IMG/VR virus record: IMGVR_UViG_3300025000_000120
Span: 1 to 57,549 of that record
Source: a virus
Taxonomy: Duplodnaviria; Caudoviricetes
Strand: one strand, 5' to 3'
Length of the DNA stretch: 57,549 bases
The notes beneath the pieces are model-generated. The model saw nothing but the letters and a program-made list of their open reading frames with translations. It made no database searches and was not told where the DNA came from. Numbering within the stretch: the first letter of the stretch is position 1; each line of letters starts with the position of its first letter. Shown piece by piece: positions 1-57,549 of this stretch. The translations under genes and the position numbers were made by a program.

Positions 1-4
1 AAGA

Positions 5-244
5 TCAATCGTCTATTGATACTCGTATATGCTGCCCGGATGCATTCTCCATAACAATCTCATCAATTGCGGCTTCAATAGCATCTGATTCATCTTGTGG
101 GCTTAGTGACTCCGAAGTCTTGGTAATCCTAGCTAAGAGAGAACATGAGTAATAACCTTTGTCTTCGTCAAAAGCAAGCCATTCATCGTATTGTGTGAAT
201 GGATCGAATGGATTATCGGTTGTTGTTAGCATAGATTGTGCCAT
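5..244 (-). CDS. Conserved small phage protein (TTxDNPFDPF motif)
   Basis: 79-aa ORF with AAGGAG RBS directly after the RNAP-like gene. Confidence 0.7.
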   Translation of the reverse strand: MAQSMLTTTDNPFDPFTQYDEWLAFDEDKGYYSCSLLARITKTSESLSPQDESDAIEAAIDEIVMENASGQHIRVSIDD

Positions 245-260
245 AACATCTTCTCCTTAT

Positions 261-3125
261 CTATTCCATGACTTTAGCTATGGTACTAGTAGAGATACCA
301 AGAGACTCAGCAATTTCTGCTTGAGTGTATCCAGCCGCAACCTTTCTCTTAATCGAAGCTATCTTAGATGCGGTTAGTACTTTAGCAGACCTAGGTGTTG
401 CTAACACCTTAACTTTATCAATGTTAGTATTGCTAAGTATTTGAGATACTACGTTAGCACTTAATGCTCCTGCTTGTATAGCAGCCCATTCTCTATCAGA
501 GATAGTTATAGGCTCTTTCTTAGCCCCTACTCTAACTCTAGCTGCGGCTAATGATTGACCTTTCAGCTTCTTTAGCTCAGCATTATCCATGTATGGATTA
601 GATTCCTTCTTCGCAGCTATAACAGAATTGGCTGATAACTGGGCTTGTCTCTCCATTGGTTTGTTCATTAGAGCGGTGTTTAATTGTCCTAAAAGAGAGC
701 GCACCTCAGGTTCGTATACTTTTTTAGCAGAGGGGGACATAAGTGGGGGTTTAATGTTAAGGGAGACCTTTCTTGATTGGTTGGCTAAAGCCTTTAATTT
801 ATTGGCGTGGGTGGCATATACGGTTTCCATAGGTGTTCCCGATGATAAGTCGAAGGCATCCTTCGCTTCTGCCATCTTAGTGGATGATGTCGTACGTTGA
901 ACTAATTTTCCTTTCTTGTCAGTATATGTTGCAAGGTTTACTAGGTTACCTTTCTTATCGAGGTATGTGCCCTTTATGTCCTCGTATACTATGGCTCCAG
1001 TATTAGGATCATCTTTAAGGCGTTTTCTGATATTGGGTCGTACTTCTGATGACGCTCTAGATATTAGAGTGGCGGCGCCACTTCTTGAACTACCTTGATA
1101 TTTTTTCTTTAGAGCACCGATTTGGTTCTCAGCATAAGATGTTTTATAATCCAAACTATGCTTTTGCGAATCAATAACGACCATAGAATGTCTTACTGCA
1201 CGAGCTATTTCTTCACCAGTAGGAACTGCCCCTTTAATAGTCATATCAGTAATCAGATTGGATATGTCTCCCATTTTCATCTGCATAGTTTGATTTTTAG
1301 GCTTTTGGCCTTCAGCAAATTCAGCTTTACCGGTCTTGGCATTAAATATACCACCATCAATGGTTGGCATACCGTCATACCCTTTATATTGCACCTTAGG
1401 ATCGAAATCGACTAAACCTTTTAATGATGCTGCAGTTTTAATTCCGCCATTGTTATTTGGTATAACTAATACAGCATCACCATCAAAATCTGCTCCTGAT
1501 AGTTTTTCTGCGACCTTTGGGTGTATCCCAATAGCATCCTTTGCTGTTCCCGTTTTATCACTAAGAATTTGCTTAGCATCCTTATTGCGATTATTAACGG
1601 TTAGTTCCGGTATTTCAAATATACCACCATGAGGATATCGAATTAACACTACTTTTTCACCATCATTATAGTTGGGCGCATACACTTCATTTTCTTTAAT
1701 GGAAGTAAATGGCAGTAATACATGCCAACTAGTTCGAGGTAAGGCCGCTGACTTAAGATGCACCGCTGAGGAATCACAATCATCAGCGAATGAGTCCATT
1801 AAGCGTTTTTTCACTAATGGATTAGTTAGAGATACTATCTCATCAAACGCTTGTTTCTTTTGCTCAAAAGCTAATTTTAATTGTTTCTCAGCTAATGCGG
1901 GTGCTTGTTTGGATAACATTTGAGAGGATAGACTTTTAGACCACTTATCTCTCCACTCACCCTCTTCATTTACAACGTTTAAGGCTTTAACTGTTACTGC
2001 CTTACGAACTATGTCTTCTGACACATTCAGTTTTTCGGCTATCTGAGAATAAGACATATCGCCCTTAGTTTTCAAGTCAAACATTTGGGCAGAGTCTTTG
2101 ATCTTTAATCCAGCATCAGTAATATAATGTTGTTGTCTTACATTAGCCCCAAATGGATTATCGGGATCAATTACCCCATCTTTGTCTGTTTTCATTTCTT
2201 TAAATACTTTTTCTTTAGGTGTTCCTACCGCCTTATTGGTATTGTAGATTATATCAACACCTTTTGGCAAATTGTCAGTATACATAGCCATGCCCTTTAA
2301 ATAATGGGTATCATCTACTCCTATACGGACTTGCATATACTTAGCATTCCCCATTGACAGATCGGAAACACCACGACGAAGTTCGATCACGCCATCCTTA
2401 TCTGATCCACCCTCAGGACCGTACCTTATTTGTATACGGTTCGAGTTAACGCTCTGTATTGGTTCTAAGCCAAGAAACGTTTTACCATTATCATTGGTAT
2501 GATCTGTGATCATCTTTATTTGGTCTTTATTTTGGACCACATCAATATAACTAGTCCCCGGTTTAGCTAGAACCATAATCCTTGTTTTTTTACTAGTTCC
2601 TAACTGATCGACAAGAACGTTATGAACTGAATATCCCTCTTCTTCTAGCATAGCAAGTGAATTTTTTAATTTAGTTCTACTAATACCAATATGACGCTCA
2701 ACGCCAAGCCCAACGTCAATATAACCTTTTTTATCAACGCTAGCTTTTAACATTTTAGCTGTAGAATCAGCTTCCTCAGAACGAGTTTGAATAGCCGAAT
2801 CTAATAGCGATCTAACTGACGATTCGTTACGACCACCCATCCGTTTGCCAATCTCGACATTAGAATATCCTTTCGCTTTGAGTCTATTAGCGTGGATGGT
2901 GTCTATCTTACGCTGTTCGGCTTTTATTAACGATCTTCTAATTCGTAACTGAGTGGTGTTCATACCTTCACCTTTGGCAATATCAACATCACTCATTCCT
3001 TGTTTCTTTAAGGCGTTGATTCGCCCAATGAAATCAGGATCTCGTTGTTGTGGGTTTTCACCAGAGCCCCACTCATAACGACCTGAGTGTCGCTTAGTGC
3101 CATAGTGTTTTATTTCATCAGTCAT
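261..3125 (-). CDS. Single-chain double-psi-beta-barrel RNA polymerase-like protein (YonO/phage 1706-type) with multiple HTH domains
   Basis: Catalytic-loop motif LSGADFDGD (about 1475-1500) preceded by RYPH; second-barrel motifs DGVIEL...QVRI...LKGM; VIDSQK; HTH-like segments at the N-terminus (two), middle (SYSQIAEKLNVSE) and C-terminus (TQAEIAESLGIS). Confidence 0.8.
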   Translation of the reverse strand: MTDEIKHYGTKRHSGRYEWGSGENPQQRDPDFIGRINALKKQGMSDVDIAKGEGMNTTQLRIRRSLIKAEQRKIDTIHANRLKAKGYSNVEIGKRMGGRNESSVRSLLDSAIQTRSEEADSTAKMLKASVDKKGYIDVGLGVERHIGISRTKLKNSLAMLEEEGYSVHNVLVDQLGTSKKTRIMVLAKPGTSYIDVVQNKDQIKMITDHTNDNGKTFLGLEPIQSVNSNRIQIRYGPEGGSDKDGVIELRRGVSDLSMGNAKYMQVRIGVDDTHYLKGMAMYTDNLPKGVDIIYNTNKAVGTPKEKVFKEMKTDKDGVIDPDNPFGANVRQQHYITDAGLKIKDSAQMFDLKTKGDMSYSQIAEKLNVSEDIVRKAVTVKALNVVNEEGEWRDKWSKSLSSQMLSKQAPALAEKQLKLAFEQKKQAFDEIVSLTNPLVKKRLMDSFADDCDSSAVHLKSAALPRTSWHVLLPFTSIKENEVYAPNYNDGEKVVLIRYPHGGIFEIPELTVNNRNKDAKQILSDKTGTAKDAIGIHPKVAEKLSGADFDGDAVLVIPNNNGGIKTAASLKGLVDFDPKVQYKGYDGMPTIDGGIFNAKTGKAEFAEGQKPKNQTMQMKMGDISNLITDMTIKGAVPTGEEIARAVRHSMVVIDSQKHSLDYKTSYAENQIGALKKKYQGSSRSGAATLISRASSEVRPNIRKRLKDDPNTGAIVYEDIKGTYLDKKGNLVNLATYTDKKGKLVQRTTSSTKMAEAKDAFDLSSGTPMETVYATHANKLKALANQSRKVSLNIKPPLMSPSAKKVYEPEVRSLLGQLNTALMNKPMERQAQLSANSVIAAKKESNPYMDNAELKKLKGQSLAAARVRVGAKKEPITISDREWAAIQAGALSANVVSQILSNTNIDKVKVLATPRSAKVLTASKIASIKRKVAAGYTQAEIAESLGISTSTIAKVME

Positions 3126-3127
3126 AA

Positions 3128-3682
3128 TTACTCTCCCATCTTAAGCTTATCAAGTTCCTTATCGAATATGATAATTTTCTCCATTACATTAAGGATGTCT
3201 TGAGTAGGCGGTGTGTGAATGAGTATTTCATCACATTGATAGAGTCTCAGTTCAATCTCAATAGTATTCGGATCAACATCATACTCTAAGCAAAATAAGG
3301 CGGTATATATTTCGAGTTGATGCATCGATGTGGGGGATACTCCGGTTTTTAAATCATGAATCCTCAGGCGATTTTGTCTGAAGGATATGGCATCAGCAGT
3401 ACCAAAACAGTTCTCTGAATATTTCAACCGTTGTTCGATGTCCATCTTAAATCCAATAGCGTCATTAATATACATATTCAGTGTGCTTTTATTTTTAGGT
3501 AGTTTAATGCCTAAGGCTATAGACTCTGCAGCAAAAGCATGCAGTCTGGTTCCACGTTGAGTTGCCAAAAATTTAATATACGACGTCGTCAGTTTTTCAA
3601 CGTCATAATTTATCCAATGGTATTTACTAGCACTTAGAAACGCGTGACGACCTTCGAGATCTGAATGCTTGTTGAAGTTCAT
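3128..3682 (-). CDS. PD-(D/E)XK nuclease (DUF2800/Cas4-like)
   Basis: HAFLSAS, GTRLH, FGTADAI, IHDLKTG and QLEIY motifs. Confidence 0.7.
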   Translation of the reverse strand: MNFNKHSDLEGRHAFLSASKYHWINYDVEKLTTSYIKFLATQRGTRLHAFAAESIALGIKLPKNKSTLNMYINDAIGFKMDIEQRLKYSENCFGTADAISFRQNRLRIHDLKTGVSPTSMHQLEIYTALFCLEYDVDPNTIEIELRLYQCDEILIHTPPTQDILNVMEKIIIFDKELDKLKMGE

Positions 3683-3944
3683 CTAGAACCTCCTTCTTTA
3701 TTTCCGGATAAATAACACTAGCATATGACATACGACCAAGCGTCTCAAGATAGTACTCTTGGTTCGGTTGATATGATGCATACTTATCGCGTTTACATTC
3801 TAGGACGGCCCATCTATCATTAAATAGGATTAATAGATCAGGAAAGCCTTGAATATAGTTAGCATCGTTTTTTAAAATTACACATCCTATAAACATCAAA
3901 TTAAGCTCTTTTATTAACTTACTCTGGAATGCACTCTCTAACAT
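3627..3944 (-). CDS. VRR-NUC domain nuclease
   Basis: LESAFQ...GFPDL...LECK...PNQ motif set. Confidence 0.8.
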   Translation of the reverse strand: MLESAFQSKLIKELNLMFIGCVILKNDANYIQGFPDLLILFNDRWAVLECKRDKYASYQPNQEYYLETLGRMSYASVIYPEIKKEVLDELQQAFRSRRSSRVSKC

Positions 3945-3945
3945 A

Positions 3946-4158
3946 TCAAACGCCAGGTTCGGTAGCTTCTGATGAGTTACTAACGCTTGGCTGAACCGTG
4001 TACTTTGAGAATATAGTCAACTTATCGGTTGGTGCGGCATAAGGATGTGCTAAGTTAGCAGGGACTGTACATACAAATACCCAACCTCTAGACGTGAAAT
4101 CGTATATGGTTGACGGATCTACATAACCATTAGTTATAATTGAATCTATTTCTAGCAT
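3946..4158 (-). CDS. Hypothetical protein
   Basis: ATG at 4158 with GAGGGAG RBS. Confidence 0.6.
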   Translation of the reverse strand: MLEIDSIITNGYVDPSTIYDFTSRGWVFVCTVPANLAHPYAAPTDKLTIFSKYTVQPSVSNSSEATEPGV

Positions 4159-4193
4159 TACATTCTCCCTCTCATAATTCAATTCTTAGCTAA

Positions 4194-4237
4194 AAATAAA
4201 AGAGAAGGTTAAATACGATCATATTCTATCCTTCCTT
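4194..4237 (-). ncRNA. Short hairpin RNA or attenuator under a cassette promoter
   Basis: GAAGG-ATAGAATATGATCGTATTTAA-CCTTC followed by a U-rich tract, immediately after the repeat promoter. Confidence 0.35.
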
Positions 4238-4266
4238 CTATTATAGTGCGTGTTTTGCGCGCGAGG
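4236..4266 (-). promoter_or_regulatory. Isolated copy of the cassette promoter upstream of the nuclease/RNAP genes
   Basis: CCTCGCGCGCAAAACACGCACTATAATAGAA matches the array consensus. Confidence 0.7.
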
Positions 4267-4285
4267 TAAAAATAGTATGTGTCTG

Positions 4286-4645
4286 TTAAACGCGGTCTAT
4301 TATTTTACCGCCCATATCTAACCAGTCGTCGATAGCTTCGTCATCAATAGCATCCCTGTAAACTATAGTTTGTTCATCATTAGCAAACACAGGCAGACCA
4401 TTTGCATACAGTACATTTTCATCATTATAATGAGCTCGCAAAGGATCAGTATCTTCTAGCGTAGGAAAATCTTCAGTATGACTATCCGTAAGTGTCTCGG
4501 AATTTCTAACCATCATAAGTTCCTTACTTAATCCCAATACCACAACTGTCACAACTACTCCAAGAACGACTTTACCAATAAATGTTATAGTTTTCTTATT
4601 GGTTTTAACAAATGTTTTAATTTTATTTTTCATAATATTAACCAC
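4286..4645 (-). CDS. Small membrane-anchored protein
   Basis: Basic N-terminus, one TM helix, acidic tail. Confidence 0.6.
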   Translation of the reverse strand: MVNIMKNKIKTFVKTNKKTITFIGKVVLGVVVTVVVLGLSKELMMVRNSETLTDSHTEDFPTLEDTDPLRAHYNDENVLYANGLPVFANDEQTIVYRDAIDDEAIDDWLDMGGKIIDRV

Positions 4646-4654
4646 CTTTCAAAT

Positions 4655-5881
4655 TTAGACATTTGCAAACGTTTGAATATTAAAATTCTTCTTAGCCTTA
4701 ATAGCCTTAACAATTGAAATATCAATAGCCGAATTAGACCGAACATGATAGTAATATAGATCCGAGAATGGACTATTTAATCTGTCAATTCTGCCTGCAG
4801 CTTGCACCATGATCTTATAGGAGTAGTTTTGGGAGTAGAATATAATGGTGTCAGTGTCCACACAATTCCAACCTTCAGCACCAGCCGTGTATTGGACCAA
4901 ATAAGCCCACCTATCACCTTTAGGTATAGATTGGTGCTTATGACCATTCCACTCGCTTATAGGCAATCCTAGAGTGTCTGAGAGGGTTCTGAGTATATCT
5001 AGCTCATAGTTGAAGTTGTAGAATATGATTACCTTAGGATGATTGTTAATTATCCTCTCTACTGCCTCGAGTCTGGCTGGGTCAAGATTTACTACTTTAC
5101 GCAGTAGGTAGCATAATTCTCCAATAGCTTTCACAGGTCTATTCTCAAATATGTTCCACCTTTCAACCATAACCTTATTGAATACTTCTTTATCAAAATC
5201 TACAACTATACTCTTATCGTGAGCGATGGTATGTTTCGCATATGCCATAGTAACTGTTATTTGATCTCGCAATTTAAGTAGATGTCCACATTCAATAAAT
5301 TTCTCAATCTTAGGATACTTGGTGAATCGGTTGTATACAGCATGTCGACGAAGAAACTCAGTACGATTCTTATAGAAACGATTTGCTACAAACACCGGAA
5401 TATAATCCGTCCAGGTATCACCAGGTGTTGCGCTTAATAAGATCCACGAATTGTACTTCTTTACGATTTTCAAAAATGACTTTACCCATGCCCCAGATCC
5501 AACAAGTCTTTGCTCATCAAAGATTATAAACGCATTCTTAACGCCGATATACTTGGATATGTTGTTCCAAGAATCAACAACGACCTTTACTCCACTAATA
5601 CTAAATTCGGGATTAGAAAATAACATAAATGGAGCACATTCTTTTTCCCATTCAAGGCTATCCCTTTTTTTAGCAGTAGTTATAATATATAGATCTTTTG
5701 GTTTTTTCATTGGAAGCGATGGACCTTTACCATTAGTCTTGATCTTTCCGCCACAAGCCTTGAGAAAATAATAGGCTATGGCAGTTCGGGATTTTCCAGA
5801 GCCTACTCCTCCACAGAGTATTGAACCAGACTTTAATTCTTCTATGGCTTTCCTCTGATACTCACATAACTCAATAGCCAT
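4655..5881 (-). CDS. Superfamily 2 (SNF2/DEAD-like) DNA helicase
   Basis: GGVGSGKS Walker A, IFDEQ, LSATP, AGAEG, QAAGRIDR. Confidence 0.9.
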   Translation of the reverse strand: MAIELCEYQRKAIEELKSGSILCGGVGSGKSRTAIAYYFLKACGGKIKTNGKGPSLPMKKPKDLYIITTAKKRDSLEWEKECAPFMLFSNPEFSISGVKVVVDSWNNISKYIGVKNAFIIFDEQRLVGSGAWVKSFLKIVKKYNSWILLSATPGDTWTDYIPVFVANRFYKNRTEFLRRHAVYNRFTKYPKIEKFIECGHLLKLRDQITVTMAYAKHTIAHDKSIVVDFDKEVFNKVMVERWNIFENRPVKAIGELCYLLRKVVNLDPARLEAVERIINNHPKVIIFYNFNYELDILRTLSDTLGLPISEWNGHKHQSIPKGDRWAYLVQYTAGAEGWNCVDTDTIIFYSQNYSYKIMVQAAGRIDRLNSPFSDLYYYHVRSNSAIDISIVKAIKAKKNFNIQTFANV

Positions 5882-5937
5882 AGACTAATCTCCTTTCAAT
5901 AAAATGCCCGTCAAGCCGATAGCACAGCTTACCTAGA

Positions 5938-6519
5938 TTAATCGTGATTGTGATCGCAACTACCATCACAGGTTTCGCAGTTACCACAACCACCAATGGT
6001 AGAGGCCGCACTAACCGGCACATCATTATACTTGTGCTCGAACTCATCCTCCACGATTACCACTCGCATGGTTTTGATATAAGCTTTTACACCACTTTTT
6101 GCATTCTTTGTTCCTTCATGCATAGACCAATTATATGGTCGGATAGCCAAATCGACAAGTGGCAAATATACCTTCTTACCGTCAACTATTTGTTCCTCAT
6201 TAGCAATCTCAACCCAGTCCAACATGCTGACCGAATCAGCATCAAGAAGACTCTTACCTCTACTTGAAACTATCGTAATCTTTGGTGGCACATTATCATA
6301 GCTAACAGCCACCGACATGTACCCTTGTTTTTCTTCATACTCATCTTTTGGATCGAGCCAACGAACATTCCAGCCATCCTGTTCTAGCGCAGTGGCAACA
6401 TCAAAGTCCAGAAATACGCAAAAATTTCTGCGTCCTGCAGGATTGAATTTTCCCTCTTTACCAGCAAAGTTACGAAATGCAATACGAGCGTTTTCGATTA
6501 TAATGTTATTCTTAATCAT
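5938..6519 (-). CDS. Putative single-stranded DNA-binding protein
   Basis: FRNFAG...RNF, GWNV and GVKAY motifs; located in the replication module. Confidence 0.65.
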   Translation of the reverse strand: MIKNNIIIENARIAFRNFAGKEGKFNPAGRRNFCVFLDFDVATALEQDGWNVRWLDPKDEYEEKQGYMSVAVSYDNVPPKITIVSSRGKSLLDADSVSMLDWVEIANEEQIVDGKKVYLPLVDLAIRPYNWSMHEGTKNAKSGVKAYIKTMRVVIVEDEFEHKYNDVPVSAASTIGGCGNCETCDGSCDHNHD

Positions 6520-6809
6520 TAGTTTAACTCCTCTTCGTTATATTTAAATACGTATTTATCGGCTTTTTTTCTGGTCTCAACATTTATATCCTCAGTGGTT
6601 ATACCATAAATATTAGCAATCATAGCTGAAGACATAGCAACATGTGCTAATTCTTCTTTCAGATTAGCTAAGGCCTCTGGTTTTCCTCGCTTAACTTTTG
6701 AACAGGCTTTTATGAGCTCTGCGCATTCCTCCTGAAGAATGTCAATCTGATCATCGTGATTGAACATTTTCAAACAACAAAATGTAAACTTCTCGGATAT
6801 ACCAAACAC
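6519..6809 (-). CDS. MazG-like NTP pyrophosphohydrolase
   Basis: EECAELI...K...EELAHV pattern. Confidence 0.6.
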   Translation of the reverse strand: MFGISEKFTFCCLKMFNHDDQIDILQEECAELIKACSKVKRGKPEALANLKEELAHVAMSSAMIANIYGITTEDINVETRKKADKYVFKYNEEELN

Positions 6810-6960
6810 GCTTAATCCACCATCCTTATCTACCTAGTAATATGGTACCACCAGGCACCAACAAACGGACTAGCAATAACACATAACCCTAAGATAATAA
6901 CAATGATTCTCCTTATCACAATCTACCCACCTTTAAATATGGTATTAACAAATCACTACA

Positions 6961-7083
6961 CTCTCTTCTAAGAAACGCAGAGGCCTCTCTAAGCTGTTGG
7001 ACTTATATAGCAGTGCGATTATGCCCCATCTACCGCCACTACGCTTAAAACGGCCTTTACGGCTCTATTAGCCGATGACTTTT
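6961..7083. repeat. Dispersed 123-bp non-coding element, copy 1 (copy 2 at 41191-41313)
   Basis: Shared TTCTAAG, GAGGCC, CTAAGCnGTTnGAC, TATGCCC and ATGACTTT in near-identical register. Confidence 0.55.
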
Positions 7084-10000
7084 TAAATTGGAAGGTTCTC
7101 ATACCCTAATTGGCATGTCCCAAGATTTGCCCCATCGAAATCTGGACAATTAAGACAACTTGTAAATTTAGTACTACCGCAAGGCAATACCGCATATCTA
7201 GAGGTATCGTCGGATATAAACCATTCATAGTCACCGAACTTTGAAATATCAGTTACTGCAGCATTAACCAACCCCATATAATATGAGTGCGAGACCGCGT
7301 CTTGTTTCCCAAGGACTTTTACAACCTCCGATTCTAGCCATCTATAACCCTTGGTGCCACTAGCAGCATTATACTTTCCATCTTTTTCCCTGAGTAATAT
7401 ACCACCACCATGCCCAATTTGAATTGGACAGAACGATCCTACTTTTCCTACGAAGTGATAATTGTGCTCATCTTCTGGTAGGTTCTCATTCATGTCAAGA
7501 TATAAAGCAGTGGTTACCGATTTGGTTTCGCATGTATCTTCGAACTCGATAGGCTCTCTACTGAATAATGTCTTGAATACGTATGGCTGTGAGAATTGTG
7601 CTCCGGTAGTTGTCCATGTACCAGCATCTCTACCATTGATTTTTTCATCCTGACTATATTTAGCAACATACACAGCATTGTTTACTAAGCATAATTTTTC
7701 ATAGGTGTTTTCATGCTCAAAATCATACCCATATTTTTTACCGAATTGCATAACAAATTCAATAATTTCTGGAGTAGCTTCGGGTATCTTGATGGAGTCA
7801 GTCTTAATATGGGCTGCTTGAAACCCTCGCTCTTGAACTGCGAACATGAGATCGACCATGAACAGTGCGCCACGTTTAGCAATAATGTTGTCAATGTTAC
7901 GAGGGTCTTTAAATGGATTATCAAATCTAGCGAACGTTAATCCATATGCCGCGTTAAGGGCCGTCTTTAACCCATTTGATACGTCCTTTAAAGTAAATTT
8001 TGGGTTATCGCTTTGTGAGTCTTTTATAAATGGAATAATTCTACCATCTAGAAGAGTCTTTAAGGTTTCAAGATCTTTATGTTTGATGGCAATTCGAGCC
8101 TGCTTTAATTCGCTATACTTCTTAGTATATGGTCCTAGATAGTTTAACGCCTCAATAGTACTTGGGTGCATTGCCCCGACATCAATTACCGGAACATTAG
8201 CGTACATTCCGGGTTCCCCATGAACAAAACCGCCTTCACCAACCTCAATCCCACGGTAGGTACTTTTACCATTCTCAAATTTATATCCAGGAAACATAAC
8301 GCTCAAGTCAGTATATACCAATTCGTTCTGAGGTTTCCCATTAGTGCCGAATACGATTTTGGTGGTGTGAGTGTTGGTTGTATCGTTTACAGTTAATCCA
8401 CTTAGCTCTGCAAGGATTTGTCTCGCTGCCCAGTCCCCCGATAAATGATTGAACGTTGTTTCGGTTGCCATAACATCATTTATACAGTAGTCTGCTACTT
8501 TTATCCATAAACTTGGATCTACTGGTTTATCCCAGGGTAGTCCTAACTCATGATGATGAATTCCTAGTTTTATCTCCCATTTTTTCAGACTCATTTTGTT
8601 CTGTGCGGATGCAAAGTCATATACATCGGTGTAGGATATACCATAGGCTTCTGAAAACATACAATTAGCACTGCCACTTATGATCCGCTGACTAAGGGTA
8701 TACAATTGTGCATTATCATAACCAATGTATGCCGCATACAACATATGGTTATCATACCTTCGACAGTTGAAACCAACCAACTTAAAGTTTAGTATCGATT
8801 CAATATCGGCCGGAGTTGGATTAATCATTCTTACGGGGTCTCTACCCACTGCTTTCCATACAACAACGAATAGATTAGGAAATACCTCGACATCAAAGAA
8901 TACTAAACCATCGCTAATATAGTCTGAACTTGGTATGCTAGCCTCCTCGGATTTAAACTTAATTTTACTTACTAACTTGACGCAATAATCCGATTGGTTA
9001 TTGCTGTTATTAGCAAATGCTAAAACACTAGGTCTCATATCAGTAACGTCATATGCTAACCCTGATGAATATGCGTCCTCAAGTATCTTTTGAATGAAGT
9101 CTAGACTTGGTTTCGTGCTTGGATGTATCTCTTTCTTCAGATTACGCTTTATTAAAGCGCGTAGCCCCTTCTCGCTTTTGACAGCATCAAAGTTTATCAT
9201 GACTTCCTCCTTTAGGGGTAATCCAGAGTTTATAGTTGCTACCGGTATGTTATTGCAAGTACTAAGTTTTCTACGTAAAGAGCTGTTACCCGTAAATACT
9301 TTGACCTCCACATCATCCGAATATATTCGGCTAAGTTTAGTTACATCACCATCATATATATAGTGCAGGTGTAGTCCGTTACCACTCTTACTGAGTTCAG
9401 TATACGTGGCGGGCCACTTACTAGCTGTATCAATATTTTTAGATAGTGACTTGGTCCCTGTTTCATCCTTTAAATCAAAGTCAATAACAATATGATTGTC
9501 TGGGACTTTAACATAATGGACCTGATGTGTATCTAACTTATTTAATTTAGTTCTTACTTCTGACCATTTAGCAATTGGCGTCCCTTGATCGTTTGCATAT
9601 TGTGCTGGACACTTAGCACACATAGTATCAAATATGGACTCAGTACAATCTATTAATAATGAGTTTGGAGGTTCCTCTTTGACTGGGGGTACAATTTTTA
9701 GTTTATCCCCTAGAAACCCAGAATAGTAACTTCTAACTTGCAATCCAGCAACGCGCATAACTTCAGAGAATGTTTTAAAATAACTTCTCAGTTCCTCCCT
9801 AAATTTATGACGTGGGGCTTTATACTCGATTAAAGCTTCATCACAATATGTTTTATACATTGCATATGCTTGTGCTAACGAGACCCCGTCTTGCTCTTTA
9901 AAAATATCATAATTACATTCCACAAAATTATAAAATATGTCGGTTTGCATCATCATATCAATTGGACGATATGATGAATAGTAATTCTTACCTAAGTCCC

Positions 10001-10988
10001 TATAAACATCAAGACAATGTTTAGCTATGGCTCCAAGCTCAAAGTCTATTTGGGACATTAGGATTTGATATTCTTTTGGCGGTATCTTATTGCCCGATGG
10101 TTTGACATCTATAAGTCTTCGTATAACACCAGACTTAGCATCGGTGATTTTTACCGGCTTATTAGTACCCATGAACAAGAAGGCGTTGAATCGAGTGGTA
10201 TATGACGGCTTATATAATTCCCTAACACTCATTTCTTCGTGGGATACAATAGAGTTTAGTTTGGTGTTATCCTCAATCTTTGATAGGTCGCCATCATGCT
10301 GAATCGCCACAAGCGGGTTAGATTTAAATGCTTCTGTCGAGAAGGTGTTACCTGAAGCAGTAAGCGCTTTGGCTTCGAAGGTGACATAATATCCCATAAA
10401 TAACTTTTGAATGATGTTAAGTATCGTTGACTTACCAGAACCCATTTCTCCATAAAGGACAATAAACTTTTGGATATCTTTTGAATCGCCTGAAACAATA
10501 GCGCCAATTGCCCACTCAAGCTTTTCACGCTCTTCTGGATCATAGAGCGTCCCAATGATCTTGTCGTAGCTATCAATCTTTCCTTTCTCTAATGGATAAT
10601 TTAATCGTTTGCTAACATAGTCTTTTTTATTAACCGTAGTATTAGCAAATGTTAATTGAGTATCCAGTTGCTGGGCATTGTCAGAAATATGCCCAATGTA
10701 ATTTCTAAACTCTGCCCACGAGTTACTAGAGAAATCGCTCATTAACTTTACATTGATTCGATTATCGCTTTTAGCAGTAAGTTCTTTTTGATGCACAACA
10801 AGTTTACCATCTACTAATCTTTGAACGTCATACTCATCGGTGGACCACATTCCTCGATCCTCATCCCAGATAGCATAGAATGATCTTCCTCTAACCATTA
10901 AATCTTTAGATCGACACACTTTAAAATCTGGGAATAATTCTATGACACTATTCTTTGCAGCCCTTTCTTTGATTTGATAAAAATCCAC
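7083..10988 (-). CDS. Fused SF3 helicase - primase - 3'-5' exonuclease - family B DNA polymerase
   Basis: GEMGSGKST Walker A; IVIDFD and SKSGNGLHLHY primase motifs; FFDVE/GFNxxxYD/YCINDV exonuclease; DVGAMHPS, KTALNAAYG and KTDS polymerase motifs. Likely GTG start at 10988, since the longer called ORF runs into the origin repeats. Confidence 0.85.
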   Translation of the reverse strand: MDFYQIKERAAKNSVIELFPDFKVCRSKDLMVRGRSFYAIWDEDRGMWSTDEYDVQRLVDGKLVVHQKELTAKSDNRINVKLMSDFSSNSWAEFRNYIGHISDNAQQLDTQLTFANTTVNKKDYVSKRLNYPLEKGKIDSYDKIIGTLYDPEEREKLEWAIGAIVSGDSKDIQKFIVLYGEMGSGKSTILNIIQKLFMGYYVTFEAKALTASGNTFSTEAFKSNPLVAIQHDGDLSKIEDNTKLNSIVSHEEMSVRELYKPSYTTRFNAFLFMGTNKPVKITDAKSGVIRRLIDVKPSGNKIPPKEYQILMSQIDFELGAIAKHCLDVYRDLGKNYYSSYRPIDMMMQTDIFYNFVECNYDIFKEQDGVSLAQAYAMYKTYCDEALIEYKAPRHKFREELRSYFKTFSEVMRVAGLQVRSYYSGFLGDKLKIVPPVKEEPPNSLLIDCTESIFDTMCAKCPAQYANDQGTPIAKWSEVRTKLNKLDTHQVHYVKVPDNHIVIDFDLKDETGTKSLSKNIDTASKWPATYTELSKSGNGLHLHYIYDGDVTKLSRIYSDDVEVKVFTGNSSLRRKLSTCNNIPVATINSGLPLKEEVMINFDAVKSEKGLRALIKRNLKKEIHPSTKPSLDFIQKILEDAYSSGLAYDVTDMRPSVLAFANNSNNQSDYCVKLVSKIKFKSEEASIPSSDYISDGLVFFDVEVFPNLFVVVWKAVGRDPVRMINPTPADIESILNFKLVGFNCRRYDNHMLYAAYIGYDNAQLYTLSQRIISGSANCMFSEAYGISYTDVYDFASAQNKMSLKKWEIKLGIHHHELGLPWDKPVDPSLWIKVADYCINDVMATETTFNHLSGDWAARQILAELSGLTVNDTTNTHTTKIVFGTNGKPQNELVYTDLSVMFPGYKFENGKSTYRGIEVGEGGFVHGEPGMYANVPVIDVGAMHPSTIEALNYLGPYTKKYSELKQARIAIKHKDLETLKTLLDGRIIPFIKDSQSDNPKFTLKDVSNGLKTALNAAYGLTFARFDNPFKDPRNIDNIIAKRGALFMVDLMFAVQERGFQAAHIKTDSIKIPEATPEIIEFVMQFGKKYGYDFEHENTYEKLCLVNNAVYVAKYSQDEKINGRDAGTWTTTGAQFSQPYVFKTLFSREPIEFEDTCETKSVTTALYLDMNENLPEDEHNYHFVGKVGSFCPIQIGHGGGILLREKDGKYNAASGTKGYRWLESEVVKVLGKQDAVSHSYYMGLVNAAVTDISKFGDYEWFISDDTSRYAVLPCGSTKFTSCLNCPDFDGANLGTCQLGYENLPI

Positions 10989-11021
10989 ATCTCCGCCCTC
11001 TTCTCTCCCCCACTGTCTACC

Positions 11022-11292
11022 TGTTACACTTGTTACGTTTTGAAACACATTTATAAACTTTCTATATATTAATTTTTCTCTTATAAAGGTTAGTGATTTT
11101 TTTTGTTTTCGTAACAGAAAACCCGCAAAGCCCACTCCCCCTAAGGCTAAGGCCTGTTACACTTTTTTTTAAAAACGTCACAACTGTCACAAAAACGTCA
11201 CACTTTTTGCCTTTTTTCGCCCTTTTACACAATTTCTTCAAATATCCAATTTTCAAAAACGTAACAAGTGTAACAAAAACGTCACACTTTTT
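11022..11292. repeat. Candidate replication origin (inverted and direct iteron-like repeats)
   Basis: About 24-bp inverted repeat (11022-11045 and 11251-11275), repeated AAAAACGTCACA and TGTTACAC units, and AT tracts between ligase and primase-polymerase. Confidence 0.6.
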
Positions 11293-11301
11293 TCACCCAT
11301 T

Positions 11302-12243
11302 TTACACAATTCCCTTGAATATTGGACAATTTAGTGATACCATCCCCTTCTTATTTTTAGACTCACCAAAGGATTCCATGTCAACTAACCTACCTAAATA
11401 TGCTTCTCGGTTAGCCCAAATCTCCTCACGCTCCATAATATTTAACCCGGAACCAACACTAACGGCGTGTCCTTTGTAGTCGACAATCAATGATCCAAGC
11501 ATACCCTTAAGTTTACCATCCCCTTCACTAAATGCTATGATCGGTAGAATATGGTCCTTACTCTGTTTAACTTTCAGCAAACCATTGGACCGTTTGAACT
11601 CGTACTTACCATACAAAGTATTCAGCATAACGCCTTCAAAGCCGCGATCCCAGATCTCCTGAGCGTACCCCATTATCTCTTCGTCCGTAGAAGCCACGCC
11701 TAAGATTGGCACAGATCTAATATACTTGAACTTAAAGATCGAGTTGAATGTGGGTTCCACTTTCCTCATAAAGTAGTCGTACGTACCCTGGTCTGTCAGT
11801 AATAAACTAAAGCTCGGGTCCTTCAAAATAGAACAAATATAGATCTTCCTAGCCACTGCGGGTTCTCCACGACCATCAGTTAATACTCCTAATCTGAAGA
11901 ACTCAGCTACCGGAATAGCATCAAATATGTTGAACGTTAACCCACGCTTCATACCTTTAGTAGACGCTATTGCATTAGTAGCCTGACGTAACTCAAGAGC
12001 ATTAGAATATGACCCCATGGCTAGTAACTCTCCATCATATACCATGTTATCTGGAAGATGCAATGCTTCCTGTCTGAGGTCAACTAATCCAGTGTCCTCG
12101 ATACCAGTCCTACTATAAAACTTAGGAGCTCCATCTTTCTTTATCAGTAGGCGTCGTACGCCATCTAATTTTTCAGTAACGATATATGGGCCTTTGTTCT
12201 TACCCTTACTAAATTGTTTTCCTAGCATGACGCCTACGTCCAA
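11302..12243 (-). CDS. ATP-dependent DNA ligase
   Basis: EKLDGVR adenylation motif, YDGEL, FNIFD, EGVML, LLKVK, VGSGL. Confidence 0.9.
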   Translation of the reverse strand: MDVGVMLGKQFSKGKNKGPYIVTEKLDGVRRLLIKKDGAPKFYSRTGIEDTGLVDLRQEALHLPDNMVYDGELLAMGSYSNALELRQATNAIASTKGMKRGLTFNIFDAIPVAEFFRLGVLTDGRGEPAVARKIYICSILKDPSFSLLLTDQGTYDYFMRKVEPTFNSIFKFKYIRSVPILGVASTDEEIMGYAQEIWDRGFEGVMLNTLYGKYEFKRSNGLLKVKQSKDHILPIIAFSEGDGKLKGMLGSLIVDYKGHAVSVGSGLNIMEREEIWANREAYLGRLVDMESFGESKNKKGMVSLNCPIFKGIV

Positions 12244-12265
12244 AGTAGTTCACCTCATCCTTCAT

Positions 12266-12607
12266 TTATAATAATGGTTTTAATACTATTGTTTTTGGGA
12301 GGGACTTATTTAATCCATCCAAGAATCTTTCAGTAACCGTAAGATCATACTTTGCAAAATCCTTTGGTGGAAGTTCTATGCTTTCTACACTAATTCCTAC
12401 TGGTAAATTAAGCATTGGTTTATCTTCCAAAATTACTTCACTATTCTCTATCCAAATCTCATCAAGAATTGTATCCTTGCCGTGAGCTTTTAACTCATCT
12501 AAGAATCTTTGAATAACTTGAAGTTCGTCCAATTTAAAATTCTCAGTGGGCCATTTAACTACATCCTCACCATCATACGCTGGGGATACATAAAATATAA
12601 ACGGCAA
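12266..12607 (-). CDS. Hypothetical protein
   Basis: ORF with GGAGGTG RBS. Confidence 0.6.
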   Translation of the reverse strand: MPFIFYVSPAYDGEDVVKWPTENFKLDELQVIQRFLDELKAHGKDTILDEIWIENSEVILEDKPMLNLPVGISVESIELPPKDFAKYDLTVTERFLDGLNKSLPKTIVLKPLL

Positions 12608-12709
12608 AACAGTTCACCTCCTAGTTATCCATGCCGCTAATAACCTACAATATATATTACAGCTTACGGAGTATGTCGTACAACCATTACAAGGAAACCT
12701 CAAAGTACT

Positions 12710-12898
12710 TCACCCTCTCATAGTGTAATCCGCATTACCCTTAGTGTAACAACCACAATTACCAGGATGACATTTGTGATTATCACACGTAGCTTTATCT
12801 AAGATACATGAAAAAGCACATCTATCCTCGCAATCGTGACAGCACTCAACAATATCGCGTCTTGCCGGTCGAAAGATACTTAACAATTTTTTAAACAT
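12710..12898 (-). CDS. Small Cys-rich protein
   Basis: 62 aa with many Cys; RBS present. Confidence 0.5.
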   Translation of the reverse strand: MFKKLLSIFRPARRDIVECCHDCEDRCAFSCILDKATCDNHKCHPGNCGCYTKGNADYTMRG

Positions 12899-12907
12899 AG
12901 ATTCACC

Positions 12908-13492
12908 TCATCGCCCATAATAGTTCTCTAACAAATATGCATTCAATTGATACCACAATTCAACCTTTCGTTGATCTTGCTTGGCGTGATTTAGTGGAAA
13001 TAGACTTCCTTGACCGTTGCGACGATATGTCCGATCATTGACTTCCCTTAATATCCGATCCACATTCAGATCCCCGTCAATCGCGGTCCACACTTCGTCC
13101 GTAAACTTACTCAATCCAATATTACCCATCATGTCCCAAAACCATTTGGTCATAGGCATGTTGCCATATTGGTCAGCCATAATACTCTCGCATCTATACG
13201 CTAACGCTACTATTAATTCTAGCATGGAGCATTCGTCATTAAAATATTCGCATACATAGCGGATGTTATTCTCATCGCAAAATCTCTCACGTAAATTCGT
13301 TCCTTCATATGCCCGATTGTCATCATTAGGCACTGTCCAAGAGAAATACGTATCTTCGAGCTTCTTCGTGAGTAGAGTATAGCTTCGAGTAGATTGGTTG
13401 GTATTGATTAAGTCACAAAACCAGAAGTGATATGCACTTATCAGTTCGTTCTTAGACATTATGACCGGCTCAGTAAACTTCTTACTTCGCAT
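12908..13492 (-). CDS. Conserved hypothetical phage protein
   Basis: NDDNRA...LRERF and VELWYQLNAY motifs; tight operon spacing. Confidence 0.7.
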   Translation of the reverse strand: MRSKKFTEPVIMSKNELISAYHFWFCDLINTNQSTRSYTLLTKKLEDTYFSWTVPNDDNRAYEGTNLRERFCDENNIRYVCEYFNDECSMLELIVALAYRCESIMADQYGNMPMTKWFWDMMGNIGLSKFTDEVWTAIDGDLNVDRILREVNDRTYRRNGQGSLFPLNHAKQDQRKVELWYQLNAYLLENYYGR

Positions 13493-13497
13493 TTATT

Positions 13498-14076
13498 TTA
13501 AGTCTCCTCCCCTGAGACTACTACTGAGAATTTCTTATCTAAGAAAACGATCTCGTAGTCAGTCTGTAGTATTTCATTACGTACGTACACTGCGTGAGTA
13601 TCTCTTGCATCCACACCAAAATATGAATGCACATCGCCAACCAATACCATGTGGTTAGTAACTTCATCTGACTGATCATCACATAATATTCGATCCTTAC
13701 CGTAGTAATATAGGATCTCCTTCTCGTGATCGTCACATTCAAATGAGAATGCTTGAGTTGATATCACGTATGGATATGGATTAACGTCACCATTAATGTT
13801 ACTGTCTTCCTCCTCCGCGTCTTCCTGCTGAGTGTCGTATCGTTTAGCCAAGCCAGTGTATTCTTTCCGCATGAGCCTCAGTTTACTAACCTGGCCTGTA
13901 ATACTGCCTTCTGGATCTCCGTGATCCGCAGAAACACGAGCCTTAGACCCCAGCTCAATATCATCCAGTCGCTCCTGTACTCGTTCTTCAAAGGAGTCTT
14001 TCAAAGCCATGTTAGCGCCGATTACCCCAAAACCAAAACCTAGTGCAAATATAAGTACGCCTTTAAATACCGTCAT
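13498..14076 (-). CDS. Membrane-anchored hypothetical protein
   Basis: N-terminal TM helix; PYVIS and VYVRN motifs. Confidence 0.7.
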   Translation of the reverse strand: MTVFKGVLIFALGFGFGVIGANMALKDSFEERVQERLDDIELGSKARVSADHGDPEGSITGQVSKLRLMRKEYTGLAKRYDTQQEDAEEEDSNINGDVNPYPYVISTQAFSFECDDHEKEILYYYGKDRILCDDQSDEVTNHMVLVGDVHSYFGVDARDTHAVYVRNEILQTDYEIVFLDKKFSVVVSGEET

Positions 14077-14407
14077 TGTTTAAAACCTCTTCCTTTTCTG
14101 TAGTTACTCTTTTTACACGGGGTTTTTTCTCAACGGGTGACTTTATTGCATTAATCTCAGCATTTACACGTGCAATTTCAGCTCTCGTTCGCACTCTATA
14201 ATCTGAATGATCATTAATCATCGCAGCTTCCCGTTCCTGGTAATATGTTTTAAGGTCTAATTCCCTCTCGTCATACTCTGCTTTAATACATGCGTCCCTG
14301 TCAGCATCGATTTGGTTAAGTTGCTTGGCATAGAGCACATACATACTTCCCGCACCAGCAACTATACCAATACCAATCCCGATTAATACCAATCCGATCT
14401 TATTCAT
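14063..14407 (-). CDS. Membrane-anchored coiled-coil protein
   Basis: N-terminal TM helix followed by a charged helix. Confidence 0.65.
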   Translation of the reverse strand: MNKIGLVLIGIGIGIVAGAGSMYVLYAKQLNQIDADRDACIKAEYDERELDLKTYYQEREAAMINDHSDYRVRTRAEIARVNAEINAIKSPVEKKPRVKRVTTEKEEVLNNDGI

Positions 14408-14408
14408 T

Positions 14409-14669
14409 TTAATACGTCCTTTCTATAAAATCATAGTAACCATCTTCCTCTTCACCTTCCCGAGGAAATACTACTTCATAAGTAACATCCACTTCCGTTT
14501 GAGATTTAAAATAGAATGTTCCTCGTTTTTGCTTGCACCATAATAACCTACTAGGAGACATGACTCTGAATATATCTATGACTGGGCGTCCCTCTTGGTC
14601 AATAAGCATGTTGTCATACGGATCGTAGTACCAAGAATTAATAATCGGCCGATCATTAACTCTATTCAT
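14409..14669 (-). CDS. Hypothetical protein, paralog 1 of a tandem triplet
   Basis: YxxxNxLIDxxG..DIF..MSP motif shared with neighbours. Confidence 0.7.
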   Translation of the reverse strand: MNRVNDRPIINSWYYDPYDNMLIDQEGRPVIDIFRVMSPSRLLWCKQKRGTFYFKSQTEVDVTYEVVFPREGEEEDGYYDFIERTY

Positions 14670-14934
14670 TTAAGTACATCTGCTCGCGTTCGTATACATA
14701 TAAATCAGGATCTAAAAAGTAGTAATAATCCTCTTCTTCGCCTTCGCGTGGAAATACCACCTCGTATTGGATACCCTTATCTAAATGGCAATCAAAGTAA
14801 TATGTCCCTCTGTGAAGTTTACACCATGCATATTTAGCTGGCGACATAATCTTAAACACATCAATAAAAGGAGTACCTTCCTCATCTATAAGATAATTAT
14901 AATACTCCATATAATAGAAGGATTTAGTTTCCAT
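14662..14934 (-). CDS. Hypothetical protein, paralog 2 of a tandem triplet
   Basis: Start at METKSF; shares YEVVFPREGEEED with 14409-14669. Confidence 0.7.
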   Translation of the reverse strand: METKSFYYMEYYNYLIDEEGTPFIDVFKIMSPAKYAWCKLHRGTYYFDCHLDKGIQYEVVFPREGEEEDYYYFLDPDLYVYEREQMYLNE

Positions 14935-15169
14935 AACGGCTATCTTCCGCGTCATGATATACCAGCACAACAAGATTCCCATGATTATCCCAAACGGACG
15001 TGCTTTGTTTATGATTCTTAAACACCGCCAACCTTGCGGGAGATACGATTCGATGTATGTCATAAATTACTTTCCCGCACTCATCGATCATATAATTCAT
15101 ATCGGCGTCATAATGTAGCTCCGTAATATCAAACGCGCCATAACCCCTACTTGTTTTTACAGCAGCCAT
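14924..15169 (-). CDS. Hypothetical protein, paralog 3 of a tandem triplet
   Basis: YDADMNYMIDECG..DIHRIVSP. Confidence 0.6.
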   Translation of the reverse strand: MAAVKTSRGYGAFDITELHYDADMNYMIDECGKVIYDIHRIVSPARLAVFKNHKQSTSVWDNHGNLVVLVYHDAEDSRYGN

Positions 15170-15301
15170 AGTTATACCACACCTACCCATATCAATGTGT
15201 CAGAAGATATCTTATCATAACATAAATAAGCCAACGCCCACCAATACAGTCGGCTAATGCGTCTAATCCAGTATGTGGTTTTGCTACTTTAACCTTCCAC
15301 A

Positions 15302-15889
15302 TTACGAAGCACCTCCCACTTTAACACCGCACATAGGACAATAATTAATTAAACATGACACGCCATTACTACTAGTTCCGTTCGGATCATACCCAAAAGC
15401 TACGAGTCTATTTGGATGTTGAATAGCTATGCCACGATCGTTGTCGTCAATAATGATTAAAGCGTGTCCACCGTTACAGTGGATGCACGGTTCGGAGGCA
15501 TGTAATATAGGTCTAACTTCGGAATCCCAAAGTTTACGCAACTCTTCTACGGACTCCGCCGATAATGTTTCTTTTTCTAAATGTTTAAGATCAAATGGAC
15601 CAACACCGTCTATATCCGGATACCTTGTTTTCGCCGGGCGATACAGATGACAATTATATCGTACTTCTTCGTACGAAGCCGGTTTGAACTGACAACGAGT
15701 AACCGCACACGTCTTGCAACTAGATAGTTCAGTTATTCGATCTGTAAATATCAACAACTCATCAATTGCATTAGCTGCAGAGTCCGCCATGTCGGATATA
15801 CGAATAGCACCAAAATCGGTGGGTAGCCCTTTGTGTTTTTTAGATATCAACCTCAATTCTTTGGATACGTCAATTGGTGACATTGACAT
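15302..15889 (-). CDS. Hypothetical protein with C-terminal Zn ribbon
   Basis: CxxC...YCPMCG; start at MSMSP after TTGAAAGGGG. Confidence 0.65.
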   Translation of the reverse strand: MSMSPIDVSKELRLISKKHKGLPTDFGAIRISDMADSAANAIDELLIFTDRITELSSCKTCAVTRCQFKPASYEEVRYNCHLYRPAKTRYPDIDGVGPFDLKHLEKETLSAESVEELRKLWDSEVRPILHASEPCIHCNGGHALIIIDDNDRGIAIQHPNRLVAFGYDPNGTSSNGVSCLINYCPMCGVKVGGAS

Positions 15890-15897
15890 TTTAAAAT

Positions 15898-15944
15898 CCC
15901 CTTTCAAGACGCCCACAGGGCGGATTCCGGCTTTTGCCATGATG
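15898..15944 (-). repeat. Twin-hairpin 5' leader element, copy 1
   Basis: CATCATGGCAAAAGCCGGAATCCGCCCTGTGGGCGTCTTGAAAGGGG; homologous to 27701-27750 and 28311-28360. Confidence 0.6.
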
Positions 15945-15957
15945 TTTATTACCATCA

Positions 15958-16545
15958 TTAGATATCATTTGATTTGAATCCATTATTATCCATTCCCATA
16001 ATGATTGGAACTTGAACTCCATCTATAAGGAATATAATACTGTTACACCCATTGATTGATGTAAATGTATTTACTGCCTCGTAGATATACACCATAGCTT
16101 GCGTTGATCCACCTTTATACGCATCTATAAAATCATGCGATAGGTCGAGATAACCTACTCCACCTTCCTTAATTGAAAAATCCAAAACGCTAACACCTTT
16201 AGGCTCATCGGCAAGCATATCCCAAATAGCTTGCGGTGTAGTTTCTTTAATTGTTATAGATTTACCGATTAAATAACCTTGCTCATCGGCGTGATATATT
16301 GTTAAGTTAGTCATTATATCAGGATTAACCGCGATTGGTGTAGGTATTACAATTTCTGGTTTAATTACCGGATCAACACTTACTGGTTGTTGTACTACTT
16401 TTTCATCAACACTTACCGGCTCAATTTCTGTTATTGGCGTTTCTTTAATAACTGACGCAATAGGACTAGTAGGGATGTTTGATTTAGCGCAACCTATATT
16501 TGATAGCGCGATTAACATTATGGTGATTACTAATAACTTCTTCAT
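15958..16545 (-). CDS. Lipoprotein with GerMN-like domain
   Basis: Signal peptide with lipobox-like NIGC, Pro-rich linker, YLDLS...GGST...AVNTFT...FLIDG. Confidence 0.65.
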   Translation of the reverse strand: MKKLLVITIMLIALSNIGCAKSNIPTSPIASVIKETPITEIEPVSVDEKVVQQPVSVDPVIKPEIVIPTPIAVNPDIMTNLTIYHADEQGYLIGKSITIKETTPQAIWDMLADEPKGVSVLDFSIKEGGVGYLDLSHDFIDAYKGGSTQAMVYIYEAVNTFTSINGCNSIIFLIDGVQVPIIMGMDNNGFKSNDI

Positions 16546-16712
16546 AGTATTCCTTTCAATATATGGTTATCGTCGTTCAAAATTGTTTTGATTTGAGTAC
16601 GCACAACCGGTTGCCGCATGTTGGACACATGTCGGATTCCTCAGTAAACATATTTTATCACAGCGTACACATTCGCAACGGTTTGGGCAATCGGGATTCA
16701 TTAGTATGTCAG

Positions 16713-16904
16713 TCATTGCCCCGGTCGGTTTGCACTCCTCCGTCTACCGAGCAAACCTAAAAAGTCAGGATATAACAGATGTCCAATAGCGCCTATTACT
16801 AAGTCCTCAGACTCGCGCTTGGTTATTCGTCGCTTAGGAGCCTTAGGTGGGAGTTTCCCCGCCTTTGCTAATTTGGCTGTAGGGTTATGCTTGTGTTGAC
16901 CCAT
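16713..16904 (-). CDS. Small basic protein
   Basis: MGQHKHNPTA; in operon. Confidence 0.55.
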   Translation of the reverse strand: MGQHKHNPTAKLAKAGKLPPKAPKRRITKRESEDLVIGAIGHLLYPDFLGLLGRRRSANRPGQ

Positions 16905-16905
16905 A

Positions 16906-17172
16906 TTAATTGGCGCTGGTAATTGAGTTGGATTTAGGATTAGACCTCTCGTTTAGCAAGTAGTTGGCCATGTCACTTTTGGAATCCGACTTAACTTCCC
17001 GCTTAGGCGTTATCGAAAACCACCGTACAGTCCGCAGTGGGATATGGCGATTCTGACCAGTAACCAATACCATCCAAAGCAGATCATTACCGGCTCTAAC
17101 TTCGGAGGCTTCAAACTCCTCCAAATATCCATCAGACCAACGTACTGACACATCTTTAATTTCTTGTTTCAT
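16906..17172 (-). CDS. Hypothetical protein
   Basis: RBS and overlap with the upstream stop. Confidence 0.65.
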   Translation of the reverse strand: MKQEIKDVSVRWSDGYLEEFEASEVRAGNDLLWMVLVTGQNRHIPLRTVRWFSITPKREVKSDSKSDMANYLLNERSNPKSNSITSAN

Positions 17173-17606
17173 TTTAAATCCTCCTTCTTCTGACTATATT
17201 CATAGGCTCCAGTTGCAAAATTTCTTGAGTATTGAATTGGCTCGGATAAGTTAAACCCGGCATGTATGAGCAAGGACTCAACCCACTTTTGATCATTCCG
17301 AACAATATCAATTAATGGGACGTCGAGTTGTATAAGGTTATCCTCAACTTCACATCGTTTACCTCTAAGAAAATTAGGTATCTGGATATCTAATCCTACT
17401 TTTAACCCATCGATTATTGATTCCCCGGCATCTTGGGAATTATCAGGCTCACCAATATACTTTTTACATACAACTTCATGGTTGCAACCTATAATAACAA
17501 TGGCTTCGGTAATTTGACCATCACAATTATATAAAGCCTCATCATTTAGATAGGTCTTTACTTGACTACACTTATGGCAGCAACCTTTAAAGTTTATATT
17601 AATCAT
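17169..17606 (-). CDS. Hypothetical protein
   Basis: ORF in operon. Confidence 0.6.
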   Translation of the reverse strand: MININFKGCCHKCSQVKTYLNDEALYNCDGQITEAIVIIGCNHEVVCKKYIGEPDNSQDAGESIIDGLKVGLDIQIPNFLRGKRCEVEDNLIQLDVPLIDIVRNDQKWVESLLIHAGFNLSEPIQYSRNFATGAYEYSQKKEDLK

Positions 17607-17619
17607 CTCGAACCACCCT

Positions 17620-17853
17620 TCAAGATTTTAATAGTTTAGTAATATTAACGTCTAAAGCGTTAGCCACCTTAACTAACGACGAGATACTAGGTACAAAATC
17701 GTAATTCCCACTTTCCCATCGTCTAATCATTTTTTCACCAACGCCAACTAACTTAGCTAAACTTCTCATTGATAAGTCTCGCTTTTGTCTATAATAACTT
17801 ATCTTGGAGGCAATTGTTGACTTTACCAACTCGATATCATTCTTTTCAGACAT
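17620..17853 (-). CDS. XRE-family HTH transcriptional regulator
   Basis: LSMRSLAKLVGVGEKMIRRWESG...PSISSLVKVANALDV. Confidence 0.85.
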   Translation of the reverse strand: MSEKNDIELVKSTIASKISYYRQKRDLSMRSLAKLVGVGEKMIRRWESGNYDFVPSISSLVKVANALDVNITKLLKS

Positions 17854-17938
17854 ACGATTTCAGCCCCTCCCCCTTCTAAAGACTAATAACATTTATATCC
17901 AAATACCAATCACTAAAGATACCACATGCTCTCTAGAC

Positions 17939-18148
17939 TTAACCATCGCCATTCAAATCCTTTATAAATACAGTGTTACCGATATCGTCCATCGTAAAAT
18001 CCATATACCTACAGAACATATATTTCACCCTAAACATTTGACCCGACACAGCAATCACTTCGCCGTGAATGGTTGCTTCATGGCCATTATAAGGTCGGAA
18101 TACCTTAGCCATAACAAGATCGCCGACTTTACACGGTATCATTATCAA
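17939..18148 (-). CDS. Hypothetical protein
   Basis: PCKVGD...IGNTVF motif; GGAGGAG RBS. Confidence 0.6.
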   Translation of the reverse strand: MIMIPCKVGDLVMAKVFRPYNGHEATIHGEVIAVSGQMFRVKYMFCRYMDFTMDDIGNTVFIKDLNGDG

Positions 18149-18159
18149 TCACTCCTCCG

Positions 18160-18366
18160 TCAAATGAGATTGTAGATAGTCTTGGCTACATGTTCTGGAA
18201 TCACAATACCATAATCCATATCGAGGATATACAGTACGTCAATTTCCTTACCATTAATATTAGCTTTAACTATAGCCATTACGTTTGCATGATCTGAACT
18301 ACGCTCTTCAATCTCTAATTCGCCAACACATTTACCGGCATCAAACACTAAAATAGTTTTCTTCAT
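18160..18366 (-). CDS. Hypothetical protein
   Basis: AAAGGAG RBS. Confidence 0.6.
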   Translation of the reverse strand: MKKTILVFDAGKCVGELEIEERSSDHANVMAIVKANINGKEIDVLYILDMDYGIVIPEHVAKTIYNLI

Positions 18367-18460
18367 TTCAAAGCTCCTTTTCTAAAAGAAGACAGGCCAA
18401 AATAAACATGCAGCCTATCATAATGCCTATACTCATTTCGAAGCCTCCTCAAGATACTAA

Positions 18461-18515
18461 TCTACCCCAACCTATAAACATAAATCGGGGTAGTCCATAA
18501 TATCCTTTCAAAATA
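18461..18515 (-). repeat. Hairpin/mini-ORF element, copy 1
   Basis: ATGGACTACCCCGATTTATGTTTATAGGTTGGGGTAG, 14-bp stem; homologous to 19072-19135. Confidence 0.6.
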
Positions 18516-18524
18516 AGATTTCCG

Positions 18525-19046
18525 CTATTGCCTGTGCAGATGTTTTAAACTACGACCACACATAGGACAATAATCAATTTTAACCTCAATACCATTGTTT
18601 CCGAACCCATGAACATCATATCCATATGCATTAAGAATGCCAGGATATCTAATACCAATTCCAGAATCATTAGTTTTACCAGTCGTTAAAGCTACTCCGC
18701 CATCACAATATATACATTCTAATTTATCAATCACCTCGTTTGATTCTAATTTAATTTTTCTAACACCACTTCCTCCTACAAGATAAATACGATTAAATTT
18801 ATCTTGTACCGCAATACAATACTCGTTTTTATCATATATCTCATCCAGAACATGGTTGTGCACCCCGATGATAGTTAACGGAAATCCCGTTGGTTCAACA
18901 AAACGTTTATACTGCCAATATGGAGCATACTTAGGATGTTTCTTAATAAATTGACTATACGAATAATATATCAGATCCTGATTTATTATCACTTCGTCGC
19001 CGATATTAAACCCAAGATTTAATTTTTTCACTTCACGTTTGGTCAT
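18525..19046 (-). CDS. Hypothetical protein with C-terminal Zn ribbon (shared with 15302-15889)
   Basis: Start at MTKREV; CIYC...YCPMCG. Confidence 0.65.
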   Translation of the reverse strand: MTKREVKKLNLGFNIGDEVIINQDLIYYSYSQFIKKHPKYAPYWQYKRFVEPTGFPLTIIGVHNHVLDEIYDKNEYCIAVQDKFNRIYLVGGSGVRKIKLESNEVIDKLECIYCDGGVALTTGKTNDSGIGIRYPGILNAYGYDVHGFGNNGIEVKIDYCPMCGRSLKHLHRQ

Positions 19047-19071
19047 CTTAATTTCCCTTCCTAGGACAACA

Positions 19072-19135
19072 GTCCACCCCAACCTATAAACACAAATACA
19101 GGTTAGGGTAGTCCATAATATCCCTCTCAAAATAA
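19072..19135 (-). repeat. Hairpin/mini-ORF element, copy 2
   Basis: ATGGACTACCCTAACCTGTATTTGTGTTTATAGGTTGGGGTGG, 15-bp stem. Confidence 0.6.
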
Positions 19136-19167
19136 CCGGACCCGACGGCATTCCAGCCGTCCCGGAG

Positions 19168-20103
19168 TCAAATCTTGTCGTACATCGTCCCGTCCACATT
19201 AAAGTCGAGGAGAATACTACGTTCGTAGCCATTCACGAAGTCTCGAGCCTTACCGCTTTCAGCATCAAATATACCAAAGTCAATATAATCATCACCTTGA
19301 CCCTTGACCCAACCAACAACAGCTCCGGCAGTCGTGTGAGGCACACCAATTAGATCATAGACTTCGTTAAGGAATACGTGTCCACGGGAACGTAACATAT
19401 CGTTGGCAAAGTTTTGTTGTCCTTTTAAATATGCCATGTTATACCCAGGATCTTTACTCCACTGAGTAGAATACTCATCGAAGAACTTAGCGTATTCGCT
19501 GTGACCATTAGGGTCTATGACTTCGACAGTTGTTGTTTTGGCCTCATGTTCTACGCCATTTTCATCTGTATAAGCCATATCTGTTACGTCCATTGTGGTA
19601 ATACCATATTTAAGACGACGATCCTCTTCGACACCATACTTGGCAACAACCCTCTTGCGATAGTCGGAATAACTTTCTTCAACGGCTTTATAAGCAGCCA
19701 TGAGAGCTACATTGCGTTGCTTAAGAATATTATGACCGGCAAGAATACAACCGACAGATAATACGCCAAGTGTAATAGGCTTCCAGTAAACTATAACGAA
19801 GTCGACAGCTGTCTGAGCATAGACCACAGCAATATCCCTTTTATAATCGGTACCACTATAATCCTCAACTGGCAGTGTGTCATGGGCAATATGGATCTTA
19901 TCCAGTTTACCTTTGGCATTTTCGAGTGCGTCTTCGGCCTTGATCGTAGCCTTACAAGCCATCACAGTACTCGTTATGACACCAGCGATACCCACAACTA
20001 CTAATATCTCAGGACTAAACTTCTTGAGAAGCAGAAGACTTCTAGCGCCTTTACTTGTTACTGCTGCTTTAATTAATGCTAATTTACTCATTTGTTTTAC
20101 CAC
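19168..20103 (-). CDS. DUF6353-like membrane protein
   Basis: SPEIL..GIAG..A.KAT, RN.AL.AAY, YR.RV, FLNEVY..G...VGW, LDFNVDG; paralog of 28963-29787. Confidence 0.7.
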   Translation of the reverse strand: MVKQMSKLALIKAAVTSKGARSLLLLKKFSPEILVVVGIAGVITSTVMACKATIKAEDALENAKGKLDKIHIAHDTLPVEDYSGTDYKRDIAVVYAQTAVDFVIVYWKPITLGVLSVGCILAGHNILKQRNVALMAAYKAVEESYSDYRKRVVAKYGVEEDRRLKYGITTMDVTDMAYTDENGVEHEAKTTTVEVIDPNGHSEYAKFFDEYSTQWSKDPGYNMAYLKGQQNFANDMLRSRGHVFLNEVYDLIGVPHTTAGAVVGWVKGQGDDYIDFGIFDAESGKARDFVNGYERSILLDFNVDGTMYDKI

Positions 20104-20158
20104 CTTCGTTTTTAGTTCCGCTGTCCGTCAACATAAACCATGTTTTAAACGCGTTTAA

Positions 20159-20341
20159 TCAATGTAATGAATGGAGCATTAACTTTACCGTACAATCCTT
20201 GGCAATCATACACCAACCACAAATAGATCCATGGGTAGTAGCAAAGCATCGATTAAATAACAATCTATTCATACCTTCGAGTTCATCCACCCTTTTCGTC
20301 AAGATAGAGATCTGCTGACGTTGCTCTTCAAGAGTATCCAT
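20159..20341 (-). CDS. Small coiled-coil/Cys protein
   Basis: AAGGAG RBS; in operon. Confidence 0.55.
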   Translation of the reverse strand: MDTLEEQRQQISILTKRVDELEGMNRLLFNRCFATTHGSICGWCMIAKDCTVKLMLHSLH

Positions 20342-20342
20342 T

Positions 20343-21236
20343 TTAGGTCTCCTTTATGAGTTGTTCGCAGTCTAAAGCTTGCCCACAATTCGGACAATGA
20401 TTAACCTTACGATGTTTAATCTGCCCAATTCCACATATATATGCGTCGCAAATTGGACAACGGACTTTACCGTAATCTTTTATGACAACGGATTTTTTGT
20501 CAGATACGGGCTCAGAAGATTCATTTGGTGATTGATCTACGATATTTCCACAGGTCTCAGACTCACCATCACATTTACCGACACAGGCGTCCTTTTTAGG
20601 ACATTCCTCGCAACAGATATATTTATGCTCGCGACAATTGTACTTACAAGCGAAGGTGTATTCGCCTTTAGGTTTTCTTTCGCCTTCGTAATTATATGTA
20701 AGGTTTGGATTTACAAGGCAGACACGGCATACATCACTAATACCCATAAGATTTAGCCCAACATGTCCCTGATTACTATTAACGCAAGCAAAACAATCCT
20801 GATCAGATTTCACCAACCATAATAATCGAGCGTGAACATTATTTATAAATGCGTCAAGATCAATAAAATCGTTCTTCCAACTCTCACCAGTCTCTACATC
20901 ATACCTACTGGTGAAGCCATATTTCGGGCGGCTTTCGTCATCAACCAAAATACCCTTTTCGAATTCCGTTTGGGATAAATTGAGCTCGGTAAATTCGGGG
21001 ATACCCATAAGTAAATCCTCTATGAATTTATAACTAGTGAATGTTCCATCCGCTTCCGGTACCTCTGCAGCATACCATTCATTATCATTATAACAAAGAG
21101 CCCTAAATGCGTCTCTAACTTTTTGCATAATGATTTCTGGTTTCCTTGGCTGTCTATTGGGCGCTTGGTCGAATAGTTGACCGGCAATAACGAACATTAG
21201 GTGTCCCTCACTAATCAATATACTTTTGTTTCTCAT
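20343..21236 (-). CDS. Cys-rich hypothetical protein with C-terminal Zn ribbon
   Basis: Multiple CxxC motifs; CPNCGQAL. Confidence 0.7.
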   Translation of the reverse strand: MRNKSILISEGHLMFVIAGQLFDQAPNRQPRKPEIIMQKVRDAFRALCYNDNEWYAAEVPEADGTFTSYKFIEDLLMGIPEFTELNLSQTEFEKGILVDDESRPKYGFTSRYDVETGESWKNDFIDLDAFINNVHARLLWLVKSDQDCFACVNSNQGHVGLNLMGISDVCRVCLVNPNLTYNYEGERKPKGEYTFACKYNCREHKYICCEECPKKDACVGKCDGESETCGNIVDQSPNESSEPVSDKKSVVIKDYGKVRCPICDAYICGIGQIKHRKVNHCPNCGQALDCEQLIKET

Positions 21237-21279
21237 TAATTATTTCCGCCTTTCAAGATATTTTTTAACATGGTGCCCC

Positions 21280-21480
21280 TTATTCTATTTCCACGATAAC
21301 TTCGTCATCCGTAAAAGTCACAGATATAATTTTTCGTTTCACTCGATCTGCCCCAGGCCTATCAGTCCAATCAATATACGTACCGACTTTAGACAACCAG
21401 GCTTCTTGCATAATTTCTTTCGGACAAACCATATATGCGCCCATCATAGTATCAGCATTAGGCATTTTAATTATGAACAT
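21280..21480 (-). CDS. Hypothetical protein
   Basis: GGAGG RBS. Confidence 0.55.
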   Translation of the reverse strand: MFIIKMPNADTMMGAYMVCPKEIMQEAWLSKVGTYIDWTDRPGADRVKRKIISVTFTDDEVIVEIE

Positions 21481-21636
21481 TATCTAAATCCTCCGAGTTC
21501 GTTAGTGTATTAATTTTACCGTTTCCACATATACAAATAAAACCTTTCATCATAGCGTCGACTGCGTCTTTTAAGGTAAATGCCTTAATAGGTTTGAAGT
21601 GCCAATCTTCATATTTAACTTCCATTTGGGTTCTCC

Positions 21637-21774
21637 TTACTTAAATTTCCTCTCAGCTAAGAACTTATAGTACATGGCAATAACCTGACCATCAGCCATA
21701 GTAGAGACCTTACGTTTCCACCTCTCACCAGGATATACAGTCAATAGAGTATTCCTCATTTGATCGAGGGACAT
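21637..21774 (-). CDS. Small conserved phage protein
   Basis: MSLDQMR...YPG..W..KV..M.D.QVIAMY; AAGGAGG RBS. Confidence 0.6.
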   Translation of the reverse strand: MSLDQMRNTLLTVYPGERWKRKVSTMADGQVIAMYYKFLAERKFK

Positions 21775-22028
21775 TACCGTTACCTCCTTGAATAAGTTTC
21801 CACCAAGTGCATTTAGAATAATATATTTCTTCACGACTCGTTGGGTCCGTCCTTTCACTGCATCACAAGTATACAGACGTGACCCTGCCTCGAGTATTCT
21901 ATGTGCACATCCTTGATATTACTCTCCCATATAGTTCAAGACCATCATATGCGTTCGTCGCCTACTTAATTCTTACTACCACACAAAACAGATTTGAGGG
22001 CCATACATCTCATATACAATTATGCTCC

Positions 22029-22295
22029 TTACAGTTCATTCACTAGTTTAGCCAGGAAATCTCCGTGACATCTCTTTGGCTTACAGAAGCATCCGAGACT
22101 CTTGCCTTTCAGCTTATACAACTCAGATACCAAGTTAGTTGTCCAAAAATACTCTTCGTAGAGGTCACAAACACGATTGCGTTCTTCATCAGAGGAATCT
22201 TTCATTAATACAAAAGGATTACCCCACTTACTTCCACGCCCAATGTAAATATGGAATGGGTCCTTGTATTTATTGACGACGGTGCAGATAGGCAT
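22029..22295 (-). CDS. DUF4326-like protein
   Basis: YIGRGSKWGNPF...LKGKSLGCFCKPKRCHGD. Confidence 0.8.
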   Translation of the reverse strand: MPICTVVNKYKDPFHIYIGRGSKWGNPFVLMKDSSDEERNRVCDLYEEYFWTTNLVSELYKLKGKSLGCFCKPKRCHGDFLAKLVNEL

Positions 22296-22299
22296 TTCG

Positions 22300-22533
22300 T
22301 CACCTCCCAGTTGCACTAAAAACATTTAATCTCGCTTTAACCATTGGATGTTCGCATGCTTCGGATATGGTAATCCCGTGGTTTCTAGAGAATGCAAGTA
22401 AATATTTACCATAAGGAGTAAGCGCGTTTGCGGATTGATCCGGCGAAGAAGCTAAGTCTATTCCAGTAATAACATTACCGACTATTCCATTTTCATAACA
22501 TATAACTTTATCGCCAATCTTAAAAGATTTCAT
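22300..22533 (-). CDS. Hypothetical protein
   Basis: Start at MKSFKIGD with RBS. Confidence 0.5.
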   Translation of the reverse strand: MKSFKIGDKVICYENGIVGNVITGIDLASSPDQSANALTPYGKYLLAFSRNHGITISEACEHPMVKARLNVFSATGR

Positions 22534-22535
22534 AA

Positions 22536-23063
22536 CTAATCCATCTCCTCTATCGCAAGAATACATTGCTCGACGTAATATAACAAAACATTACGATTTG
22601 CGCTGATCATTTCTAATTCGGAAAAGGATATTTGGGAATGATGATCCTTACTATCACTAACTCTAACTGTATACTCCATCTGCTCTGTGTCACGACGCAC
22701 CATCATACTATACTCAGTTCCAAGCAACTTCAACATAGCATTGTTATCGTCGACCACGGCCTTCTCCCGTATATCGACCATAATCTTGGGCGCTGGAAGC
22801 ACTATAGCTTCGGGTAAATGAAGTCGATAACGCTTCTGAATACCCGCCCTATAAGGTTCGCCACCAGTGACATGAATGCGAGCATTAGTGAGATCTACCC
22901 ATCCATGCTCTTTATTCTCAGGATGATTAGTTCCTCCAATACAGCTATGCAGATCAAAAACGGTTACACTACCTCGTCGCTTGATGGTGTCATTAAGATG
23001 GTCTAGAACATACTCGGCATCACCACGATTATCGAACAGAATCTCTTCTACTTTCTTAAGCAT
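22536..23063 (-). CDS. Two-domain hypothetical protein (GWxDL domain plus DDNNA domain)
   Basis: N half paralogous to 23056 and 24214; C half paralogous to 23517. Confidence 0.7.
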   Translation of the reverse strand: MLKKVEEILFDNRGDAEYVLDHLNDTIKRRGSVTVFDLHSCIGGTNHPENKEHGWVDLTNARIHVTGGEPYRAGIQKRYRLHLPEAIVLPAPKIMVDIREKAVVDDNNAMLKLLGTEYSMMVRRDTEQMEYTVRVSDSKDHHSQISFSELEMISANRNVLLYYVEQCILAIEEMD

Positions 23064-23478
23064 TTGTCGATACCTCCACATCTAAGATCACCGTCTCAGG
23101 CAATCTAAGCATATAACCACCATACGTACCAGCCACATGAGCATAACTAAGATCCTTCCAACCAAACTTATATTCCACACTAGAAGTAGTAATACCAAGT
23201 AGTTCTTTTAAATCAGTTATGCTAGTCTGACCATACGTATTAATTATATCGTTAAGCTCGCTTAAAATGTGCTCGGCTTCTTTTCGGGTTTTTAATACTG
23301 GAAATTTCTTACCTTTATAATAAGCAATAGACTTACAGTATCTACCAGATCGTGAGAACTGTTTACAATCAGCCGTCTCTTTTTTTAGTGTAGCGAGTAA
23401 AAGATACTTTAACCCTAAAACCCCCACTACAATCCCTAAAATAAACGCAAGAAGTACTGCGATTATGGTGATAATCAT
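23056..23478 (-). CDS. Membrane-anchored GWxDL-domain protein
   Basis: TM helix plus R.EAE..L...YG..S..DL...GWKDL. Confidence 0.7.
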   Translation of the reverse strand: MIITIIAVLLAFILGIVVGVLGLKYLLLATLKKETADCKQFSRSGRYCKSIAYYKGKKFPVLKTRKEAEHILSELNDIINTYGQTSITDLKELLGITTSSVEYKFGWKDLSYAHVAGTYGGYMLRLPETVILDVEVSTNA

Positions 23479-23516
23479 TTTACCATTCCGCCTTTCAAGA
23501 TTCGTTAAGGTGTCTT

Positions 23517-23984
23517 TTAATTAACTTTTACTTTACGTCCACAACCAGGGCAATATTTACTTAAGTTTTCTAATGAGTCATATACCGTAGGATGTATGTA
23601 ACCGCATTTAAGACATTTAGCATTTTCGATAGGTTTATCGTGATTACCACTCCATCCAGACCTATATAACCAAGACGTAGTATCTGAGTCATGTTCTTCT
23701 TTTAACGAGAGAATACACTGTTCGATGTTACATAACAAAACATTATGATTAGCGGTTTCGACTTCTAATTCGGAAAATGTTTTGATCATCATACGATCTT
23801 GACTATCACAAATTGCGACAATAAACTTTCCTGTACTCATGTCACGTCGCAATTCCATGGTATACTCAGTGCCAAGCATTTTCAATATAGCATTGTTATC
23901 ATCTCTTCTGATAATACTAGGTGCCTCTGGTTTAGTGATAACCGCAACCCCTTCAGACAGGGCTTTCATAAATTTATCATTCAT
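23517..23984 (-). CDS. DDNNA-domain protein with Zn ribbon
   Basis: CLKCG...YCPGCG. Confidence 0.7.
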   Translation of the reverse strand: MNDKFMKALSEGVAVITKPEAPSIIRRDDNNAILKMLGTEYTMELRRDMSTGKFIVAICDSQDRMMIKTFSELEVETANHNVLLCNIEQCILSLKEEHDSDTTSWLYRSGWSGNHDKPIENAKCLKCGYIHPTVYDSLENLSKYCPGCGRKVKVN

Positions 23985-24213
23985 GTTGACATCCCTCCCA
24001 AGATTATTTAAGGCAATTTAATCTATATACACTCGTCCGTCATAGACTACCCATTTTCTTAATCGGCATCTACTACGTTTATAATACTTTCCAAAAACAT
24101 GTCCGGTAGGACCATCAGTATATTCACCTACATATATCCAATCGCATGGTCTAACCGAACATGGTAGTTTATCAATAAGTCTTCGAATAATTCCAATAGG
24201 TCATGCCCCCCCC

Positions 24214-24858
24214 CTAATCCAAGAATATAGGTTTAGGTAGATTTAGAACATAACCCCCACCGCGTAGTGGACTAGCACTGGCACTACTAAGATCTGTCCA
24301 TCCCCATCGGGTATCGGTAGATGTATGTGGGGTTCCGACCAAGGCATACAGATCAGATACAGTCGCCTGATCATAATCCAGGGTTAGATCCACAAGAGTA
24401 CTTATAACCTCGTCAGCCTCAGCCCGCGAATCAAGGATTATCTCATCGAAGTTGTGTCGGGCTCTATTTTTAGGTGATACATCCCTGCTACGATCATCTC
24501 TTTGGTTTCGTTGATTGGTATTTCGGTGTCTGTCGTAGCTTACATACGAACGACCTTGTTCCCGTCTACCTCTCGACCCAGAGTTTCCTCGTCCAGGGAA
24601 TAATATCATATCGATGCCGCCTTGAACCGTATCGGCGACTGCGCTCTTTGCAGCAGGTACAAGCACATCATGGACTATATAGTGGATTACATTACTAATA
24701 TCATCCACCACAAATGTATCCATAAAGCGTTTATACAGCGACTTCTTTCTTGTGGCAACCTTACCTGTTGTGATCTTAGTCAATTGCTTGGGTTCTTTTT
24801 TTTCCTGACGGGCCTTATGTGAATTTCCCGGGTAACTTCCTAGCGGATCTCTTTCCAT
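24214..24858 (-). CDS. Conserved phage protein with C-terminal GWxDL domain
   Basis: NSHK N-terminus; SRAEADEV...GWTDL...GYVLNLPKP. Confidence 0.75.
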   Translation of the reverse strand: MERDPLGSYPGNSHKARQEKKEPKQLTKITTGKVATRKKSLYKRFMDTFVVDDISNVIHYIVHDVLVPAAKSAVADTVQGGIDMILFPGRGNSGSRGRREQGRSYVSYDRHRNTNQRNQRDDRSRDVSPKNRARHNFDEIILDSRAEADEVISTLVDLTLDYDQATVSDLYALVGTPHTSTDTRWGWTDLSSASASPLRGGGYVLNLPKPIFLD

Positions 24859-24893
24859 GGCTTAAGCGCCTCTCTTTCTACAAATATGTTCGA

Positions 24894-25325
24894 TTATCTG
24901 ATAAGATTTTCCAGAAATCGTTTTGCTGCGTCGTTCGCCAAGTCGTGAATATTTTCCATATTTGACATTTGGTCCTTAAATCCGCAGTATTTTAAGTTCA
25001 GCATGGTATCCATTATTGCACACGCAATGTTTGATTGCCACGAGTAGTAATAACTACCTGGTTCTTTATCTTCTTTAAGTGCGTCAATCAATAGTGATAT
25101 TGCTATGGAGACTGGATTTTTAAGGTCCTCGGTTTTGAATTGGACGCTTGTGTATTCCGGTTCCTTAGGTGTACAGTTTTTCCCGTGACGATTTATTTCA
25201 AAGTGCTGTGGGCTATGACATTCACATTTAATAGGATAGTAAAAAACAGTTCTCTCTAAAGTCTCATCTTTGCCACAAACATCACATCTTCCGTGCTCCA
25301 TTTCTCCACACATACGGATTAACAC
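24894..25325 (-). CDS. Hypothetical protein
   Basis: CDVC/CEC and YYYSWQSNIA motifs. Confidence 0.65.
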   Translation of the reverse strand: MLIRMCGEMEHGRCDVCGKDETLERTVFYYPIKCECHSPQHFEINRHGKNCTPKEPEYTSVQFKTEDLKNPVSIAISLLIDALKEDKEPGSYYYSWQSNIACAIMDTMLNLKYCGFKDQMSNMENIHDLANDAAKRFLENLIR

Positions 25326-25344
25326 CTCTTTCTACAAATATGGT

Positions 25345-25743
25345 TTACCTAAGGTTATTTATTGCGTGTAGTCTCGCGACATGATATCCGTCACTTGAGT
25401 CATAACCCCATCCAAAATATCGTTTACGAACCCTAGCAACTGCCCAATCGTCTGGCGAGTGTTTCCTACCCAGCATAAAGACCGCAGCCCATGGTGTTGC
25501 GTTTCTACTAATATAGAAGTACATCGGTCTCCAGTGTAACTTATCACCGTACTTAATCTTACCAGACAGTCCGCATACAATAGGTAACCGCCAACAAAGG
25601 TAACCGTACTTCTCCGTCCAGAAAGTACAACCAAAGTGCATAGCGTTGTCTCCAAACACGGTAAGTCTACCGATCGTGAAGTGGCCATCAAAACGCATAA
25701 AGTATACGGTTGCTATTAATACGCAAACTAAAAATACTATCAT
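25345..25743 (-). CDS. Hypothetical membrane-associated protein
   Basis: Start at MIVFLVC after AAGGGAG. Confidence 0.55.
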   Translation of the reverse strand: MIVFLVCVLIATVYFMRFDGHFTIGRLTVFGDNAMHFGCTFWTEKYGYLCWRLPIVCGLSGKIKYGDKLHWRPMYFYISRNATPWAAVFMLGRKHSPDDWAVARVRKRYFGWGYDSSDGYHVARLHAINNLR

Positions 25744-25744
25744 G

Positions 25745-26179
25745 TCAACGCTCCCTTTTAGAATAGTATTCGGGTTTAAATGATGATGGCGGCCATATAT
25801 CTCGTTCTTGGTTATGTTTTGATTCGTCTCGAGTGAATATTTGCCGTGGCGAAAGTTCGGCCATAATGAGCACGTAATAAATACGGATGACTTCTTCTCT
25901 AAAGAATCTTGCATAGTGTGACACCTGACCCGCAGATTTATATCGGTCATTAATAGTCCAATCGTCCGCATACCTGATGATATCATCGTTTCCAAGGGGT
26001 TCATCATCAGCAAATAACATCTTAATGATATACACCAAGGTCTTACCAGTTCGCCGACCAGTGATCCGCATATCCAAAACCATAGGTATGTCTAACATGT
26101 AGTTTTTCTGCCATTCTTCAAACTTAAAACCCAATATGCCCTCAATAGTTTTAATGAGATCCATATCTAACTTATCCAT
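25745..26179 (-). CDS. Hypothetical protein with P-loop-like GRRTGKT
   Basis: LGFKFEEWQK...GRRTGKT. Confidence 0.6.
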   Translation of the reverse strand: MDKLDMDLIKTIEGILGFKFEEWQKNYMLDIPMVLDMRITGRRTGKTLVYIIKMLFADDEPLGNDDIIRYADDWTINDRYKSAGQVSHYARFFREEVIRIYYVLIMAELSPRQIFTRDESKHNQERDIWPPSSFKPEYYSKRER

Positions 26180-26400
26180 AAATCACCTCAAAACAGTTAC
26201 TTTCAAACCACTCATCGCATCCTAAAATCTTATACCTCTTTCCGAAGATAGGGTGGTCTTCGACTTCTGTAATTTCAACCAGTCGTCCGCCTATTATACG
26301 AAACAGTTTATTATGGCCTTTTTTAATAAGCCTTCCATAATATCTCCTTTCAAATACAAAAGATAAATACCACGTTAATGGTACTATCCTTCGATTTAGT

Positions 26401-26646
26401 CTATTTCCCTTTTGGTTCAATATCAATTTTAATTCGGTCATCCCAAGCCTCAACAATTTGTTCTTCAATGAAGTTAACGGTTTTCTCACCTACCATGAAT
26501 GCTACCGCCGACCCCGCCACAGCAACGCACGCTCTACTAAAAGTGCTCATTACTGCAGGGGTGGTGGCTTTCACTACATTTGTGATGATTGTTCCTACTC
26601 CCAATGAAATAACAACTTGTCCAAGACCTTTAACAAGTCCAAACAT
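26401..26646 (-). CDS. Small membrane protein
   Basis: Two hydrophobic segments; TTGAAAGGGG RBS. Confidence 0.6.
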   Translation of the reverse strand: MFGLVKGLGQVVISLGVGTIITNVVKATTPAVMSTFSRACVAVAGSAVAFMVGEKTVNFIEEQIVEAWDDRIKIDIEPKGK

Positions 26647-26710
26647 ACTAATAACCCCTTTCAAGAGTTCAATATCTATTTCATTATATAGCACGTAATC
26701 TACGCGACGT

Positions 26711-26875
26711 TCAGACAATTACGTTTTCCTTCGCTAGGAATAAGGGGACACCCATGAGTATTCCAAAGATGAGACCTGTACCATTCCCATCTATGGATAC
26801 TGATAGCACCCCTGCGCAGACAATAAGTACAGCATACAGCTTGTTAGTAGCCGTCTTAATTGTTAATTTTCGCAT
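26711..26875 (-). CDS. Small two-TM protein
   Basis: NKLYAVLI...DGNGT...GVPLFLAKEN. Confidence 0.55.
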   Translation of the reverse strand: MRKLTIKTATNKLYAVLIVCAGVLSVSIDGNGTGLIFGILMGVPLFLAKENVIV

Positions 26876-27071
26876 GTTTCGGTCCCCTAACATAGTAATT
26901 GTTAATTACCATAAATATAGGGTTTTTGATAACCGGTTTGCTTGGGGTGACGGCTTTGATTATGCTGATGCCCGAGAATATGGCTACACCTACATGAACG
27001 GTTTTAACAATAACCTCGCGATTGATGTTTTTGGTGGCGTTTAATGCCCGTTTAACAATAGTTTTCAACAT
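26856..27071 (-). CDS. Small membrane protein
   Basis: TTGAAAGGGG RBS; hydrophobic core. Confidence 0.55.
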   Translation of the reverse strand: MLKTIVKRALNATKNINREVIVKTVHVGVAIFSGISIIKAVTPSKPVIKNPIFMVINNYYVRGPKHAKINN

Positions 27072-27115
27072 AGTGATTAATCCCCTTTCAAAATATGGTT
27101 GGAAGTCATGAACTT

Positions 27116-27691
27116 TTATTCGTAGTTAGGACTATTGGGCAATGGACACCAATGTGTAACTTTTACTCCGAGCACTTCCTCGAAAGGAGTGATACAACAA
27201 TCAGCATACCATTTGCCATTTCTAAGTTCTGCTACATGTGGGATACCATAATATCCCTCGGGGTCCATCCTACATAATACAAGCACCCAATCGTACGTAG
27301 GAGATTCTGGTAATCTTTCAGTTACTGGAATCCAGGTTCGGTAACTATTAATAGACAGCAATCTACCAACATCTTTATCGGTATGACCATCCCATGGTTT
27401 CCCAAATCCAAGTTCCCGAACATTAAATATGTCCCAATCCTTATCTTTATAGTGATAAGTATATGATCCGTCTGGAGTATCAATCCCAACAATAAACCAT
27501 CCACCACCGAAGCATTCTCGACCATCGGCATGCCTACGAGACTTCCAAGACAGTTCTTCAAAAGCATTAAACAATGCGGCAGATAGAGCAAGTCTTTGGT
27601 CATATAGATCATTAAAAGAGTGATAACCGTCGCTTACTTCCCCGATGGAAATACCATTTTTTTCACATAGGTCTTTTAAAGTTTGTAACAT
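27116..27691 (-). CDS. WDGH-motif protein fused to a DUF551-like domain
   Basis: SDGYHSFNDLY...WDGHT; WIPVTERLP...VTHWCPLP. Confidence 0.7.
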   Translation of the reverse strand: MLQTLKDLCEKNGISIGEVSDGYHSFNDLYDQRLALSAALFNAFEELSWKSRRHADGRECFGGGWFIVGIDTPDGSYTYHYKDKDWDIFNVRELGFGKPWDGHTDKDVGRLLSINSYRTWIPVTERLPESPTYDWVLVLCRMDPEGYYGIPHVAELRNGKWYADCCITPFEEVLGVKVTHWCPLPNSPNYE

Positions 27692-27700
27692 GGCGATTAA

Positions 27701-27750
27701 CCCCTTTCAAGGCGCCCTGTGGGCGAATTTCGGTTTTACCGTAAATGATG
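27701..27750 (-). repeat. Twin-hairpin 5' leader element, copy 2
   Basis: CATCATTTACGGTAAAACCGAAATTCGCCCACAGGGCGCCTTGAAAGGGG. Confidence 0.7.
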
Positions 27751-27751
27751 A

Positions 27752-28300
27752 TTAATTACCGATCTTAAATGTCATTTCTGAGTCTTTCTTCTTAGTCATA
27801 CTGTCGGCTATCGAGCTATAGATCTTGGACACATTCGACAGGCTACCATTGAATTCCTCTAATAATCCATTAAGATTAGCATCAAACTTCTCGACAACAA
27901 GCTCTTTGGCTCTATTTTTGACCTCTTCCCTAAGTTTGTTCATGTCCATGTTGGCCACTTGCCTAGCTACCTCGTCGGTAACTGAAGATCTAACATGCGA
28001 ATATGCTGCATCCACGCTAGTTTTAACTTCCTTATGAATATCATTACGGACTGTGGACGTCACGTCATAGGAAATTGATTTGATAGCTTTACCCACTTCA
28101 CGATCCACGGCTCTACTAACTGCCTTCTCAATTATAGCATCGGAAACATTAACGGAAATATCCTTGGATAGTCCATCAGCAGACGATTCAATAACAGCTA
28201 ACAATTCATTAACCTTAATGTGTAAATACCTTGTATATGCTGATGCGACTACCCCTACAATACCTACGCCTATGATTCCTACTTTGATTACGTTACTCAT
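27752..28300 (-). CDS. Membrane-anchored helical protein
   Basis: Start at MSNVIK; N-terminal TM helix. Confidence 0.7.
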   Translation of the reverse strand: MSNVIKVGIIGVGIVGVVASAYTRYLHIKVNELLAVIESSADGLSKDISVNVSDAIIEKAVSRAVDREVGKAIKSISYDVTSTVRNDIHKEVKTSVDAAYSHVRSSVTDEVARQVANMDMNKLREEVKNRAKELVVEKFDANLNGLLEEFNGSLSNVSKIYSSIADSMTKKKDSEMTFKIGN

Positions 28301-28310
28301 GGTGATTAAT

Positions 28311-28360
28311 CCCCTTTTCAAGGCGCCCGGTGGGCGAATTTCGGTTTACCGGTAATGATG
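28311..28360 (-). repeat. Twin-hairpin 5' leader element, copy 3
   Basis: CATCATTACCGGTAAACCGAAATTCGCCCACCGGGCGCCTTGAAAAGGGG. Confidence 0.7.
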
Positions 28361-28361
28361 A

Positions 28362-28553
28362 CTACTTATTCAAAGATTCCATTTTACGACGGTATAACAT
28401 CTCAAGATCATTACTACTTTGATTGGCTATGAAATTCCGGTTCTTCAATTTCTCAATACGCCATTCCACATATTTAATTCCGACGGCTCCAACTCCGACA
28501 CATACAACGGCACCAATGGCTACGGTTCTAAAATTAAATGCCAACATAATCAT
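28362..28553 (-). CDS. Small membrane protein
   Basis: GAGGTG RBS; single TM helix. Confidence 0.55.
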   Translation of the reverse strand: MIMLAFNFRTVAIGAVVCVGVGAVGIKYVEWRIEKLKNRNFIANQSSNDLEMLYRRKMESLNK

Positions 28554-28614
28554 AGTTTCACCTCACTGAAAAATAGGATGCTATGTATTTTACTACATGC
28601 ATCCCGTTCAAGAT

Positions 28615-28809
28615 CTACTCTTCTGAGTCGGTTTCAATATCCACGATTTCATTTAAATCTACTTCCACATCCTCAACAACCACTTCATCAGTACCTAGTT
28701 TACCGGCCACTACAACCACTAACGCTATTGCGCCAGTTACTGCTAATGCTCCGTAAACTAATCCTTTTAAAACTCTCGTTTTGTTTGCTTTAATAATATT
28801 CATAAACAT
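28615..28809 (-). CDS. Cassette-borne small membrane protein (basic-TM-acidic)
   Basis: Directly downstream of the promoter repeat at 28839. Confidence 0.65.
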   Translation of the reverse strand: MFMNIIKANKTRVLKGLVYGALAVTGAIALVVVVAGKLGTDEVVVEDVEVDLNEIVDIETDSEE

Positions 28810-28962
28810 GATATATTCCCACTTTCAAATTTTATTCTTTCATTATAGGGCATGTAATTTTCGCGAGGCTAGGTTACTTTGCTTTTCGAGTTTAACAATC
28901 GTAGTAGTTCCAAAGGCTGATGCCTCATAACTTAATACATTCTTTTCATAGTGATTAATCCC

Positions 28963-29787
28963 TTAATAACTACGCTCTTGATATCTTGGGGTAACGGTAA
29001 AGTCCAACACGATACATGGCTCGTCATTCTCAGCAAATGCAGTTCCAAATTTAGCTTCGATTAACCCCTTATCATCGGAGTACCAACCCAGCAAATCGCC
29101 CATTTTAATCCCCTTCATGCCAAGACCAATATATACATCGTTTACAGGCATGAATCCTTGCATATCGTTCAATAACTCTCGACTTAGATCGTTAAGCACT
29201 CGTTCAATTTGTGCCCTGTCACTTCTAAAATATCTTCCTGACAATTCATCATAACAAAGAGTCTCGCCTCTACCTGTGAATACAACTTCACGTTCGCTAA
29301 CCGGATTGACTATAAGTTTATCCTTGTATATTTCTTCTACAACCTCACGCTCCTTACCCTTACCAATGGTTTCAATCACCTTACTCTTATACTGTCTAAA
29401 AGCTGCGTCAGATAATGAATATAACCCCGCCAATGCAGCGTTCCTACGCAGATGGATAGTGTTAGCTCCCACAATACCCCCGATTGTAACCACACCCATT
29501 ATTACGGTTGGAATATAACACTTCCATGTGAGTTTGACAATTTCCAGTTTGGTAATAGGGATTATGGAATAGTGGCCGCTACTCTCTTCACCTTTCTCAA
29601 TACCCTCATCTTCACGACGATATCGTTCCTCGTCAAGAATACGAATAGCCTTAGGTGTTGCCCTTACGGCCATTACTGCAGTACTAAGTAGCCCTGCTAC
29701 ACCGAGTATTGTAAGTAAGGTTGGTGAGTTTTTACCAGCTAATGCACCTATGGATCTTGTTGCTTTTTGTATGTTTGCTACGTTCAT
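28963..29787 (-). CDS. DUF6353-like membrane protein
   Basis: NSPTLLT..G.AG...A.RATPKA, RRNAALA..Y, SGRYF, LGW; paralog of 19168-20103. Confidence 0.75.
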   Translation of the reverse strand: MNVANIQKATRSIGALAGKNSPTLLTILGVAGLLSTAVMAVRATPKAIRILDEERYRREDEGIEKGEESSGHYSIIPITKLEIVKLTWKCYIPTVIMGVVTIGGIVGANTIHLRRNAALAGLYSLSDAAFRQYKSKVIETIGKGKEREVVEEIYKDKLIVNPVSEREVVFTGRGETLCYDELSGRYFRSDRAQIERVLNDLSRELLNDMQGFMPVNDVYIGLGMKGIKMGDLLGWYSDDKGLIEAKFGTAFAENDEPCIVLDFTVTPRYQERSY

Positions 29788-29792
29788 TGATA

Positions 29793-30098
29793 TTATTCCC
29801 CCTTCAAAAGTTCAATTTTGCTTAGATGATTATTAATTCGTTCCTGCAATAAAACTATTGCCGATTCCGCATAGGCTATTAAAATTTCCTTTGCTCGAGC
29901 ATCATCCCTTTCTTTAAGCCATACCATTGAATTGTATACTATACCTTCTTCGGCAGCACAACCAAGACTTTTAGTTTTGGATTTAAAGGACCCGCGTTTG
30001 TGATATTCATAAACCCGTCCTTCATGAACAGTGAATCTGCCGTTCAATAAAGAATACAAATAGACGTGTTCTTGAAGTAATGGATATGGTCTGGTCAT
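29793..30098 (-). CDS. Hypothetical protein
   Basis: TTGAAAGGAG RBS. Confidence 0.6.
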   Translation of the reverse strand: MTRPYPLLQEHVYLYSLLNGRFTVHEGRVYEYHKRGSFKSKTKSLGCAAEEGIVYNSMVWLKERDDARAKEILIAYAESAIVLLQERINNHLSKIELLKGE

Positions 30099-30130
30099 TA
30101 GTATTATCTCCTTTCAAAAAATATAATGAA

Positions 30131-30200
30131 AGAATATGTAGGATTCGAACCTACGACACTTAGCTTACACTAATCGCTCTAGCCACTGAGCTAATATTCT
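30131..30200 (-). tRNA. Atypical tRNA-like RNA (Tyr-like GTA in a 6-nt anticodon loop; no CCA)
   Basis: AGAATAT TA GCTC AGTGGCTA GAGC G ATTAG TGTAAG CTAAG TGTC GTAGG TTCGAAT CCTAC ATATTCT: perfect acceptor, D and T arms, but a non-canonical anticodon loop. Confidence 0.7.
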
Positions 30201-30232
30201 TTCATTATATAGTATGTAATTTTCGCGAGCAT

Positions 30233-30601
30233 TCATCGATACCCATTTTTTTCGTTACGTAATTCCAGTACAACTACAGATCGACATTGGCTTATACTCA
30301 AACCAAACTTCATACCAATATCTTTGTAGGTGTATCCCGAGTCCCGCATTTGTTTAATGGCGATGTTTCGAGTTTTACATTTAGTTGATCCTCGCTCCTT
30401 TGCGTAGTTATGGGCACTCAATGGTTGGGTTATCTTTTCGATTTTTTTGGTGTCACCATTGGCATACATAATTACTCCAAACTTTTTTTCATAATTAGAT
30501 CTGATTTGTAATAGAGTCTTCACAACAGATATTAAATCGTCGTTGGAATCAATCTCCGTTGGGAGTTCCTGTTTTTTTCGATCCAGATAACGCTTCTTCA
30601 T
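30233..30601 (-). CDS. Protein with C-terminal HTH (sigma region 4-like)
   Basis: RNIAIKQMRDSGYTYKDIGMKFGLSISQCRSVV. Confidence 0.6.
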   Translation of the reverse strand: MKKRYLDRKKQELPTEIDSNDDLISVVKTLLQIRSNYEKKFGVIMYANGDTKKIEKITQPLSAHNYAKERGSTKCKTRNIAIKQMRDSGYTYKDIGMKFGLSISQCRSVVVLELRNEKNGYR

Positions 30602-30749
30602 CTCTAAAACAATAGTCTCCTTCCCAACAGCCCATTAGGGCTTCGACGCACTTACTACAGTCTTTAGGTAATATACCTTTAGTTGGTGATACTTGGCACT
30701 TTATGAGTTTAGACTTTTTTTTCATTAGTATCCTCCTTAAAATATGAGC

Positions 30750-30805
30750 AAAAAAGAAATGGCTAGGACTTACTCCTAGGTAGACTATTCAAACAGTCCA
30801 CTTCT
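30750..30805 (-). ncRNA. Cassette-borne small structured RNA
   Basis: AAGAAGTGGACTGTTTGAATAGTCTACCTAGGAGTAAGTCCTAGCCATTTCTTTTTT: two hairpins, paired ends, U tract, no ORF. Confidence 0.6.
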
Positions 30806-30835
30806 TTCATTATATAGTGCGTAATTCACGCGAGC

Positions 30836-30912
30836 AAAAAAGAAGTCCAAGCGAGAATTAACTCATTAGGTACTCTTGGATGTCCGTATGTCTAGCATAT
30901 AGAACTCTTCTT
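30836..30912 (-). ncRNA. Cassette-borne small structured RNA
   Basis: Ends pair (AGAAG/CTTCT); internal stems TATG/CATA, TCCAAG/CTTGGA and GAG/CTC; U tract; no RBS or ORF. Confidence 0.6.
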
Positions 30913-30945
30913 TTCATTATATAGTGTGTAATTTTCGCGAGAAAA

Positions 30946-31004
30946 ATAATGGTTATTCAATATACCCGACTTGCGCCGATGGGAATCAAACCCACTAACA
31001 TTAT
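30946..31004 (-). ncRNA. Circularly permuted tRNA-elbow mimic, copy 1
   Basis: ATAATG TTA GTGGG TTTGATT CCCAT CGGC GCAA GTCG GGT ATATTGAATA ACC ATTAT then U tract. Confidence 0.75.
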
Positions 31005-31077
31005 CTTTCATTATACAGCATGTAATTTCGCGAGCAAAAAGAAATGCTAAGTTTCCTTAACAACTTCTCTTTATAAG

Positions 31078-31263
31078 TTAATCTTTATCCATACTTAGTT
31101 TCACATGTTCCGCCTTGAATCGTATCTTAATCATAGTTTCTTGGGTCTCTCCATTGTCGCTTGTTGTTGTGCTTGGAATATCAAATTCCATTTCACAGTT
31201 ACGTGCTTCGTATAAGACACCTTTTTTTATAATTGCTGATATAATTACATCGGTGATTTTCAT
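31078..31263 (-). CDS. Cassette-borne small protein
   Basis: Own promoter repeat, RBS and terminator. Confidence 0.7.
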   Translation of the reverse strand: MKITDVIISAIIKKGVLYEARNCEMEFDIPSTTTSDNGETQETMIKIRFKAEHVKLSMDKD

Positions 31264-31335
31264 ATGCTTTTCCGCCTTTCAAATATAACTTCTATTATAG
31301 CGCATGTATCCTACGCGAGCAAAAAGAATAGAAGC

Positions 31336-31569
31336 TTAATAAGCTTCTATTCTCCCTTTAATTCCAACAAAGCTTAATACTTTTAAATCATATTCTAATT
31401 TCTTAATAACCGACTTCTTACTGACGAATGTAATTTCAACTGTTCCATCAATCATGAGACATATGTCGATCGTTGTTCCCGATTTCTTATATGTTTCAAT
31501 GAGTTTTGTAACTTTCGAACTATCCCCGTTCAATACTCTTGTGATTACTTTAAATTCCTTAGTAAACAT
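31336..31569 (-). CDS. Cassette-borne small protein
   Basis: Own promoter; stop inside the terminator hairpin GAATAGAAGCTT-ATT-AAGCTTCTATTC. Confidence 0.7.
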   Translation of the reverse strand: MFTKEFKVITRVLNGDSSKVTKLIETYKKSGTTIDICLMIDGTVEITFVSKKSVIKKLEYDLKVLSFVGIKGRIEAY

Positions 31570-31626
31570 GCTATATTCCTCCTAAATTTTATTTCTTTCA
31601 CTATATAGCATGTTACGTACGCGAGT

Positions 31627-32097
31627 CTATCGATTAGAATACGGACATCCACCAATGCCTGGATTGTCATCACACACGGGAACGTCATACTTGGCAAATA
31701 ACTTTCGTACACTACAATTACTCGGTAAATCGGAACAATTATTGCAAGCTACCATAGCTTTTTCACATAGATCTAATAAATCTGAAGTCTGGATTGGCGT
31801 GACGCTGTCAAGTTCTAACATTTGCTTATACTCACGTATTGCGTCGTTGCGGTACTTCAAAACAACATCCATTTTCTTAGACTGACTCATTAAATTATCG
31901 GATTCGAGATCATCCAACTGTTCACACTTTATACATAGTGCTCTGAATATAAACGATTTAGCCATTCGAAGGGCTTTGACAGAATCTTTATTGCCTATGT
32001 TCTTAGCCCATTCATCAGCCGTACCAGTTGCATAATCTATGAACGCCGATAAGGTTAAGACCTGGTTCTTCTCTAGTCGATTGAAATATGTTTTCAT
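31627..32097 (-). CDS. Hypothetical protein with C-terminal Cys cluster
   Basis: GAGGAGG RBS; C..C...C...CPY. Confidence 0.7.
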   Translation of the reverse strand: MKTYFNRLEKNQVLTLSAFIDYATGTADEWAKNIGNKDSVKALRMAKSFIFRALCIKCEQLDDLESDNLMSQSKKMDVVLKYRNDAIREYKQMLELDSVTPIQTSDLLDLCEKAMVACNNCSDLPSNCSVRKLFAKYDVPVCDDNPGIGGCPYSNR

Positions 32098-32115
32098 CGT
32101 ACGCCTCCTCCTACT

Positions 32116-32160
32116 CTATACACGGTATAGTAACGGTCCAATGTGAAGCCACGGGTACAT
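32116..32160 (-). CDS. Possible 14-aa peptide MYPWLHIGPLLYRV
   Basis: GGAGGTGG RBS just after a truncated repeat. Confidence 0.3.
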   Translation of the reverse strand: MYPWLHIGPLLYRV

Positions 32161-32201
32161 AGTATATAATACCACCTCCACGCGAGCAAAAGAGAAAAGG
32201 A

Positions 32202-32351
32202 TCAGCCCTCAAGGAGCTTTTCCAATTCATCTACTTGTTCCGTAAATCGCTTTTTAAATTCTTCAAATGTCAGCGAACAGGCTTCCGATTCGATAAAGGT
32301 TCTCAATTTTATAAGTACCTCATCTATTTCTTCAACCGTAATCTTTTTCAT
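32202..32351 (-). CDS. Cassette-borne 49-aa acidic helical protein (not in ORF track)
   Basis: MKKITVEEIDEVLIKLRTFIESEACSLTFEEFKKRFTEQVDELEKLLEG; AAGGAGG RBS; promoter at 32375. Confidence 0.7.
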   Translation of the reverse strand: MKKITVEEIDEVLIKLRTFIESEACSLTFEEFKKRFTEQVDELEKLLEG

Positions 32352-32429
32352 AATAAAACCTCCTTCAATTTACTTTCATTATACGGTATGTACCTAACGC
32401 GAGCAGAAAGAGAGAGACTAAGTCTCTCA

Positions 32430-32651
32430 TCAGTTTCCTAATAAAGTCTCTAACTCTCTCATAGCTCTTTCAAATCTTCTTGTGGCTTCCCCTCCTGTAT
32501 ATGTATCCGCGTCAGTACCAATGCGTTCGTGCCAGGTTATTGCTTCGGACGATACCATATAAATGTCATTTACAATGTCATTTTCATAATTTTCGTCTAT
32601 CATCTTTAACCGATACTTCATATTGATCTTCGTAACTTCTATCATATCCAT
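32430..32651 (-). CDS. Cassette-borne small acidic protein
   Basis: Promoter at 32676, GAGGAGG RBS, terminator. Confidence 0.7.
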   Translation of the reverse strand: MDMIEVTKINMKYRLKMIDENYENDIVNDIYMVSSEAITWHERIGTDADTYTGGEATRRFERAMRELETLLGN

Positions 32652-32712
32652 AATAAAGGCCTCCTCAAATTTATTTTCATTATGGAGTATGTAACTAACG
32701 CGAGTAATATGT

Positions 32713-33306
32713 CTACTTAATTTGCCAAAACACTATATCTCTTTTTTTTGTACCCACTTGCATTGGATATTTTGTGATTTCCAGCAATTTGTCAAATAAA
32801 TCGTAATTATATAGAGTTAACAAATCTCGTCTAATACATAATTTATTTATGCCATATCGCTTATTAAACACGTTCCAAAGATGAATGCCTTCCGACAAAT
32901 TCCCAGAACATGATAACAATGACACGGGATGTCTATACATATGCCTCAACGGTATTTTTAAATCCGAAGCTTCAAATATAAAGTCTCCATTCTTTTTAAT
33001 TTTAGCAACCATGTTATACTTTTGAAACTTATCGTATTGAATAGCGTTACTTATAATAAGTTTATATTGTTTACCCTGTGCCTCATCCCAGATCAAATCT
33101 AAATATTCATTATCTTGCTCTTTTGCCTTGTCAAATACATAAAAAGGCAGGTCTTCGGATATGTATTTATGATCTGTTCTTATGGTGCACAATCCAAACT
33201 TATCTATCAGATCCACGTACTCATCATATGTTTCGGGTATGTAAAATTGATGAATATTCAAATTTAATTCCATAATGCGATTAAGACTTTGAATTTTATC
33301 GAACAT
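32713..33306 (-). CDS. Hypothetical protein
   Basis: 197-aa AT-rich ORF with G-run RBS. Confidence 0.65.
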   Translation of the reverse strand: MFDKIQSLNRIMELNLNIHQFYIPETYDEYVDLIDKFGLCTIRTDHKYISEDLPFYVFDKAKEQDNEYLDLIWDEAQGKQYKLIISNAIQYDKFQKYNMVAKIKKNGDFIFEASDLKIPLRHMYRHPVSLLSCSGNLSEGIHLWNVFNKRYGINKLCIRRDLLTLYNYDLFDKLLEITKYPMQVGTKKRDIVFWQIK

Positions 33307-33345
33307 GTTATACCCCCCATATATCCATTGTGAGAAAAAGAAAAC

Positions 33346-33531
33346 CTAAGCTTTCTCTGGTATAAGAGTTAAATGTTTATTGGACTTAAAGTTTATTTTG
33401 AATTCTTTAATTCCGTTTTGATGAGCAATATTGGTTACTAAATCCATAAGATAGTCTAATGATATAGTAACTCCTTCTCTACTCTCTAATTCAGCAACTA
33501 GTTCTTCGGTTGATATTTTTGATAAATCCAT
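33346..33531 (-). CDS. Cassette-borne small protein
   Basis: MDLSKISTEELVAELESREGV; ends EKA-TAG inside the terminator. Confidence 0.7.
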   Translation of the reverse strand: MDLSKISTEELVAELESREGVTISLDYLMDLVTNIAHQNGIKEFKINFKSNKHLTLIPEKA

Positions 33532-33605
33532 AATTACTCAACTCCTTTCATTATATCGCATGTATCCATCGCGACCAAAAAGAAAGCCTAAACTTTCTCT
33601 CCTTT

Positions 33606-33836
33606 CTATAAAAGTGGTTTGTTTAGTATTGTTCTGATACTGGATTCGTTTATAAACATATTTTTGCTAATTTCGACATTAGACAGTCCTATACTCTTTA
33701 GTCTGGTTGCCTTGGCGTAAAGATCATTCATTAATTCCTCTTCGCCCTGACACGCTATACTTCTTAGTTTAGTTACTGTAATACCCATTCTTTTAGCAAC
33801 GTCTGCTTCACTTACTTCCAATGTACGTTCAATCAT
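33606..33836 (-). CDS. Stand-alone tandem-HTH protein paralogous to the RNAP N-terminus
   Basis: ATRLKSIGLSNVEISKNMFINESSIRTILN versus RNAP ANRLKAKGYSNVEIGKRMGGRNESSVRSLLD. Confidence 0.8.
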   Translation of the reverse strand: MIERTLEVSEADVAKRMGITVTKLRSIACQGEEELMNDLYAKATRLKSIGLSNVEISKNMFINESSIRTILNKPLL

Positions 33837-33951
33837 ATTAAACACACGCCTTTCACTTTCATTATAAAGCATGTTATGTACGCGAGGTCTACCGATAACA
33901 GCCTACTACGCAGAACCGGCAAAAAGAAAGCCTAAGCTTTCTCCGCTAGAC

Positions 33952-34281
33952 CTATAATTCTACCTCATGGTAATTTCCGTTATCGAGATCACTCATTGTT
34001 GCGAGGAACGCTTCGGATACCGTAATATCACTATTAACCGGTAAATCTAACGTCCATCCAATACCTGAGCCTTGCTCGTTTCCTTGAAACCAATGAATAG
34101 AATAATCAGGTTCCTTTGCGGGAATCTCTACGACTTCTTCTTCTTTCTTAGTGTTTAGGCCAATTGTTATTAGAGCTAAAACCCCCATTCCAACGATAAT
34201 CCCAGCTGCTATGACCTTTTCTTTGTGGTTGTTCCACAAGACCTTAGCCTGTTCTTTCACTGATAATTTGTTTTTAATCAT
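33952..34281 (-). CDS. Cassette-borne membrane protein
   Basis: Promoter at 34299; basic-TM-acidic layout. Confidence 0.7.
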   Translation of the reverse strand: MIKNKLSVKEQAKVLWNNHKEKVIAAGIIVGMGVLALITIGLNTKKEEEVVEIPAKEPDYSIHWFQGNEQGSGIGWTLDLPVNSDITVSEAFLATMSDLDNGNYHEVEL

Positions 34282-34480
34282 AATACAAATACCTCACTTT
34301 CATTATGACGTATGTAACAGTCGCGATCCTATCGATCCTCCGTTCGCATGATTAATGTGAATATAGCGGTGGCTCTAGCCTTAAGTTCCTCATTCGTAAG
34401 GTCTGATAGTAATTCGATACATAAACGATCATGTTCGGCATATAGCTCGGCATAGGTCATGGTATAAGAATCTTTCGTCA

Positions 34481-34780
34481 TCACACGTCCTCCACCAACA
34501 CTAATGTTTTTCTGTTAACGGCATAAGACATATACTTTAAAACACGTTGTTTCTTCCGCTGTATTAAATTATCATTATCAAGAATAGGAATAAGACATTC
34601 TTCTTTAAGCATTTCAAATACCCCAAGAAGATCTCCAAACTCAATAGCGATTTTTTCAGCAGTATTAATATCACTCTTCCATTTATCATCAAGGCCAAAT
34701 CGTAAAGCTTTTGCGGCTTCTTTTTGAATTTCTGAACATTCTTCAATTAAACAGGTTAATAAATGTTCGGTTTTATTCAT
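34481..34780 (-). CDS. MazG-like NTP pyrophosphohydrolase
   Basis: EECSEIQKEAAKALRFG...EFGDLLG. Confidence 0.65.
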   Translation of the reverse strand: MNKTEHLLTCLIEECSEIQKEAAKALRFGLDDKWKSDINTAEKIAIEFGDLLGVFEMLKEECLIPILDNDNLIQRKKQRVLKYMSYAVNRKTLVLVEDV

Positions 34781-34826
34781 AATATCCTCCTTATTAATTT
34801 TTAGACTTAGACATTAACCTAAAGTA

Positions 34827-35009
34827 CTATTCGTTAACCCCATATACAAATATCCAATTCTCTGCACGAGTCTCATAATATACACGATCGTCCACACGTA
34901 CGTCAAAGTACTTAATTCCGTTTTTTTCATAGACGGCCACTACAATTCCACTAAACTCGTTGTTGATATTTTTTACCTCATCTTGATAGCCTGGTAATGT
35001 TACACTCAT
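34827..35009 (-). CDS. Small SH3-like hypothetical protein
   Basis: GAGGAG RBS; beta-rich. Confidence 0.55.
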   Translation of the reverse strand: MSVTLPGYQDEVKNINNEFSGIVVAVYEKNGIKYFDVRVDDRVYYETRAENWIFVYGVNE

Positions 35010-35022
35010 AGTTATACTCCTC

Positions 35023-35556
35023 CTAAATGCCTTTTATTTTGCATGCTATCATATCTGCCATGTGGGAATACAGAACATTCGGATAACGATCAATGGCTCT
35101 ACCATAATATGCCCATTTATTGGTATCTTTTTCATAAGAACCCATATGCCATCTTATACACGCTACTTCTTCGTCCGTAAGATCCATATATTTTTGAAGG
35201 TATATAACCGACTTCTCCCCATGACCATCAATAAGGAGTTGATCATTGTACTTATATGGATGTTCCCCATCGGGCGTTTTGATATAGTTGTCAATTTTAC
35301 ATAGATCATGGAATAACCCAACGATCAACGGTGATTCTGGACGTTGCCATTTCAAGCCCATACCTATTGTTAGTTTCTGTAACGTGTCATAAACCTCGTA
35401 GCTGTGGTCAAATAACCCGCCCTCGTAACTTCCATGACGCTTCGTACTTGCTGGTGCGGTTAGGAATTCGGCTATTGGGAATTTACCATTCGTGAGAACT
35501 CCTAGTTTACCATAAGTTAAAGCTCTAAATTTGTCATATCTATCATCGAAATTCAC
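35023..35556 (-). CDS. HD-domain phosphohydrolase
   Basis: APAS..HG..EGGL.DHS, FHDLCK, GHGEKS, RWHMG, HMADM. Confidence 0.85.
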   Translation of the reverse strand: MNFDDRYDKFRALTYGKLGVLTNGKFPIAEFLTAPASTKRHGSYEGGLFDHSYEVYDTLQKLTIGMGLKWQRPESPLIVGLFHDLCKIDNYIKTPDGEHPYKYNDQLLIDGHGEKSVIYLQKYMDLTDEEVACIRWHMGSYEKDTNKWAYYGRAIDRYPNVLYSHMADMIACKIKGI

Positions 35557-35558
35557 AA

Positions 35559-35795
35559 TTACACCTCCTTCCTTAGAATATGATTCCGGAATTCATGATC
35601 ATCACTTATTTCACTAGCGCGTAATATTTGTAGCGTCATCCAAGTGGCGATATAACCCTTTTGGTTTAGATATTTCTTACCTTCGGTGACATCCATTTTC
35701 CACATAACGCCAACGACTTCTCTAGGGGCATTCGTTATTAAGACATTATGTGCATCATATATGAAGGCTCTACAACTATCTAAGTCTCCCTGCAT
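35559..35795 (-). CDS. Hypothetical protein (paralog of 37212-37406)
   Basis: AFIYD.HNVLITNAPREVV shared. Confidence 0.7.
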   Translation of the reverse strand: MQGDLDSCRAFIYDAHNVLITNAPREVVGVMWKMDVTEGKKYLNQKGYIATWMTLQILRASEISDDHEFRNHILRKEV

Positions 35796-35798
35796 TAA

Positions 35799-36203
35799 TT
35801 ACACCTCTTTCCTTAAAATATGGTTCCACAACACGCCTTTGATATAAACATTTTTAATACCAGCGTTGACAATCATTCGACGGCACATAAAGCAGGGTTC
35901 GTCCGTAACATAAATATCCGCACCATCAATCGATATACCATGTCTCGCGGCTTGAATGATTGCATTTGCTTCAGCGTGCACACTTTTGCATAATTCGTAA
36001 CGTTCGCCGGGTTTAACCCTTAGTCGTTCACGCTCACACACCACACAGTGCGCTTCACCCATAGGGGTTCCATTATATCCACTACTTAATATTAGTCTAT
36101 CTTTCACGATTATAGCACCCACGTTACGACGTAAACACGTTGATCTAGTCGCCACTGTCTTAGCAAGTAATGCAAAGTATTCACTCCATGATGGTCTAGT
36201 CAA
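35799..36203 (-). CDS. dCMP deaminase family protein
   Basis: RSTCLRRNVGA, SGYNG, HAEANA, PCFMC. Confidence 0.9.
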   Translation of the reverse strand: MTRPSWSEYFALLAKTVATRSTCLRRNVGAIIVKDRLILSSGYNGTPMGEAHCVVCERERLRVKPGERYELCKSVHAEANAIIQAARHGISIDGADIYVTDEPCFMCRRMIVNAGIKNVYIKGVLWNHILRKEV

Positions 36204-37191
36204 GTTTACGCACCTTCTCACTAGTAATTGGATTTATCAGATATACGTCTCCCATATTTTCTCTTATCCATTGAATTTTATCATCCGATGGTATTGGTCC
36301 ATATTTATCCTCGACGAGCTTAATAAGATTTATCAGATATACGTCTCCCATATTTTCTCTTATCCATTGAATTTTATCATCCGATGGTATTGGTCCATAT
36401 TTATCCTCGATGAGCTTAATAAGATTTATAGACATCCCTCCATATTTACGATTTGTTTCAATTTCACCCAACATGCTTTTTAAATTAGAAACATGTTTGT
36501 CGACACCATCTAACATTTTTAATGTTTTCTGATTAGACTCTTCTCCATTAAGGTTTTCTTCTCTCATCAATATGTCATTATTTTTCTTAATGATCCCCTT
36601 TCTTAAATCAAAATTAAATAGAGATCGTTCGGGCTTAGATCTTGATGGAATATCCTGTAATTCAGGATGCTTTTCTTCTATCCACATAGCACCAATAATA
36701 TTCCACGCAGCAGCAACAAGATGATCCTCGTCCGTCTGCCCATCAACACATTTTAATAGATGTCGAATTCCACTATCTATAAAACTACTAATCGGAAGAC
36801 CTTTTTCCCAATTTCTCGGGGCATATTTTACTGCGCCAGCCTCATAATGCTTCGAAAGACGTAATAATGCACATGCTGGATATGATGAATATTTTGGAAT
36901 ATCTATTGATTTTTTTTCTTCCATATACATGGCATCTATTAAATCACATGCGGCCGCGCAAAGATGATCATGATTTGTTTCGCCATCTAGATAAAACATC
37001 AATCGGATCAACGAATCATCCAACATAGAGCAAAACGATACATTATCGTTAAGTCTTCTGGCATTAGCCCGATATTGAGATATTCTCAATAGAGCCGCCG
37101 CCGGTAATAGATCACATCGACCCTTACCTTCACTCATATCACGTACGGCACCACTTTCAAATTCTCGTCTATCGCCACTGTCTTTTAACAT
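36196..37191 (-). CDS. dATP/dGTP diphosphohydrolase-like (DUF5664) protein with a duplicated C-terminal tail
   Basis: FESGAVRD...KGRCDLLP, GAVKY..RNWEKG, RHL, EDHL.AA.WN. Confidence 0.75.
   Translation of the reverse strand: MLKDSGDRREFESGAVRDMSEGKGRCDLLPAAALLRISQYRANARRLNDNVSFCSMLDDSLIRLMFYLDGETNHDHLCAAACDLIDAMYMEEKKSIDIPKYSSYPACALLRLSKHYEAGAVKYAPRNWEKGLPISSFIDSGIRHLLKCVDGQTDEDHLVAAAWNIIGAMWIEEKHPELQDIPSRSKPERSLFNFDLRKGIIKKNNDILMREENLNGEESNQKTLKMLDGVDKHVSNLKSMLGEIETNRKYGGMSINLIKLIEDKYGPIPSDDKIQWIRENMGDVYLINLIKLVEDKYGPIPSDDKIQWIRENMGDVYLINPITSEKVRKLD
36231..36429. repeat. 96-bp in-frame tandem duplication
   Basis: 36231-36326 and 36327-36422 differ at one base. Confidence 0.95.
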
Positions 37192-37211
37192 AGTATAAAC
37201 ATCTCTCTTTC

Positions 37212-37406
37212 TCAAACTACTTCACTGGAACGTAATCGTTGTAAGGTCATCCACGTAGCCACATAACCTTTTTGTGTTAGATTTTTCAAACCTTCGGTAA
37301 CGTCTAAATGCCACATAACCGCAACAACTTCCCTAGGCGCATTGGTTATCAAGACGTTATGCTCGTCATATATGAATGCCTTACACTTATCTAAATCTTC
37401 TTGCAT
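37212..37406 (-). CDS. Hypothetical protein (paralog of 35559-35795)
   Basis: High similarity over about 60 aa; AAAGGAG RBS. Confidence 0.7.
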   Translation of the reverse strand: MQEDLDKCKAFIYDEHNVLITNAPREVVAVMWHLDVTEGLKNLTQKGYVATWMTLQRLRSSEVV

Positions 37407-37679
37407 GGCAATATCTCCTTTCTTAAACTTAGAATATAAATTACTAATGTGGCATAGAACATAGCATCAGATACATTGTTCCCGTAAAACTGAAGTTAGT
37501 GTTGGTCGAATTTGTAACTTCTCTCCAAGTTCTCTTTTCGAAGAAATTCACATCTCACATTTTAGACCCTATCTTTTTATTAACGAGTTAACCCGATATA
37601 ACAACGATCATAGCCGCTACGCCCATCAAAACACCTGTAAAATATACTGGTTCCTTCTTTCAAAATATGGCTTAGTGAG

Positions 37680-37775
37680 AAAAAAGAAATAGCTGTACGT
37701 AGGTCCGGTTTGACTCTTAATCTTCATCTCCTACTGTTATCGCCAGGGACTTAATGCCCTATACTCGCTTATTCT
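37680..37775 (-). ncRNA. Cassette-borne structured RNA of about 95 nt
   Basis: Ends pair (AGAATAAGC/GCTATTTCT); stems AGGG/CCCT and GTAGG/CCTAC; U tract. Confidence 0.55.
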
Positions 37776-37818
37776 TTCATTATATAGTATGTAATTTTCG
37801 CGAGCAAAAAGAAAGAGT

Positions 37819-37980
37819 CTAAGCTCTCTCAGATTCAATTGCTTCTGTAACAACATTATCGCTCAGCGTAAGATAGACATAGTCCTTTGGATTAGGACCT
37901 TCTCTGAATATGGCGAACGTTTCATTGTTATCGGCATTTAAGTCTAAGAGTTCTTTAACTCTTTCTAAATTTATTTCATT
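37819..37980 (-). pseudogene. Start-less cassette ORF (53 open codons ending ERA-TAG in the terminator)
   Basis: Frame NEINLERVKELL...IESERA has no in-frame ATG/GTG/TTG. Confidence 0.4.
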
Positions 37981-38015
37981 ATAGAATATGTTACGTACGC
38001 GAGCAAAAAGAAAGC

Positions 38016-38207
38016 CTAAGCTTCCTCCTTATCAATAAGTTTATTAATAATATGGGCTTTTATATCATTCAGTTCTGTAGCACTTGGTATCGAATTTCCG
38101 TCCTCATCCAAAACTTCCATTTTAAAGTTTTCAATTTTAAATTGTTTTGCGTTCTCGATATTTACATCAATTAGTACCTCTGCTACTGCTACGATTTTTA
38201 CTTTCAT
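38016..38207 (-). CDS. Cassette-borne small acidic protein
   Basis: AAGGAGG RBS; ends EEA-TAG in the terminator. Confidence 0.75.
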   Translation of the reverse strand: MKVKIVAVAEVLIDVNIENAKQFKIENFKMEVLDEDGNSIPSATELNDIKAHIINKLIDKEEA

Positions 38208-38297
38208 GATAATCCTCCTTATTTTATAAATTTCTTTCATTATATGGAATGTAATTCACGCGAGGTCTCATGACAACCATCTACTACACAGAATGGG

Positions 38298-38372
38298 CTA
38301 GAAGGGAAGATGTGTACATGGATATTCTCCCGTACGTATCAGTCTACTATTTTCGACTAATATCATCTTCTA
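38298..38372 (-). ncRNA. Cassette-borne structured RNA
   Basis: GAAGATG/CATCTTC closing stem enclosing AGTC/GACT and GTAC..GGA/TCC..GTAC arms. Confidence 0.55.
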
Positions 38373-38409
38373 TTATAGAGTAGGTTACGTACGCGAGCAG
38401 AAAGAAAGC

Positions 38410-38616
38410 CTAAGCTTCCTCTACGTCTGATATAATTTTAGCGGCGATAATTGTTCCAATTATTAATCCTGCTGTAGCGCTTATAAACGCGCACGCAAAC
38501 CCCTTCCACCAACCTTCATCAAAGCACTTCTTTTTTAATTGTTGTACTTCAAATTCGTTTGTTGGAATAGTCTCACATTCCTCTGTTTGTAGGTGATGCA
38601 TTCTTATCATTTTCAT
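38410..38616 (-). CDS. Cassette-borne small protein with C-terminal TM helix
   Basis: AAAGGAG RBS; ends EEA-TAG. Confidence 0.75.
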   Translation of the reverse strand: MKMIRMHHLQTEECETIPTNEFEVQQLKKKCFDEGWWKGFACAFISATAGLIIGTIIAAKIISDVEEA

Positions 38617-38694
38617 AATATCAATCTCCTTTAAATTTATTTCATTATATAGCAGGTTATCCACGCGAGCAGAAAGAAAGCCTAAGCTTCCTTC

Positions 38695-38958
38695 TCACAT
38701 TAAGGTCTTAAATCCTTCGTAAATTATTTCTGTCATTTTTTGTTGAACTTTAAAATTCTGATAATCCTGTTCTCTACCTTGGCAGCATAATACGTACACC
38801 TTTGATACTAGTGATCCATCTGAATCTGAAACTACTTCCGACTCTCTCAAGTCGAGTACTTTAAATTCATTGGCTCTAAGTATCCTGGTTACACTTATTA
38901 CTGCCTTTTCTAACAACTGAGTTATCACTCTAAATTCAATTATTTTAGTCATAATCAT
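38695..38958 (-). CDS. Cassette-borne small protein
   Basis: AGGAGG RBS; own promoter and terminator. Confidence 0.75.
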   Translation of the reverse strand: MIMTKIIEFRVITQLLEKAVISVTRILRANEFKVLDLRESEVVSDSDGSLVSKVYVLCCQGREQDYQNFKVQQKMTEIIYEGFKTLM

Positions 38959-39020
38959 TCCTCCTATATTTTGCTTAATGTCATTATGGTGTATGCAAAT
39001 ATCGCGAGCAGAAAGAAAGC

Positions 39021-39254
39021 CTAAGCTTCCTCGATGTTTTCTGCTACTTCGTAGAATTTCCCATCGATTTCAATTATGCTTCCATCTTTTAAACCTTGTT
39101 TAATTTTCTTGTTGAATTTCACTTCGTTAATAACATTGCCAACTCCAACAGCAACATGCCCTATAGCACTAAATGCAATTCCAACTACTGCTGGCACTAC
39201 TACTAATACTACAAAACCCATTACTGCTAGGTCTACGATATCTTTATCTTTCAT
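39021..39254 (-). CDS. Cassette-borne small membrane protein
   Basis: Start at MKDKD; ends EEA-TAG. Confidence 0.75.
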   Translation of the reverse strand: MKDKDIVDLAVMGFVVLVVVPAVVGIAFSAIGHVAVGVGNVINEVKFNKKIKQGLKDGSIIEIDGKFYEVAENIEEA

Positions 39255-39327
39255 GATAATTCCTTCTTTCAAATTAAATTTATTTCATTATAGAATATGT
39301 TACGTACGCGAGCAAAAAGAAAGAAAC

Positions 39328-39456
39328 CTATTTGGCTTCTCCCCATGTCAATACCTTGGATGTTTCGTTAGCTATTACTATACTCGCCATTGCTACTACC
39401 ATTACTAAAGAAACTCCAGCGAGTCCTCCTAAAATAGTTTTTGCAATATTCTTCAT
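39328..39456 (-). CDS. Cassette-borne 42-aa TM peptide (not in ORF track)
   Basis: MKNIAKTILGGLAGVSLVMVVAMASIVIANETSKVLTWGEAK; stop in the terminator loop. Confidence 0.7.
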   Translation of the reverse strand: MKNIAKTILGGLAGVSLVMVVAMASIVIANETSKVLTWGEAK

Positions 39457-39577
39457 AATAAATTCCCTCTTTCAAGTTTATTTTCATTATATAGCACGTA
39501 ATTCACGCGAGCAAAAAAAGAAACCTAAGTTCCTTCATTATGCTATTTAGTGATTTGTAATATACTCGTTCATTGTA

Positions 39578-39712
39578 TTATTTCATATTTACTGCGTTGT
39601 TACGTCTGTGATTCACTACTACCGTTGCTATTATCGCAAAGGCTACAATCAATCCTGCTGTAATTCCTACAGTAGTCATGGTTAATGCTACTTGTTGAAC
39701 TTTAATATACAT
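39578..39712 (-). CDS. Cassette-borne 44-aa TM peptide (not in ORF track)
   Basis: MYIKVQQVALTMTTVGITAGLIVAFAIIATVVVNHRRNNAVNMK; AAGGAG RBS. Confidence 0.7.
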   Translation of the reverse strand: MYIKVQQVALTMTTVGITAGLIVAFAIIATVVVNHRRNNAVNMK

Positions 39713-39782
39713 ATTAATCGCTCCTTTTATTTACATAATTCTTCTATTATATAATGCATAATGGACGCGAGCAAAAAAAAAA

Positions 39783-39841
39783 ATAATGGCAATCCAATTA
39801 ACCCAGTTTTCACTGATGGGAATCGAACCCACTAACATTAT
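39783..39841 (-). ncRNA. Circularly permuted tRNA-elbow mimic, copy 2
   Basis: ATAATG TTA GTGGG TTCGATT CCCAT CAGT GAAA ACTG GGT TAATTGGATT GCC ATTAT then U11. Confidence 0.78.
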
Positions 39842-39911
39842 CTTTCATTATATAATGTGTAATTCACGCGAGGTATGATAACCACTATCTGTCACGCAGA
39901 ACGAGCAAAAA

Positions 39912-39987
39912 AAAGAAGCGACGGGTTCGAACCGCATTTCTCTGGTAGATATACCAGCGCTTTAACTTTTAAGCTAAATTTTCTTCT
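39912..39987 (-). tRNA. Degenerate tRNA-like RNA (6-nt anticodon loop, broken acceptor stem)
   Basis: TA GCTT AAAAGTTA AAGC G CTGGT ATATCT ACCAG AGAAAT GCGG TTCGAAC CCGT; ends GAAG/CTTC then U tract. Confidence 0.6.
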
Positions 39988-40028
39988 TTCATTATGTAGT
40001 ATGTAATACACGCGAGCAGAAAGAAAGC

Positions 40029-40190
40029 CTAAGCTTCCCTCCCGACAATGTCATGAATAATCGGTCTTTTGTTTTTAACATTCATTGTATCTATTATGTC
40101 GAATATCTTTTTGTTAGCATCTTTTCGTCCTTGCCAGTAACATGTACCAGCAATCGTCAAACCTACAATCAATAACCATAATGTTTTCAT
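40029..40190 (-). CDS. Cassette-borne 53-aa membrane peptide (not in ORF track)
   Basis: MKTLWLLIVGLTIAGTCYWQG...IVGREA; stop in the terminator; AAAGGAG RBS. Confidence 0.72.
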   Translation of the reverse strand: MKTLWLLIVGLTIAGTCYWQGRKDANKKIFDIIDTMNVKNKRPIIHDIVGREA

Positions 40191-40277
40191 AATGTTAATC
40201 TCCTTTCAAAATTATCATAACACTTTCATTATAGTATATGTTTTGGATGCGAATCGAGCAAAAAGAGAAGGCATGTT

Positions 40278-40571
40278 TTACACACGCCCCTTAATGATAA
40301 ACCCTAACGCTTTCGTAGTTATTACTCCAGCTTGTTCAAATCCCAATATCAGTGCTATGCCCAATAGATTACCTGCTATGATCAGAATCGTGTCTTTCTT
40401 TATTTTCTGTTCGCGTTTTATCGCGTCCATTTTATAAAGCTTTTCAAGATTATCGGTCATATTTTTGTATTCCGCTGAGTCTGGCTGATGTTGTTTCATA
40501 ATTTCCAAGACTGCTGCAATTTCTGCTTCAAGCGCCGTTTGTTTATTCTTTTTGGTGAATTTCTTAAACAT
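40278..40571 (-). CDS. Cassette-borne membrane protein
   Basis: Start at MFKKF; C-terminal GNLLGIALILGFE..GVITTKA. Confidence 0.75.
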   Translation of the reverse strand: MFKKFTKKNKQTALEAEIAAVLEIMKQHQPDSAEYKNMTDNLEKLYKMDAIKREQKIKKDTILIIAGNLLGIALILGFEQAGVITTKALGFIIKGRV

Positions 40572-40694
40572 TTGCGTTCTCTCCTTCAAGATTTTATTCT
40601 TTCATTATAGCGTGAGTTATTTCCGCGAAGGAATCATCAACAATGGATTTTCGTAAACCTTGGAATTTTTACCGTCAATTATAATGTCGGTACA

Positions 40695-41138
40695 TTATAG
40701 GCATACGCCATCCTTCGCTGTTTGAAGTAAGAAACCGAGAAGAAACCACACTTTGTTTTTGATTCGGTCCTTACAAATATCCGAGCCCAACTTCTCATTG
40801 TAGTTAGCAGGGTCAACGCAGGCCGAAGACTCTACAATTGTGAAGTTATTAGCAAGAGTGGCCGTCACAATGGTGATCTTATTTTGTTGAGTCACCACCT
40901 CATAGGCTACGATGAAACCCTCAACTAACTCCTGGGTAATTGTGTTATTATCCCCAACTTGCATATACGCTTTTTCAAAAACATCTTTTGGAGACCAACC
41001 ACTGTAATTATCAGGATAATCCACTTTATAACCTTCTTGACTAGCGCCACTGTACACTAGAGGCCGAACTTGTTTGTTATACTCAGCTACGGTCATTGGT
41101 TCAGCTTGAATCATCTTAAAACCGATGTATTTTTTCAT
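40695..41138 (-). CDS. N4 gp49/Sf6 gp66-family protein with an N-terminal YIGxK...WSPKxVFE domain
   Basis: L.NNFTIVESSACVDPANYN..LG..IC...I...VW.LLGFLL. Confidence 0.75.
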   Translation of the reverse strand: MKKYIGFKMIQAEPMTVAEYNKQVRPLVYSGASQEGYKVDYPDNYSGWSPKDVFEKAYMQVGDNNTITQELVEGFIVAYEVVTQQNKITIVTATLANNFTIVESSACVDPANYNEKLGSDICKDRIKNKVWFLLGFLLQTAKDGVCL

Positions 41139-41190
41139 TAGTCTTAATCCTCTCTTCTTTTAAATACCGTTTCATGCAAAATATAGCCAA

Positions 41191-41313
41191 ATCGTTTCTA
41201 AGGCCCCTGAGAGGCCTTCTAAGCCGTTTGACGTCCGTAGCCTATATATATGTATGCCCAGTAGCTTATAGTGGCGTACAGGGCAACGTCGAGGGCGGTT
41301 TTTTATGACTTTC
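41191..41313. repeat. Dispersed 123-bp non-coding element, copy 2
   Basis: Collinear with 6961-7083. Confidence 0.55.
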
Positions 41314-41328
41314 GAAATATAGGGTGTA

Positions 41329-41514
41329 TTAAGCCTCAGGTATACCCGCCATGCTTGTTAAGAGAGAATATATCCCCGCCACGAGAGCCACTGATCCGAC
41401 ATATTGCCAGTTAACCCCGTCCATAGCCACACCAATGGTGATCATACCGAGACCGGTTTGGGCAACGGTCTTAACCGCGCGAATGGCCGCTGCTTGTAAC
41501 CATTTTACTGTCAT
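41329..41514 (-). CDS. Holin (phage r1t type)
   Basis: WLQAAAIRAVKTVAQT...VNW...SLLTS.AG.PE; adjacent to the amidase. Confidence 0.85.
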   Translation of the reverse strand: MTVKWLQAAAIRAVKTVAQTGLGMITIGVAMDGVNWQYVGSVALVAGIYSLLTSMAGIPEA

Positions 41515-41607
41515 TAGTTTTCACCTCCTACTTCACATGTGCTCCGTGATTGAACATTAATATTAAGACTAGTGCAACCGCATATATAACTACGTACGTC
41601 ATAGTCG

Positions 41608-42333
41608 TTAATCCCGTCGTAACTTTAATGGAAATTGTTCGGCATAAAACCCTAATGCGTTTATCCCTTTTATTGCTTCCTGAACCTTTGACGTACGAAC
41701 CCAAACGACCACATTAACATCCGGGTCTGATATCCCCGTAGAGGTCACAGGAGGGCTTGTGACGGGGTTAACCGCTTCTGAGTAAGGAACGTTCACAGCT
41801 CGACTTAAACCCCTACAAATGGCACTAGCGACCGTCTGATCCCATTTTGAATCTTTCATCAACGCTTCTTCTTTGGGGTTGGATATAAAGCCACATTCCA
41901 CAAGTAAAGCCGGACCATTAGTCTCCCTCGTAACGTGCAGGTTGGCGGTCTTTACGCCACGATCAGTAAGACCAGTTGCGAGCACCATTTCCTTCTGAAC
42001 TTCTTTAGCAATCCTCTCAGCCCAACCACCTAAGCCTTGTACGTACGTAGTTATCCCATGCGCTGTCGGATCGTAAAATGAATCGGCATGTATGGATAAG
42101 AAGTATTGTGGGACCCAAGCGTTTGATATATCAGTAACATCGTCGAGATCTCCGTCCTGAATATCAAGCACTTGCCATCCGTTACGTCGCATATTAGTAA
42201 TGACCAGATCACCAATTTCTTGGTTTTGTGTGGACTCCTTAAGCCCAGTGGGTCCGATGGCTCCTGGATCGAATGTTCCGTCATCTTTTGGGCCATGGCC
42301 TTTGTTGACTGTTAATTTACCGGGAGCATTCAT
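41608..42333 (-). CDS. Endolysin, N-acetylmuramoyl-L-alanine amidase (Amidase_3)
   Basis: GHG...DPGA...E, FLSIHAD, DRGVK, ALLVECGFISN. Confidence 0.9.
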   Translation of the reverse strand: MNAPGKLTVNKGHGPKDDGTFDPGAIGPTGLKESTQNQEIGDLVITNMRRNGWQVLDIQDGDLDDVTDISNAWVPQYFLSIHADSFYDPTAHGITTYVQGLGGWAERIAKEVQKEMVLATGLTDRGVKTANLHVTRETNGPALLVECGFISNPKEEALMKDSKWDQTVASAICRGLSRAVNVPYSEAVNPVTSPPVTSTGISDPDVNVVVWVRTSKVQEAIKGINALGFYAEQFPLKLRRD

Positions 42334-42683
42334 ACGGATTCCTCCATTTCCAATTTTTGTGAGATTTCCACTAACTTCATATTAGCAATTTCTTGATTGT
42401 CAAATACTTTACGAAATAAACCGAATTGTTCAAGTCTACATGTACCACAATGTCTTTGATCGGTTTCAATCATTGACTTCAATGCGGAGTTTACTTCGGT
42501 GTTCCTCTCAATTACTTGTATTAATCGTCCTTCGCGGTCGAAATCCTGTTTCCTCTTTGTGCCGTCTATAGACGCTAGCGTTTTCATGACCGGTATTAAT
42601 GCTACTATGATTAATGCAACCACTACGAGGAGAGTTATAATCGTACTATCACTCTGTTTTGCTAAAGTGATGGCTGACTCCAT
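42330..42683 (-). CDS. Single-TM coiled-coil protein (holin-like)
   Basis: Start at MESAIT; RE..LI.VIE.NT; upstream of the endolysin. Confidence 0.6.
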   Translation of the reverse strand: MESAITLAKQSDSTIITLLVVVALIIVALIPVMKTLASIDGTKRKQDFDREGRLIQVIERNTEVNSALKSMIETDQRHCGTCRLEQFGLFRKVFDNQEIANMKLVEISQKLEMEESV

Positions 42684-42738
42684 TTTTACCTCTTTCTGGC
42701 TTCCGCCCCTTTCGTTGATACCTGTGGAAAACAACTTA

Positions 42739-42900
42739 CTATATGATTGAGAATAAGGTCCCTGGTGTTTGTGGTGTTTCTAGAATAGTAGCACACTCTG
42801 TCGCAGTGATAAACTTTGGAACACGCTCTTGAATATACTCAGCTGTGACTCGGGCCATCGTCCATTGTCCTGACAGATAATTATACATAGGACTCACCAC
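42739..42900 (-). CDS. XkdX-like small tail-associated protein (not in ORF track)
   Basis: AAGGAGG RBS; ...FITATECATILETPQ. Confidence 0.55.
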   Translation of the reverse strand: MVSPMYNYLSGQWTMARVTAEYIQERVPKFITATECATILETPQTPGTLFSII

Positions 42901-42911
42901 CGTCAACCTCC

Positions 42912-43532
42912 TTACATCATTGTCATGATCACGTTTAAGGCATCCTCAGCCATGGTCACTCTCTCCGCTGTTATTTCCTCTACGGTCTTAACTGGGACTG
43001 TGTTTGCGATGGCGTTTAAAACCTCGTCAGCAGTGAAGATATAACAGTTCTGCTCTAAAGTGTACGTACGAACGATTACTTCTTCCGCTATGATGGGTTC
43101 GTGATCGTTCCAGGCGATAGGTACTTCTAAAGATGTCGTGATGATGTCATACACGGGAACTTCGACGTCTTCCATTACAGTCGTTCCATCTGGTTGTATT
43201 ACGGCCTGGAACTCGGTAGTAGTTTGATCAGTGGACGTTTTGTACGTAACGGGTCGCGTCTCCCATGTAGTTACTGTTAGAGCGTCCGTAGTCTCTACTG
43301 TATTAATATCCTCCTCAACGTAACCGCCATATCCAATAGGTGTAATTACATCCATCCAATATAGCAGCTGGCCAGCCTCATTGACCTTCTGAACCATATT
43401 ACCAGTAGGTTCTTTAACCGTCTTCTGGAGACTGATAGGATAAGGGATGTCTATAGATAACTCGAATGGTAAGGGTTCGCGGTCATATCCTTTAATCTGA
43501 CCTGTTACTATGTCATAGACAACATTTCTCAC
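42912..43532 (-). CDS. Tail fibre assembly/chaperone-like protein
   Basis: GTG start with GAGGAGG RBS; acidic; follows the tail fibre. Confidence 0.55.
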   Translation of the reverse strand: MRNVVYDIVTGQIKGYDREPLPFELSIDIPYPISLQKTVKEPTGNMVQKVNEAGQLLYWMDVITPIGYGGYVEEDINTVETTDALTVTTWETRPVTYKTSTDQTTTEFQAVIQPDGTTVMEDVEVPVYDIITTSLEVPIAWNDHEPIIAEEVIVRTYTLEQNCYIFTADEVLNAIANTVPVKTVEEITAERVTMAEDALNVIMTMM

Positions 43533-43580
43533 AGTTGTACCTCCTCTTGAGAAGGGCGATATTTCACGCCCCACTTAATT

Positions 43581-43754
43581 TTACTTACCGTGCTCGTAAT
43601 CGTAGTAAAGAGTGTGAAATACTCCATCTTTATCGGTGATATAACTTTCTCGACATCCCTTACAGACAAATTCGACGTAATTACCCTTTACAATGATTTC
43701 GAAGTGTTCTTTATTACCGCACTTAGTACATTCCAGTTTAACCTCAATCGACAT
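43581..43754 (-). CDS. Small Zn-ribbon protein
   Basis: CTKC...CKGC; AAGGAGG RBS. Confidence 0.65.
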   Translation of the reverse strand: MSIEVKLECTKCGNKEHFEIIVKGNYVEFVCKGCRESYITDKDGVFHTLYYDYEHGK

Positions 43755-43764
43755 AGTCTCCTCC

Positions 43765-46700
43765 TTAGATACTGTTACCAGTAGTAATAAGTTTATTGGT
43801 TGCCTTATCAACATATCCCATCGGAATTAATTCGCCGGACTTCCAAGCAGTAGGCGTGTTAACGCCAGCCCTTACAACGCCATCGGCTTCTTTAGATAGT
43901 GGTTTGCCGGGTAGATTAACAAGTATTCCCACACCTGTTCCATCAACTGTAAACCCTCCTGTAGCAGAGTATTTACTGAAGACCAACAGCTTTAGTTCCC
44001 CACCGACTAAAACTAAATATCGGGCAATACCCACCATGGGTTTACCGATTGTCGCTAAAGCATATTGCTTCCAGTAAGCTGTGCTAAATCCTGTTGCGTT
44101 TACAGTGACTTTACTCCCAACGTTGATATCCTTAGAGTCTGGCGCGAACTTAACAACGCTAAAACCCAGTTCACCATACAAATCACCTTTATCCTGTCCT
44201 ACACGATAAGTCAAGTTCATCCAATGATGAATTCCTTGCTTATTTCCTACAGCACTTCCTAAATCTGTAATCAAGAACTCTGGGATTTCAGCAAGTATCG
44301 TTACGTCAGTATTCGCGGAAATAGGGGTAGGTGCTTCAAGATAATCACTATACGTAGTCAACATAAACTCATTGGAATAAGGGAACATTGATTGAACTTC
44401 CTTAGTCTCTTTTCTTACGAATAGGATGTTACTTAACCCCGCATCCCTTCTTGGATTAGATGGAGATAAAACGTCATAACCTGTCGGCTTTTTGAAGGTT
44501 AATTCGATGTTGCAGTAGTCCGTGTAGATGGTGGAGGTGATTTCTCCATTGCTTGCATTAGCCCATGAAAGGAAGTGAACGAATCCGTCCGATTGAATAC
44601 ATGCAGATAATTTTACGTTTGCATTCGATTCATTAACATTTCCAGATACTTTTGAAACACTCCCCAAAGTATTGTAAGATTGGGCTGTCCATACTCCATT
44701 CCATGTTGAAATAGTAGCATAGTTTCCTGAAGGATTTGTGCCATACCCCCACCAATTAAAGTCGATATTCAATAAATTATTCTTCAACCACTGTACCTTA
44801 TCAATTGCAGGAATGGTTCCCATCTTATCTTCTACTATGCGGATTAGGTTGAAGGAGAAGAGTTGTTGAGCCATATTCCCATTATAGCTATAAGCACCAG
44901 TAAGGGTGTTATCAAGAGCTAAAATACCTGAGTATCTACCAGCATCCATCTCAACAGTAAACTGACTTGGAGTTTTAAGAGTAGAAGAACCTTCGCTATA
45001 TTTTGCAATATTCGGATTCCCAACCACATCACCAGCAGTTTTTCCAGCAAAATCATCCCTCACATCAACGGTTTGACCTGTTGCTAAACCCATCGAAATC
45101 ACGATTTTATCTGAGAAGGTGATGTCTAAACTAGCAAAGTCTACATTAATGGTTGAGGGGGTGATGCCATCTGAGGGGTCGGCAAAACAGAGAAAGAAAG
45201 CGTATCCATCAACACTAATACTATCAAGTAGAGATTGTCCGAATGGGACAGGGATGCTCAGAGTTGCAACTGTACTAGATGTCGTAAACGTATTTACAAT
45301 ATCCCAATCATTCCAAAAATTACCTGTATTGTTATAGCGAGTTAGCGTGGCTTTATTTCCAGAAGGAGAACTACCGTGTCCTTTAAAAAGGCATGATATT
45401 CTATTCAAATTATTCTTCAACCAAGTAACTTTTAACGCCTTAGTCTTAGCAGGTATCTTACATCCCAATTTCCTCTCAGATTCCTTAATTAAGTCAAAAC
45501 TTAATAGTACGCACGCCTGTTTACCATTGACATTTGTACTAAATGTTGTAACTGTCCCATCCTGAATAAACATCTTAGCATACTCACTCGTAATCAACTC
45601 ATCAACAAACGTAGAAGGAGCGGGATTATTCGCTACAATTGCACTTAATGTCTTAGCAATATTCGGATTCTCCCAAGTTCTACCTGAAATCTTACTAACA
45701 TAATCACTCGTAATAGTCTGATTAGCATATGGAAGTCTAAACCCTGCTTCACCCATCAAGGTAGTTGTGGTTGGTACACTCAATGCAGGTTGACCACTAG
45801 GCATAATCATAGAATAATCAATCTGTAAATCTTGTGCTACTAAACTGGCATTTGTACCTAATTTAAACGTAGCAACATTCCCAAACATCCCAGTCCAAGG
45901 TGTAACTGCATCGCCAACAACTTCAGTTTTAGTTGTTCCATTCATGTAATAAACCTTTGGATTTGATGATGTTGCGGTTGACTCCATAGCAACAACTTGA
46001 TATTTACTTAATGCTACTCCAATTGTTTCAGTGAATGTTAATTTTTTATTTACTGCATCTACTCCACCAGTATTAATTATTTTCGTAGCTAAAAGTGTTC
46101 CCAAAACTCTATCAACTAATTTAACTGTATCCCCATCTGAATACAAAGTTGCATCAACAATATCAAAATAAGCTGAAGTATCAGTTGATAAAGCATCTTT
46201 TACTAATGTGGATTTAGCAGTATCAGTATCAAAGACACCGCTAATCAATTCCCCTGCCATACCTGTTACAGTAATAGTATCTCCTGCGCTCCATGTATTA
46301 GGAGTCCCAATTACAACACGATTAATTCCTCGACTATTTAACAAATTTGTCGCTTTTACAATAGAATTGACTGTTTGTGGCATCTGTGCTTCCGATGAAA
46401 TGCGTCTTTGATTGGTGTAGGCTGGCATGATGATAGCATCACCTGAGATGAAGTCAGGAGGGAGATTTGGGAAGAGTGAGCCTCTGTCGATGTTGGAGAT
46501 GGAGATGTCCGAAACAGCACCTACATATCCATATCCACTAGTTGTACTTCCGATGTATCCAACGTTTGCGGAACTTAAATTTGTAATACCTATGGTAGCG
46601 ACTTGGACACCATTGAGGAACACATACATATTCGTGCTTGTAATTCTAATCCTAATATGAATAAATGGTGTATTTGGTTTTGCTAGAGTAAAAGTAAGAG

Positions 46701-48897
46701 CATTATTTGTACCATTACCACCAATTAGATAATAACTAGTAGAAGAGGGATTCTTATTTAAACCGATATAGTTAGTTCCATCGTTTATATTAAGAATGGA
46801 TTGAGCATTTGATGTAATAGCAAAAAAGTCATCTGCCTTAAAAATAGCATCTAGTGTACATGAAGTTAATCCACTTGCAAAAGCACAACTGACTCTGCCT
46901 GTATTTGGAATTTGCAAACCTGAACCTGTAGGCATTGGTTTGTAAGTAGGAATAGGGATATTTGTTAATGTGGTTGTTCCAACTTCAGGCACAGTCGTCC
47001 CATCCAAACTAGCATAAAACACAGTATTCCCATCTACTTCACTCTTAGGTATTCCATGGTGTACGGTCAGCATTTTCTTCGGCGAAAGTTCCCCACGATT
47101 GAACATGTTATCTGCTTTTTTGAGGATGTAGTCATAATTATATTGAGATTTTGTTTCATGTCTCAAGTCTGTGATGTCGCGTGAGTCGATGACGTTGGCG
47201 TAGAGGGATTGGGGGTGGTCTGATTTTGCGATAATAGTACCACCACCGCCTAGAGTCCCTATAGATTGACCTATTGTGATTGTTTGAGGATTCGATACTG
47301 TGTTTATGGCAGTAATTACTCCTAACAATGTACCTGTTGTGTTAATTAGCATTTCACCCACACTATAATTTGACCCTATTGGAGTGCTGGCAGAGATATT
47401 TGCAACATAGTTAGTTTGGCCATTTGTAATACCATTTGTTACTGTTAAGGGATTATAACCTCTCGCTCCATTCGCATTACTTGGTGAAAACCCCGATGAA
47501 TTCCGTCTTTTAACCCTAAATAATGGAATTGCGTAGGAGTAGCCATCGTATGTCACTAATGCAGTCTTACTGGCAGAAGTTCCATCTCCCGCAATATACA
47601 AACCAACATCTTCAAGAGAAATTCCTTTTCCACTAATACCTACGTTGTTTATTCTATCCGATTGACTGAAGAAATGACTATATTTAAAGATACTAGAAGA
47701 AGCAGACCAATCGTATATATAGTTAAGTGGTACAGTGTTTCCTCCTTGTGCTTGAACCAAGGCATCCCTAGCGTTAACCCCATCTGTATAAGGTGCAATA
47801 AAATTAACATTTGATACGGTTCTATAACGTCCAGCCATAGTATATCCATTCCCGTTAGCTGGAAAATATGTTTCAAGGAATACTAAATCATCCCATTTCT
47901 CTCCAACGTTTGCAGGTGCAGTAGGAAGTGTTAAAATAGTTAACGGCATTTTTATTTCATAACCATTGATAGGATAAACAGTTTCGGGAATTGTAATGGA
48001 ATTTAAATTTGTAGTTGAACCAGTTGTAATCGCTGGAATTGTTCTACAACCAGAATGCATTTGATTACGAATCATATCTGCTTTTGCTTTATCTACATCA
48101 TTTAAACTAACCACAGTTGCAGCACCAGTTATACTAAAGTTTCCTTTATATTCCCATACTGTTCCACTATATCTATACCATTGATTATTGTCTAATGTTT
48201 GAGCACACCAACCTATTACGGCACTTGGATATGTAGATGCCAAAGCAGCAAAATTTGCTACAGGTGTTTGCCATATGAGCTGTGTTGTGTTTGCTGAACT
48301 ATTTGCTAGTGTGGCAGCGTTTTGAGCGTTTGCTATGGCTGTGTTTGTATTAGAAGTGGCCGTAATAGCTAATTGACGTGTAACTTCTGTCTCGGCAATC
48401 TTATTCGTCGCTTCTGCCAGTTTATTATTCACGTCAGAATTCCATCGAGCTGAGTCGTCGTTATATTGAGCTTGTATATCTATGATTTTAGCGTCCAGCT
48501 TAGGTATTACATAGACACTAAGCGTATCGCCATTATCTAGACTCTCTGTGACGTTGAATGTGAATTGGGCGGTACTAAGTTTTGTTCCAGCAGTACTGAA
48601 ATCAACTTCGCCTTTCACAATACCGGTGACCGCGAGAGTGTTAGAGCTTAGAATACACTCCACTTTACCAGTTGTAGCGTTAATCACAGTGACACCGGTT
48701 AGACTGTCCTGAATGACAATGGTTCCGTCCGGTTTGTAGAACGACACGATTACTTCTTGGTTGGAGATGTCTACTGGCACACCGTTATTGGTTATGCGAA
48801 ATTCAAGCACACTCGAGTTTATATCTCCCTGAACAAACTTGACATTAAATATACTTCTTTGTTTAAAGTCTAAATATACTACTTGTCTGTTCTCCAA
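43765..48897 (-). CDS. Tail fibre/receptor-binding protein with BppU N-terminal domain, LamG-like domain and a duplicated module
   Basis: FVQGD.NS..LEF...F.KPDG (BppU_N); YVFLNG...YIG (LamG-like); two repeats of K..G....NPNIAK...FSF.LI...WLKNN. Confidence 0.8.
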   Translation of the reverse strand: MENRQVVYLDFKQRSIFNVKFVQGDINSSVLEFRITNNGVPVDISNQEVIVSFYKPDGTIVIQDSLTGVTVINATTGKVECILSSNTLAVTGIVKGEVDFSTAGTKLSTAQFTFNVTESLDNGDTLSVYVIPKLDAKIIDIQAQYNDDSARWNSDVNNKLAEATNKIAETEVTRQLAITATSNTNTAIANAQNAATLANSSANTTQLIWQTPVANFAALASTYPSAVIGWCAQTLDNNQWYRYSGTVWEYKGNFSITGAATVVSLNDVDKAKADMIRNQMHSGCRTIPAITTGSTTNLNSITIPETVYPINGYEIKMPLTILTLPTAPANVGEKWDDLVFLETYFPANGNGYTMAGRYRTVSNVNFIAPYTDGVNARDALVQAQGGNTVPLNYIYDWSASSSIFKYSHFFSQSDRINNVGISGKGISLEDVGLYIAGDGTSASKTALVTYDGYSYAIPLFRVKRRNSSGFSPSNANGARGYNPLTVTNGITNGQTNYVANISASTPIGSNYSVGEMLINTTGTLLGVITAINTVSNPQTITIGQSIGTLGGGGTIIAKSDHPQSLYANVIDSRDITDLRHETKSQYNYDYILKKADNMFNRGELSPKKMLTVHHGIPKSEVDGNTVFYASLDGTTVPEVGTTTLTNIPIPTYKPMPTGSGLQIPNTGRVSCAFASGLTSCTLDAIFKADDFFAITSNAQSILNINDGTNYIGLNKNPSSTSYYLIGGNGTNNALTFTLAKPNTPFIHIRIRITSTNMYVFLNGVQVATIGITNLSSANVGYIGSTTSGYGYVGAVSDISISNIDRGSLFPNLPPDFISGDAIIMPAYTNQRRISSEAQMPQTVNSIVKATNLLNSRGINRVVIGTPNTWSAGDTITVTGMAGELISGVFDTDTAKSTLVKDALSTDTSAYFDIVDATLYSDGDTVKLVDRVLGTLLATKIINTGGVDAVNKKLTFTETIGVALSKYQVVAMESTATSSNPKVYYMNGTTKTEVVGDAVTPWTGMFGNVATFKLGTNASLVAQDLQIDYSMIMPSGQPALSVPTTTTLMGEAGFRLPYANQTITSDYVSKISGRTWENPNIAKTLSAIVANNPAPSTFVDELITSEYAKMFIQDGTVTTFSTNVNGKQACVLLSFDLIKESERKLGCKIPAKTKALKVTWLKNNLNRISCLFKGHGSSPSGNKATLTRYNNTGNFWNDWDIVNTFTTSSTVATLSIPVPFGQSLLDSISVDGYAFFLCFADPSDGITPSTINVDFASLDITFSDKIVISMGLATGQTVDVRDDFAGKTAGDVVGNPNIAKYSEGSSTLKTPSQFTVEMDAGRYSGILALDNTLTGAYSYNGNMAQQLFSFNLIRIVEDKMGTIPAIDKVQWLKNNLLNIDFNWWGYGTNPSGNYATISTWNGVWTAQSYNTLGSVSKVSGNVNESNANVKLSACIQSDGFVHFLSWANASNGEITSTIYTDYCNIELTFKKPTGYDVLSPSNPRRDAGLSNILFVRKETKEVQSMFPYSNEFMLTTYSDYLEAPTPISANTDVTILAEIPEFLITDLGSAVGNKQGIHHWMNLTYRVGQDKGDLYGELGFSVVKFAPDSKDINVGSKVTVNATGFSTAYWKQYALATIGKPMVGIARYLVLVGGELKLLVFSKYSATGGFTVDGTGVGILVNLPGKPLSKEADGVVRAGVNTPTAWKSGELIPMGYVDKATNKLITTGNSI

Positions 48898-48899
48898 TG

Positions 48900-49040
48900 T
48901 TATCCCTCCTTAACCTTCTTCAGTTCGACTATCTCTTTCTGCAGCGATTCTATCATAACATCTTTCACGGCAATTCCTTTTGACATATGTTTTATTTGCT
49001 CTAATAGCATGTTAATGACTCTATTAGCATCTACTTCCAT
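48900..49040 (-). CDS. 46-aa coiled-coil protein (not in ORF track)
   Basis: MEVDANRVINMLLEQIKHMSKGIAVKDVMIESLQKEIVELKKVKEG; AAGGAG RBS. Confidence 0.6.
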   Translation of the reverse strand: MEVDANRVINMLLEQIKHMSKGIAVKDVMIESLQKEIVELKKVKEG

Positions 49041-49051
49041 TTTGATTCTCC

Positions 49052-50542
49052 TTACGTAATCGAATTCAAATCGCTAACTAGTAAATTTAAAAAGGATGCG
49101 TATACTTGAGTACCACTACTGACTTGCGACATACTCATAGCTTGCATATCACTTATGGCTGTTCTGGCTTGGTTGAATATTGAGGCTGAGAACACCGTAC
49201 CCTTGTATGCTTGAGTAAATGTGACTTCAGACAAACCCTTATATACCCTGACTAAGTTTATATTAGCAAGGAACGCATTCCACTCCACCGCTGTTAATGC
49301 GACAGGATTTAAATACGAAGGTGTGTGAGTCCAAGCGAACGTGGAAGGTCTTACCCTCGTATATGTTGGAGAATACGCCCAACCCCATGCCTCTCCTCCA
49401 CTAGTCTGAATTAACCAAGGCTTGACATCTACGTATCTTGCCCTGAATTGAACCGTTTGTCCCTGAGTCATTGACTCTATGTCGTGATACTGCTCCGCAC
49501 CAGCGTACAGGTCGGCTCCGCGCCAAATATTAGCATAAGGTCCGTAGTTAAGTTTTTTATCAAAGGCTAACGTCCCAATTTCATAGTCAATGGTGGCTGA
49601 GGTGTTGATGTACTGGGACAACTGACTGTCAATAGTATATATGCAACTCTCTGGGGCAGGGCAATTCTGTTCGGATAAATCGTCGGTAACTGTGATAAAG
49701 CGTATGATGTTCTCATAATAAAGAGGCATGTAACATCTTCCAGTAGAAAGGTTAGGGCTTATATATTCGCCCCACCACCAATCGCCCCAATTGTTATGAA
49801 CGATCCAGTGTGTAATCCCATCAATCAGCTTCCATCCAATGATGCACATTACGTGAGAGGTCTTGGTTTCACCTATGACTATGTTTTGGTCGACATTAGC
49901 GGGAACTACGCCGTCACAACCGGCTCCACCTAGATCCTGAAAGTTATTCGCGACATATGTCGTCACTAATACTACGCCGTTGTCGATGATACTTTGCTTA
50001 AGACTCTCAATCTGGGTAGCGTTGATGATATTAATAAATTCGCCAGGATGAACTGGGTCAGGTCCTAAAGCTTCCATTACCGAATAGCTTGATATTTTGG
50101 CTTTGTACATCTCCCTATTGGCGTTGTTAGCCACAAGTGTCTCTGCGCCTATGATAGGGGTGCCGCCGTCAGTCCAGTCATAATACATATAAGTATCTGG
50201 ATACGTCCATTCACCCCAACCATTATAACGATTCTCAGGTAAACTCTTATACAGGGGCACGCCATCATATTTAAGTCTATCGAGAGCATAGTTGACAATC
50301 ATTCCGTCGTTAGGGTTATCCTCCTGGGTCGTCCTATTTCCGAATATCCAACCTATAGAATATCTATTTGTGTAACCGTACTGTCTATACTCATGAACTT
50401 CCTTCATTGTACATAGGGCGTTAGCTACGCAACTACCAGCTTCACTCTCCCAACCATGAATGTCTGGACCATTGCCTATACCCCATACCCACTGGTCTGT
50501 TACTTTGGGCCAAAAGGAGGGTATATATTCTGTGGGTGGCAC
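49052..50542 (-). CDS. Papain-like (C1) cysteine peptidase-domain tail protein
   Basis: AGSCVANA, SHVMCIIGW and WIVHNNWG (Cys-His-Asn); C-terminal TAVEWN tail-type domain. Confidence 0.75.
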   Translation of the reverse strand: MPPTEYIPSFWPKVTDQWVWGIGNGPDIHGWESEAGSCVANALCTMKEVHEYRQYGYTNRYSIGWIFGNRTTQEDNPNDGMIVNYALDRLKYDGVPLYKSLPENRYNGWGEWTYPDTYMYYDWTDGGTPIIGAETLVANNANREMYKAKISSYSVMEALGPDPVHPGEFINIINATQIESLKQSIIDNGVVLVTTYVANNFQDLGGAGCDGVVPANVDQNIVIGETKTSHVMCIIGWKLIDGITHWIVHNNWGDWWWGEYISPNLSTGRCYMPLYYENIIRFITVTDDLSEQNCPAPESCIYTIDSQLSQYINTSATIDYEIGTLAFDKKLNYGPYANIWRGADLYAGAEQYHDIESMTQGQTVQFRARYVDVKPWLIQTSGGEAWGWAYSPTYTRVRPSTFAWTHTPSYLNPVALTAVEWNAFLANINLVRVYKGLSEVTFTQAYKGTVFSASIFNQARTAISDMQAMSMSQVSSGTQVYASFLNLLVSDLNSIT

Positions 50543-50557
50543 TATAAACGCCTCCTC

Positions 50558-53269
50558 TTATCCAAATACTGCTATTACTCCGTTCGGAGCTGTGATAACC
50601 CCAGTAACAGTTAAGTCTCCGTGAATTGTGGTGGCTAAAGCATCGATGTCTACTTGTAAGGCGTCTATGGATAATAGGGAGCTACCATCACCACTAAGGC
50701 CCTGATAATACTTTATTGTGGCTGGGGCAGAATATCCAGCTACCACGGCACCAAATTGTAGACCATAGGAAGAACCATTGTTCCAGATATTAGAGGATAC
50801 CTTCAGGGTGTCGTAAGCTTCGATCATAACGCCGTCGATTGTGCCGCCAGAAATAGTTGGACTCTCAATAGTAGTTTGTGTTATCTTAGTTGACGTAATA
50901 TAACTAGGAAGAACCGGACTGATCCCATCGACCCCATCGACTCCATTAATACCATTTATCCCATCTACTCCATCGGCCCCTGTTAGATTTACTTGTGATT
51001 CAGGTGTAAGATTAGCCCATGATATTACGGCGTTGTCGCCCATAGTAACATTGGTGCCTACCACCAGCTCGTCGGTTTTAATCTTACTAGCCGAAATACT
51101 GTTCGCAGCTATAGCATCGCCGGCGATCCCAGCTCCAGTTATTGCCGTGGCGAAAGTTAAGCCGCCGTCTATGCTTACGCCAATTCCACCCGCAGTTATC
51201 TTAACTACATTATCGCCGCTTACTGCGTGAAATCCAGACGCATCCCAATAAAAATCTGAACTAACCGATATTTTGTTAGTGGCGGATATTAAAAAGTTAA
51301 TTAATCCGTTCGTGATGTCCGTCGTGGGAACAGCAGCATTAGCAGTTGATTGGGCATTATCTGCTTGGGTTTGGGCTGCGTCTATAGCCGCCTTTCGTTG
51401 GTTCTCCAGCTCCGTCTGTAAATTTGCCTTGGCCGTACTATAAGCGGCAAAGTAGGCTTTAAAAATGACAGCATCAATATCAGATGTCCCAGTGATTGCT
51501 AAAATTGCCTCGAGATAAGTTGATAGGTTGTTATACTGTGCTACGTAAACTTGATATGCGGTAGCATCTCCCGCAGTGGGCCATAATTGTTGGGCTCTGA
51601 TCGAATCCATAACGGTAATAGTTCCGGTAATATTCAAGTCGTATGACATGTCTAGTTGGGGGATTAGTGAAGCTAGATAATCCAATATATTTTGTGACAC
51701 ATGGATAATCGGTAGAGTATACTTTGAGGCACTTGCGTCAAGAGCTAGTTTTTCGGCTTTTATACCGTCGTAAGTCACAGAGAGGCTTTGTTTTTCAAGA
51801 GGTGTGAATTTGTTATCGCTCGCCAAATCAAGGGTTTGTGCATGAGCATAGTTCCAATCCGTAGCGCCGTCTATTAAGTCATCTGCTATCGTCTCTCCCA
51901 GGTCTCCAACCATGATTTGATTAGCGCGAATGGTTACGAATTTCCCCAACAAGCCTGTAATGAAGCTACCTACTATTGATCCATCTTGGGTTATGGCTGT
52001 GGTATATGGGCCGTTAACCCCCATAGAACTATGTCCGAATCCACCAAGATTCCAACGCCACACGTCGAGTGCGGTCATGACGTCTGTCGTGTCCATGATA
52101 AGTATCTCATAAGGCTTTCCGGCCTCATCCGTACGTATTACTACGTTACCACCATTTGAACCTGTTATGAGGGCTGTGGCGTTCTCTATAGCGAGTTGAT
52201 ACGCGGATTTAACGTTAATAATATCTTGTTTTACTTTCTGAATGGAATTAGTAATACCTGTTGCAAGGTTGGGTTTAAAGCTTCCCAATTCAACACTTTC
52301 AATCCTATCGGTTATGATATTCTTGGTTATTTTAATAACCTTGACTTTTAGATTGAGGTTGAGTCTGGAGTGCTTAACGGTAACTGTATCGCCTAAATAT
52401 ACACTTTCGAGCACTGCGTAGTTTTTGTACTCTTCGGTCTTAGATAGCTCAACGAAATCAACTTTGTAATTGAATTGAGGAATATCTATTTTGGAGGTTT
52501 CCATGTACGCCAGAGCCGCAGTCCTGAGTTCATCCCAGGTGTCTATTTCACTAAAGTCAACCACTTTGATCCTTGGGTTGGGGTAATTACCAATATACGG
52601 ACTGTCGATGTACTTTTCGTCAAGTGTTAAGCCGTCACTACCAATAGGCATTAAGCGTGTACAGATACCACTAGTATCTAACGTCTCCTCTATGCCCTGG
52701 ATGTTCTTACCGTAAGCTATTAGGACTCCTCGATCAGACCCTCTAACCCCTAAATGTTTAATAAGGAAGTTGTCTCTGACCAGTTCTCCTCCGTACGTAC
52801 TAAGCAGTCCTTCCGAACCCATGATAGCCTCGACTGGATTCTTACGAATGAAATATAAAGTGTTGACCCCACCAACGTCACTTATAGACGTAAAAGGGTG
52901 AGCATATTGGGTATTAGTTAGAATATGGTTTAGCGTAGCTTGTCCACTTAAATCAGTAGAAGTTACGTCTTCTAGTAGATTGTCAAGAAGATCATAAAAT
53001 ATATGACGAGCATTGACTCTGATGGAGGTTAACGTCTTTACTTTGTTGTATATGCGAAAGAGTTGTCCGTCAGCTTTTATGACGTTATCCTCTATGAGAT
53101 ACTCCCACTTACCACGTGCGTCTAAGGGGTGTTCGAGTTCGCACTCAAATATGCCATTAAGCTCTTCGGTGACCACGGATGATATGGAATCAGATAAGAC
53201 CACTAGACCGTTGCTTGTAAATTCAGTGGCCTTGCTGTCATGTACAGAAATCATTACATCCACCGCCAA
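50558..53269 (-). CDS. Tail protein (Tal/tail spike, prophage endopeptidase-like N-terminus)
   Basis: VTEELNG.F..ELE.P, QLFRI, GGEL.RDNF, YGKN, WRWNLGG, short GxxG collagen-like repeat. Confidence 0.85.
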   Translation of the reverse strand: MAVDVMISVHDSKATEFTSNGLVVLSDSISSVVTEELNGIFECELEHPLDARGKWEYLIEDNVIKADGQLFRIYNKVKTLTSIRVNARHIFYDLLDNLLEDVTSTDLSGQATLNHILTNTQYAHPFTSISDVGGVNTLYFIRKNPVEAIMGSEGLLSTYGGELVRDNFLIKHLGVRGSDRGVLIAYGKNIQGIEETLDTSGICTRLMPIGSDGLTLDEKYIDSPYIGNYPNPRIKVVDFSEIDTWDELRTAALAYMETSKIDIPQFNYKVDFVELSKTEEYKNYAVLESVYLGDTVTVKHSRLNLNLKVKVIKITKNIITDRIESVELGSFKPNLATGITNSIQKVKQDIINVKSAYQLAIENATALITGSNGGNVVIRTDEAGKPYEILIMDTTDVMTALDVWRWNLGGFGHSSMGVNGPYTTAITQDGSIVGSFITGLLGKFVTIRANQIMVGDLGETIADDLIDGATDWNYAHAQTLDLASDNKFTPLEKQSLSVTYDGIKAEKLALDASASKYTLPIIHVSQNILDYLASLIPQLDMSYDLNITGTITVMDSIRAQQLWPTAGDATAYQVYVAQYNNLSTYLEAILAITGTSDIDAVIFKAYFAAYSTAKANLQTELENQRKAAIDAAQTQADNAQSTANAAVPTTDITNGLINFLISATNKISVSSDFYWDASGFHAVSGDNVVKITAGGIGVSIDGGLTFATAITGAGIAGDAIAANSISASKIKTDELVVGTNVTMGDNAVISWANLTPESQVNLTGADGVDGINGINGVDGVDGISPVLPSYITSTKITQTTIESPTISGGTIDGVMIEAYDTLKVSSNIWNNGSSYGLQFGAVVAGYSAPATIKYYQGLSGDGSSLLSIDALQVDIDALATTIHGDLTVTGVITAPNGVIAVFG

Positions 53270-53952
53270 TTAGGAGTTATTACAACTGAAGTAACTGTTC
53301 CCGTCCAACTAATAGAGTTTTGACCGACGACTAATTCGGGGAAATCACCCGACATGTCGTTGTTCTTAAGTACAGTATCCTTATAGCAGTCCATCAGATC
53401 ACTATCTATCGTAACGTGACCCACAACGTTTGTGAGATGAATCACGTTACCGTTAATATCGAGATCGATGGTTCCGGTGCCATAGACTTTGAATATGGGT
53501 TTGCTTGTGCAGGTTCCTACGTTAATCAGAGCACTGGGGACAGTCAGTGTAATCTCCGAATTCTCGACCGACAAGGGAAACGGCTGACAATCAAATATGA
53601 CAATGAATTTGTGCCACTGTCGCATAATTCGTTCGAATGGTATTTGATTGATTATACTAGCCTTGTATTTTCGGTCTGGTTGGTCGGAGAAAATAACATC
53701 TCCGGAGCCATCCAACCATGCTAAGACTTTATCAACCTCAGCAATATCTAAGAGTGTGCATTCACACGACTTAACCATACTACTATAAGTCCCAAAGTCC
53801 TCCGTTAAAAAACCATCTCTACCGGGTATAACTATCTTGTTAATGTCCCTATTGACCTTGATGATGGGCGGTAATGTATTCACCAAAATACCCATATCTT
53901 TACTTGAAATCCTGTTGTATATAAAATATGGCTCTTCGTGTAAATAGACCAT
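53254..53952 (-). CDS. Distal tail protein (Dit)
   Basis: IPGRDG, WLDGSG..FSD.PD, F.CQPF, N.GT..KP, FPEL..G.N.ISW, PNWR; follows the tape measure. Confidence 0.85.
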   Translation of the reverse strand: MVYLHEEPYFIYNRISSKDMGILVNTLPPIIKVNRDINKIVIPGRDGFLTEDFGTYSSMVKSCECTLLDIAEVDKVLAWLDGSGDVIFSDQPDRKYKASIINQIPFERIMRQWHKFIVIFDCQPFPLSVENSEITLTVPSALINVGTCTSKPIFKVYGTGTIDLDINGNVIHLTNVVGHVTIDSDLMDCYKDTVLKNNDMSGDFPELVVGQNSISWTGTVTSVVITPNWRWM

Positions 53953-56900
53953 TAGTTACCGCCCCTTCCGATTACTACTTGTTTACGATAGAACTCAAGT
54001 TCCTCCATGAGGGCCTTAGTGTCTTGTGCTCGGTTATTGATGAAGTTTTCAATTTTTAACACTAATCCACTAACATTTGACTCAGGAGTACTATTCGTAA
54101 CCGTGGTATTACTTCCATTTTGATTAGCATTCATTCTGCGGTTAGCGTCTAGATTTGAAATACTCGCAGTCTTACTTGTAATGCTACCAACATTGATCGA
54201 TTGACTCTTGTTGAAAGCAGAACTAAGCCCTGAACTAACATCCGTCAAATCCAAGACAGGTCTAATGGTCGGCTGTATGTCCATGTCACTATTTATGATA
54301 TCTGCGATACCTGCTACAGCTCCTGTGAGGGCCGATACAGCCCGTTTACCCACGTTGACGGCCTCTACACTAGCTACGTCCGAATAAGCCTTTAAACCGC
54401 CAGCAAACCCTAGAGCTGAGTACATACCCACTTCTTCAAATGCTTTAGACGGCGATTTAATACCTAAAGCGCTTTTGGCAGAGTTCAATGCCTGTAAGGC
54501 AGTCCTTGCTACTTCTTGTGCTAGGGCCGCGGACTTACTGTTTATGCCGTTAATCATGCCTTGTATAATGTTTATACCGACGCCAGCCCAATCAGGCGCG
54601 GACATTACCGTTTGAATGCCGCTTGCAAGGGTCGTAAATTCGGTTTCAACATTGACTCGTAACTCAGTAACAGTCGTTGCAATGTCAGTGGACATAGCCT
54701 TGAATTCGGTTTGAGATGCAGTTCTTAATGTTCCGAGTTTGGTCGACCATTCCGAATTCAAGGCTGATAATTGTACATCCGCGTCAGCATTTAAAGCTAC
54801 CATTTGGTCGTTCCACATAGTCCTATAGCTAGTTAATTCTTTTGATGCTTCTTTCTTTAACGTGGATATTTGACTTACGGTGCTCGAACGCATATCTTTG
54901 AGTTCGGCCACGGCTTGGGTTTTTGCATCTTGGTGTTTGTTTTGCCATAAGGATACGTACGTAGTCAGTTCTGACGCACTTAGGGTGTTTAACGCTGCAA
55001 TTTGAGCTGAAGCAGAAGGACCCATCGCTTTGAGTTCGTCAATTAAGTCGGAACTAATTCCCTTTCTGGATAAATCGGTAAGACTTTGTCTCCACTCATT
55101 TAAATCAGCAGCTTGAGACTGCAAGTTTTTGATTAGAGACGCTCCACTAACTCGTTTTTTGGAAGCAACCTTGTCAAATAAACCGTACGTGCCGTATATT
55201 GTTTTACTGCGAGAGTCAAGAGCATCTTCGTACTCTTTGTTCACGCTTGCAATATCGGCTATTAACTTTTCGTTAGTAGATTGGGTTTTAGCATAATACT
55301 CATCTTCAAGACGCATACGTTCATCATTTATACTTGTCTCAAGATCCAGACTACGTTGCGAATATGATTCATTAAGGTCATTTATGTTTTGTTCAATTCG
55401 ATAAACTTCTTTGTCCGCTCGTATCCGTTCATCGGACCCATTGGCATGTTTTTTTTGAAGTCTTTGCCACGCATAAAGTTCGTCTTCTAAACCCAACTTG
55501 TTATAATACTTATACTCGTCAATCGTTTTGACGCCCACATCAAAATCATCTTTTCGGATTTGGTCCTTAATTCTATAAACTTCTTTGTCCGCTCGTATCC
55601 GTTCATCTGTACCGTCTAAATATTTTTTCTGGGCAGCTTCCCACGTCGCAAGTTCGTCAGCCACACTTAACTTTTTATAGTATTTTAGATCATCCATGTT
55701 TTTAACCATTGCGTTAAACTCAGCACTGACCATTTCTTTTCGCAGTCTATAGACTTCTCTGTCTGCTTTTTTCCGTTCCTCCGATCCTTCTGAATATGTT
55801 TTCTGAATCTTTTGCCAAGCAGCGAGCTCCTCTTGTAAGCTTAAAGTGTTGTAATACTTATGCTCATCGATCCATTCAATTGACTTATCGAAGTTGGATT
55901 GACCTTGGGCTTGTTTCGTTTTACCGATAGCTTGTTCTTTTTTAGCCATATCTTTTTGACTAGCATACACATCATTTTGACTTCGATAGGCTTCGTGTTC
56001 GGCTTTTATGCGTGCGTCCGTAGCGTTATCATATACTGCTTTAGACATAGCATCTCCAGCACCAACTGCTTCCGAGGTGCTGGCTTTTAGTCCGTTAGCC
56101 ATACCTACGCCAACCATTTGTCCTACTTCTTTGTCGAAATATTTAGACGGCGAACGAATACCTAAAGCGTTCTTAGCCGCTTGCAGTACAGTGGCACCCA
56201 TATTTGCAGCGAAAGAAGCAGCGTCAGAAATCTTATCTCTCATCCCTTTAATGAATCCGCCGATCAAATTTCCGCCAGCCTCTATGAATTTATCAATTGC
56301 TCCGCCAATAGCGCCAATAATAGCATCAACAAGATTACCTACAGCACTAGTTATTTCCGCGCCGTTAGTTCTGATTGCGTCGGCTAATCCGTTGATAAAA
56401 CTAATAATAACTTCGAAGGCTGCTTGAATCACCGCCGGGAGTTTATCAGCCACACCTTTTAAGAATTCTATGATTATTAGAGTTCCAACCACCAATATCT
56501 TACCGATATTGTCTAGAATGCCCTTAAGTAGACCCATAACCAACTTCATGCCCGCATCCACTATCATGGGTATAGACTTAACGAGAAAATCTAATACTGA
56601 TTTTAGAACGACCGATAGTCCCTCTAATAGTTTAGGTATTATTCGTATGAGCCCGTCTACAAGGGCTGAAACTACAATTACCAATGCGTCGACAAATGCT
56701 GGTGCTGTAGCCGCTAAGACTTCACATAGAGTCACAAGCGTCACGCGTAACTGGGAAAGAAGCATAGGTAGTAATCCAACGATACTTGTGATGAATAGTG
56801 CAATTGCTCCACCACTAGCAGTTAAAGCTACACTGAGAGCTGTCAACGCTACCGAAAATAAGGTTAATCCAGCCCCGACGGCCAGACACCCAATGCCTAA

Positions 56901-57548
56901 AAGTAGTACTGCTGCGCCAAGTGCTAGTAACACGGGAACTAACGGCGCTAAAATAAGAGCGGATAATCCTAGTACCGCAAATACGCCCACTAAAGCAATC
57001 AGACTTTTACCAATTTGAGCTAAGGACATTGCTCCTAATGTTTGCATGACTGTCGCTAAGACGGTAAGGGCCCCTGAAATAATTAACAATGCTGCAGCGC
57101 CTGCTAAGGACGTTGTCATTAAGGCCATTGTCGCCGCGATGATAATTAACGCACCACCCAATACAGTAAGACCTCTGGCGATCTCGTCCCACGTCATACC
57201 ACCCATAGTTTGTAATGCTCTTGATAGAATAACCAAGGCAGCCGCGATGGCTATAAGCCCAACGCCTGTGAATACCATTCCTTTAGGCATTAATCTAACG
57301 GCAATAGTTACTGCAGCCAATGCTCCCGCCATTGCAAGTAGACCTTTTTGGAGTTGTTCAACGGACATATTTCCAAGAACGCCAATGGCTTGGGCAAATA
57401 TAAGCATTGCTTGTCCCAGAATCAGTAACCCAAGGGCTGTAGCGATTACGTTCTTAGCGTTGCCTGTAAGCTTAGTAAATATAGCAAGTTCAAGAAGAAC
57501 TGTAACAACTGCACCTAAACCCTTGATTAATGTATTAACGTCTAATGC
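53952..57548 (-). CDS. Tape measure protein (5'-partial)
   Basis: Ala/Leu/Gly-rich repeats, GIxSPS motifs twice; frame open to the window edge. Confidence 0.9.
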   Translation of the reverse strand, partial: ALDVNTLIKGLGAVVTVLLELAIFTKLTGNAKNVIATALGLLILGQAMLIFAQAIGVLGNMSVEQLQKGLLAMAGALAAVTIAVRLMPKGMVFTGVGLIAIAAALVILSRALQTMGGMTWDEIARGLTVLGGALIIIAATMALMTTSLAGAAALLIISGALTVLATVMQTLGAMSLAQIGKSLIALVGVFAVLGLSALILAPLVPVLLALGAAVLLLGIGCLAVGAGLTLFSVALTALSVALTASGGAIALFITSIVGLLPMLLSQLRVTLVTLCEVLAATAPAFVDALVIVVSALVDGLIRIIPKLLEGLSVVLKSVLDFLVKSIPMIVDAGMKLVMGLLKGILDNIGKILVVGTLIIIEFLKGVADKLPAVIQAAFEVIISFINGLADAIRTNGAEITSAVGNLVDAIIGAIGGAIDKFIEAGGNLIGGFIKGMRDKISDAASFAANMGATVLQAAKNALGIRSPSKYFDKEVGQMVGVGMANGLKASTSEAVGAGDAMSKAVYDNATDARIKAEHEAYRSQNDVYASQKDMAKKEQAIGKTKQAQGQSNFDKSIEWIDEHKYYNTLSLQEELAAWQKIQKTYSEGSEERKKADREVYRLRKEMVSAEFNAMVKNMDDLKYYKKLSVADELATWEAAQKKYLDGTDERIRADKEVYRIKDQIRKDDFDVGVKTIDEYKYYNKLGLEDELYAWQRLQKKHANGSDERIRADKEVYRIEQNINDLNESYSQRSLDLETSINDERMRLEDEYYAKTQSTNEKLIADIASVNKEYEDALDSRSKTIYGTYGLFDKVASKKRVSGASLIKNLQSQAADLNEWRQSLTDLSRKGISSDLIDELKAMGPSASAQIAALNTLSASELTTYVSLWQNKHQDAKTQAVAELKDMRSSTVSQISTLKKEASKELTSYRTMWNDQMVALNADADVQLSALNSEWSTKLGTLRTASQTEFKAMSTDIATTVTELRVNVETEFTTLASGIQTVMSAPDWAGVGINIIQGMINGINSKSAALAQEVARTALQALNSAKSALGIKSPSKAFEEVGMYSALGFAGGLKAYSDVASVEAVNVGKRAVSALTGAVAGIADIINSDMDIQPTIRPVLDLTDVSSGLSSAFNKSQSINVGSITSKTASISNLDANRRMNANQNGSNTTVTNSTPESNVSGLVLKIENFINNRAQDTKALMEELEFYRKQVVIGRGGN

Positions 57549-57549
57549 T

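Follow-up and report, generated by a model that had tools for sequence, protein, structure and literature searches.

What reads the short repeat that recurs between the small genes of this caudoviricete virus, and what does each copy express? In the window (the whole stretch of 57,549 nt that was analysed), the strict pattern CTCGCG-N14-TATAATGAAAG, with up to two mismatches, matches 25 times, always on the minus strand, against 0.02 matches expected from shuffled sequence and none in the window for the pattern read backwards as a control. A relaxed pattern, [N]TCGC[GA]-N13-14-[TC]ATA[AGC]T, gives 28 minus-strand copies and no plus-strand copy. Twenty-six of these lie within 28842-40629, as 13 in 37779-40629 and 13 in 28842-34327 with a 3.4-kb nucleotide-metabolism operon between them, bearing out an earlier note on this DNA that had described the motif as recurring in two clusters; the outlier placed there at 4236 is the copy at 4235-4265, one of two outside the array (Table 1). 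The predicted promoter spans about 31 bp and reads (C)TCGCG-N4-TTACAT-N4-TATAAT-GAAAG. The proposal of independent promoter-payload-terminator units is supported, and the region is an array of 26 predicted autonomous minus-strand transcription units, arranged back to back.

In most units the closing hairpin and its U tract are fused to the next promoter. Counted on the alignment, about 16 of the 26 motif copies stand directly behind a hairpin with a T-rich tract plus G, and a script found ten TTAG-loop hairpins with T-rich tails in the window, in agreement with the original description of the motif as usually fused behind such a terminator. The stop codon of the upstream ORF is the TAG of the loop in five of these ten, a feature missed previously, and the ORFs stopping inside the loop end in ..EEA, ..REA or ..EKA. 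Two weaker TTAG-loop hairpins, near 32428 and 31050, were seen by eye only. TTAG is also the commonest terminator loop across the clade (19 of 107). The distance from the end of one promoter to the next is 68-579 nt in single-payload units, and three units are longer operons (845, 1336 and 3451 nt), a wider range than the 45-330 nt first given for the payloads.

The first payload is a small protein gene in 17 units, an ORF-less RNA in eight and a start-less ORF in one. The reported mixture of small proteins and structured RNAs in one array is upheld, as is the single start-less ORF, while the tally of about 16 proteins and about nine RNAs is revised. Only four of 20 payload proteins scanned match a PHROG family, none of them with a known takeover or anti-defence function. 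These small, often membrane-spanning proteins may act on the host envelope or in early steps of infection. For actinobacteriophage relatives, small membrane-protein genes arrayed at this position have already been reported (PMC5513430, PMC13313380).

Table 1. Positions of the predicted polymerase gene, motif copies, cassettes and intervening operon in the window.
Feature	Positions	Strand	Promoter	Payload and remarks
RNA polymerase	261-3125	-		954 aa, single-chain two-barrel, sigma-region-4-like HTH modules; phrog_4291 E=0; Sigma70_r4/HTH matches; ADFDGD motif
Motif copy outside array	4240-4265	-		1.1 kb upstream of RNA polymerase gene; strict copy also ~0.9 kb upstream in the four closest polymerase loci (L061-L064)
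Motif copy outside array	26683-26708	-		heads long gene run towards replication module
Cassette 1	40278-40629	-	40604-40629	ORF 40278-40589, 103 aa, 1 TM, phrog_5818
Cassette 2	40024-40253	-	40228-40253	ORF 40029-40190, 53 aa, ends GREA; TAG stop in TTAG loop
Cassette 3	39907-40016	-	39991-40016	RNA R1 (~39907-39990)
Cassette 4	39773-39872	-	39847-39872	RNA R2 ('family A')
Cassette 5	39578-39771	-	39746-39771	ORF 39578-39712, 44 aa, 1 TM
Cassette 6	39328-39511	-	39486-39511	ORF 39328-39456, 42 aa, 1 TM
Cassette 7	39016-39312	-	39287-39312	ORF 39021-39254, 77 aa, 2 TM, ends IEEA; TAG stop in TTAG loop
Cassette 8	38677-39008	-	38983-39008 (variant, CATAAT)	ORF 38695-38958, 87 aa; TTAG-loop terminator
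Cassette 9	38405-38669	-	38644-38669	ORF 38410-38616, 68 aa, 1 TM, ends VEEA; TAG stop in TTAG loop
Cassette 10	38265-38397	-	38372-38397	RNA R3 (~38265-38371), no clear U tract
Cassette 11	38011-38264	-	38239-38264	ORF 38016-38207, 63 aa, ends KEEA; TAG stop in TTAG loop
Cassette 12	37815-38003	-	37978-38003	start-less ORF
Cassette 13	37680-37804	-	37779-37804	RNA R5 (~37680-37778), closing stem and U tract; then operon 34329-37406
Operon between clusters	34329-37406	-		no motif copies; paralogous small ORFs; dATP/dGTP diphosphohydrolase-like 36196-37215; dCMP deaminase 35799-36221; HD-domain protein 35023-35556
Cassette 14	33925-34327	-	34302-34327	ORF 33952-34281, 109 aa, 1 TM; TTAG-loop terminator
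Cassette 15	33580-33886	-	33861-33886	ORF 33606-33845, 79 aa, tandem HTH; TTAG-loop terminator
Cassette 16	32713-33575	-	33550-33575	ORF 33346-33531, 61 aa, ends PEKA, TAG in loop; ORF 32713-33306, 197 aa
Cassette 17	32405-32704	-	32679-32704	ORF 32430-32651, 73 aa; terminator GAGAGAC-TTAG-TCTCTC
Cassette 18	32190-32403	-	32378-32403	ORF 32202-32351, 49 aa
Cassette 19	31627-32186	-	32161-32186 (degenerate, TATACT)	ORF 31627-32097, 156 aa, Cys-rich; homologue in G016
Cassette 20	31322-31625	-	31600-31625	ORF 31336-31569, 77 aa; 13-bp terminator hairpin
Cassette 21	31036-31319	-	31294-31319	ORF 31078-31263, 61 aa; TTAG-loop terminator
Cassette 22	30942-31034	-	31010-31034 (13-nt spacer)	RNA R6, second 'family A' copy, GCAA-loop hairpin
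Cassette 23	30836-30941	-	30916-30941	RNA R7 (~30836-30915), closing stem and U tract
Cassette 24	30233-30834	-	30809-30834	RNA R8 (~30750-30808); ORFs 30549-30725 (58 aa), 30233-30601 (122 aa)
Cassette 25	28963-30229	-	30204-30229	RNA R9 (~30116-30203); ORFs 29793-30098 (101 aa), 28963-29787 (DUF6353)
Cassette 26	28615-28867	-	28842-28867	ORF 28615-28809, 64 aa, 1 TM; then more small genes without own motif

The earlier note had implicitly taken the motif for an ordinary strong early promoter, read by unmodified host sigma-A holoenzyme from starts 5-8 nt past TATAAT. The perfect -10 consensus agrees with this, as does the position of the array, which begins right after the lysis gene and runs towards the replication genes, as fits an early region; the host-takeover module of SPO1 is reportedly organised in this manner. 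However, no motif copy qualifies in a generic TTGACA/TATAAT scan, which returned 53 sites against 58.3 expected. The -35 position of the motif reads NNNCTC in the alignment, and because a TTGACA-like -35 is absent from the motif copies, which also have no TG extension, we infer that this is probably not a host sigma-70 promoter. Moreover, this unusual upstream element is retained by phages of both Actinobacteria and Firmicutes, hosts from two phyla whose phages share a phage RNA polymerase, and recognition by unmodified sigma-A seems quite improbable.

Exact copies of the motif occur in 52 IMG/VR stretches. Under the relaxed pattern there are up to 16 copies per locus, confined to a single strand in 51 of the 52 loci (the remaining locus, L034, has one forward and six reverse). 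Homologous motifs are found in the cultured Arthrobacter phage Circum (six copies), Gordonia phage Gravy, Lactococcus phage P078 and Faecalibacterium phage FP_oengus. We infer a promoter family that appears to be specific to a very large group of siphophages.

A candidate reader is encoded by ORF 261-3125. Its structure model (pLDDT 80.2) retrieves QDE-1 (E 3e-11) with Foldseek, together with 8f5m (P74 gp62) and 8f72 ('Phage P32 gp64- RNA polymerase') at E 4-6e-6, making this, together with the ADFDGD motif, a solid prediction of a two-barrel RNA polymerase with a QDE-1/P23-45 gp64-like fold. The polymerase is encoded in 14 of 15 motif-bearing IMG/VR records, and in 12 of the 12 that are at least 90% complete; a homologue is also present in Circum, Gravy, P078 and FP_oengus, all of them among the 250 phage records that have one. 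For P23-45, the non-virion polymerase gp64 is reportedly linked to an AT-rich, strongly conserved motif that precedes 14 transcription start sites of the early region (10.1101/2022.12.01.518664). The array motif is probably, though by no means surely, a promoter for the phage's own polymerase.

Several observations count against this assignment. In four of the five lineages examined (the window, Circum, Gravy and P078), the hexamer matches the sigma-70 -10 consensus exactly. A motif copy, at 4240-4265, also precedes the polymerase gene itself. No second polymerase was found, as the window holds a single DFDGD and one ADFDGD-type match was scored in each of four of the five relatives scanned (none in G015), which leaves the first polymerase molecules without an evident source. 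Four relatives (G006-G009) encode the polymerase but lack TATAATGAAAG, and in G006 the relaxed motif is also missing, with no replacement motif recognised. Furthermore, the distantly related YonO of SPbeta is reported to transcribe late genes from one start site (PMC5467207), whereas the array motif is absent from the tail and lysis genes of the window and, in the complete relative G015, from the late genes.

The shared hexamer, the late role of YonO, the late genes without a motif and the origin of the first polymerase would all be accommodated if host RNA polymerase with sigma-A used TATAAT as its -10 while a conserved phage DNA-binding factor at TCGCG/TTACAT replaced the -35 contact in the manner of MotA/AsiA at the middle promoters of T4, with the phage polymerase serving other (late) genes. 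TCGCG would be centred near -30 were TATAAT to occupy -12 to -7. However, no conserved candidate activator was found besides the polymerase, the only free-standing HTH paralogue being specific to the window, and the FP_oengus hexamer, (C/T)TTTAT, has no A at position 2, the invariant base required in a sigma-70 -10. In 29 of the clade's 168 protein cassettes the RBS begins 1-6 nt past the hexamer, and a start 7 nt downstream would also cut these RBSs off. This arrangement is considered unlikely.

The RBS positions also speak against the starts 5-8 nt past TATAAT expected of unmodified sigma-A. The RBS of ORF 33346-33531 in cassette 16 starts 3-4 nt past the hexamer, and the annotated ATG in Gravy lies 9 nt past it. 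The closing stems of 41 ORF-less RNAs in the clade begin at +1 in 17 cases, inside the hexamer in ten and at +7 or beyond in none, as counted on the native sequences only. Part of the complementarity between GAAAG and the 3' ends is trivial, since any A/G-rich 5' end can pair with a U-rich tract. The positions of RBSs and RNA closing stems right after TATAAT suggest that transcripts start at or before the G directly following the hexamer, most likely at that G, and not 5-8 nt downstream as originally assumed; all transcript start and end positions given here are read from the sequence. GAAAG would then form the first transcribed bases, often doubling as the beginning of the RBS and as the 5' strand of RNA closing stems. 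Promoters of the T7 or SP6 type likewise start at G, as is proposed for the array motif.

Folding of each of the eight ORF-less RNAs was compared with 200 shuffles. Four fold better than the shuffles (R9, z -3.23; R8, -3.10; R1, -2.38; R3, -2.09), with 0/200, 3/200 and 5/200 shuffles folding as well for R8, R1 and R3 respectively, and four do not differ significantly (R2, -1.29; R6, -0.76; R7, -0.53; R5, -0.48). R1 folds as a cloverleaf that has D and T arms, a closing stem of 8 bp and an anticodon arm whose 6-bp stem carries a UAUC tetraloop; its score against the Rfam tRNA model is 25.5 bits, under the gathering score of 29. R9 is also tRNA-shaped, with a closing stem that reaches the G after TATAAT, and scores 51 bits, aligning to the tRNA model with a short anticodon loop. 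ARAGORN calls it tRNA-Leu(taa), but a decoding role was rejected because the anticodon arm, a 5-bp stem, ends in a GUAA tetraloop. R2 combines a closing stem, a T-arm-like hairpin (GTGGG-TTCGATT-CCCAT) and a GAAA-loop hairpin, R8 has two hairpins within a closing stem followed by a U tract, and the 3' part of R3 belongs to a longer junction variant that two other promoters share (repeat family D6). Across the clade, 12 of 47 ORF-less units contain a T-arm hairpin, a density of 2.80 per kb compared with 0.23 per kb for protein cassettes, and tetraloops replacing the anticodon loop are also present in relatives. The tRNA-shaped RNAs of the array are putative tRNA mimics, not decoders, and would act through the shape of the tRNA elbow and acceptor.

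Shuffling of payloads with breaks at repeat boundaries, which the earlier note had anticipated, is found in the comparison with the relative G016. The payloads common to both follow the order A,B,C,D,R4,Nuc,E,F,G,H in the window but are arranged as A,D,B,Nuc,R4,E,G,C,H,F along the G016 array, and the blocks of homology end at the repeats; the block homologous to cassette 7 occupies another place in the G016 array, where the homologue of cassette 8 is the second cassette. Such block ends would also be expected of a site for protein binding or recombination (such as an operator, a repeat used in packaging or partition, or a cassette attachment site), and the array does encode a free-standing HTH protein. 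That the repeat is not a promoter at all is nevertheless extremely improbable, given its strict strand polarity with the genes, its fixed place immediately after terminators and immediately before an RBS or RNA 5' stem, and the conserved purine start that follows its AT-rich hexamer; no recombinase was found among the window proteins scanned, a subset of the ORFs. With the motif taken as a promoter, recombination between repeats would reorder, truncate and duplicate payloads, because every unit has the same promoter and terminator.

Truncation is illustrated by the start-less ORF of cassette 12, which matches G016 at 73% over 126 nt (blastn), where unit P28205 holds the intact gene. It is the 3' remnant, cut at the promoter, of a gene for a 102-aa TM protein, hence a truncated pseudogene and not a payload class of its own as previously listed. 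The 79-aa ORF of cassette 15 is a free-standing copy of the tandem HTH at polymerase residues 44-109 (BLASTP 40% identity, E 8e-10; phrog_4291 E 2.7e-9), with no free-standing homologue in the nine relatives searched; the cassette holds a piece captured from the polymerase gene. R2 and R6, which share 81% identity over 86 nt, are duplicates, and the changes between them in the GNRA hairpin keep its pairing.

The CTCGCG...TATAAT motif proposed in the earlier note is a genuine repeat. As stated there, and with up to two mismatches allowed, the pattern matches 25 times, always on the minus strand, against an expectation of 0.02, and the 28 matches to a relaxed version are likewise confined to that strand. 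All except two of the latter lie within 28842-40629, in two clusters of 13 with a 3.4-kb nucleotide-metabolism operon between them. Alignment of the copies gives the consensus tTTTtTg-CTCGCG-taaATTACATACta-TATAAT-GAAAG, and a T tract is found directly upstream of approximately 16 of the 26 promoters, as counted on this alignment. The TTAG-loop terminators were likewise recovered, a script finding ten hairpins with this loop and a T-rich tail. In half of these (5/10), the TAG of the loop is also the stop codon of the upstream ORF, which explains the recurrent ..EEA C-termini of such ORFs. A generic scan detected 17 terminator-like sites where 8.1 were expected; judged by sequence, the hairpin and U tract ending most units are those of a predicted intrinsic terminator. 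A repeat search independently recovered the junction in which terminator and promoter are fused, grouping it into families with 9 to 19 members. The promoters at 33886, 38264 and 39872 have in common a longer version of the junction, in which an insertion of about 45 nt parts the U tract from CTCGCG (family D6 of the repeat search; 73-76% identity over 71 nt).

The array is thus real and striking, with 17 protein-first units, eight RNA-first units and one start-less ORF. It is of a kind for which precedents exist, consisting of phage-specific promoters and terminators in the non-structural half of the genome. What appears to be novel is the promoter family itself, which is probably linked to a polymerase that is widespread yet uncharacterised, a terminator that incorporates the stop codon, and the occurrence of anticodon-less tRNA-shaped RNAs as stand-alone units. 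An integron-like reading was dropped: the cassettes have their own promoters, and no integrase was detected among the window proteins scanned.

The implicit original reading of the motif as a host sigma-70-type promoter is not supported. A generic scan of 27000-43000, requiring four of six matches in each hexamer, identified 53 sites against 58.3 expected, and not one motif copy was among them. No copy has a TTGACA-like -35 element 16-18 nt upstream of the -10; the sequence 17 nt upstream of TATAAT is NNNCTC, and the TTG present in many copies belongs to the end of the terminator before it, being absent wherever there is none. The hexamer itself is an exact TATAAT in 21 of the 28 copies and has A at position 2 and T at position 6 in every one (again counted on the alignment), as is characteristic of a sigma-70 -10 element. 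Recognition by the unaided host polymerase, for which the hexamer speaks and against which the upstream sequence stands, is considered quite improbable.

The distribution of the motif extends well beyond the window. An exact copy is present in 52 IMG/VR stretches, which contain up to 16 relaxed copies each, and in 51 of these loci the copies are confined to a single strand, the exception being L034 with one forward and six reverse. Related forms are found in cultured phages. The small-gene array of Arthrobacter phage Circum contains (N)TCGCG-TAAATTACA-N5-TATAAT-AGAAG six times; in Gordonia phage Gravy the form is (T)CGCA-N4-5-(A/T)TACA(C/T)G(T/G/C)CC-TATAAT-GAGACCCCT; in Lactococcus phage P078 it is TTTTACAT(A/G)CCC-TATAAT-GA(A/G)AGG, the upstream element being AT-rich; and in Faecalibacterium phage FP_oengus it is ACGCG-AAAAAT-ACAG-N5-(C/T)TTTAT-G(G)AAAG. 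The hosts of these phages belong to two phyla, and their housekeeping sigma factors recognise TTGACA. The FP_oengus hexamer, (C/T)TTTAT, is without the A required by every sigma-70 -10 element.

The candidate reader of the motif is the 954-aa protein that lies last in the reading order of the window. It matches phrog_4291 ('RNA-dependent RNA polymerase', E=0), contains SGADFDGDAV, the metal-binding motif of two-barrel RNA polymerases, and has matches to sigma-region-4-like HTH domains near residues 350 and 910-950. Its sequence has no match among PDB chains. A structure model built on 27 homologues (mean pLDDT 80.2) was matched by Foldseek to QDE-1 (E 3e-11), to the Thermus phage entries 8f5m (P74 gp62) and 8f72 ('Phage P32 gp64- RNA polymerase') with E values of 4-6e-6, to P23-45 gp96 and, more weakly, to a crAss-like phage polymerase and cellular beta-prime subunits. 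The profile match, the ADFDGD motif and the predicted fold together identify the protein as a phage-encoded RNA polymerase. Homologues, mostly annotated as 'helix-turn-helix DNA-binding protein', were found by tblastn in at least 250 phage records. Among the matches listed, the gene is located at the right genome end in actinobacteriophage and Lactococcus records, if not in every one; it is placed otherwise in FP_oengus and some Streptomyces phages.

The polymerase is encoded by 14 of 15 motif-bearing IMG/VR records, the single miss being a linear record that is 88% complete, and by all 12 of those at least 90% complete. Both motif and polymerase are also present in the cultured phages of four host genera, such that the two co-occur, in terms of gene and motif content, whatever the host. 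The converse fails, as relatives G006-G009 have the polymerase without the motif. A search of G006 for a replacement found only RBS words and a frequent [GT]TTATATT word, which occurs 27 times on the forward strand of that genome (loci L152-L154), mostly within genes.

These data point, with moderate confidence, to the motif being a promoter read by the phage's own polymerase. Several difficulties have to be set against this reading. Four of the five lineages have a hexamer identical to the -10 consensus, and the polymerase gene itself lies behind a motif copy, at 4240-4265 in the window and about 0.9 kb upstream in the four closest loci. No canonical sigma-70 promoters that might make the first polymerase stood out in either 1-7200 (21 found, 23.2 expected) or 27000-43000. 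A second, tape-measure-fused polymerase like that of P23-45 was not found: one DFDGD-type motif is present in the window, whose tape measure N-terminus is missing, and a single ADFDGD match was scored in each of four of the five related genomes scanned. The script scored none in the fifth, G015, where the polymerase is present by tblastn, and an additional DWDSD match in G003 is unrelated to the polymerase. This would imply that the first polymerase molecules come from the virion, from weak host initiation or from an unrecognised promoter. A host polymerase aided by a phage activator could also read a motif with such a hexamer, which is judged unlikely. The one candidate for a conserved activator, a 79-aa protein of the array that is a free-standing copy of the polymerase's tandem HTH (residues 44-109; 40% identity, E 8e-10), was rejected because it occurs only in the window, with no homologue in the nine relatives searched.

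The position of the transcription start bears on the same question. Among 215 non-identical promoter instances in the clade (window included), an RBS and open frame come next in 168, and in 29 of these the RBS starts 1-6 nt after the hexamer (GAAAGGAG...), as at the promoter at 33550-33575 in the window; in Gravy, an annotated ATG is 9 nt past TATAAT. The closing stems of 41 ORF-less RNAs from the clade have their 5'-most base immediately after the hexamer in 17 cases, inside the hexamer in ten and at +2 to +6 in 14, and never at +7 or later; the pairing is partly trivial, because a U tract pairs with any A/G-rich 5' end. About 13 cases, as judged by eye, have a C placed precisely across from the first G. 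Together, the RBS, the Gravy ATG and the closing-stem positions favour a predicted start at the G after TATAAT. A start directly after an AT-rich element is the geometry of phage-polymerase promoters, not of sigma-70 promoters, which start about 6-8 nt past the -10 hexamer.

Promoter sets of phage-encoded RNA polymerases are known from T7, T3 and SP6. As in these phages and P23-45, one long conserved motif is present in many coding-strand copies ahead of early or middle genes (putative ones in the window), its AT-rich segment abuts a purine start, and the phage encodes its own polymerase. The window differs from all of them in the sequence of its motif, in nearly every unit having its own terminator, and in the sigma-4-like HTH modules of a polymerase that has no PDB sequence match. 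The closest precedent for the link between motif and polymerase is P23-45 gp64, whose fold class is that predicted for the window polymerase; this non-virion polymerase is reported to go with an AT-rich, strongly conserved motif that precedes 14 start sites in the early region (10.1101/2022.12.01.518664). YonO, of the Bacillus prophage SPbeta, is another single-chain two-barrel phage RNA polymerase; it is reported to transcribe a single late operon, with its promoter still to be determined (PMC5467207). This late role, albeit in a distant relative, is a further difficulty for the motif being read by the phage polymerase, as the motif is absent from the late genes of both the window and G015. 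No Bacillus phage is named in ten of the 12 organism names listed for the 250 tblastn polymerase matches, hence any relationship with YonO is distant. The relatives among the actinobacteriophages have the same polymerase gene at the right genome end, and a small-gene array of the same position and architecture as that of the window; the accessible portions of two papers on these phages (PMC5513430, PMC13313380) describe genes only, mentioning no promoter, terminator or RNA payload. Circum and Gravy have the same promoter family. No published promoter for this polymerase family was found in the open literature covered.

The RNA payloads (R1-R3 and R5-R9) were folded from the G after the hexamer and compared with shuffled sequences. 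Four of the eight fold better than the shuffles (R9, R8, R1 and R3; see table), and R2, R5, R6 and R7 fold no better (z -0.5 to -1.3). R2 and R6 are paralogues (81% identical), each with a T-arm-like hairpin; a second hairpin is looped by GAAA in one of them and by GCAA in the other, and differences in its stem preserve pairing. The T arm of this pair was too generic as an IMG/VR search query, as its matches looked like ordinary tRNA T arms. When the nine ORF-less payloads were compared with related loci by blastn-short, only T arms, terminators and the remnant R4 matched, which implies that the RNA payloads are not conserved in sequence.

R9 scores as a tRNA with Rfam (RF00005), at 51 bits against a gathering threshold of 29, and is reported by ARAGORN as tRNA-Leu(taa). 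An anticodon loop of 7 nt on a 5-bp stem is missing from it: cmscan aligns it with a short loop and a mismatched first pair, and the minimum-energy fold has a 5-bp stem (UUAGU/GCUAA) closed by a GUAA tetraloop. The acceptor-like stem is 10-11 bp, with GAAAG included, and the long variable arm that a bacterial tRNA-Leu should have is missing. R1 scores 25.5 bits with RF00005, below the threshold of 29, and is predicted to fold into a cloverleaf whose anticodon arm ends in a UAUC tetraloop. No other Rfam family matched the RNA payloads convincingly. Relatives L016, L030, L017 and L038 have both D and T arms, and UUAA, UUCG, GCAA or GAAA stands in place of the anticodon loop; ARAGORN reports odd anticodons in relatives (aat, agt, tat and a 2-nt 'aa'). 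Lactococcus phage P078 has, after one promoter copy, a tRNA-shaped RNA whose anticodon arm is shortened. A strict T-arm hairpin is present in 12 of 47 ORF-less units of the clade, at 2.80 per kb compared with 0.23 per kb in protein cassettes. The tRNA-shaped RNAs are therefore concluded to be tRNA mimics rather than decoders. Small stable tRNA-like RNAs are known from the T4 tRNA cluster (species 1 and 2 RNAs) and as the tRNA-like modules of bacterial YrlA/Y RNAs. The window RNAs resemble them in T arm, D arm and acceptor-like stem, and in being encoded among putative early genes; they differ in having a tetraloop for the anticodon loop, and in apparently spanning start site to terminator with no flanks to process. 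No published phage tRNA-like decoys were found, within the same bounds of the literature search. Two further ORF-less RNA families are shared among relatives in conserved form and were not seen in the window: one of about 115 nt, starting GAAAGAGCAGTAAGACACGAAGG, in L010, G016 (30769) and G015 (reverse complement 37295), and one in L017, L024 and L031 that contains ACGAATGTAGAATCTTAA and a T-arm-like GGAGTTCG..CTCC.

Both R8 and R9 sit ahead of ORFs, and unrelated structured RNAs occupy the same place in relatives, ahead of the DUF6353 gene. Hence some RNA payloads may be terminator-bearing leaders and not free small RNAs. The DUF6353 gene in several relatives has a promoter copy, a structured RNA and a U tract upstream.

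For the protein payloads, the natural comparison is the SPO1 host-takeover module, in which about two dozen small early genes are densely packed into many short operons, and every operon has a promoter of its own that follows the host sigma-A consensus. The array is alike in its density of small genes with their own promoters, and adds RNA payloads, of which we know of none described in SPO1. No homologues of known SPO1-type takeover proteins were detected among the 20 payload proteins scanned. Sixteen of these have no PHROG match, and the other four match families of unknown function, the polymerase HTH or, weakly, 'membrane protein'. A simple hydropathy test predicts a membrane span in seven of 17 first ORFs. 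The start-less ORF corresponds to the 3' half of a gene whose intact version, in G016, encodes a 102-aa membrane protein, and its truncation ends at a promoter copy.

Comparison with the closest genomes, G016 and G015 (polymerase identity to the window, 63% and 66%, respectively), supports the suggestion that payloads are rearranged at the repeats. About ten payload blocks are common to the three genomes in different orders: A,B,C,D,R4,Nuc,E,F,G,H in the window, where R4 is the start-less remnant, and A,D,B,Nuc,R4,E,G,C,H,F in G016. The order is therefore not fixed, and shared blocks such as 39326-38981, 31328-31004 and 40133-39985 have a boundary no more than about 15 nt from a promoter copy. 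At position 31216 of G016 (loci L282-L284), a promoter copy is followed by about 15 nt, a TTAG-loop terminator and then an RBS and gene; this unit is either an empty cassette or an attenuator-like leader. In G015 (loci L279-L281), the intergenic region behind the polymerase gene (reverse complement 6670-7145) has an 18-bp perfect inverted repeat, GAGTGCTTTTACATATGG...CCATATGTAAAAGCACTC, in which the promoter's TTACAT core recurs. It might mark a genome end, or serve as a packaging site or in late control.

A joint reading of these features can be offered tentatively, and is doubtful as a whole: the motif would be an unreported promoter of a QDE-1-like polymerase, part of a host-independent transcription grammar, with tRNA-mimic cassettes acting as decoys or inhibitors. 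The polymerase would be a single-chain enzyme carried by hundreds of cultured siphophages of Actinobacteria and Firmicutes. Motif and preferred TTAG-loop terminator would form a self-contained grammar, turning any captured sequence into an expressed cassette. The tRNA mimics, with a tetraloop for the anticodon loop, would represent a novel type of RNA in phages, produced ready-folded between start site and terminator, and might act on host factors that recognise tRNA shape, for example tRNA-directed defence nucleases or tRNA-processing enzymes. Should the motif indeed be read by the phage polymerase, a promoter consensus would for the first time be available for this polymerase family, whose members occur in at least 250 deposited phage genomes; these include student-isolated Arthrobacter, Gordonia and Streptomyces phages as well as dairy Lactococcus phages. 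The same result would make promoter finding by YonO-type enzymes testable in cultured phages with harmless hosts, and yield a compact orthogonal set of promoter, polymerase and terminator. The anticodon-less tRNA-shaped RNAs across the clade, including a cultured Lactococcus phage, offer a lead to the function of tRNA mimics in infection, and the array illustrates that a phage can use regulatory junctions of identical sequence to rearrange, truncate and capture its payloads.

Features of the window, first in reading order along the minus strand, then payloads and individual loci
Feature	Position	Strand	Remarks
Tape measure gene	53952-57549 region	-	5'-most along the minus strand; cut by contig end; profile positions 876-1645 of 1681 matched
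Dit and tail proteins		-	next after tape measure gene
Endolysin	41608-42333	-	
The array	40629-28842	-	after endolysin
Nucleotide-metabolism operon	34329-37406	-	3.4 kb, splits the array; dGTP_diPhyd_N (MazZ-like) protein, dCMP deaminase, HD-domain protein
Further small genes		-	between array and replication module
Primase-polymerase fusion, ligase, helicase, single-strand annealing protein, exonuclease		-	after small genes
954-aa polymerase	261-3125	-	last gene in reading order
R9	30130-30200		fold z-score -3.23
R8			fold z-score -3.10
R1	39912-39983		fold z-score -2.38
R3			fold z-score -2.09
79-aa HTH protein	33606-33845		
DUF6353/phrog_2152 genes	28963-29787; 19168-20103		two paralogues
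Small ORFs of the operon	37212-37406; 35559-35795		paralogues
dATP/dGTP diphosphohydrolase-like gene	36196-37215		
Tandem duplication	36225-36416		in 3' part of diphosphohydrolase-like gene

The window is an entire IMG/VR virus record of 57,549 bp, and all its long ORFs are on the minus strand. Terminase, portal and capsid genes are absent from the record. As complete relatives place their head genes after the polymerase gene, the window lacks the head module, and the CheckV completeness of 96% looks to be too high an estimate. No close DNA relative of the array was found in the phage collection by megablast. The combination of MazZ-like and HD-domain genes in the operon recalls a genome-modification pathway or Z-genome. 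The two small ORFs of this operon are 78% identical, and the diphosphohydrolase-like gene contains a 96-bp tandem duplication, in perfect register and 97% identical, through which a 32-aa segment is repeated in the protein.

Follow-up and report, generated by a model that had tools for sequence, protein, structure and literature searches.

The closest described relatives of the proteins considered here are the polymerases of the phrog_4291 family, which we compared through ORF75 of Lactococcus phage 1706 and the "HTH DNA-binding / RNA-dependent RNA polymerase" proteins of the Streptomyces BI, Arthrobacter AM/AU/AW, and Gordonia DJ phages. The family comprises 250 phage records and at least 7996 protein clusters at 90% identity. 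Despite this size, the literature searched discusses it only in a preprint on Streptomyces cluster BI, which proposes the protein as a YonO/crAss-like polymerase with helix-turn-helix (HTH) domains at both ends, common to an actinophage supercluster, Lactococcus phage 1706, and Faecalibacterium phages, and the only HTH protein known to be common to these phages (bioRxiv 10.1101/842583). Promoters do not figure in the discussion; the words promoter, terminator, repeat, and transcription occur nowhere in the preprint. A search of the openly accessible literature, with subscription journals (and with them the original description of phage 1706) outside its scope, found no paper on promoters or regulators of the polymerase family. 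Among two-barrel polymerases more generally, those of Thermus phage P23-45 use phage-specific promoter motifs (PMC10770324); the available part of that paper contains neither "helix-turn-helix" nor "DNA-binding domain" and reports no free paralogue of a polymerase domain.

The locus described here encodes, in addition to a phrog_4291 polymerase, a free-standing small protein related to the N-terminal double-HTH module of that enzyme. Two well-known systems offer partial parallels. In IS1, the short DNA-binding form InsA is produced from the same gene as the InsAB' transposase through frameshift control, and is identical to it in sequence. T7 lysozyme binds T7 RNA polymerase and is unrelated to the enzyme. 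Our locus would resemble IS1 in that the N-terminal HTH of an enzyme is provided as a separate small protein able to occupy the enzyme's sites, and T7 in that a small accessory protein would hold back the polymerase encoded by the same phage. It differs from the former in that the small protein comes from its own, diverged gene and in that the enzyme concerned is an RNA polymerase, and from the latter in that the candidate regulator is a paralogue of the enzyme's DNA-binding module, probably acting on DNA.

The window, by which we mean the whole stretch of 57,549 nt analyzed (IMG/VR record IMGVR_UViG_3300025000_000120), is a phage fragment with all of its genes on the minus strand. In order, these are a tape measure gene (cut at the end), tail genes, an endolysin gene, 14 kb of small cassettes, replication genes, an endonuclease-exonuclease-polymerase operon, and a last small gene; phages Scap1 and 1706 have the same gene order. 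The polymerase gene (261..3125, minus strand) encodes a 954-aa single-chain two-barrel RNA polymerase of the phrog_4291 family (PHROG E 0). Its identity as an RNA polymerase, claimed in the initial annotation from the letters alone, is borne out by the fold: the predicted model (pLDDT 83.9, pTM 0.71) retrieved QDE-1 with Foldseek at E 4e-9 and probability 1.0, RDR2 at E 1e-5, Thermus phage P74-26 gp62 and P32 gp64 at E of about 8e-6, P23-45 gp96 as well, and cellular polymerases more weakly. The two-barrel fold is common to the 954-aa protein, to gp64 and gp96 of Thermus phage P23-45, and to YonO of SPbeta. The DFDGD loop, at residues 546-550, is invariant in 82 sequences. From the conserved promoter word described below, and by analogy with P23-45, the enzyme is inferred to be DNA-templated and promoter-specific. 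The double-HTH module occupies residues 44-109 (2799..2996, minus strand), as delimited by BLASTP, six-frame search, alignment, and model, and is present in the polymerase homologues scanned. The enzyme also carries central HTHs and a C-terminal sigma-region-4-like HTH (Pfam E 5e-8), a closer fit to sigma region 4 than the N-terminal pair.

The free double-HTH protein is encoded at 33606..33836 (minus strand) by a CDS of 76 codons plus stop, which begins at the ATG of residue M13 in a mechanically called 88-aa ORF (33606-33872). The assignment draws on the ORF itself, on public contigs, on homology to the polymerase module, and on a four-helix model. Publicly available gene calls agree on the 76-aa form (P0001), found as an identical protein on 27 contigs, and its start residue is matched at the equivalent position in five relatives; the 12 additional codons of the longer ORF run through the TATAAT of the preceding promoter repeat. 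BLASTP of the 88-aa ORF against the 954-aa polymerase aligned ORF residues 20-84 with polymerase residues 44-109, with 27/68 identities (40%), 43/68 positives, and 5 gap positions (40.8 bits, E 2e-9); the boundaries agree closely with the alignment to about residues 43-110 (nt about 2795-3000) first read by eye. The four other local matches between the two proteins had E values of 0.2 or worse, and in a six-frame search of the whole record the small gene and the polymerase module were the sole places matching. In a MAFFT alignment of 26 sequences, one single-residue gap separates the small protein from the polymerase module of the window.

The initial annotation had named a pairwise alignment as one check on this relationship, and similarity no better than that to generic HTHs as an outcome that would speak against it. 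A profile built from 19 polymerase modules, with the small proteins left out, scored the small protein at 69.6 bits, compared with 12.3 bits for the best of 1000 shuffles and 18.8 bits for the best generic family. None of 12 Pfam HTH families matched it at its cut-off: Sigma70_r4_2 scored 18.8 bits (gathering threshold 25.7), HTH_23 16.6 (24.6), and GerE 15.3 (23.5). Among the PHROGs, the small protein matches phrog_4291, the family of the polymerase, best (E 2.4e-9, profile positions 48-115 of 909); the next-best family follows at E 5.4e-4, and generic HTH families trail by five orders of magnitude or more. NCBIfam gave far sub-threshold matches only, such as the tandem-HTH protein Cbp1 (19.8 against 140 bits). 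A sequence-profile search of the PDB returned no specific relative; its top match, DotG/IcmE, was rejected as a repeat artefact with no individually significant stretch, and the matches beyond it were generic HTHs such as the PAI subdomain of Sleeping Beauty (E 0.003). Language-model neighbours are "sigma factor-like HTH" clusters of 72-114 aa with scores of at most 0.90, which we treat as leads only. Elsewhere in the window, none of 59 other ORFs matched an HTH family at Pfam E 1e-3. The homology between the small protein and the polymerase module is real, specific, and collinear.

An AlphaFold2 model of the small protein, based on the 26-row alignment (pLDDT 80.4), contains four helices at residues 10-17, 21-48, 53-60, and 64-71. 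A shift of +36 brings these onto helices 46-52, 57-84, 89-95, and 101-108 in the model of the polymerase; what is compared here is secondary structure and not superposed coordinates. Both models have a first HTH (HTH1), a long connecting helix, and a second HTH (HTH2) in the same order, in line with the tandem HTH of similar spacing described at the outset. The polymerase helix at 32-41, which precedes and completes HTH1, is without counterpart in the small protein; the latter begins 8 residues before the second helix of HTH1 and ends 5 residues after HTH2. In VIA, residues 30-76 of the small-protein model matched DNA-bound tri-helical HTHs, with DeoR at Z 6.5 (rmsd 1.4 over 47 residues) and further matches to Tn3 resolvase, ParB/KorB, sigma region 4, and GerE; the scores, ranging from Z 4.4 to 6.5 with nine chains at Z of 5 or more, are middling, as values below 8 are common for helical models. 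Foldseek of the same model retrieved nothing at E 0.001 or better (best E 0.38). The fold of this segment may be that of the sigma-region-4, HTH_23, and LuxR-GerE tri-helical proteins, but unlike a single sigma-4 unit the small protein has two HTHs joined by one long helix, and it reaches no Pfam or NCBIfam cut-off.

The alignment also separates what the small proteins have kept of the polymerase module from what they have changed. Seventeen positions are common to at least 5 of 6 small proteins and at least 15 of 19 polymerase modules: S9, E10, A14, K15, G18, L24, R25, A43, L46, G50, S52, I56, M60, S65, S66, R68, and L71. They cover both HTH cores, with L24-R25 in HTH1, and the whole recognition helix of HTH2, N-E-S-S-(I/V)-R, in which S65-S66-R68 lie. 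Four polymerase residues that are invariant in 82 sequences (G86, S88, S102, and R105) are kept in five or six of the six small proteins. The recognition helix of HTH1, on the other hand, reads T-T-T-Q-L-R-x-x-K-S in the polymerases and T-V-T-(K/E)-L-R-x-x-x-(C/A) in the small proteins, so that three conserved polar residues (T, Q, and S) are replaced by V, K/E, and C/A. Two residues are lost: the near-invariant K ahead of HTH2 and, within HTH2, the turn G. Gained are a (D/E)-L-Y motif in the middle of the long helix, of which L-Y is invariant, together with I70 and P74; V21 is also specific to the small family. The net charge of the free proteins is -3 to +4, compared with 0 to +8 for the polymerase modules, and the small protein of the window has an acidic stretch, QGEEELMND, after the HTH1 recognition helix. 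In the light of these models, HTH1 of the small protein may make no contact with DNA, or may have some other ligand, and the L-Y pair is suggestive of a novel interface, for dimerization or for a partner. Taken together, the alterations in HTH1, the loss of basic residues, and the added L-Y argue that the small protein is no simple mimic of the polymerase module; plain competition for the same sites is only one possibility for it.

The same features would also fit a protein-binding factor, docking either on the polymerase core or on some host or partner protein to which the module in cis would usually bind. It might alter the enzyme's choice of promoter in the manner of a sigma-type swap, block the enzyme, or serve as a decoy for a host sensor of the module. 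A new protein interface would be compatible with the invariant L-Y in the long helix, with the loss of basic residues, and with the absence of the first helix. We nonetheless consider such a role quite improbable: the polymerase's own module, acting in cis, should out-compete a 40%-identical copy supplied in trans, the best conserved residues are those that make an HTH a DNA reader, and there is no match to a defence family (PADLOC assigned 0 families to the small protein and its two neighbours). A complex prediction of polymerase residues 111-954 with the small protein (score 0.00, mark 0.32) gave no evidence either way.

Free-standing forms of the module are scarce. In isolated phages none was found, all 71 of 71 matching records having a single place inside a large gene. 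In IMG/VR, all 33 loci inspected, among 80 matches listed, have the match inside a long frame, and 77 of 82 loci have a frame of more than 600 aa with DFDGD. Genome contigs yielded two partial HTH2-like matches only, in Bacteroidota MAGs and unrelated to the family. Three loci matched among metagenome contigs, two of them polymerases and the third (L083) a free copy of 72 aa with 49% identity, on a 12-kb contig of 30% G+C and in the same kind of cassette region; only six ORFs of that contig have any match in the window, the HTH gene among them. An 80-aa "HTH DNA binding protein" of phage 1706, orf64, was considered as a further free copy and rejected, since it has one HTH by eye and phage 1706 gave no match at E 1e-3.

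Two protein searches recovered free-standing relatives at 78% (P0002), 60% (P0003), 54% (P0004), 50% (P0005), and 47% (P0006) identity. With P0001 they form six clusters, compared with at least 7996 polymerase clusters, of proteins 72-83 aa long that share start and end as well as 18 invariant columns in the HTH cores. P0017, of 101 aa, carries the additional first helix, and P0018, of 381 aa, begins at HTH1 rather than at the HYG..GRYPWGSG peptide of the polymerase N-terminus. Most of the other short matches do carry that peptide and are probably polymerase fragments (P0012, P0015, and P0016 were left out). In a tree of 134 module sequences over 77 columns, in which the deep branches are not resolved, P0001-P0006 cluster together (SH-aLRT 95), P0017 is placed apart from them with a long branch, and the polymerase module of the window groups with P0019 and P0020, far from the small proteins. 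A single clade of small proteins, apart from the resident polymerase, implies that the free gene is old relative to the phage and had a single origin; by this phylogeny of short sequences, the HTH gene did not arise by recent duplication from the resident polymerase gene. The free form is a rare accessory and not the core of the system.

The small protein thus resembles the phrog_4291 double-HTH module in identity (40-48%), length, helix pattern, and the N-E-S-S-(V/I)-R helix of HTH2, and differs from it in being free-standing, in lacking the HYG..GRYPWGSG peptide, the pre-HTH1 helix, and the catalytic body, and in having a separate clade and conserved residues of its own. It is a paralogue of the polymerase module, not a polymerase. 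The initial annotation called it a copy of that module; the specific, collinear homology stands, while the word copy does not suit a protein that belongs to an old separate clade, has an altered HTH1, lacks the leading helix, and is less basic.

The gene lies among repeats of a conspicuous promoter-like word. Exact matches to CGCG-N10-16-TATAATG number 18 in the window, all on the minus strand, where 0.21 are expected. A weight matrix built from 20 sites detects 27 coding-strand sites, 26 of them between 26.7 and 40.6 kb and one at 4245, and one weak site on the opposite strand. The 26 repeats of the cassette region (26650..40640, minus strand; consensus tttgCTCGCGtaaaTtACataCtaTATAATGAAAgaaa), identified by weight matrix and sequence, are all on the coding strand, each predicted to drive a small gene or small RNA, and a hairpin of the AGCTTAGGCTTTC type stands directly 5' of most of them. 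The remaining site is the repeat of the endonuclease-exonuclease-polymerase operon, CCTCGCG CGCA AAACA CGCAC TATAAT AGAAGG (4232..4269, minus strand; 31.2 bits). The boxes of the word are TCGCG, TTACA, TATAAT, and GAAAG, with a -10 box identical to the host-type consensus TATAAT; a scan of the window for sigma-70 -35/-10 pairs showed no enrichment (54 against 57 expected) and called none of the repeats.

Related words occur well beyond the window. The metagenomic contig with the 72-aa free copy has CGCGTA-AAAACA-TATAAT-GAAAGA many times. In phage 1706 the word takes the form GTTTTACATAcaCTATAGTAGAAAGAAGG; TTACA-N5-TATAGT matches 13 times there, where 3.65 are expected, including 11 exact occurrences on the coding strand from 24 to 43 kb. 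Scap1 (61% G+C) has CTCGCAAGTTTTACAGCCTCTATAGTGAGACC and a second similar site, with a related word before its nuclease-polymerase operon, and two viral contigs carry TTCGCAAAATTTACAACGCATATAATGGAGA and TTCGCGAAAATTACAAGGGCTATAATGAA. A strict pattern, applied to 20 further loci, locates the word in 6 (L006, L007, L010, L038, L040, and L085; 31-53% G+C), about 905 nt ahead of the start of the polymerase. The architecture accordingly spans DNA of 30 to 61% G+C, and the claim that the CTCGCG repeats are promoters gains a wider basis: they belong to a phage-family word found also in phages of Lactococcus and Streptomyces. Conservation of a word of about 35 nt between phages of two bacterial phyla, across the spacer and into the first transcribed bases, suggests that its reader is encoded by the phages; as the architecture is the same in all these phages, the reader has to be conserved in all of them, which makes the polymerase the obvious candidate. 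From these sequence patterns we lean, by a modest degree, toward use of the promoters by the phage polymerase rather than by the host enzyme. The TCGCG and TTACA boxes are about one helical turn apart, a spacing that would suit two HTHs joined by a rigid helix. Among eight phages, variation was too small for a signal of covariation between the first box and the HTH1 helix. The C-terminal or central HTHs of the polymerase could, judging from their sequences, be the promoter readers instead of the N-terminal pair.

The HTH gene is embedded in this array as a complete unit. Its own repeat, CCTCGCG TACA TAACAT GCTT TATAAT GAAAG (33853..33890, minus strand), scores 41.1 bits, has its TATAAT at 33861-33866, and is one of the 18 exact matches. 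A weak putative ribosome-binding site, AAAGG (33849..33853, minus strand), can be read 12 nt 5' of the ATG. Neighbouring cassettes have AGGAGG-like sites nearer to the start codon than in the HTH gene. Directly 3' of the stop codon is a terminator-like hairpin with a U-run (33577..33602, minus strand; fold -12.1 kcal/mol, z -2.68), which the promoter of the next cassette adjoins. The description of the protein as cassette-encoded is thus matched by a promoter-gene-hairpin unit at 33606-33836: the HTH gene is genuine and monocistronic, and has a promoter repeat and a hairpin to itself.

The gene is short and rare and its ribosome-binding site is weak, as might be expected of a decaying, functionless remnant of a partial duplication of the polymerase 5' end. 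We find that explanation barely credible for an intact frame with its own promoter and hairpin, an identical protein on 27 contigs, and six clusters of near-uniform length in one clade with shared ends and invariant columns; moreover, the gene persists in the metagenomic relative (49% identity), unlike most of its neighbours.

Between the preceding hairpin and the promoter of the HTH gene, a pattern search revealed an additional 23-nt element, TTCTGCGTAGTAGGCTGTTATCG (33893..33915, minus strand). It has three matches (0.10 expected), the others at 38271-38293 and 39879-39901. The HTH-gene promoter also belongs to a sub-type, CGCGTAC(G/A)TAAC, common to the sites at 39292, 38377, 37983, and 31605. 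The small protein could thus be a DNA-binding regulator with its own diverged specificity, a repressor or an activator that acts at a separate operator, for which the 23-nt element is a candidate, and controls a small sub-regulon or itself. The presence of the element at exactly three promoters, including its own, and the promoter sub-type fit this proposal, as do the changes at three conserved positions of the HTH1 recognition helix and the family-specific V21, D/E-L-Y, I70, and P74. We regard it as unlikely all the same, because the HTH2 recognition helix is unchanged from that of the polymerase, no dyad or repeat operator was found, and the element was not found by eye upstream of the homologue in L083; from its sequence, the element itself looks like a decayed second promoter copy.

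We favor, while granting it somewhat less than an even chance, a reading in which the free protein binds DNA in trans and, at the phage promoters, either competes with the polymerase or modulates it. The 76-aa protein, as an anciently diverged paralogue of polymerase residues 44-109, would be made from its own cassette promoter and would bind DNA via its intact HTH2, whose N-E-S-S-(I/V)-R helix is that of every polymerase of the family. Binding would take place at the upstream boxes TCGCG and TTACA, 5' of TATAAT-GAAAG, and would set the protein against the polymerase, or have it modulate the enzyme, at some or all of the approximately 27 promoters, its own included. The outcome would be a brake or timer on transcription of the cassettes and the polymerase operon. 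We infer the DNA binding by the protein, the reading of the boxes by the N-terminal module, the use of the promoters by the phage polymerase, and the negative sign of the effect. As the polymerase operon has the same type of promoter, a brake on what would be a self-reinforcing loop is an attractive speculation. The survival of the HTH gene in so distant a relative as L083 lends the mechanism some support. In a closely related version, which we hold to be rather doubtful, a diverged copy of the promoter-reading head was freed in one phage lineage as a separate gene to act on the same boxes as a competitor in trans or as a specificity switch, comparable to a sigma/anti-sigma layer.

Instead of the phage's own transcription, the target could be that of a co-infecting relative, whose promoter boxes the protein would bind while the phage's own promoters escape. 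A rare accessory gene in a fast-evolving cassette region, with a specificity diverged from that of its own polymerase module, would be in keeping with such a weapon, and the polymerase family is so common that relatives should meet often. The promoter of the HTH gene has the same boxes as all the others, however, and a scan of 72 window ORFs showed no lysogeny functions, which makes this use of the protein a long shot.

Were competition or switching in trans at the promoters to prove true, no earlier RNA polymerase would be known to be under the control of a free-standing paralogue of its promoter-recognition domain, and the small protein would be a natural domain-only reagent for promoter finding by a very common, unstudied polymerase family. 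An ordinary small HTH regulator with its own operator would be a modest finding, with the promoter word and the cassette layout still useful for annotation. The window, together with phage 1706, Scap1, and the metagenomic relatives, provides a concrete promoter word across host phyla, and the window adds a naturally occurring form of one candidate promoter-reading module that has a gene to itself. Promoter recognition by a sigma-less two-barrel polymerase, and self-regulation by a free copy of its DNA-binding head, thereby become testable. Positions 30001-40000 of the window are listed in no RNA run and in five DNA runs from two studies, of groundwater and sediment.

The promoter word, about 35 nt long and made up of TCGCG, TTACA, TATA(A/G)T and a G/A-rich start, is common to polymerase-encoding phages from different host phyla. 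It occurs on the minus strand of the window at 26650-40640, as well as in Lactococcus phage 1706 (L087), Streptomyces phage Scap1 (L086), a metagenomic contig carrying a free copy of the double-HTH module (L083), and L091 and L092 (cf. two viral contigs with the same promoter architecture). No description of this word was found in the literature searched. Directly upstream of three of the promoter repeats, also on the minus strand, lies a 23-nt element (33893-33915, 38271-38293 and 39879-39901; three matches versus 0.10 expected), and one copy precedes the small HTH gene's own promoter repeat. This element may be a decayed tandem promoter.

Several cassettes in the window drive small RNAs rather than ORFs (30128-30201, 39912-39983, approximately 39790-39850, approximately 30950-31010 and 30740-30810, all on the minus strand). 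These include a true tRNA-Leu(taa), a tRNA-like RNA that scores below threshold (25.5 versus 29 bits), two near-identical pieces with a sequence resembling a tRNA T-arm, GGTTCGATTCC, and a hairpin RNA.

At the N-terminus of the two-barrel RNA polymerase, residues 1-28 (3042-3125, minus strand) contain the peptide HYG..R.SGRY(P/E)WGSG, which is almost invariant across 82 polymerases and is predicted to be disordered, with a pLDDT below 50 in the polymerase model. The peptide is a conserved linear motif and, unlike the polymerases, the free 76-aa double-HTH protein lacks it. A second kind of free-standing module is represented by P0017, a 101-aa relative encoded on a single contig of 1,472 b, which retains the first helix and does not belong to the clade formed by the six small proteins; the module may have been released here independently, or the protein may be an artefact arising from so short a contig.

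The record (window 1-57549) begins partway through the tape measure gene and contains no genes for the head or for packaging, yet its rated completeness is 96%. A small HTH protein identical to that of the window is also encoded on a contig of 91,737 b, and its relative P0004 on one of 104,461 b; the true phage genome is probably about 90-105 kb.

Other genes of the window, all on the minus strand, include a nucleotide-pool enzyme cluster (34481-37215) encoding a MazG-like pyrophosphohydrolase, an HD phosphohydrolase, a dCMP deaminase and a protein with a dATP/dGTP diphosphohydrolase N-domain; this cluster may hint at modified DNA. A 297-aa protein (20343-21236) contains a domain of Tad5, an inhibitor of type I Thoeris (E = 2e-32). 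Paralogous gene pairs and triplets are likewise found within the phage, namely two DUF6353/phrog_2152 proteins (19168-20103 and 28963-29787) and three phrog_4079 proteins (22536-24858).
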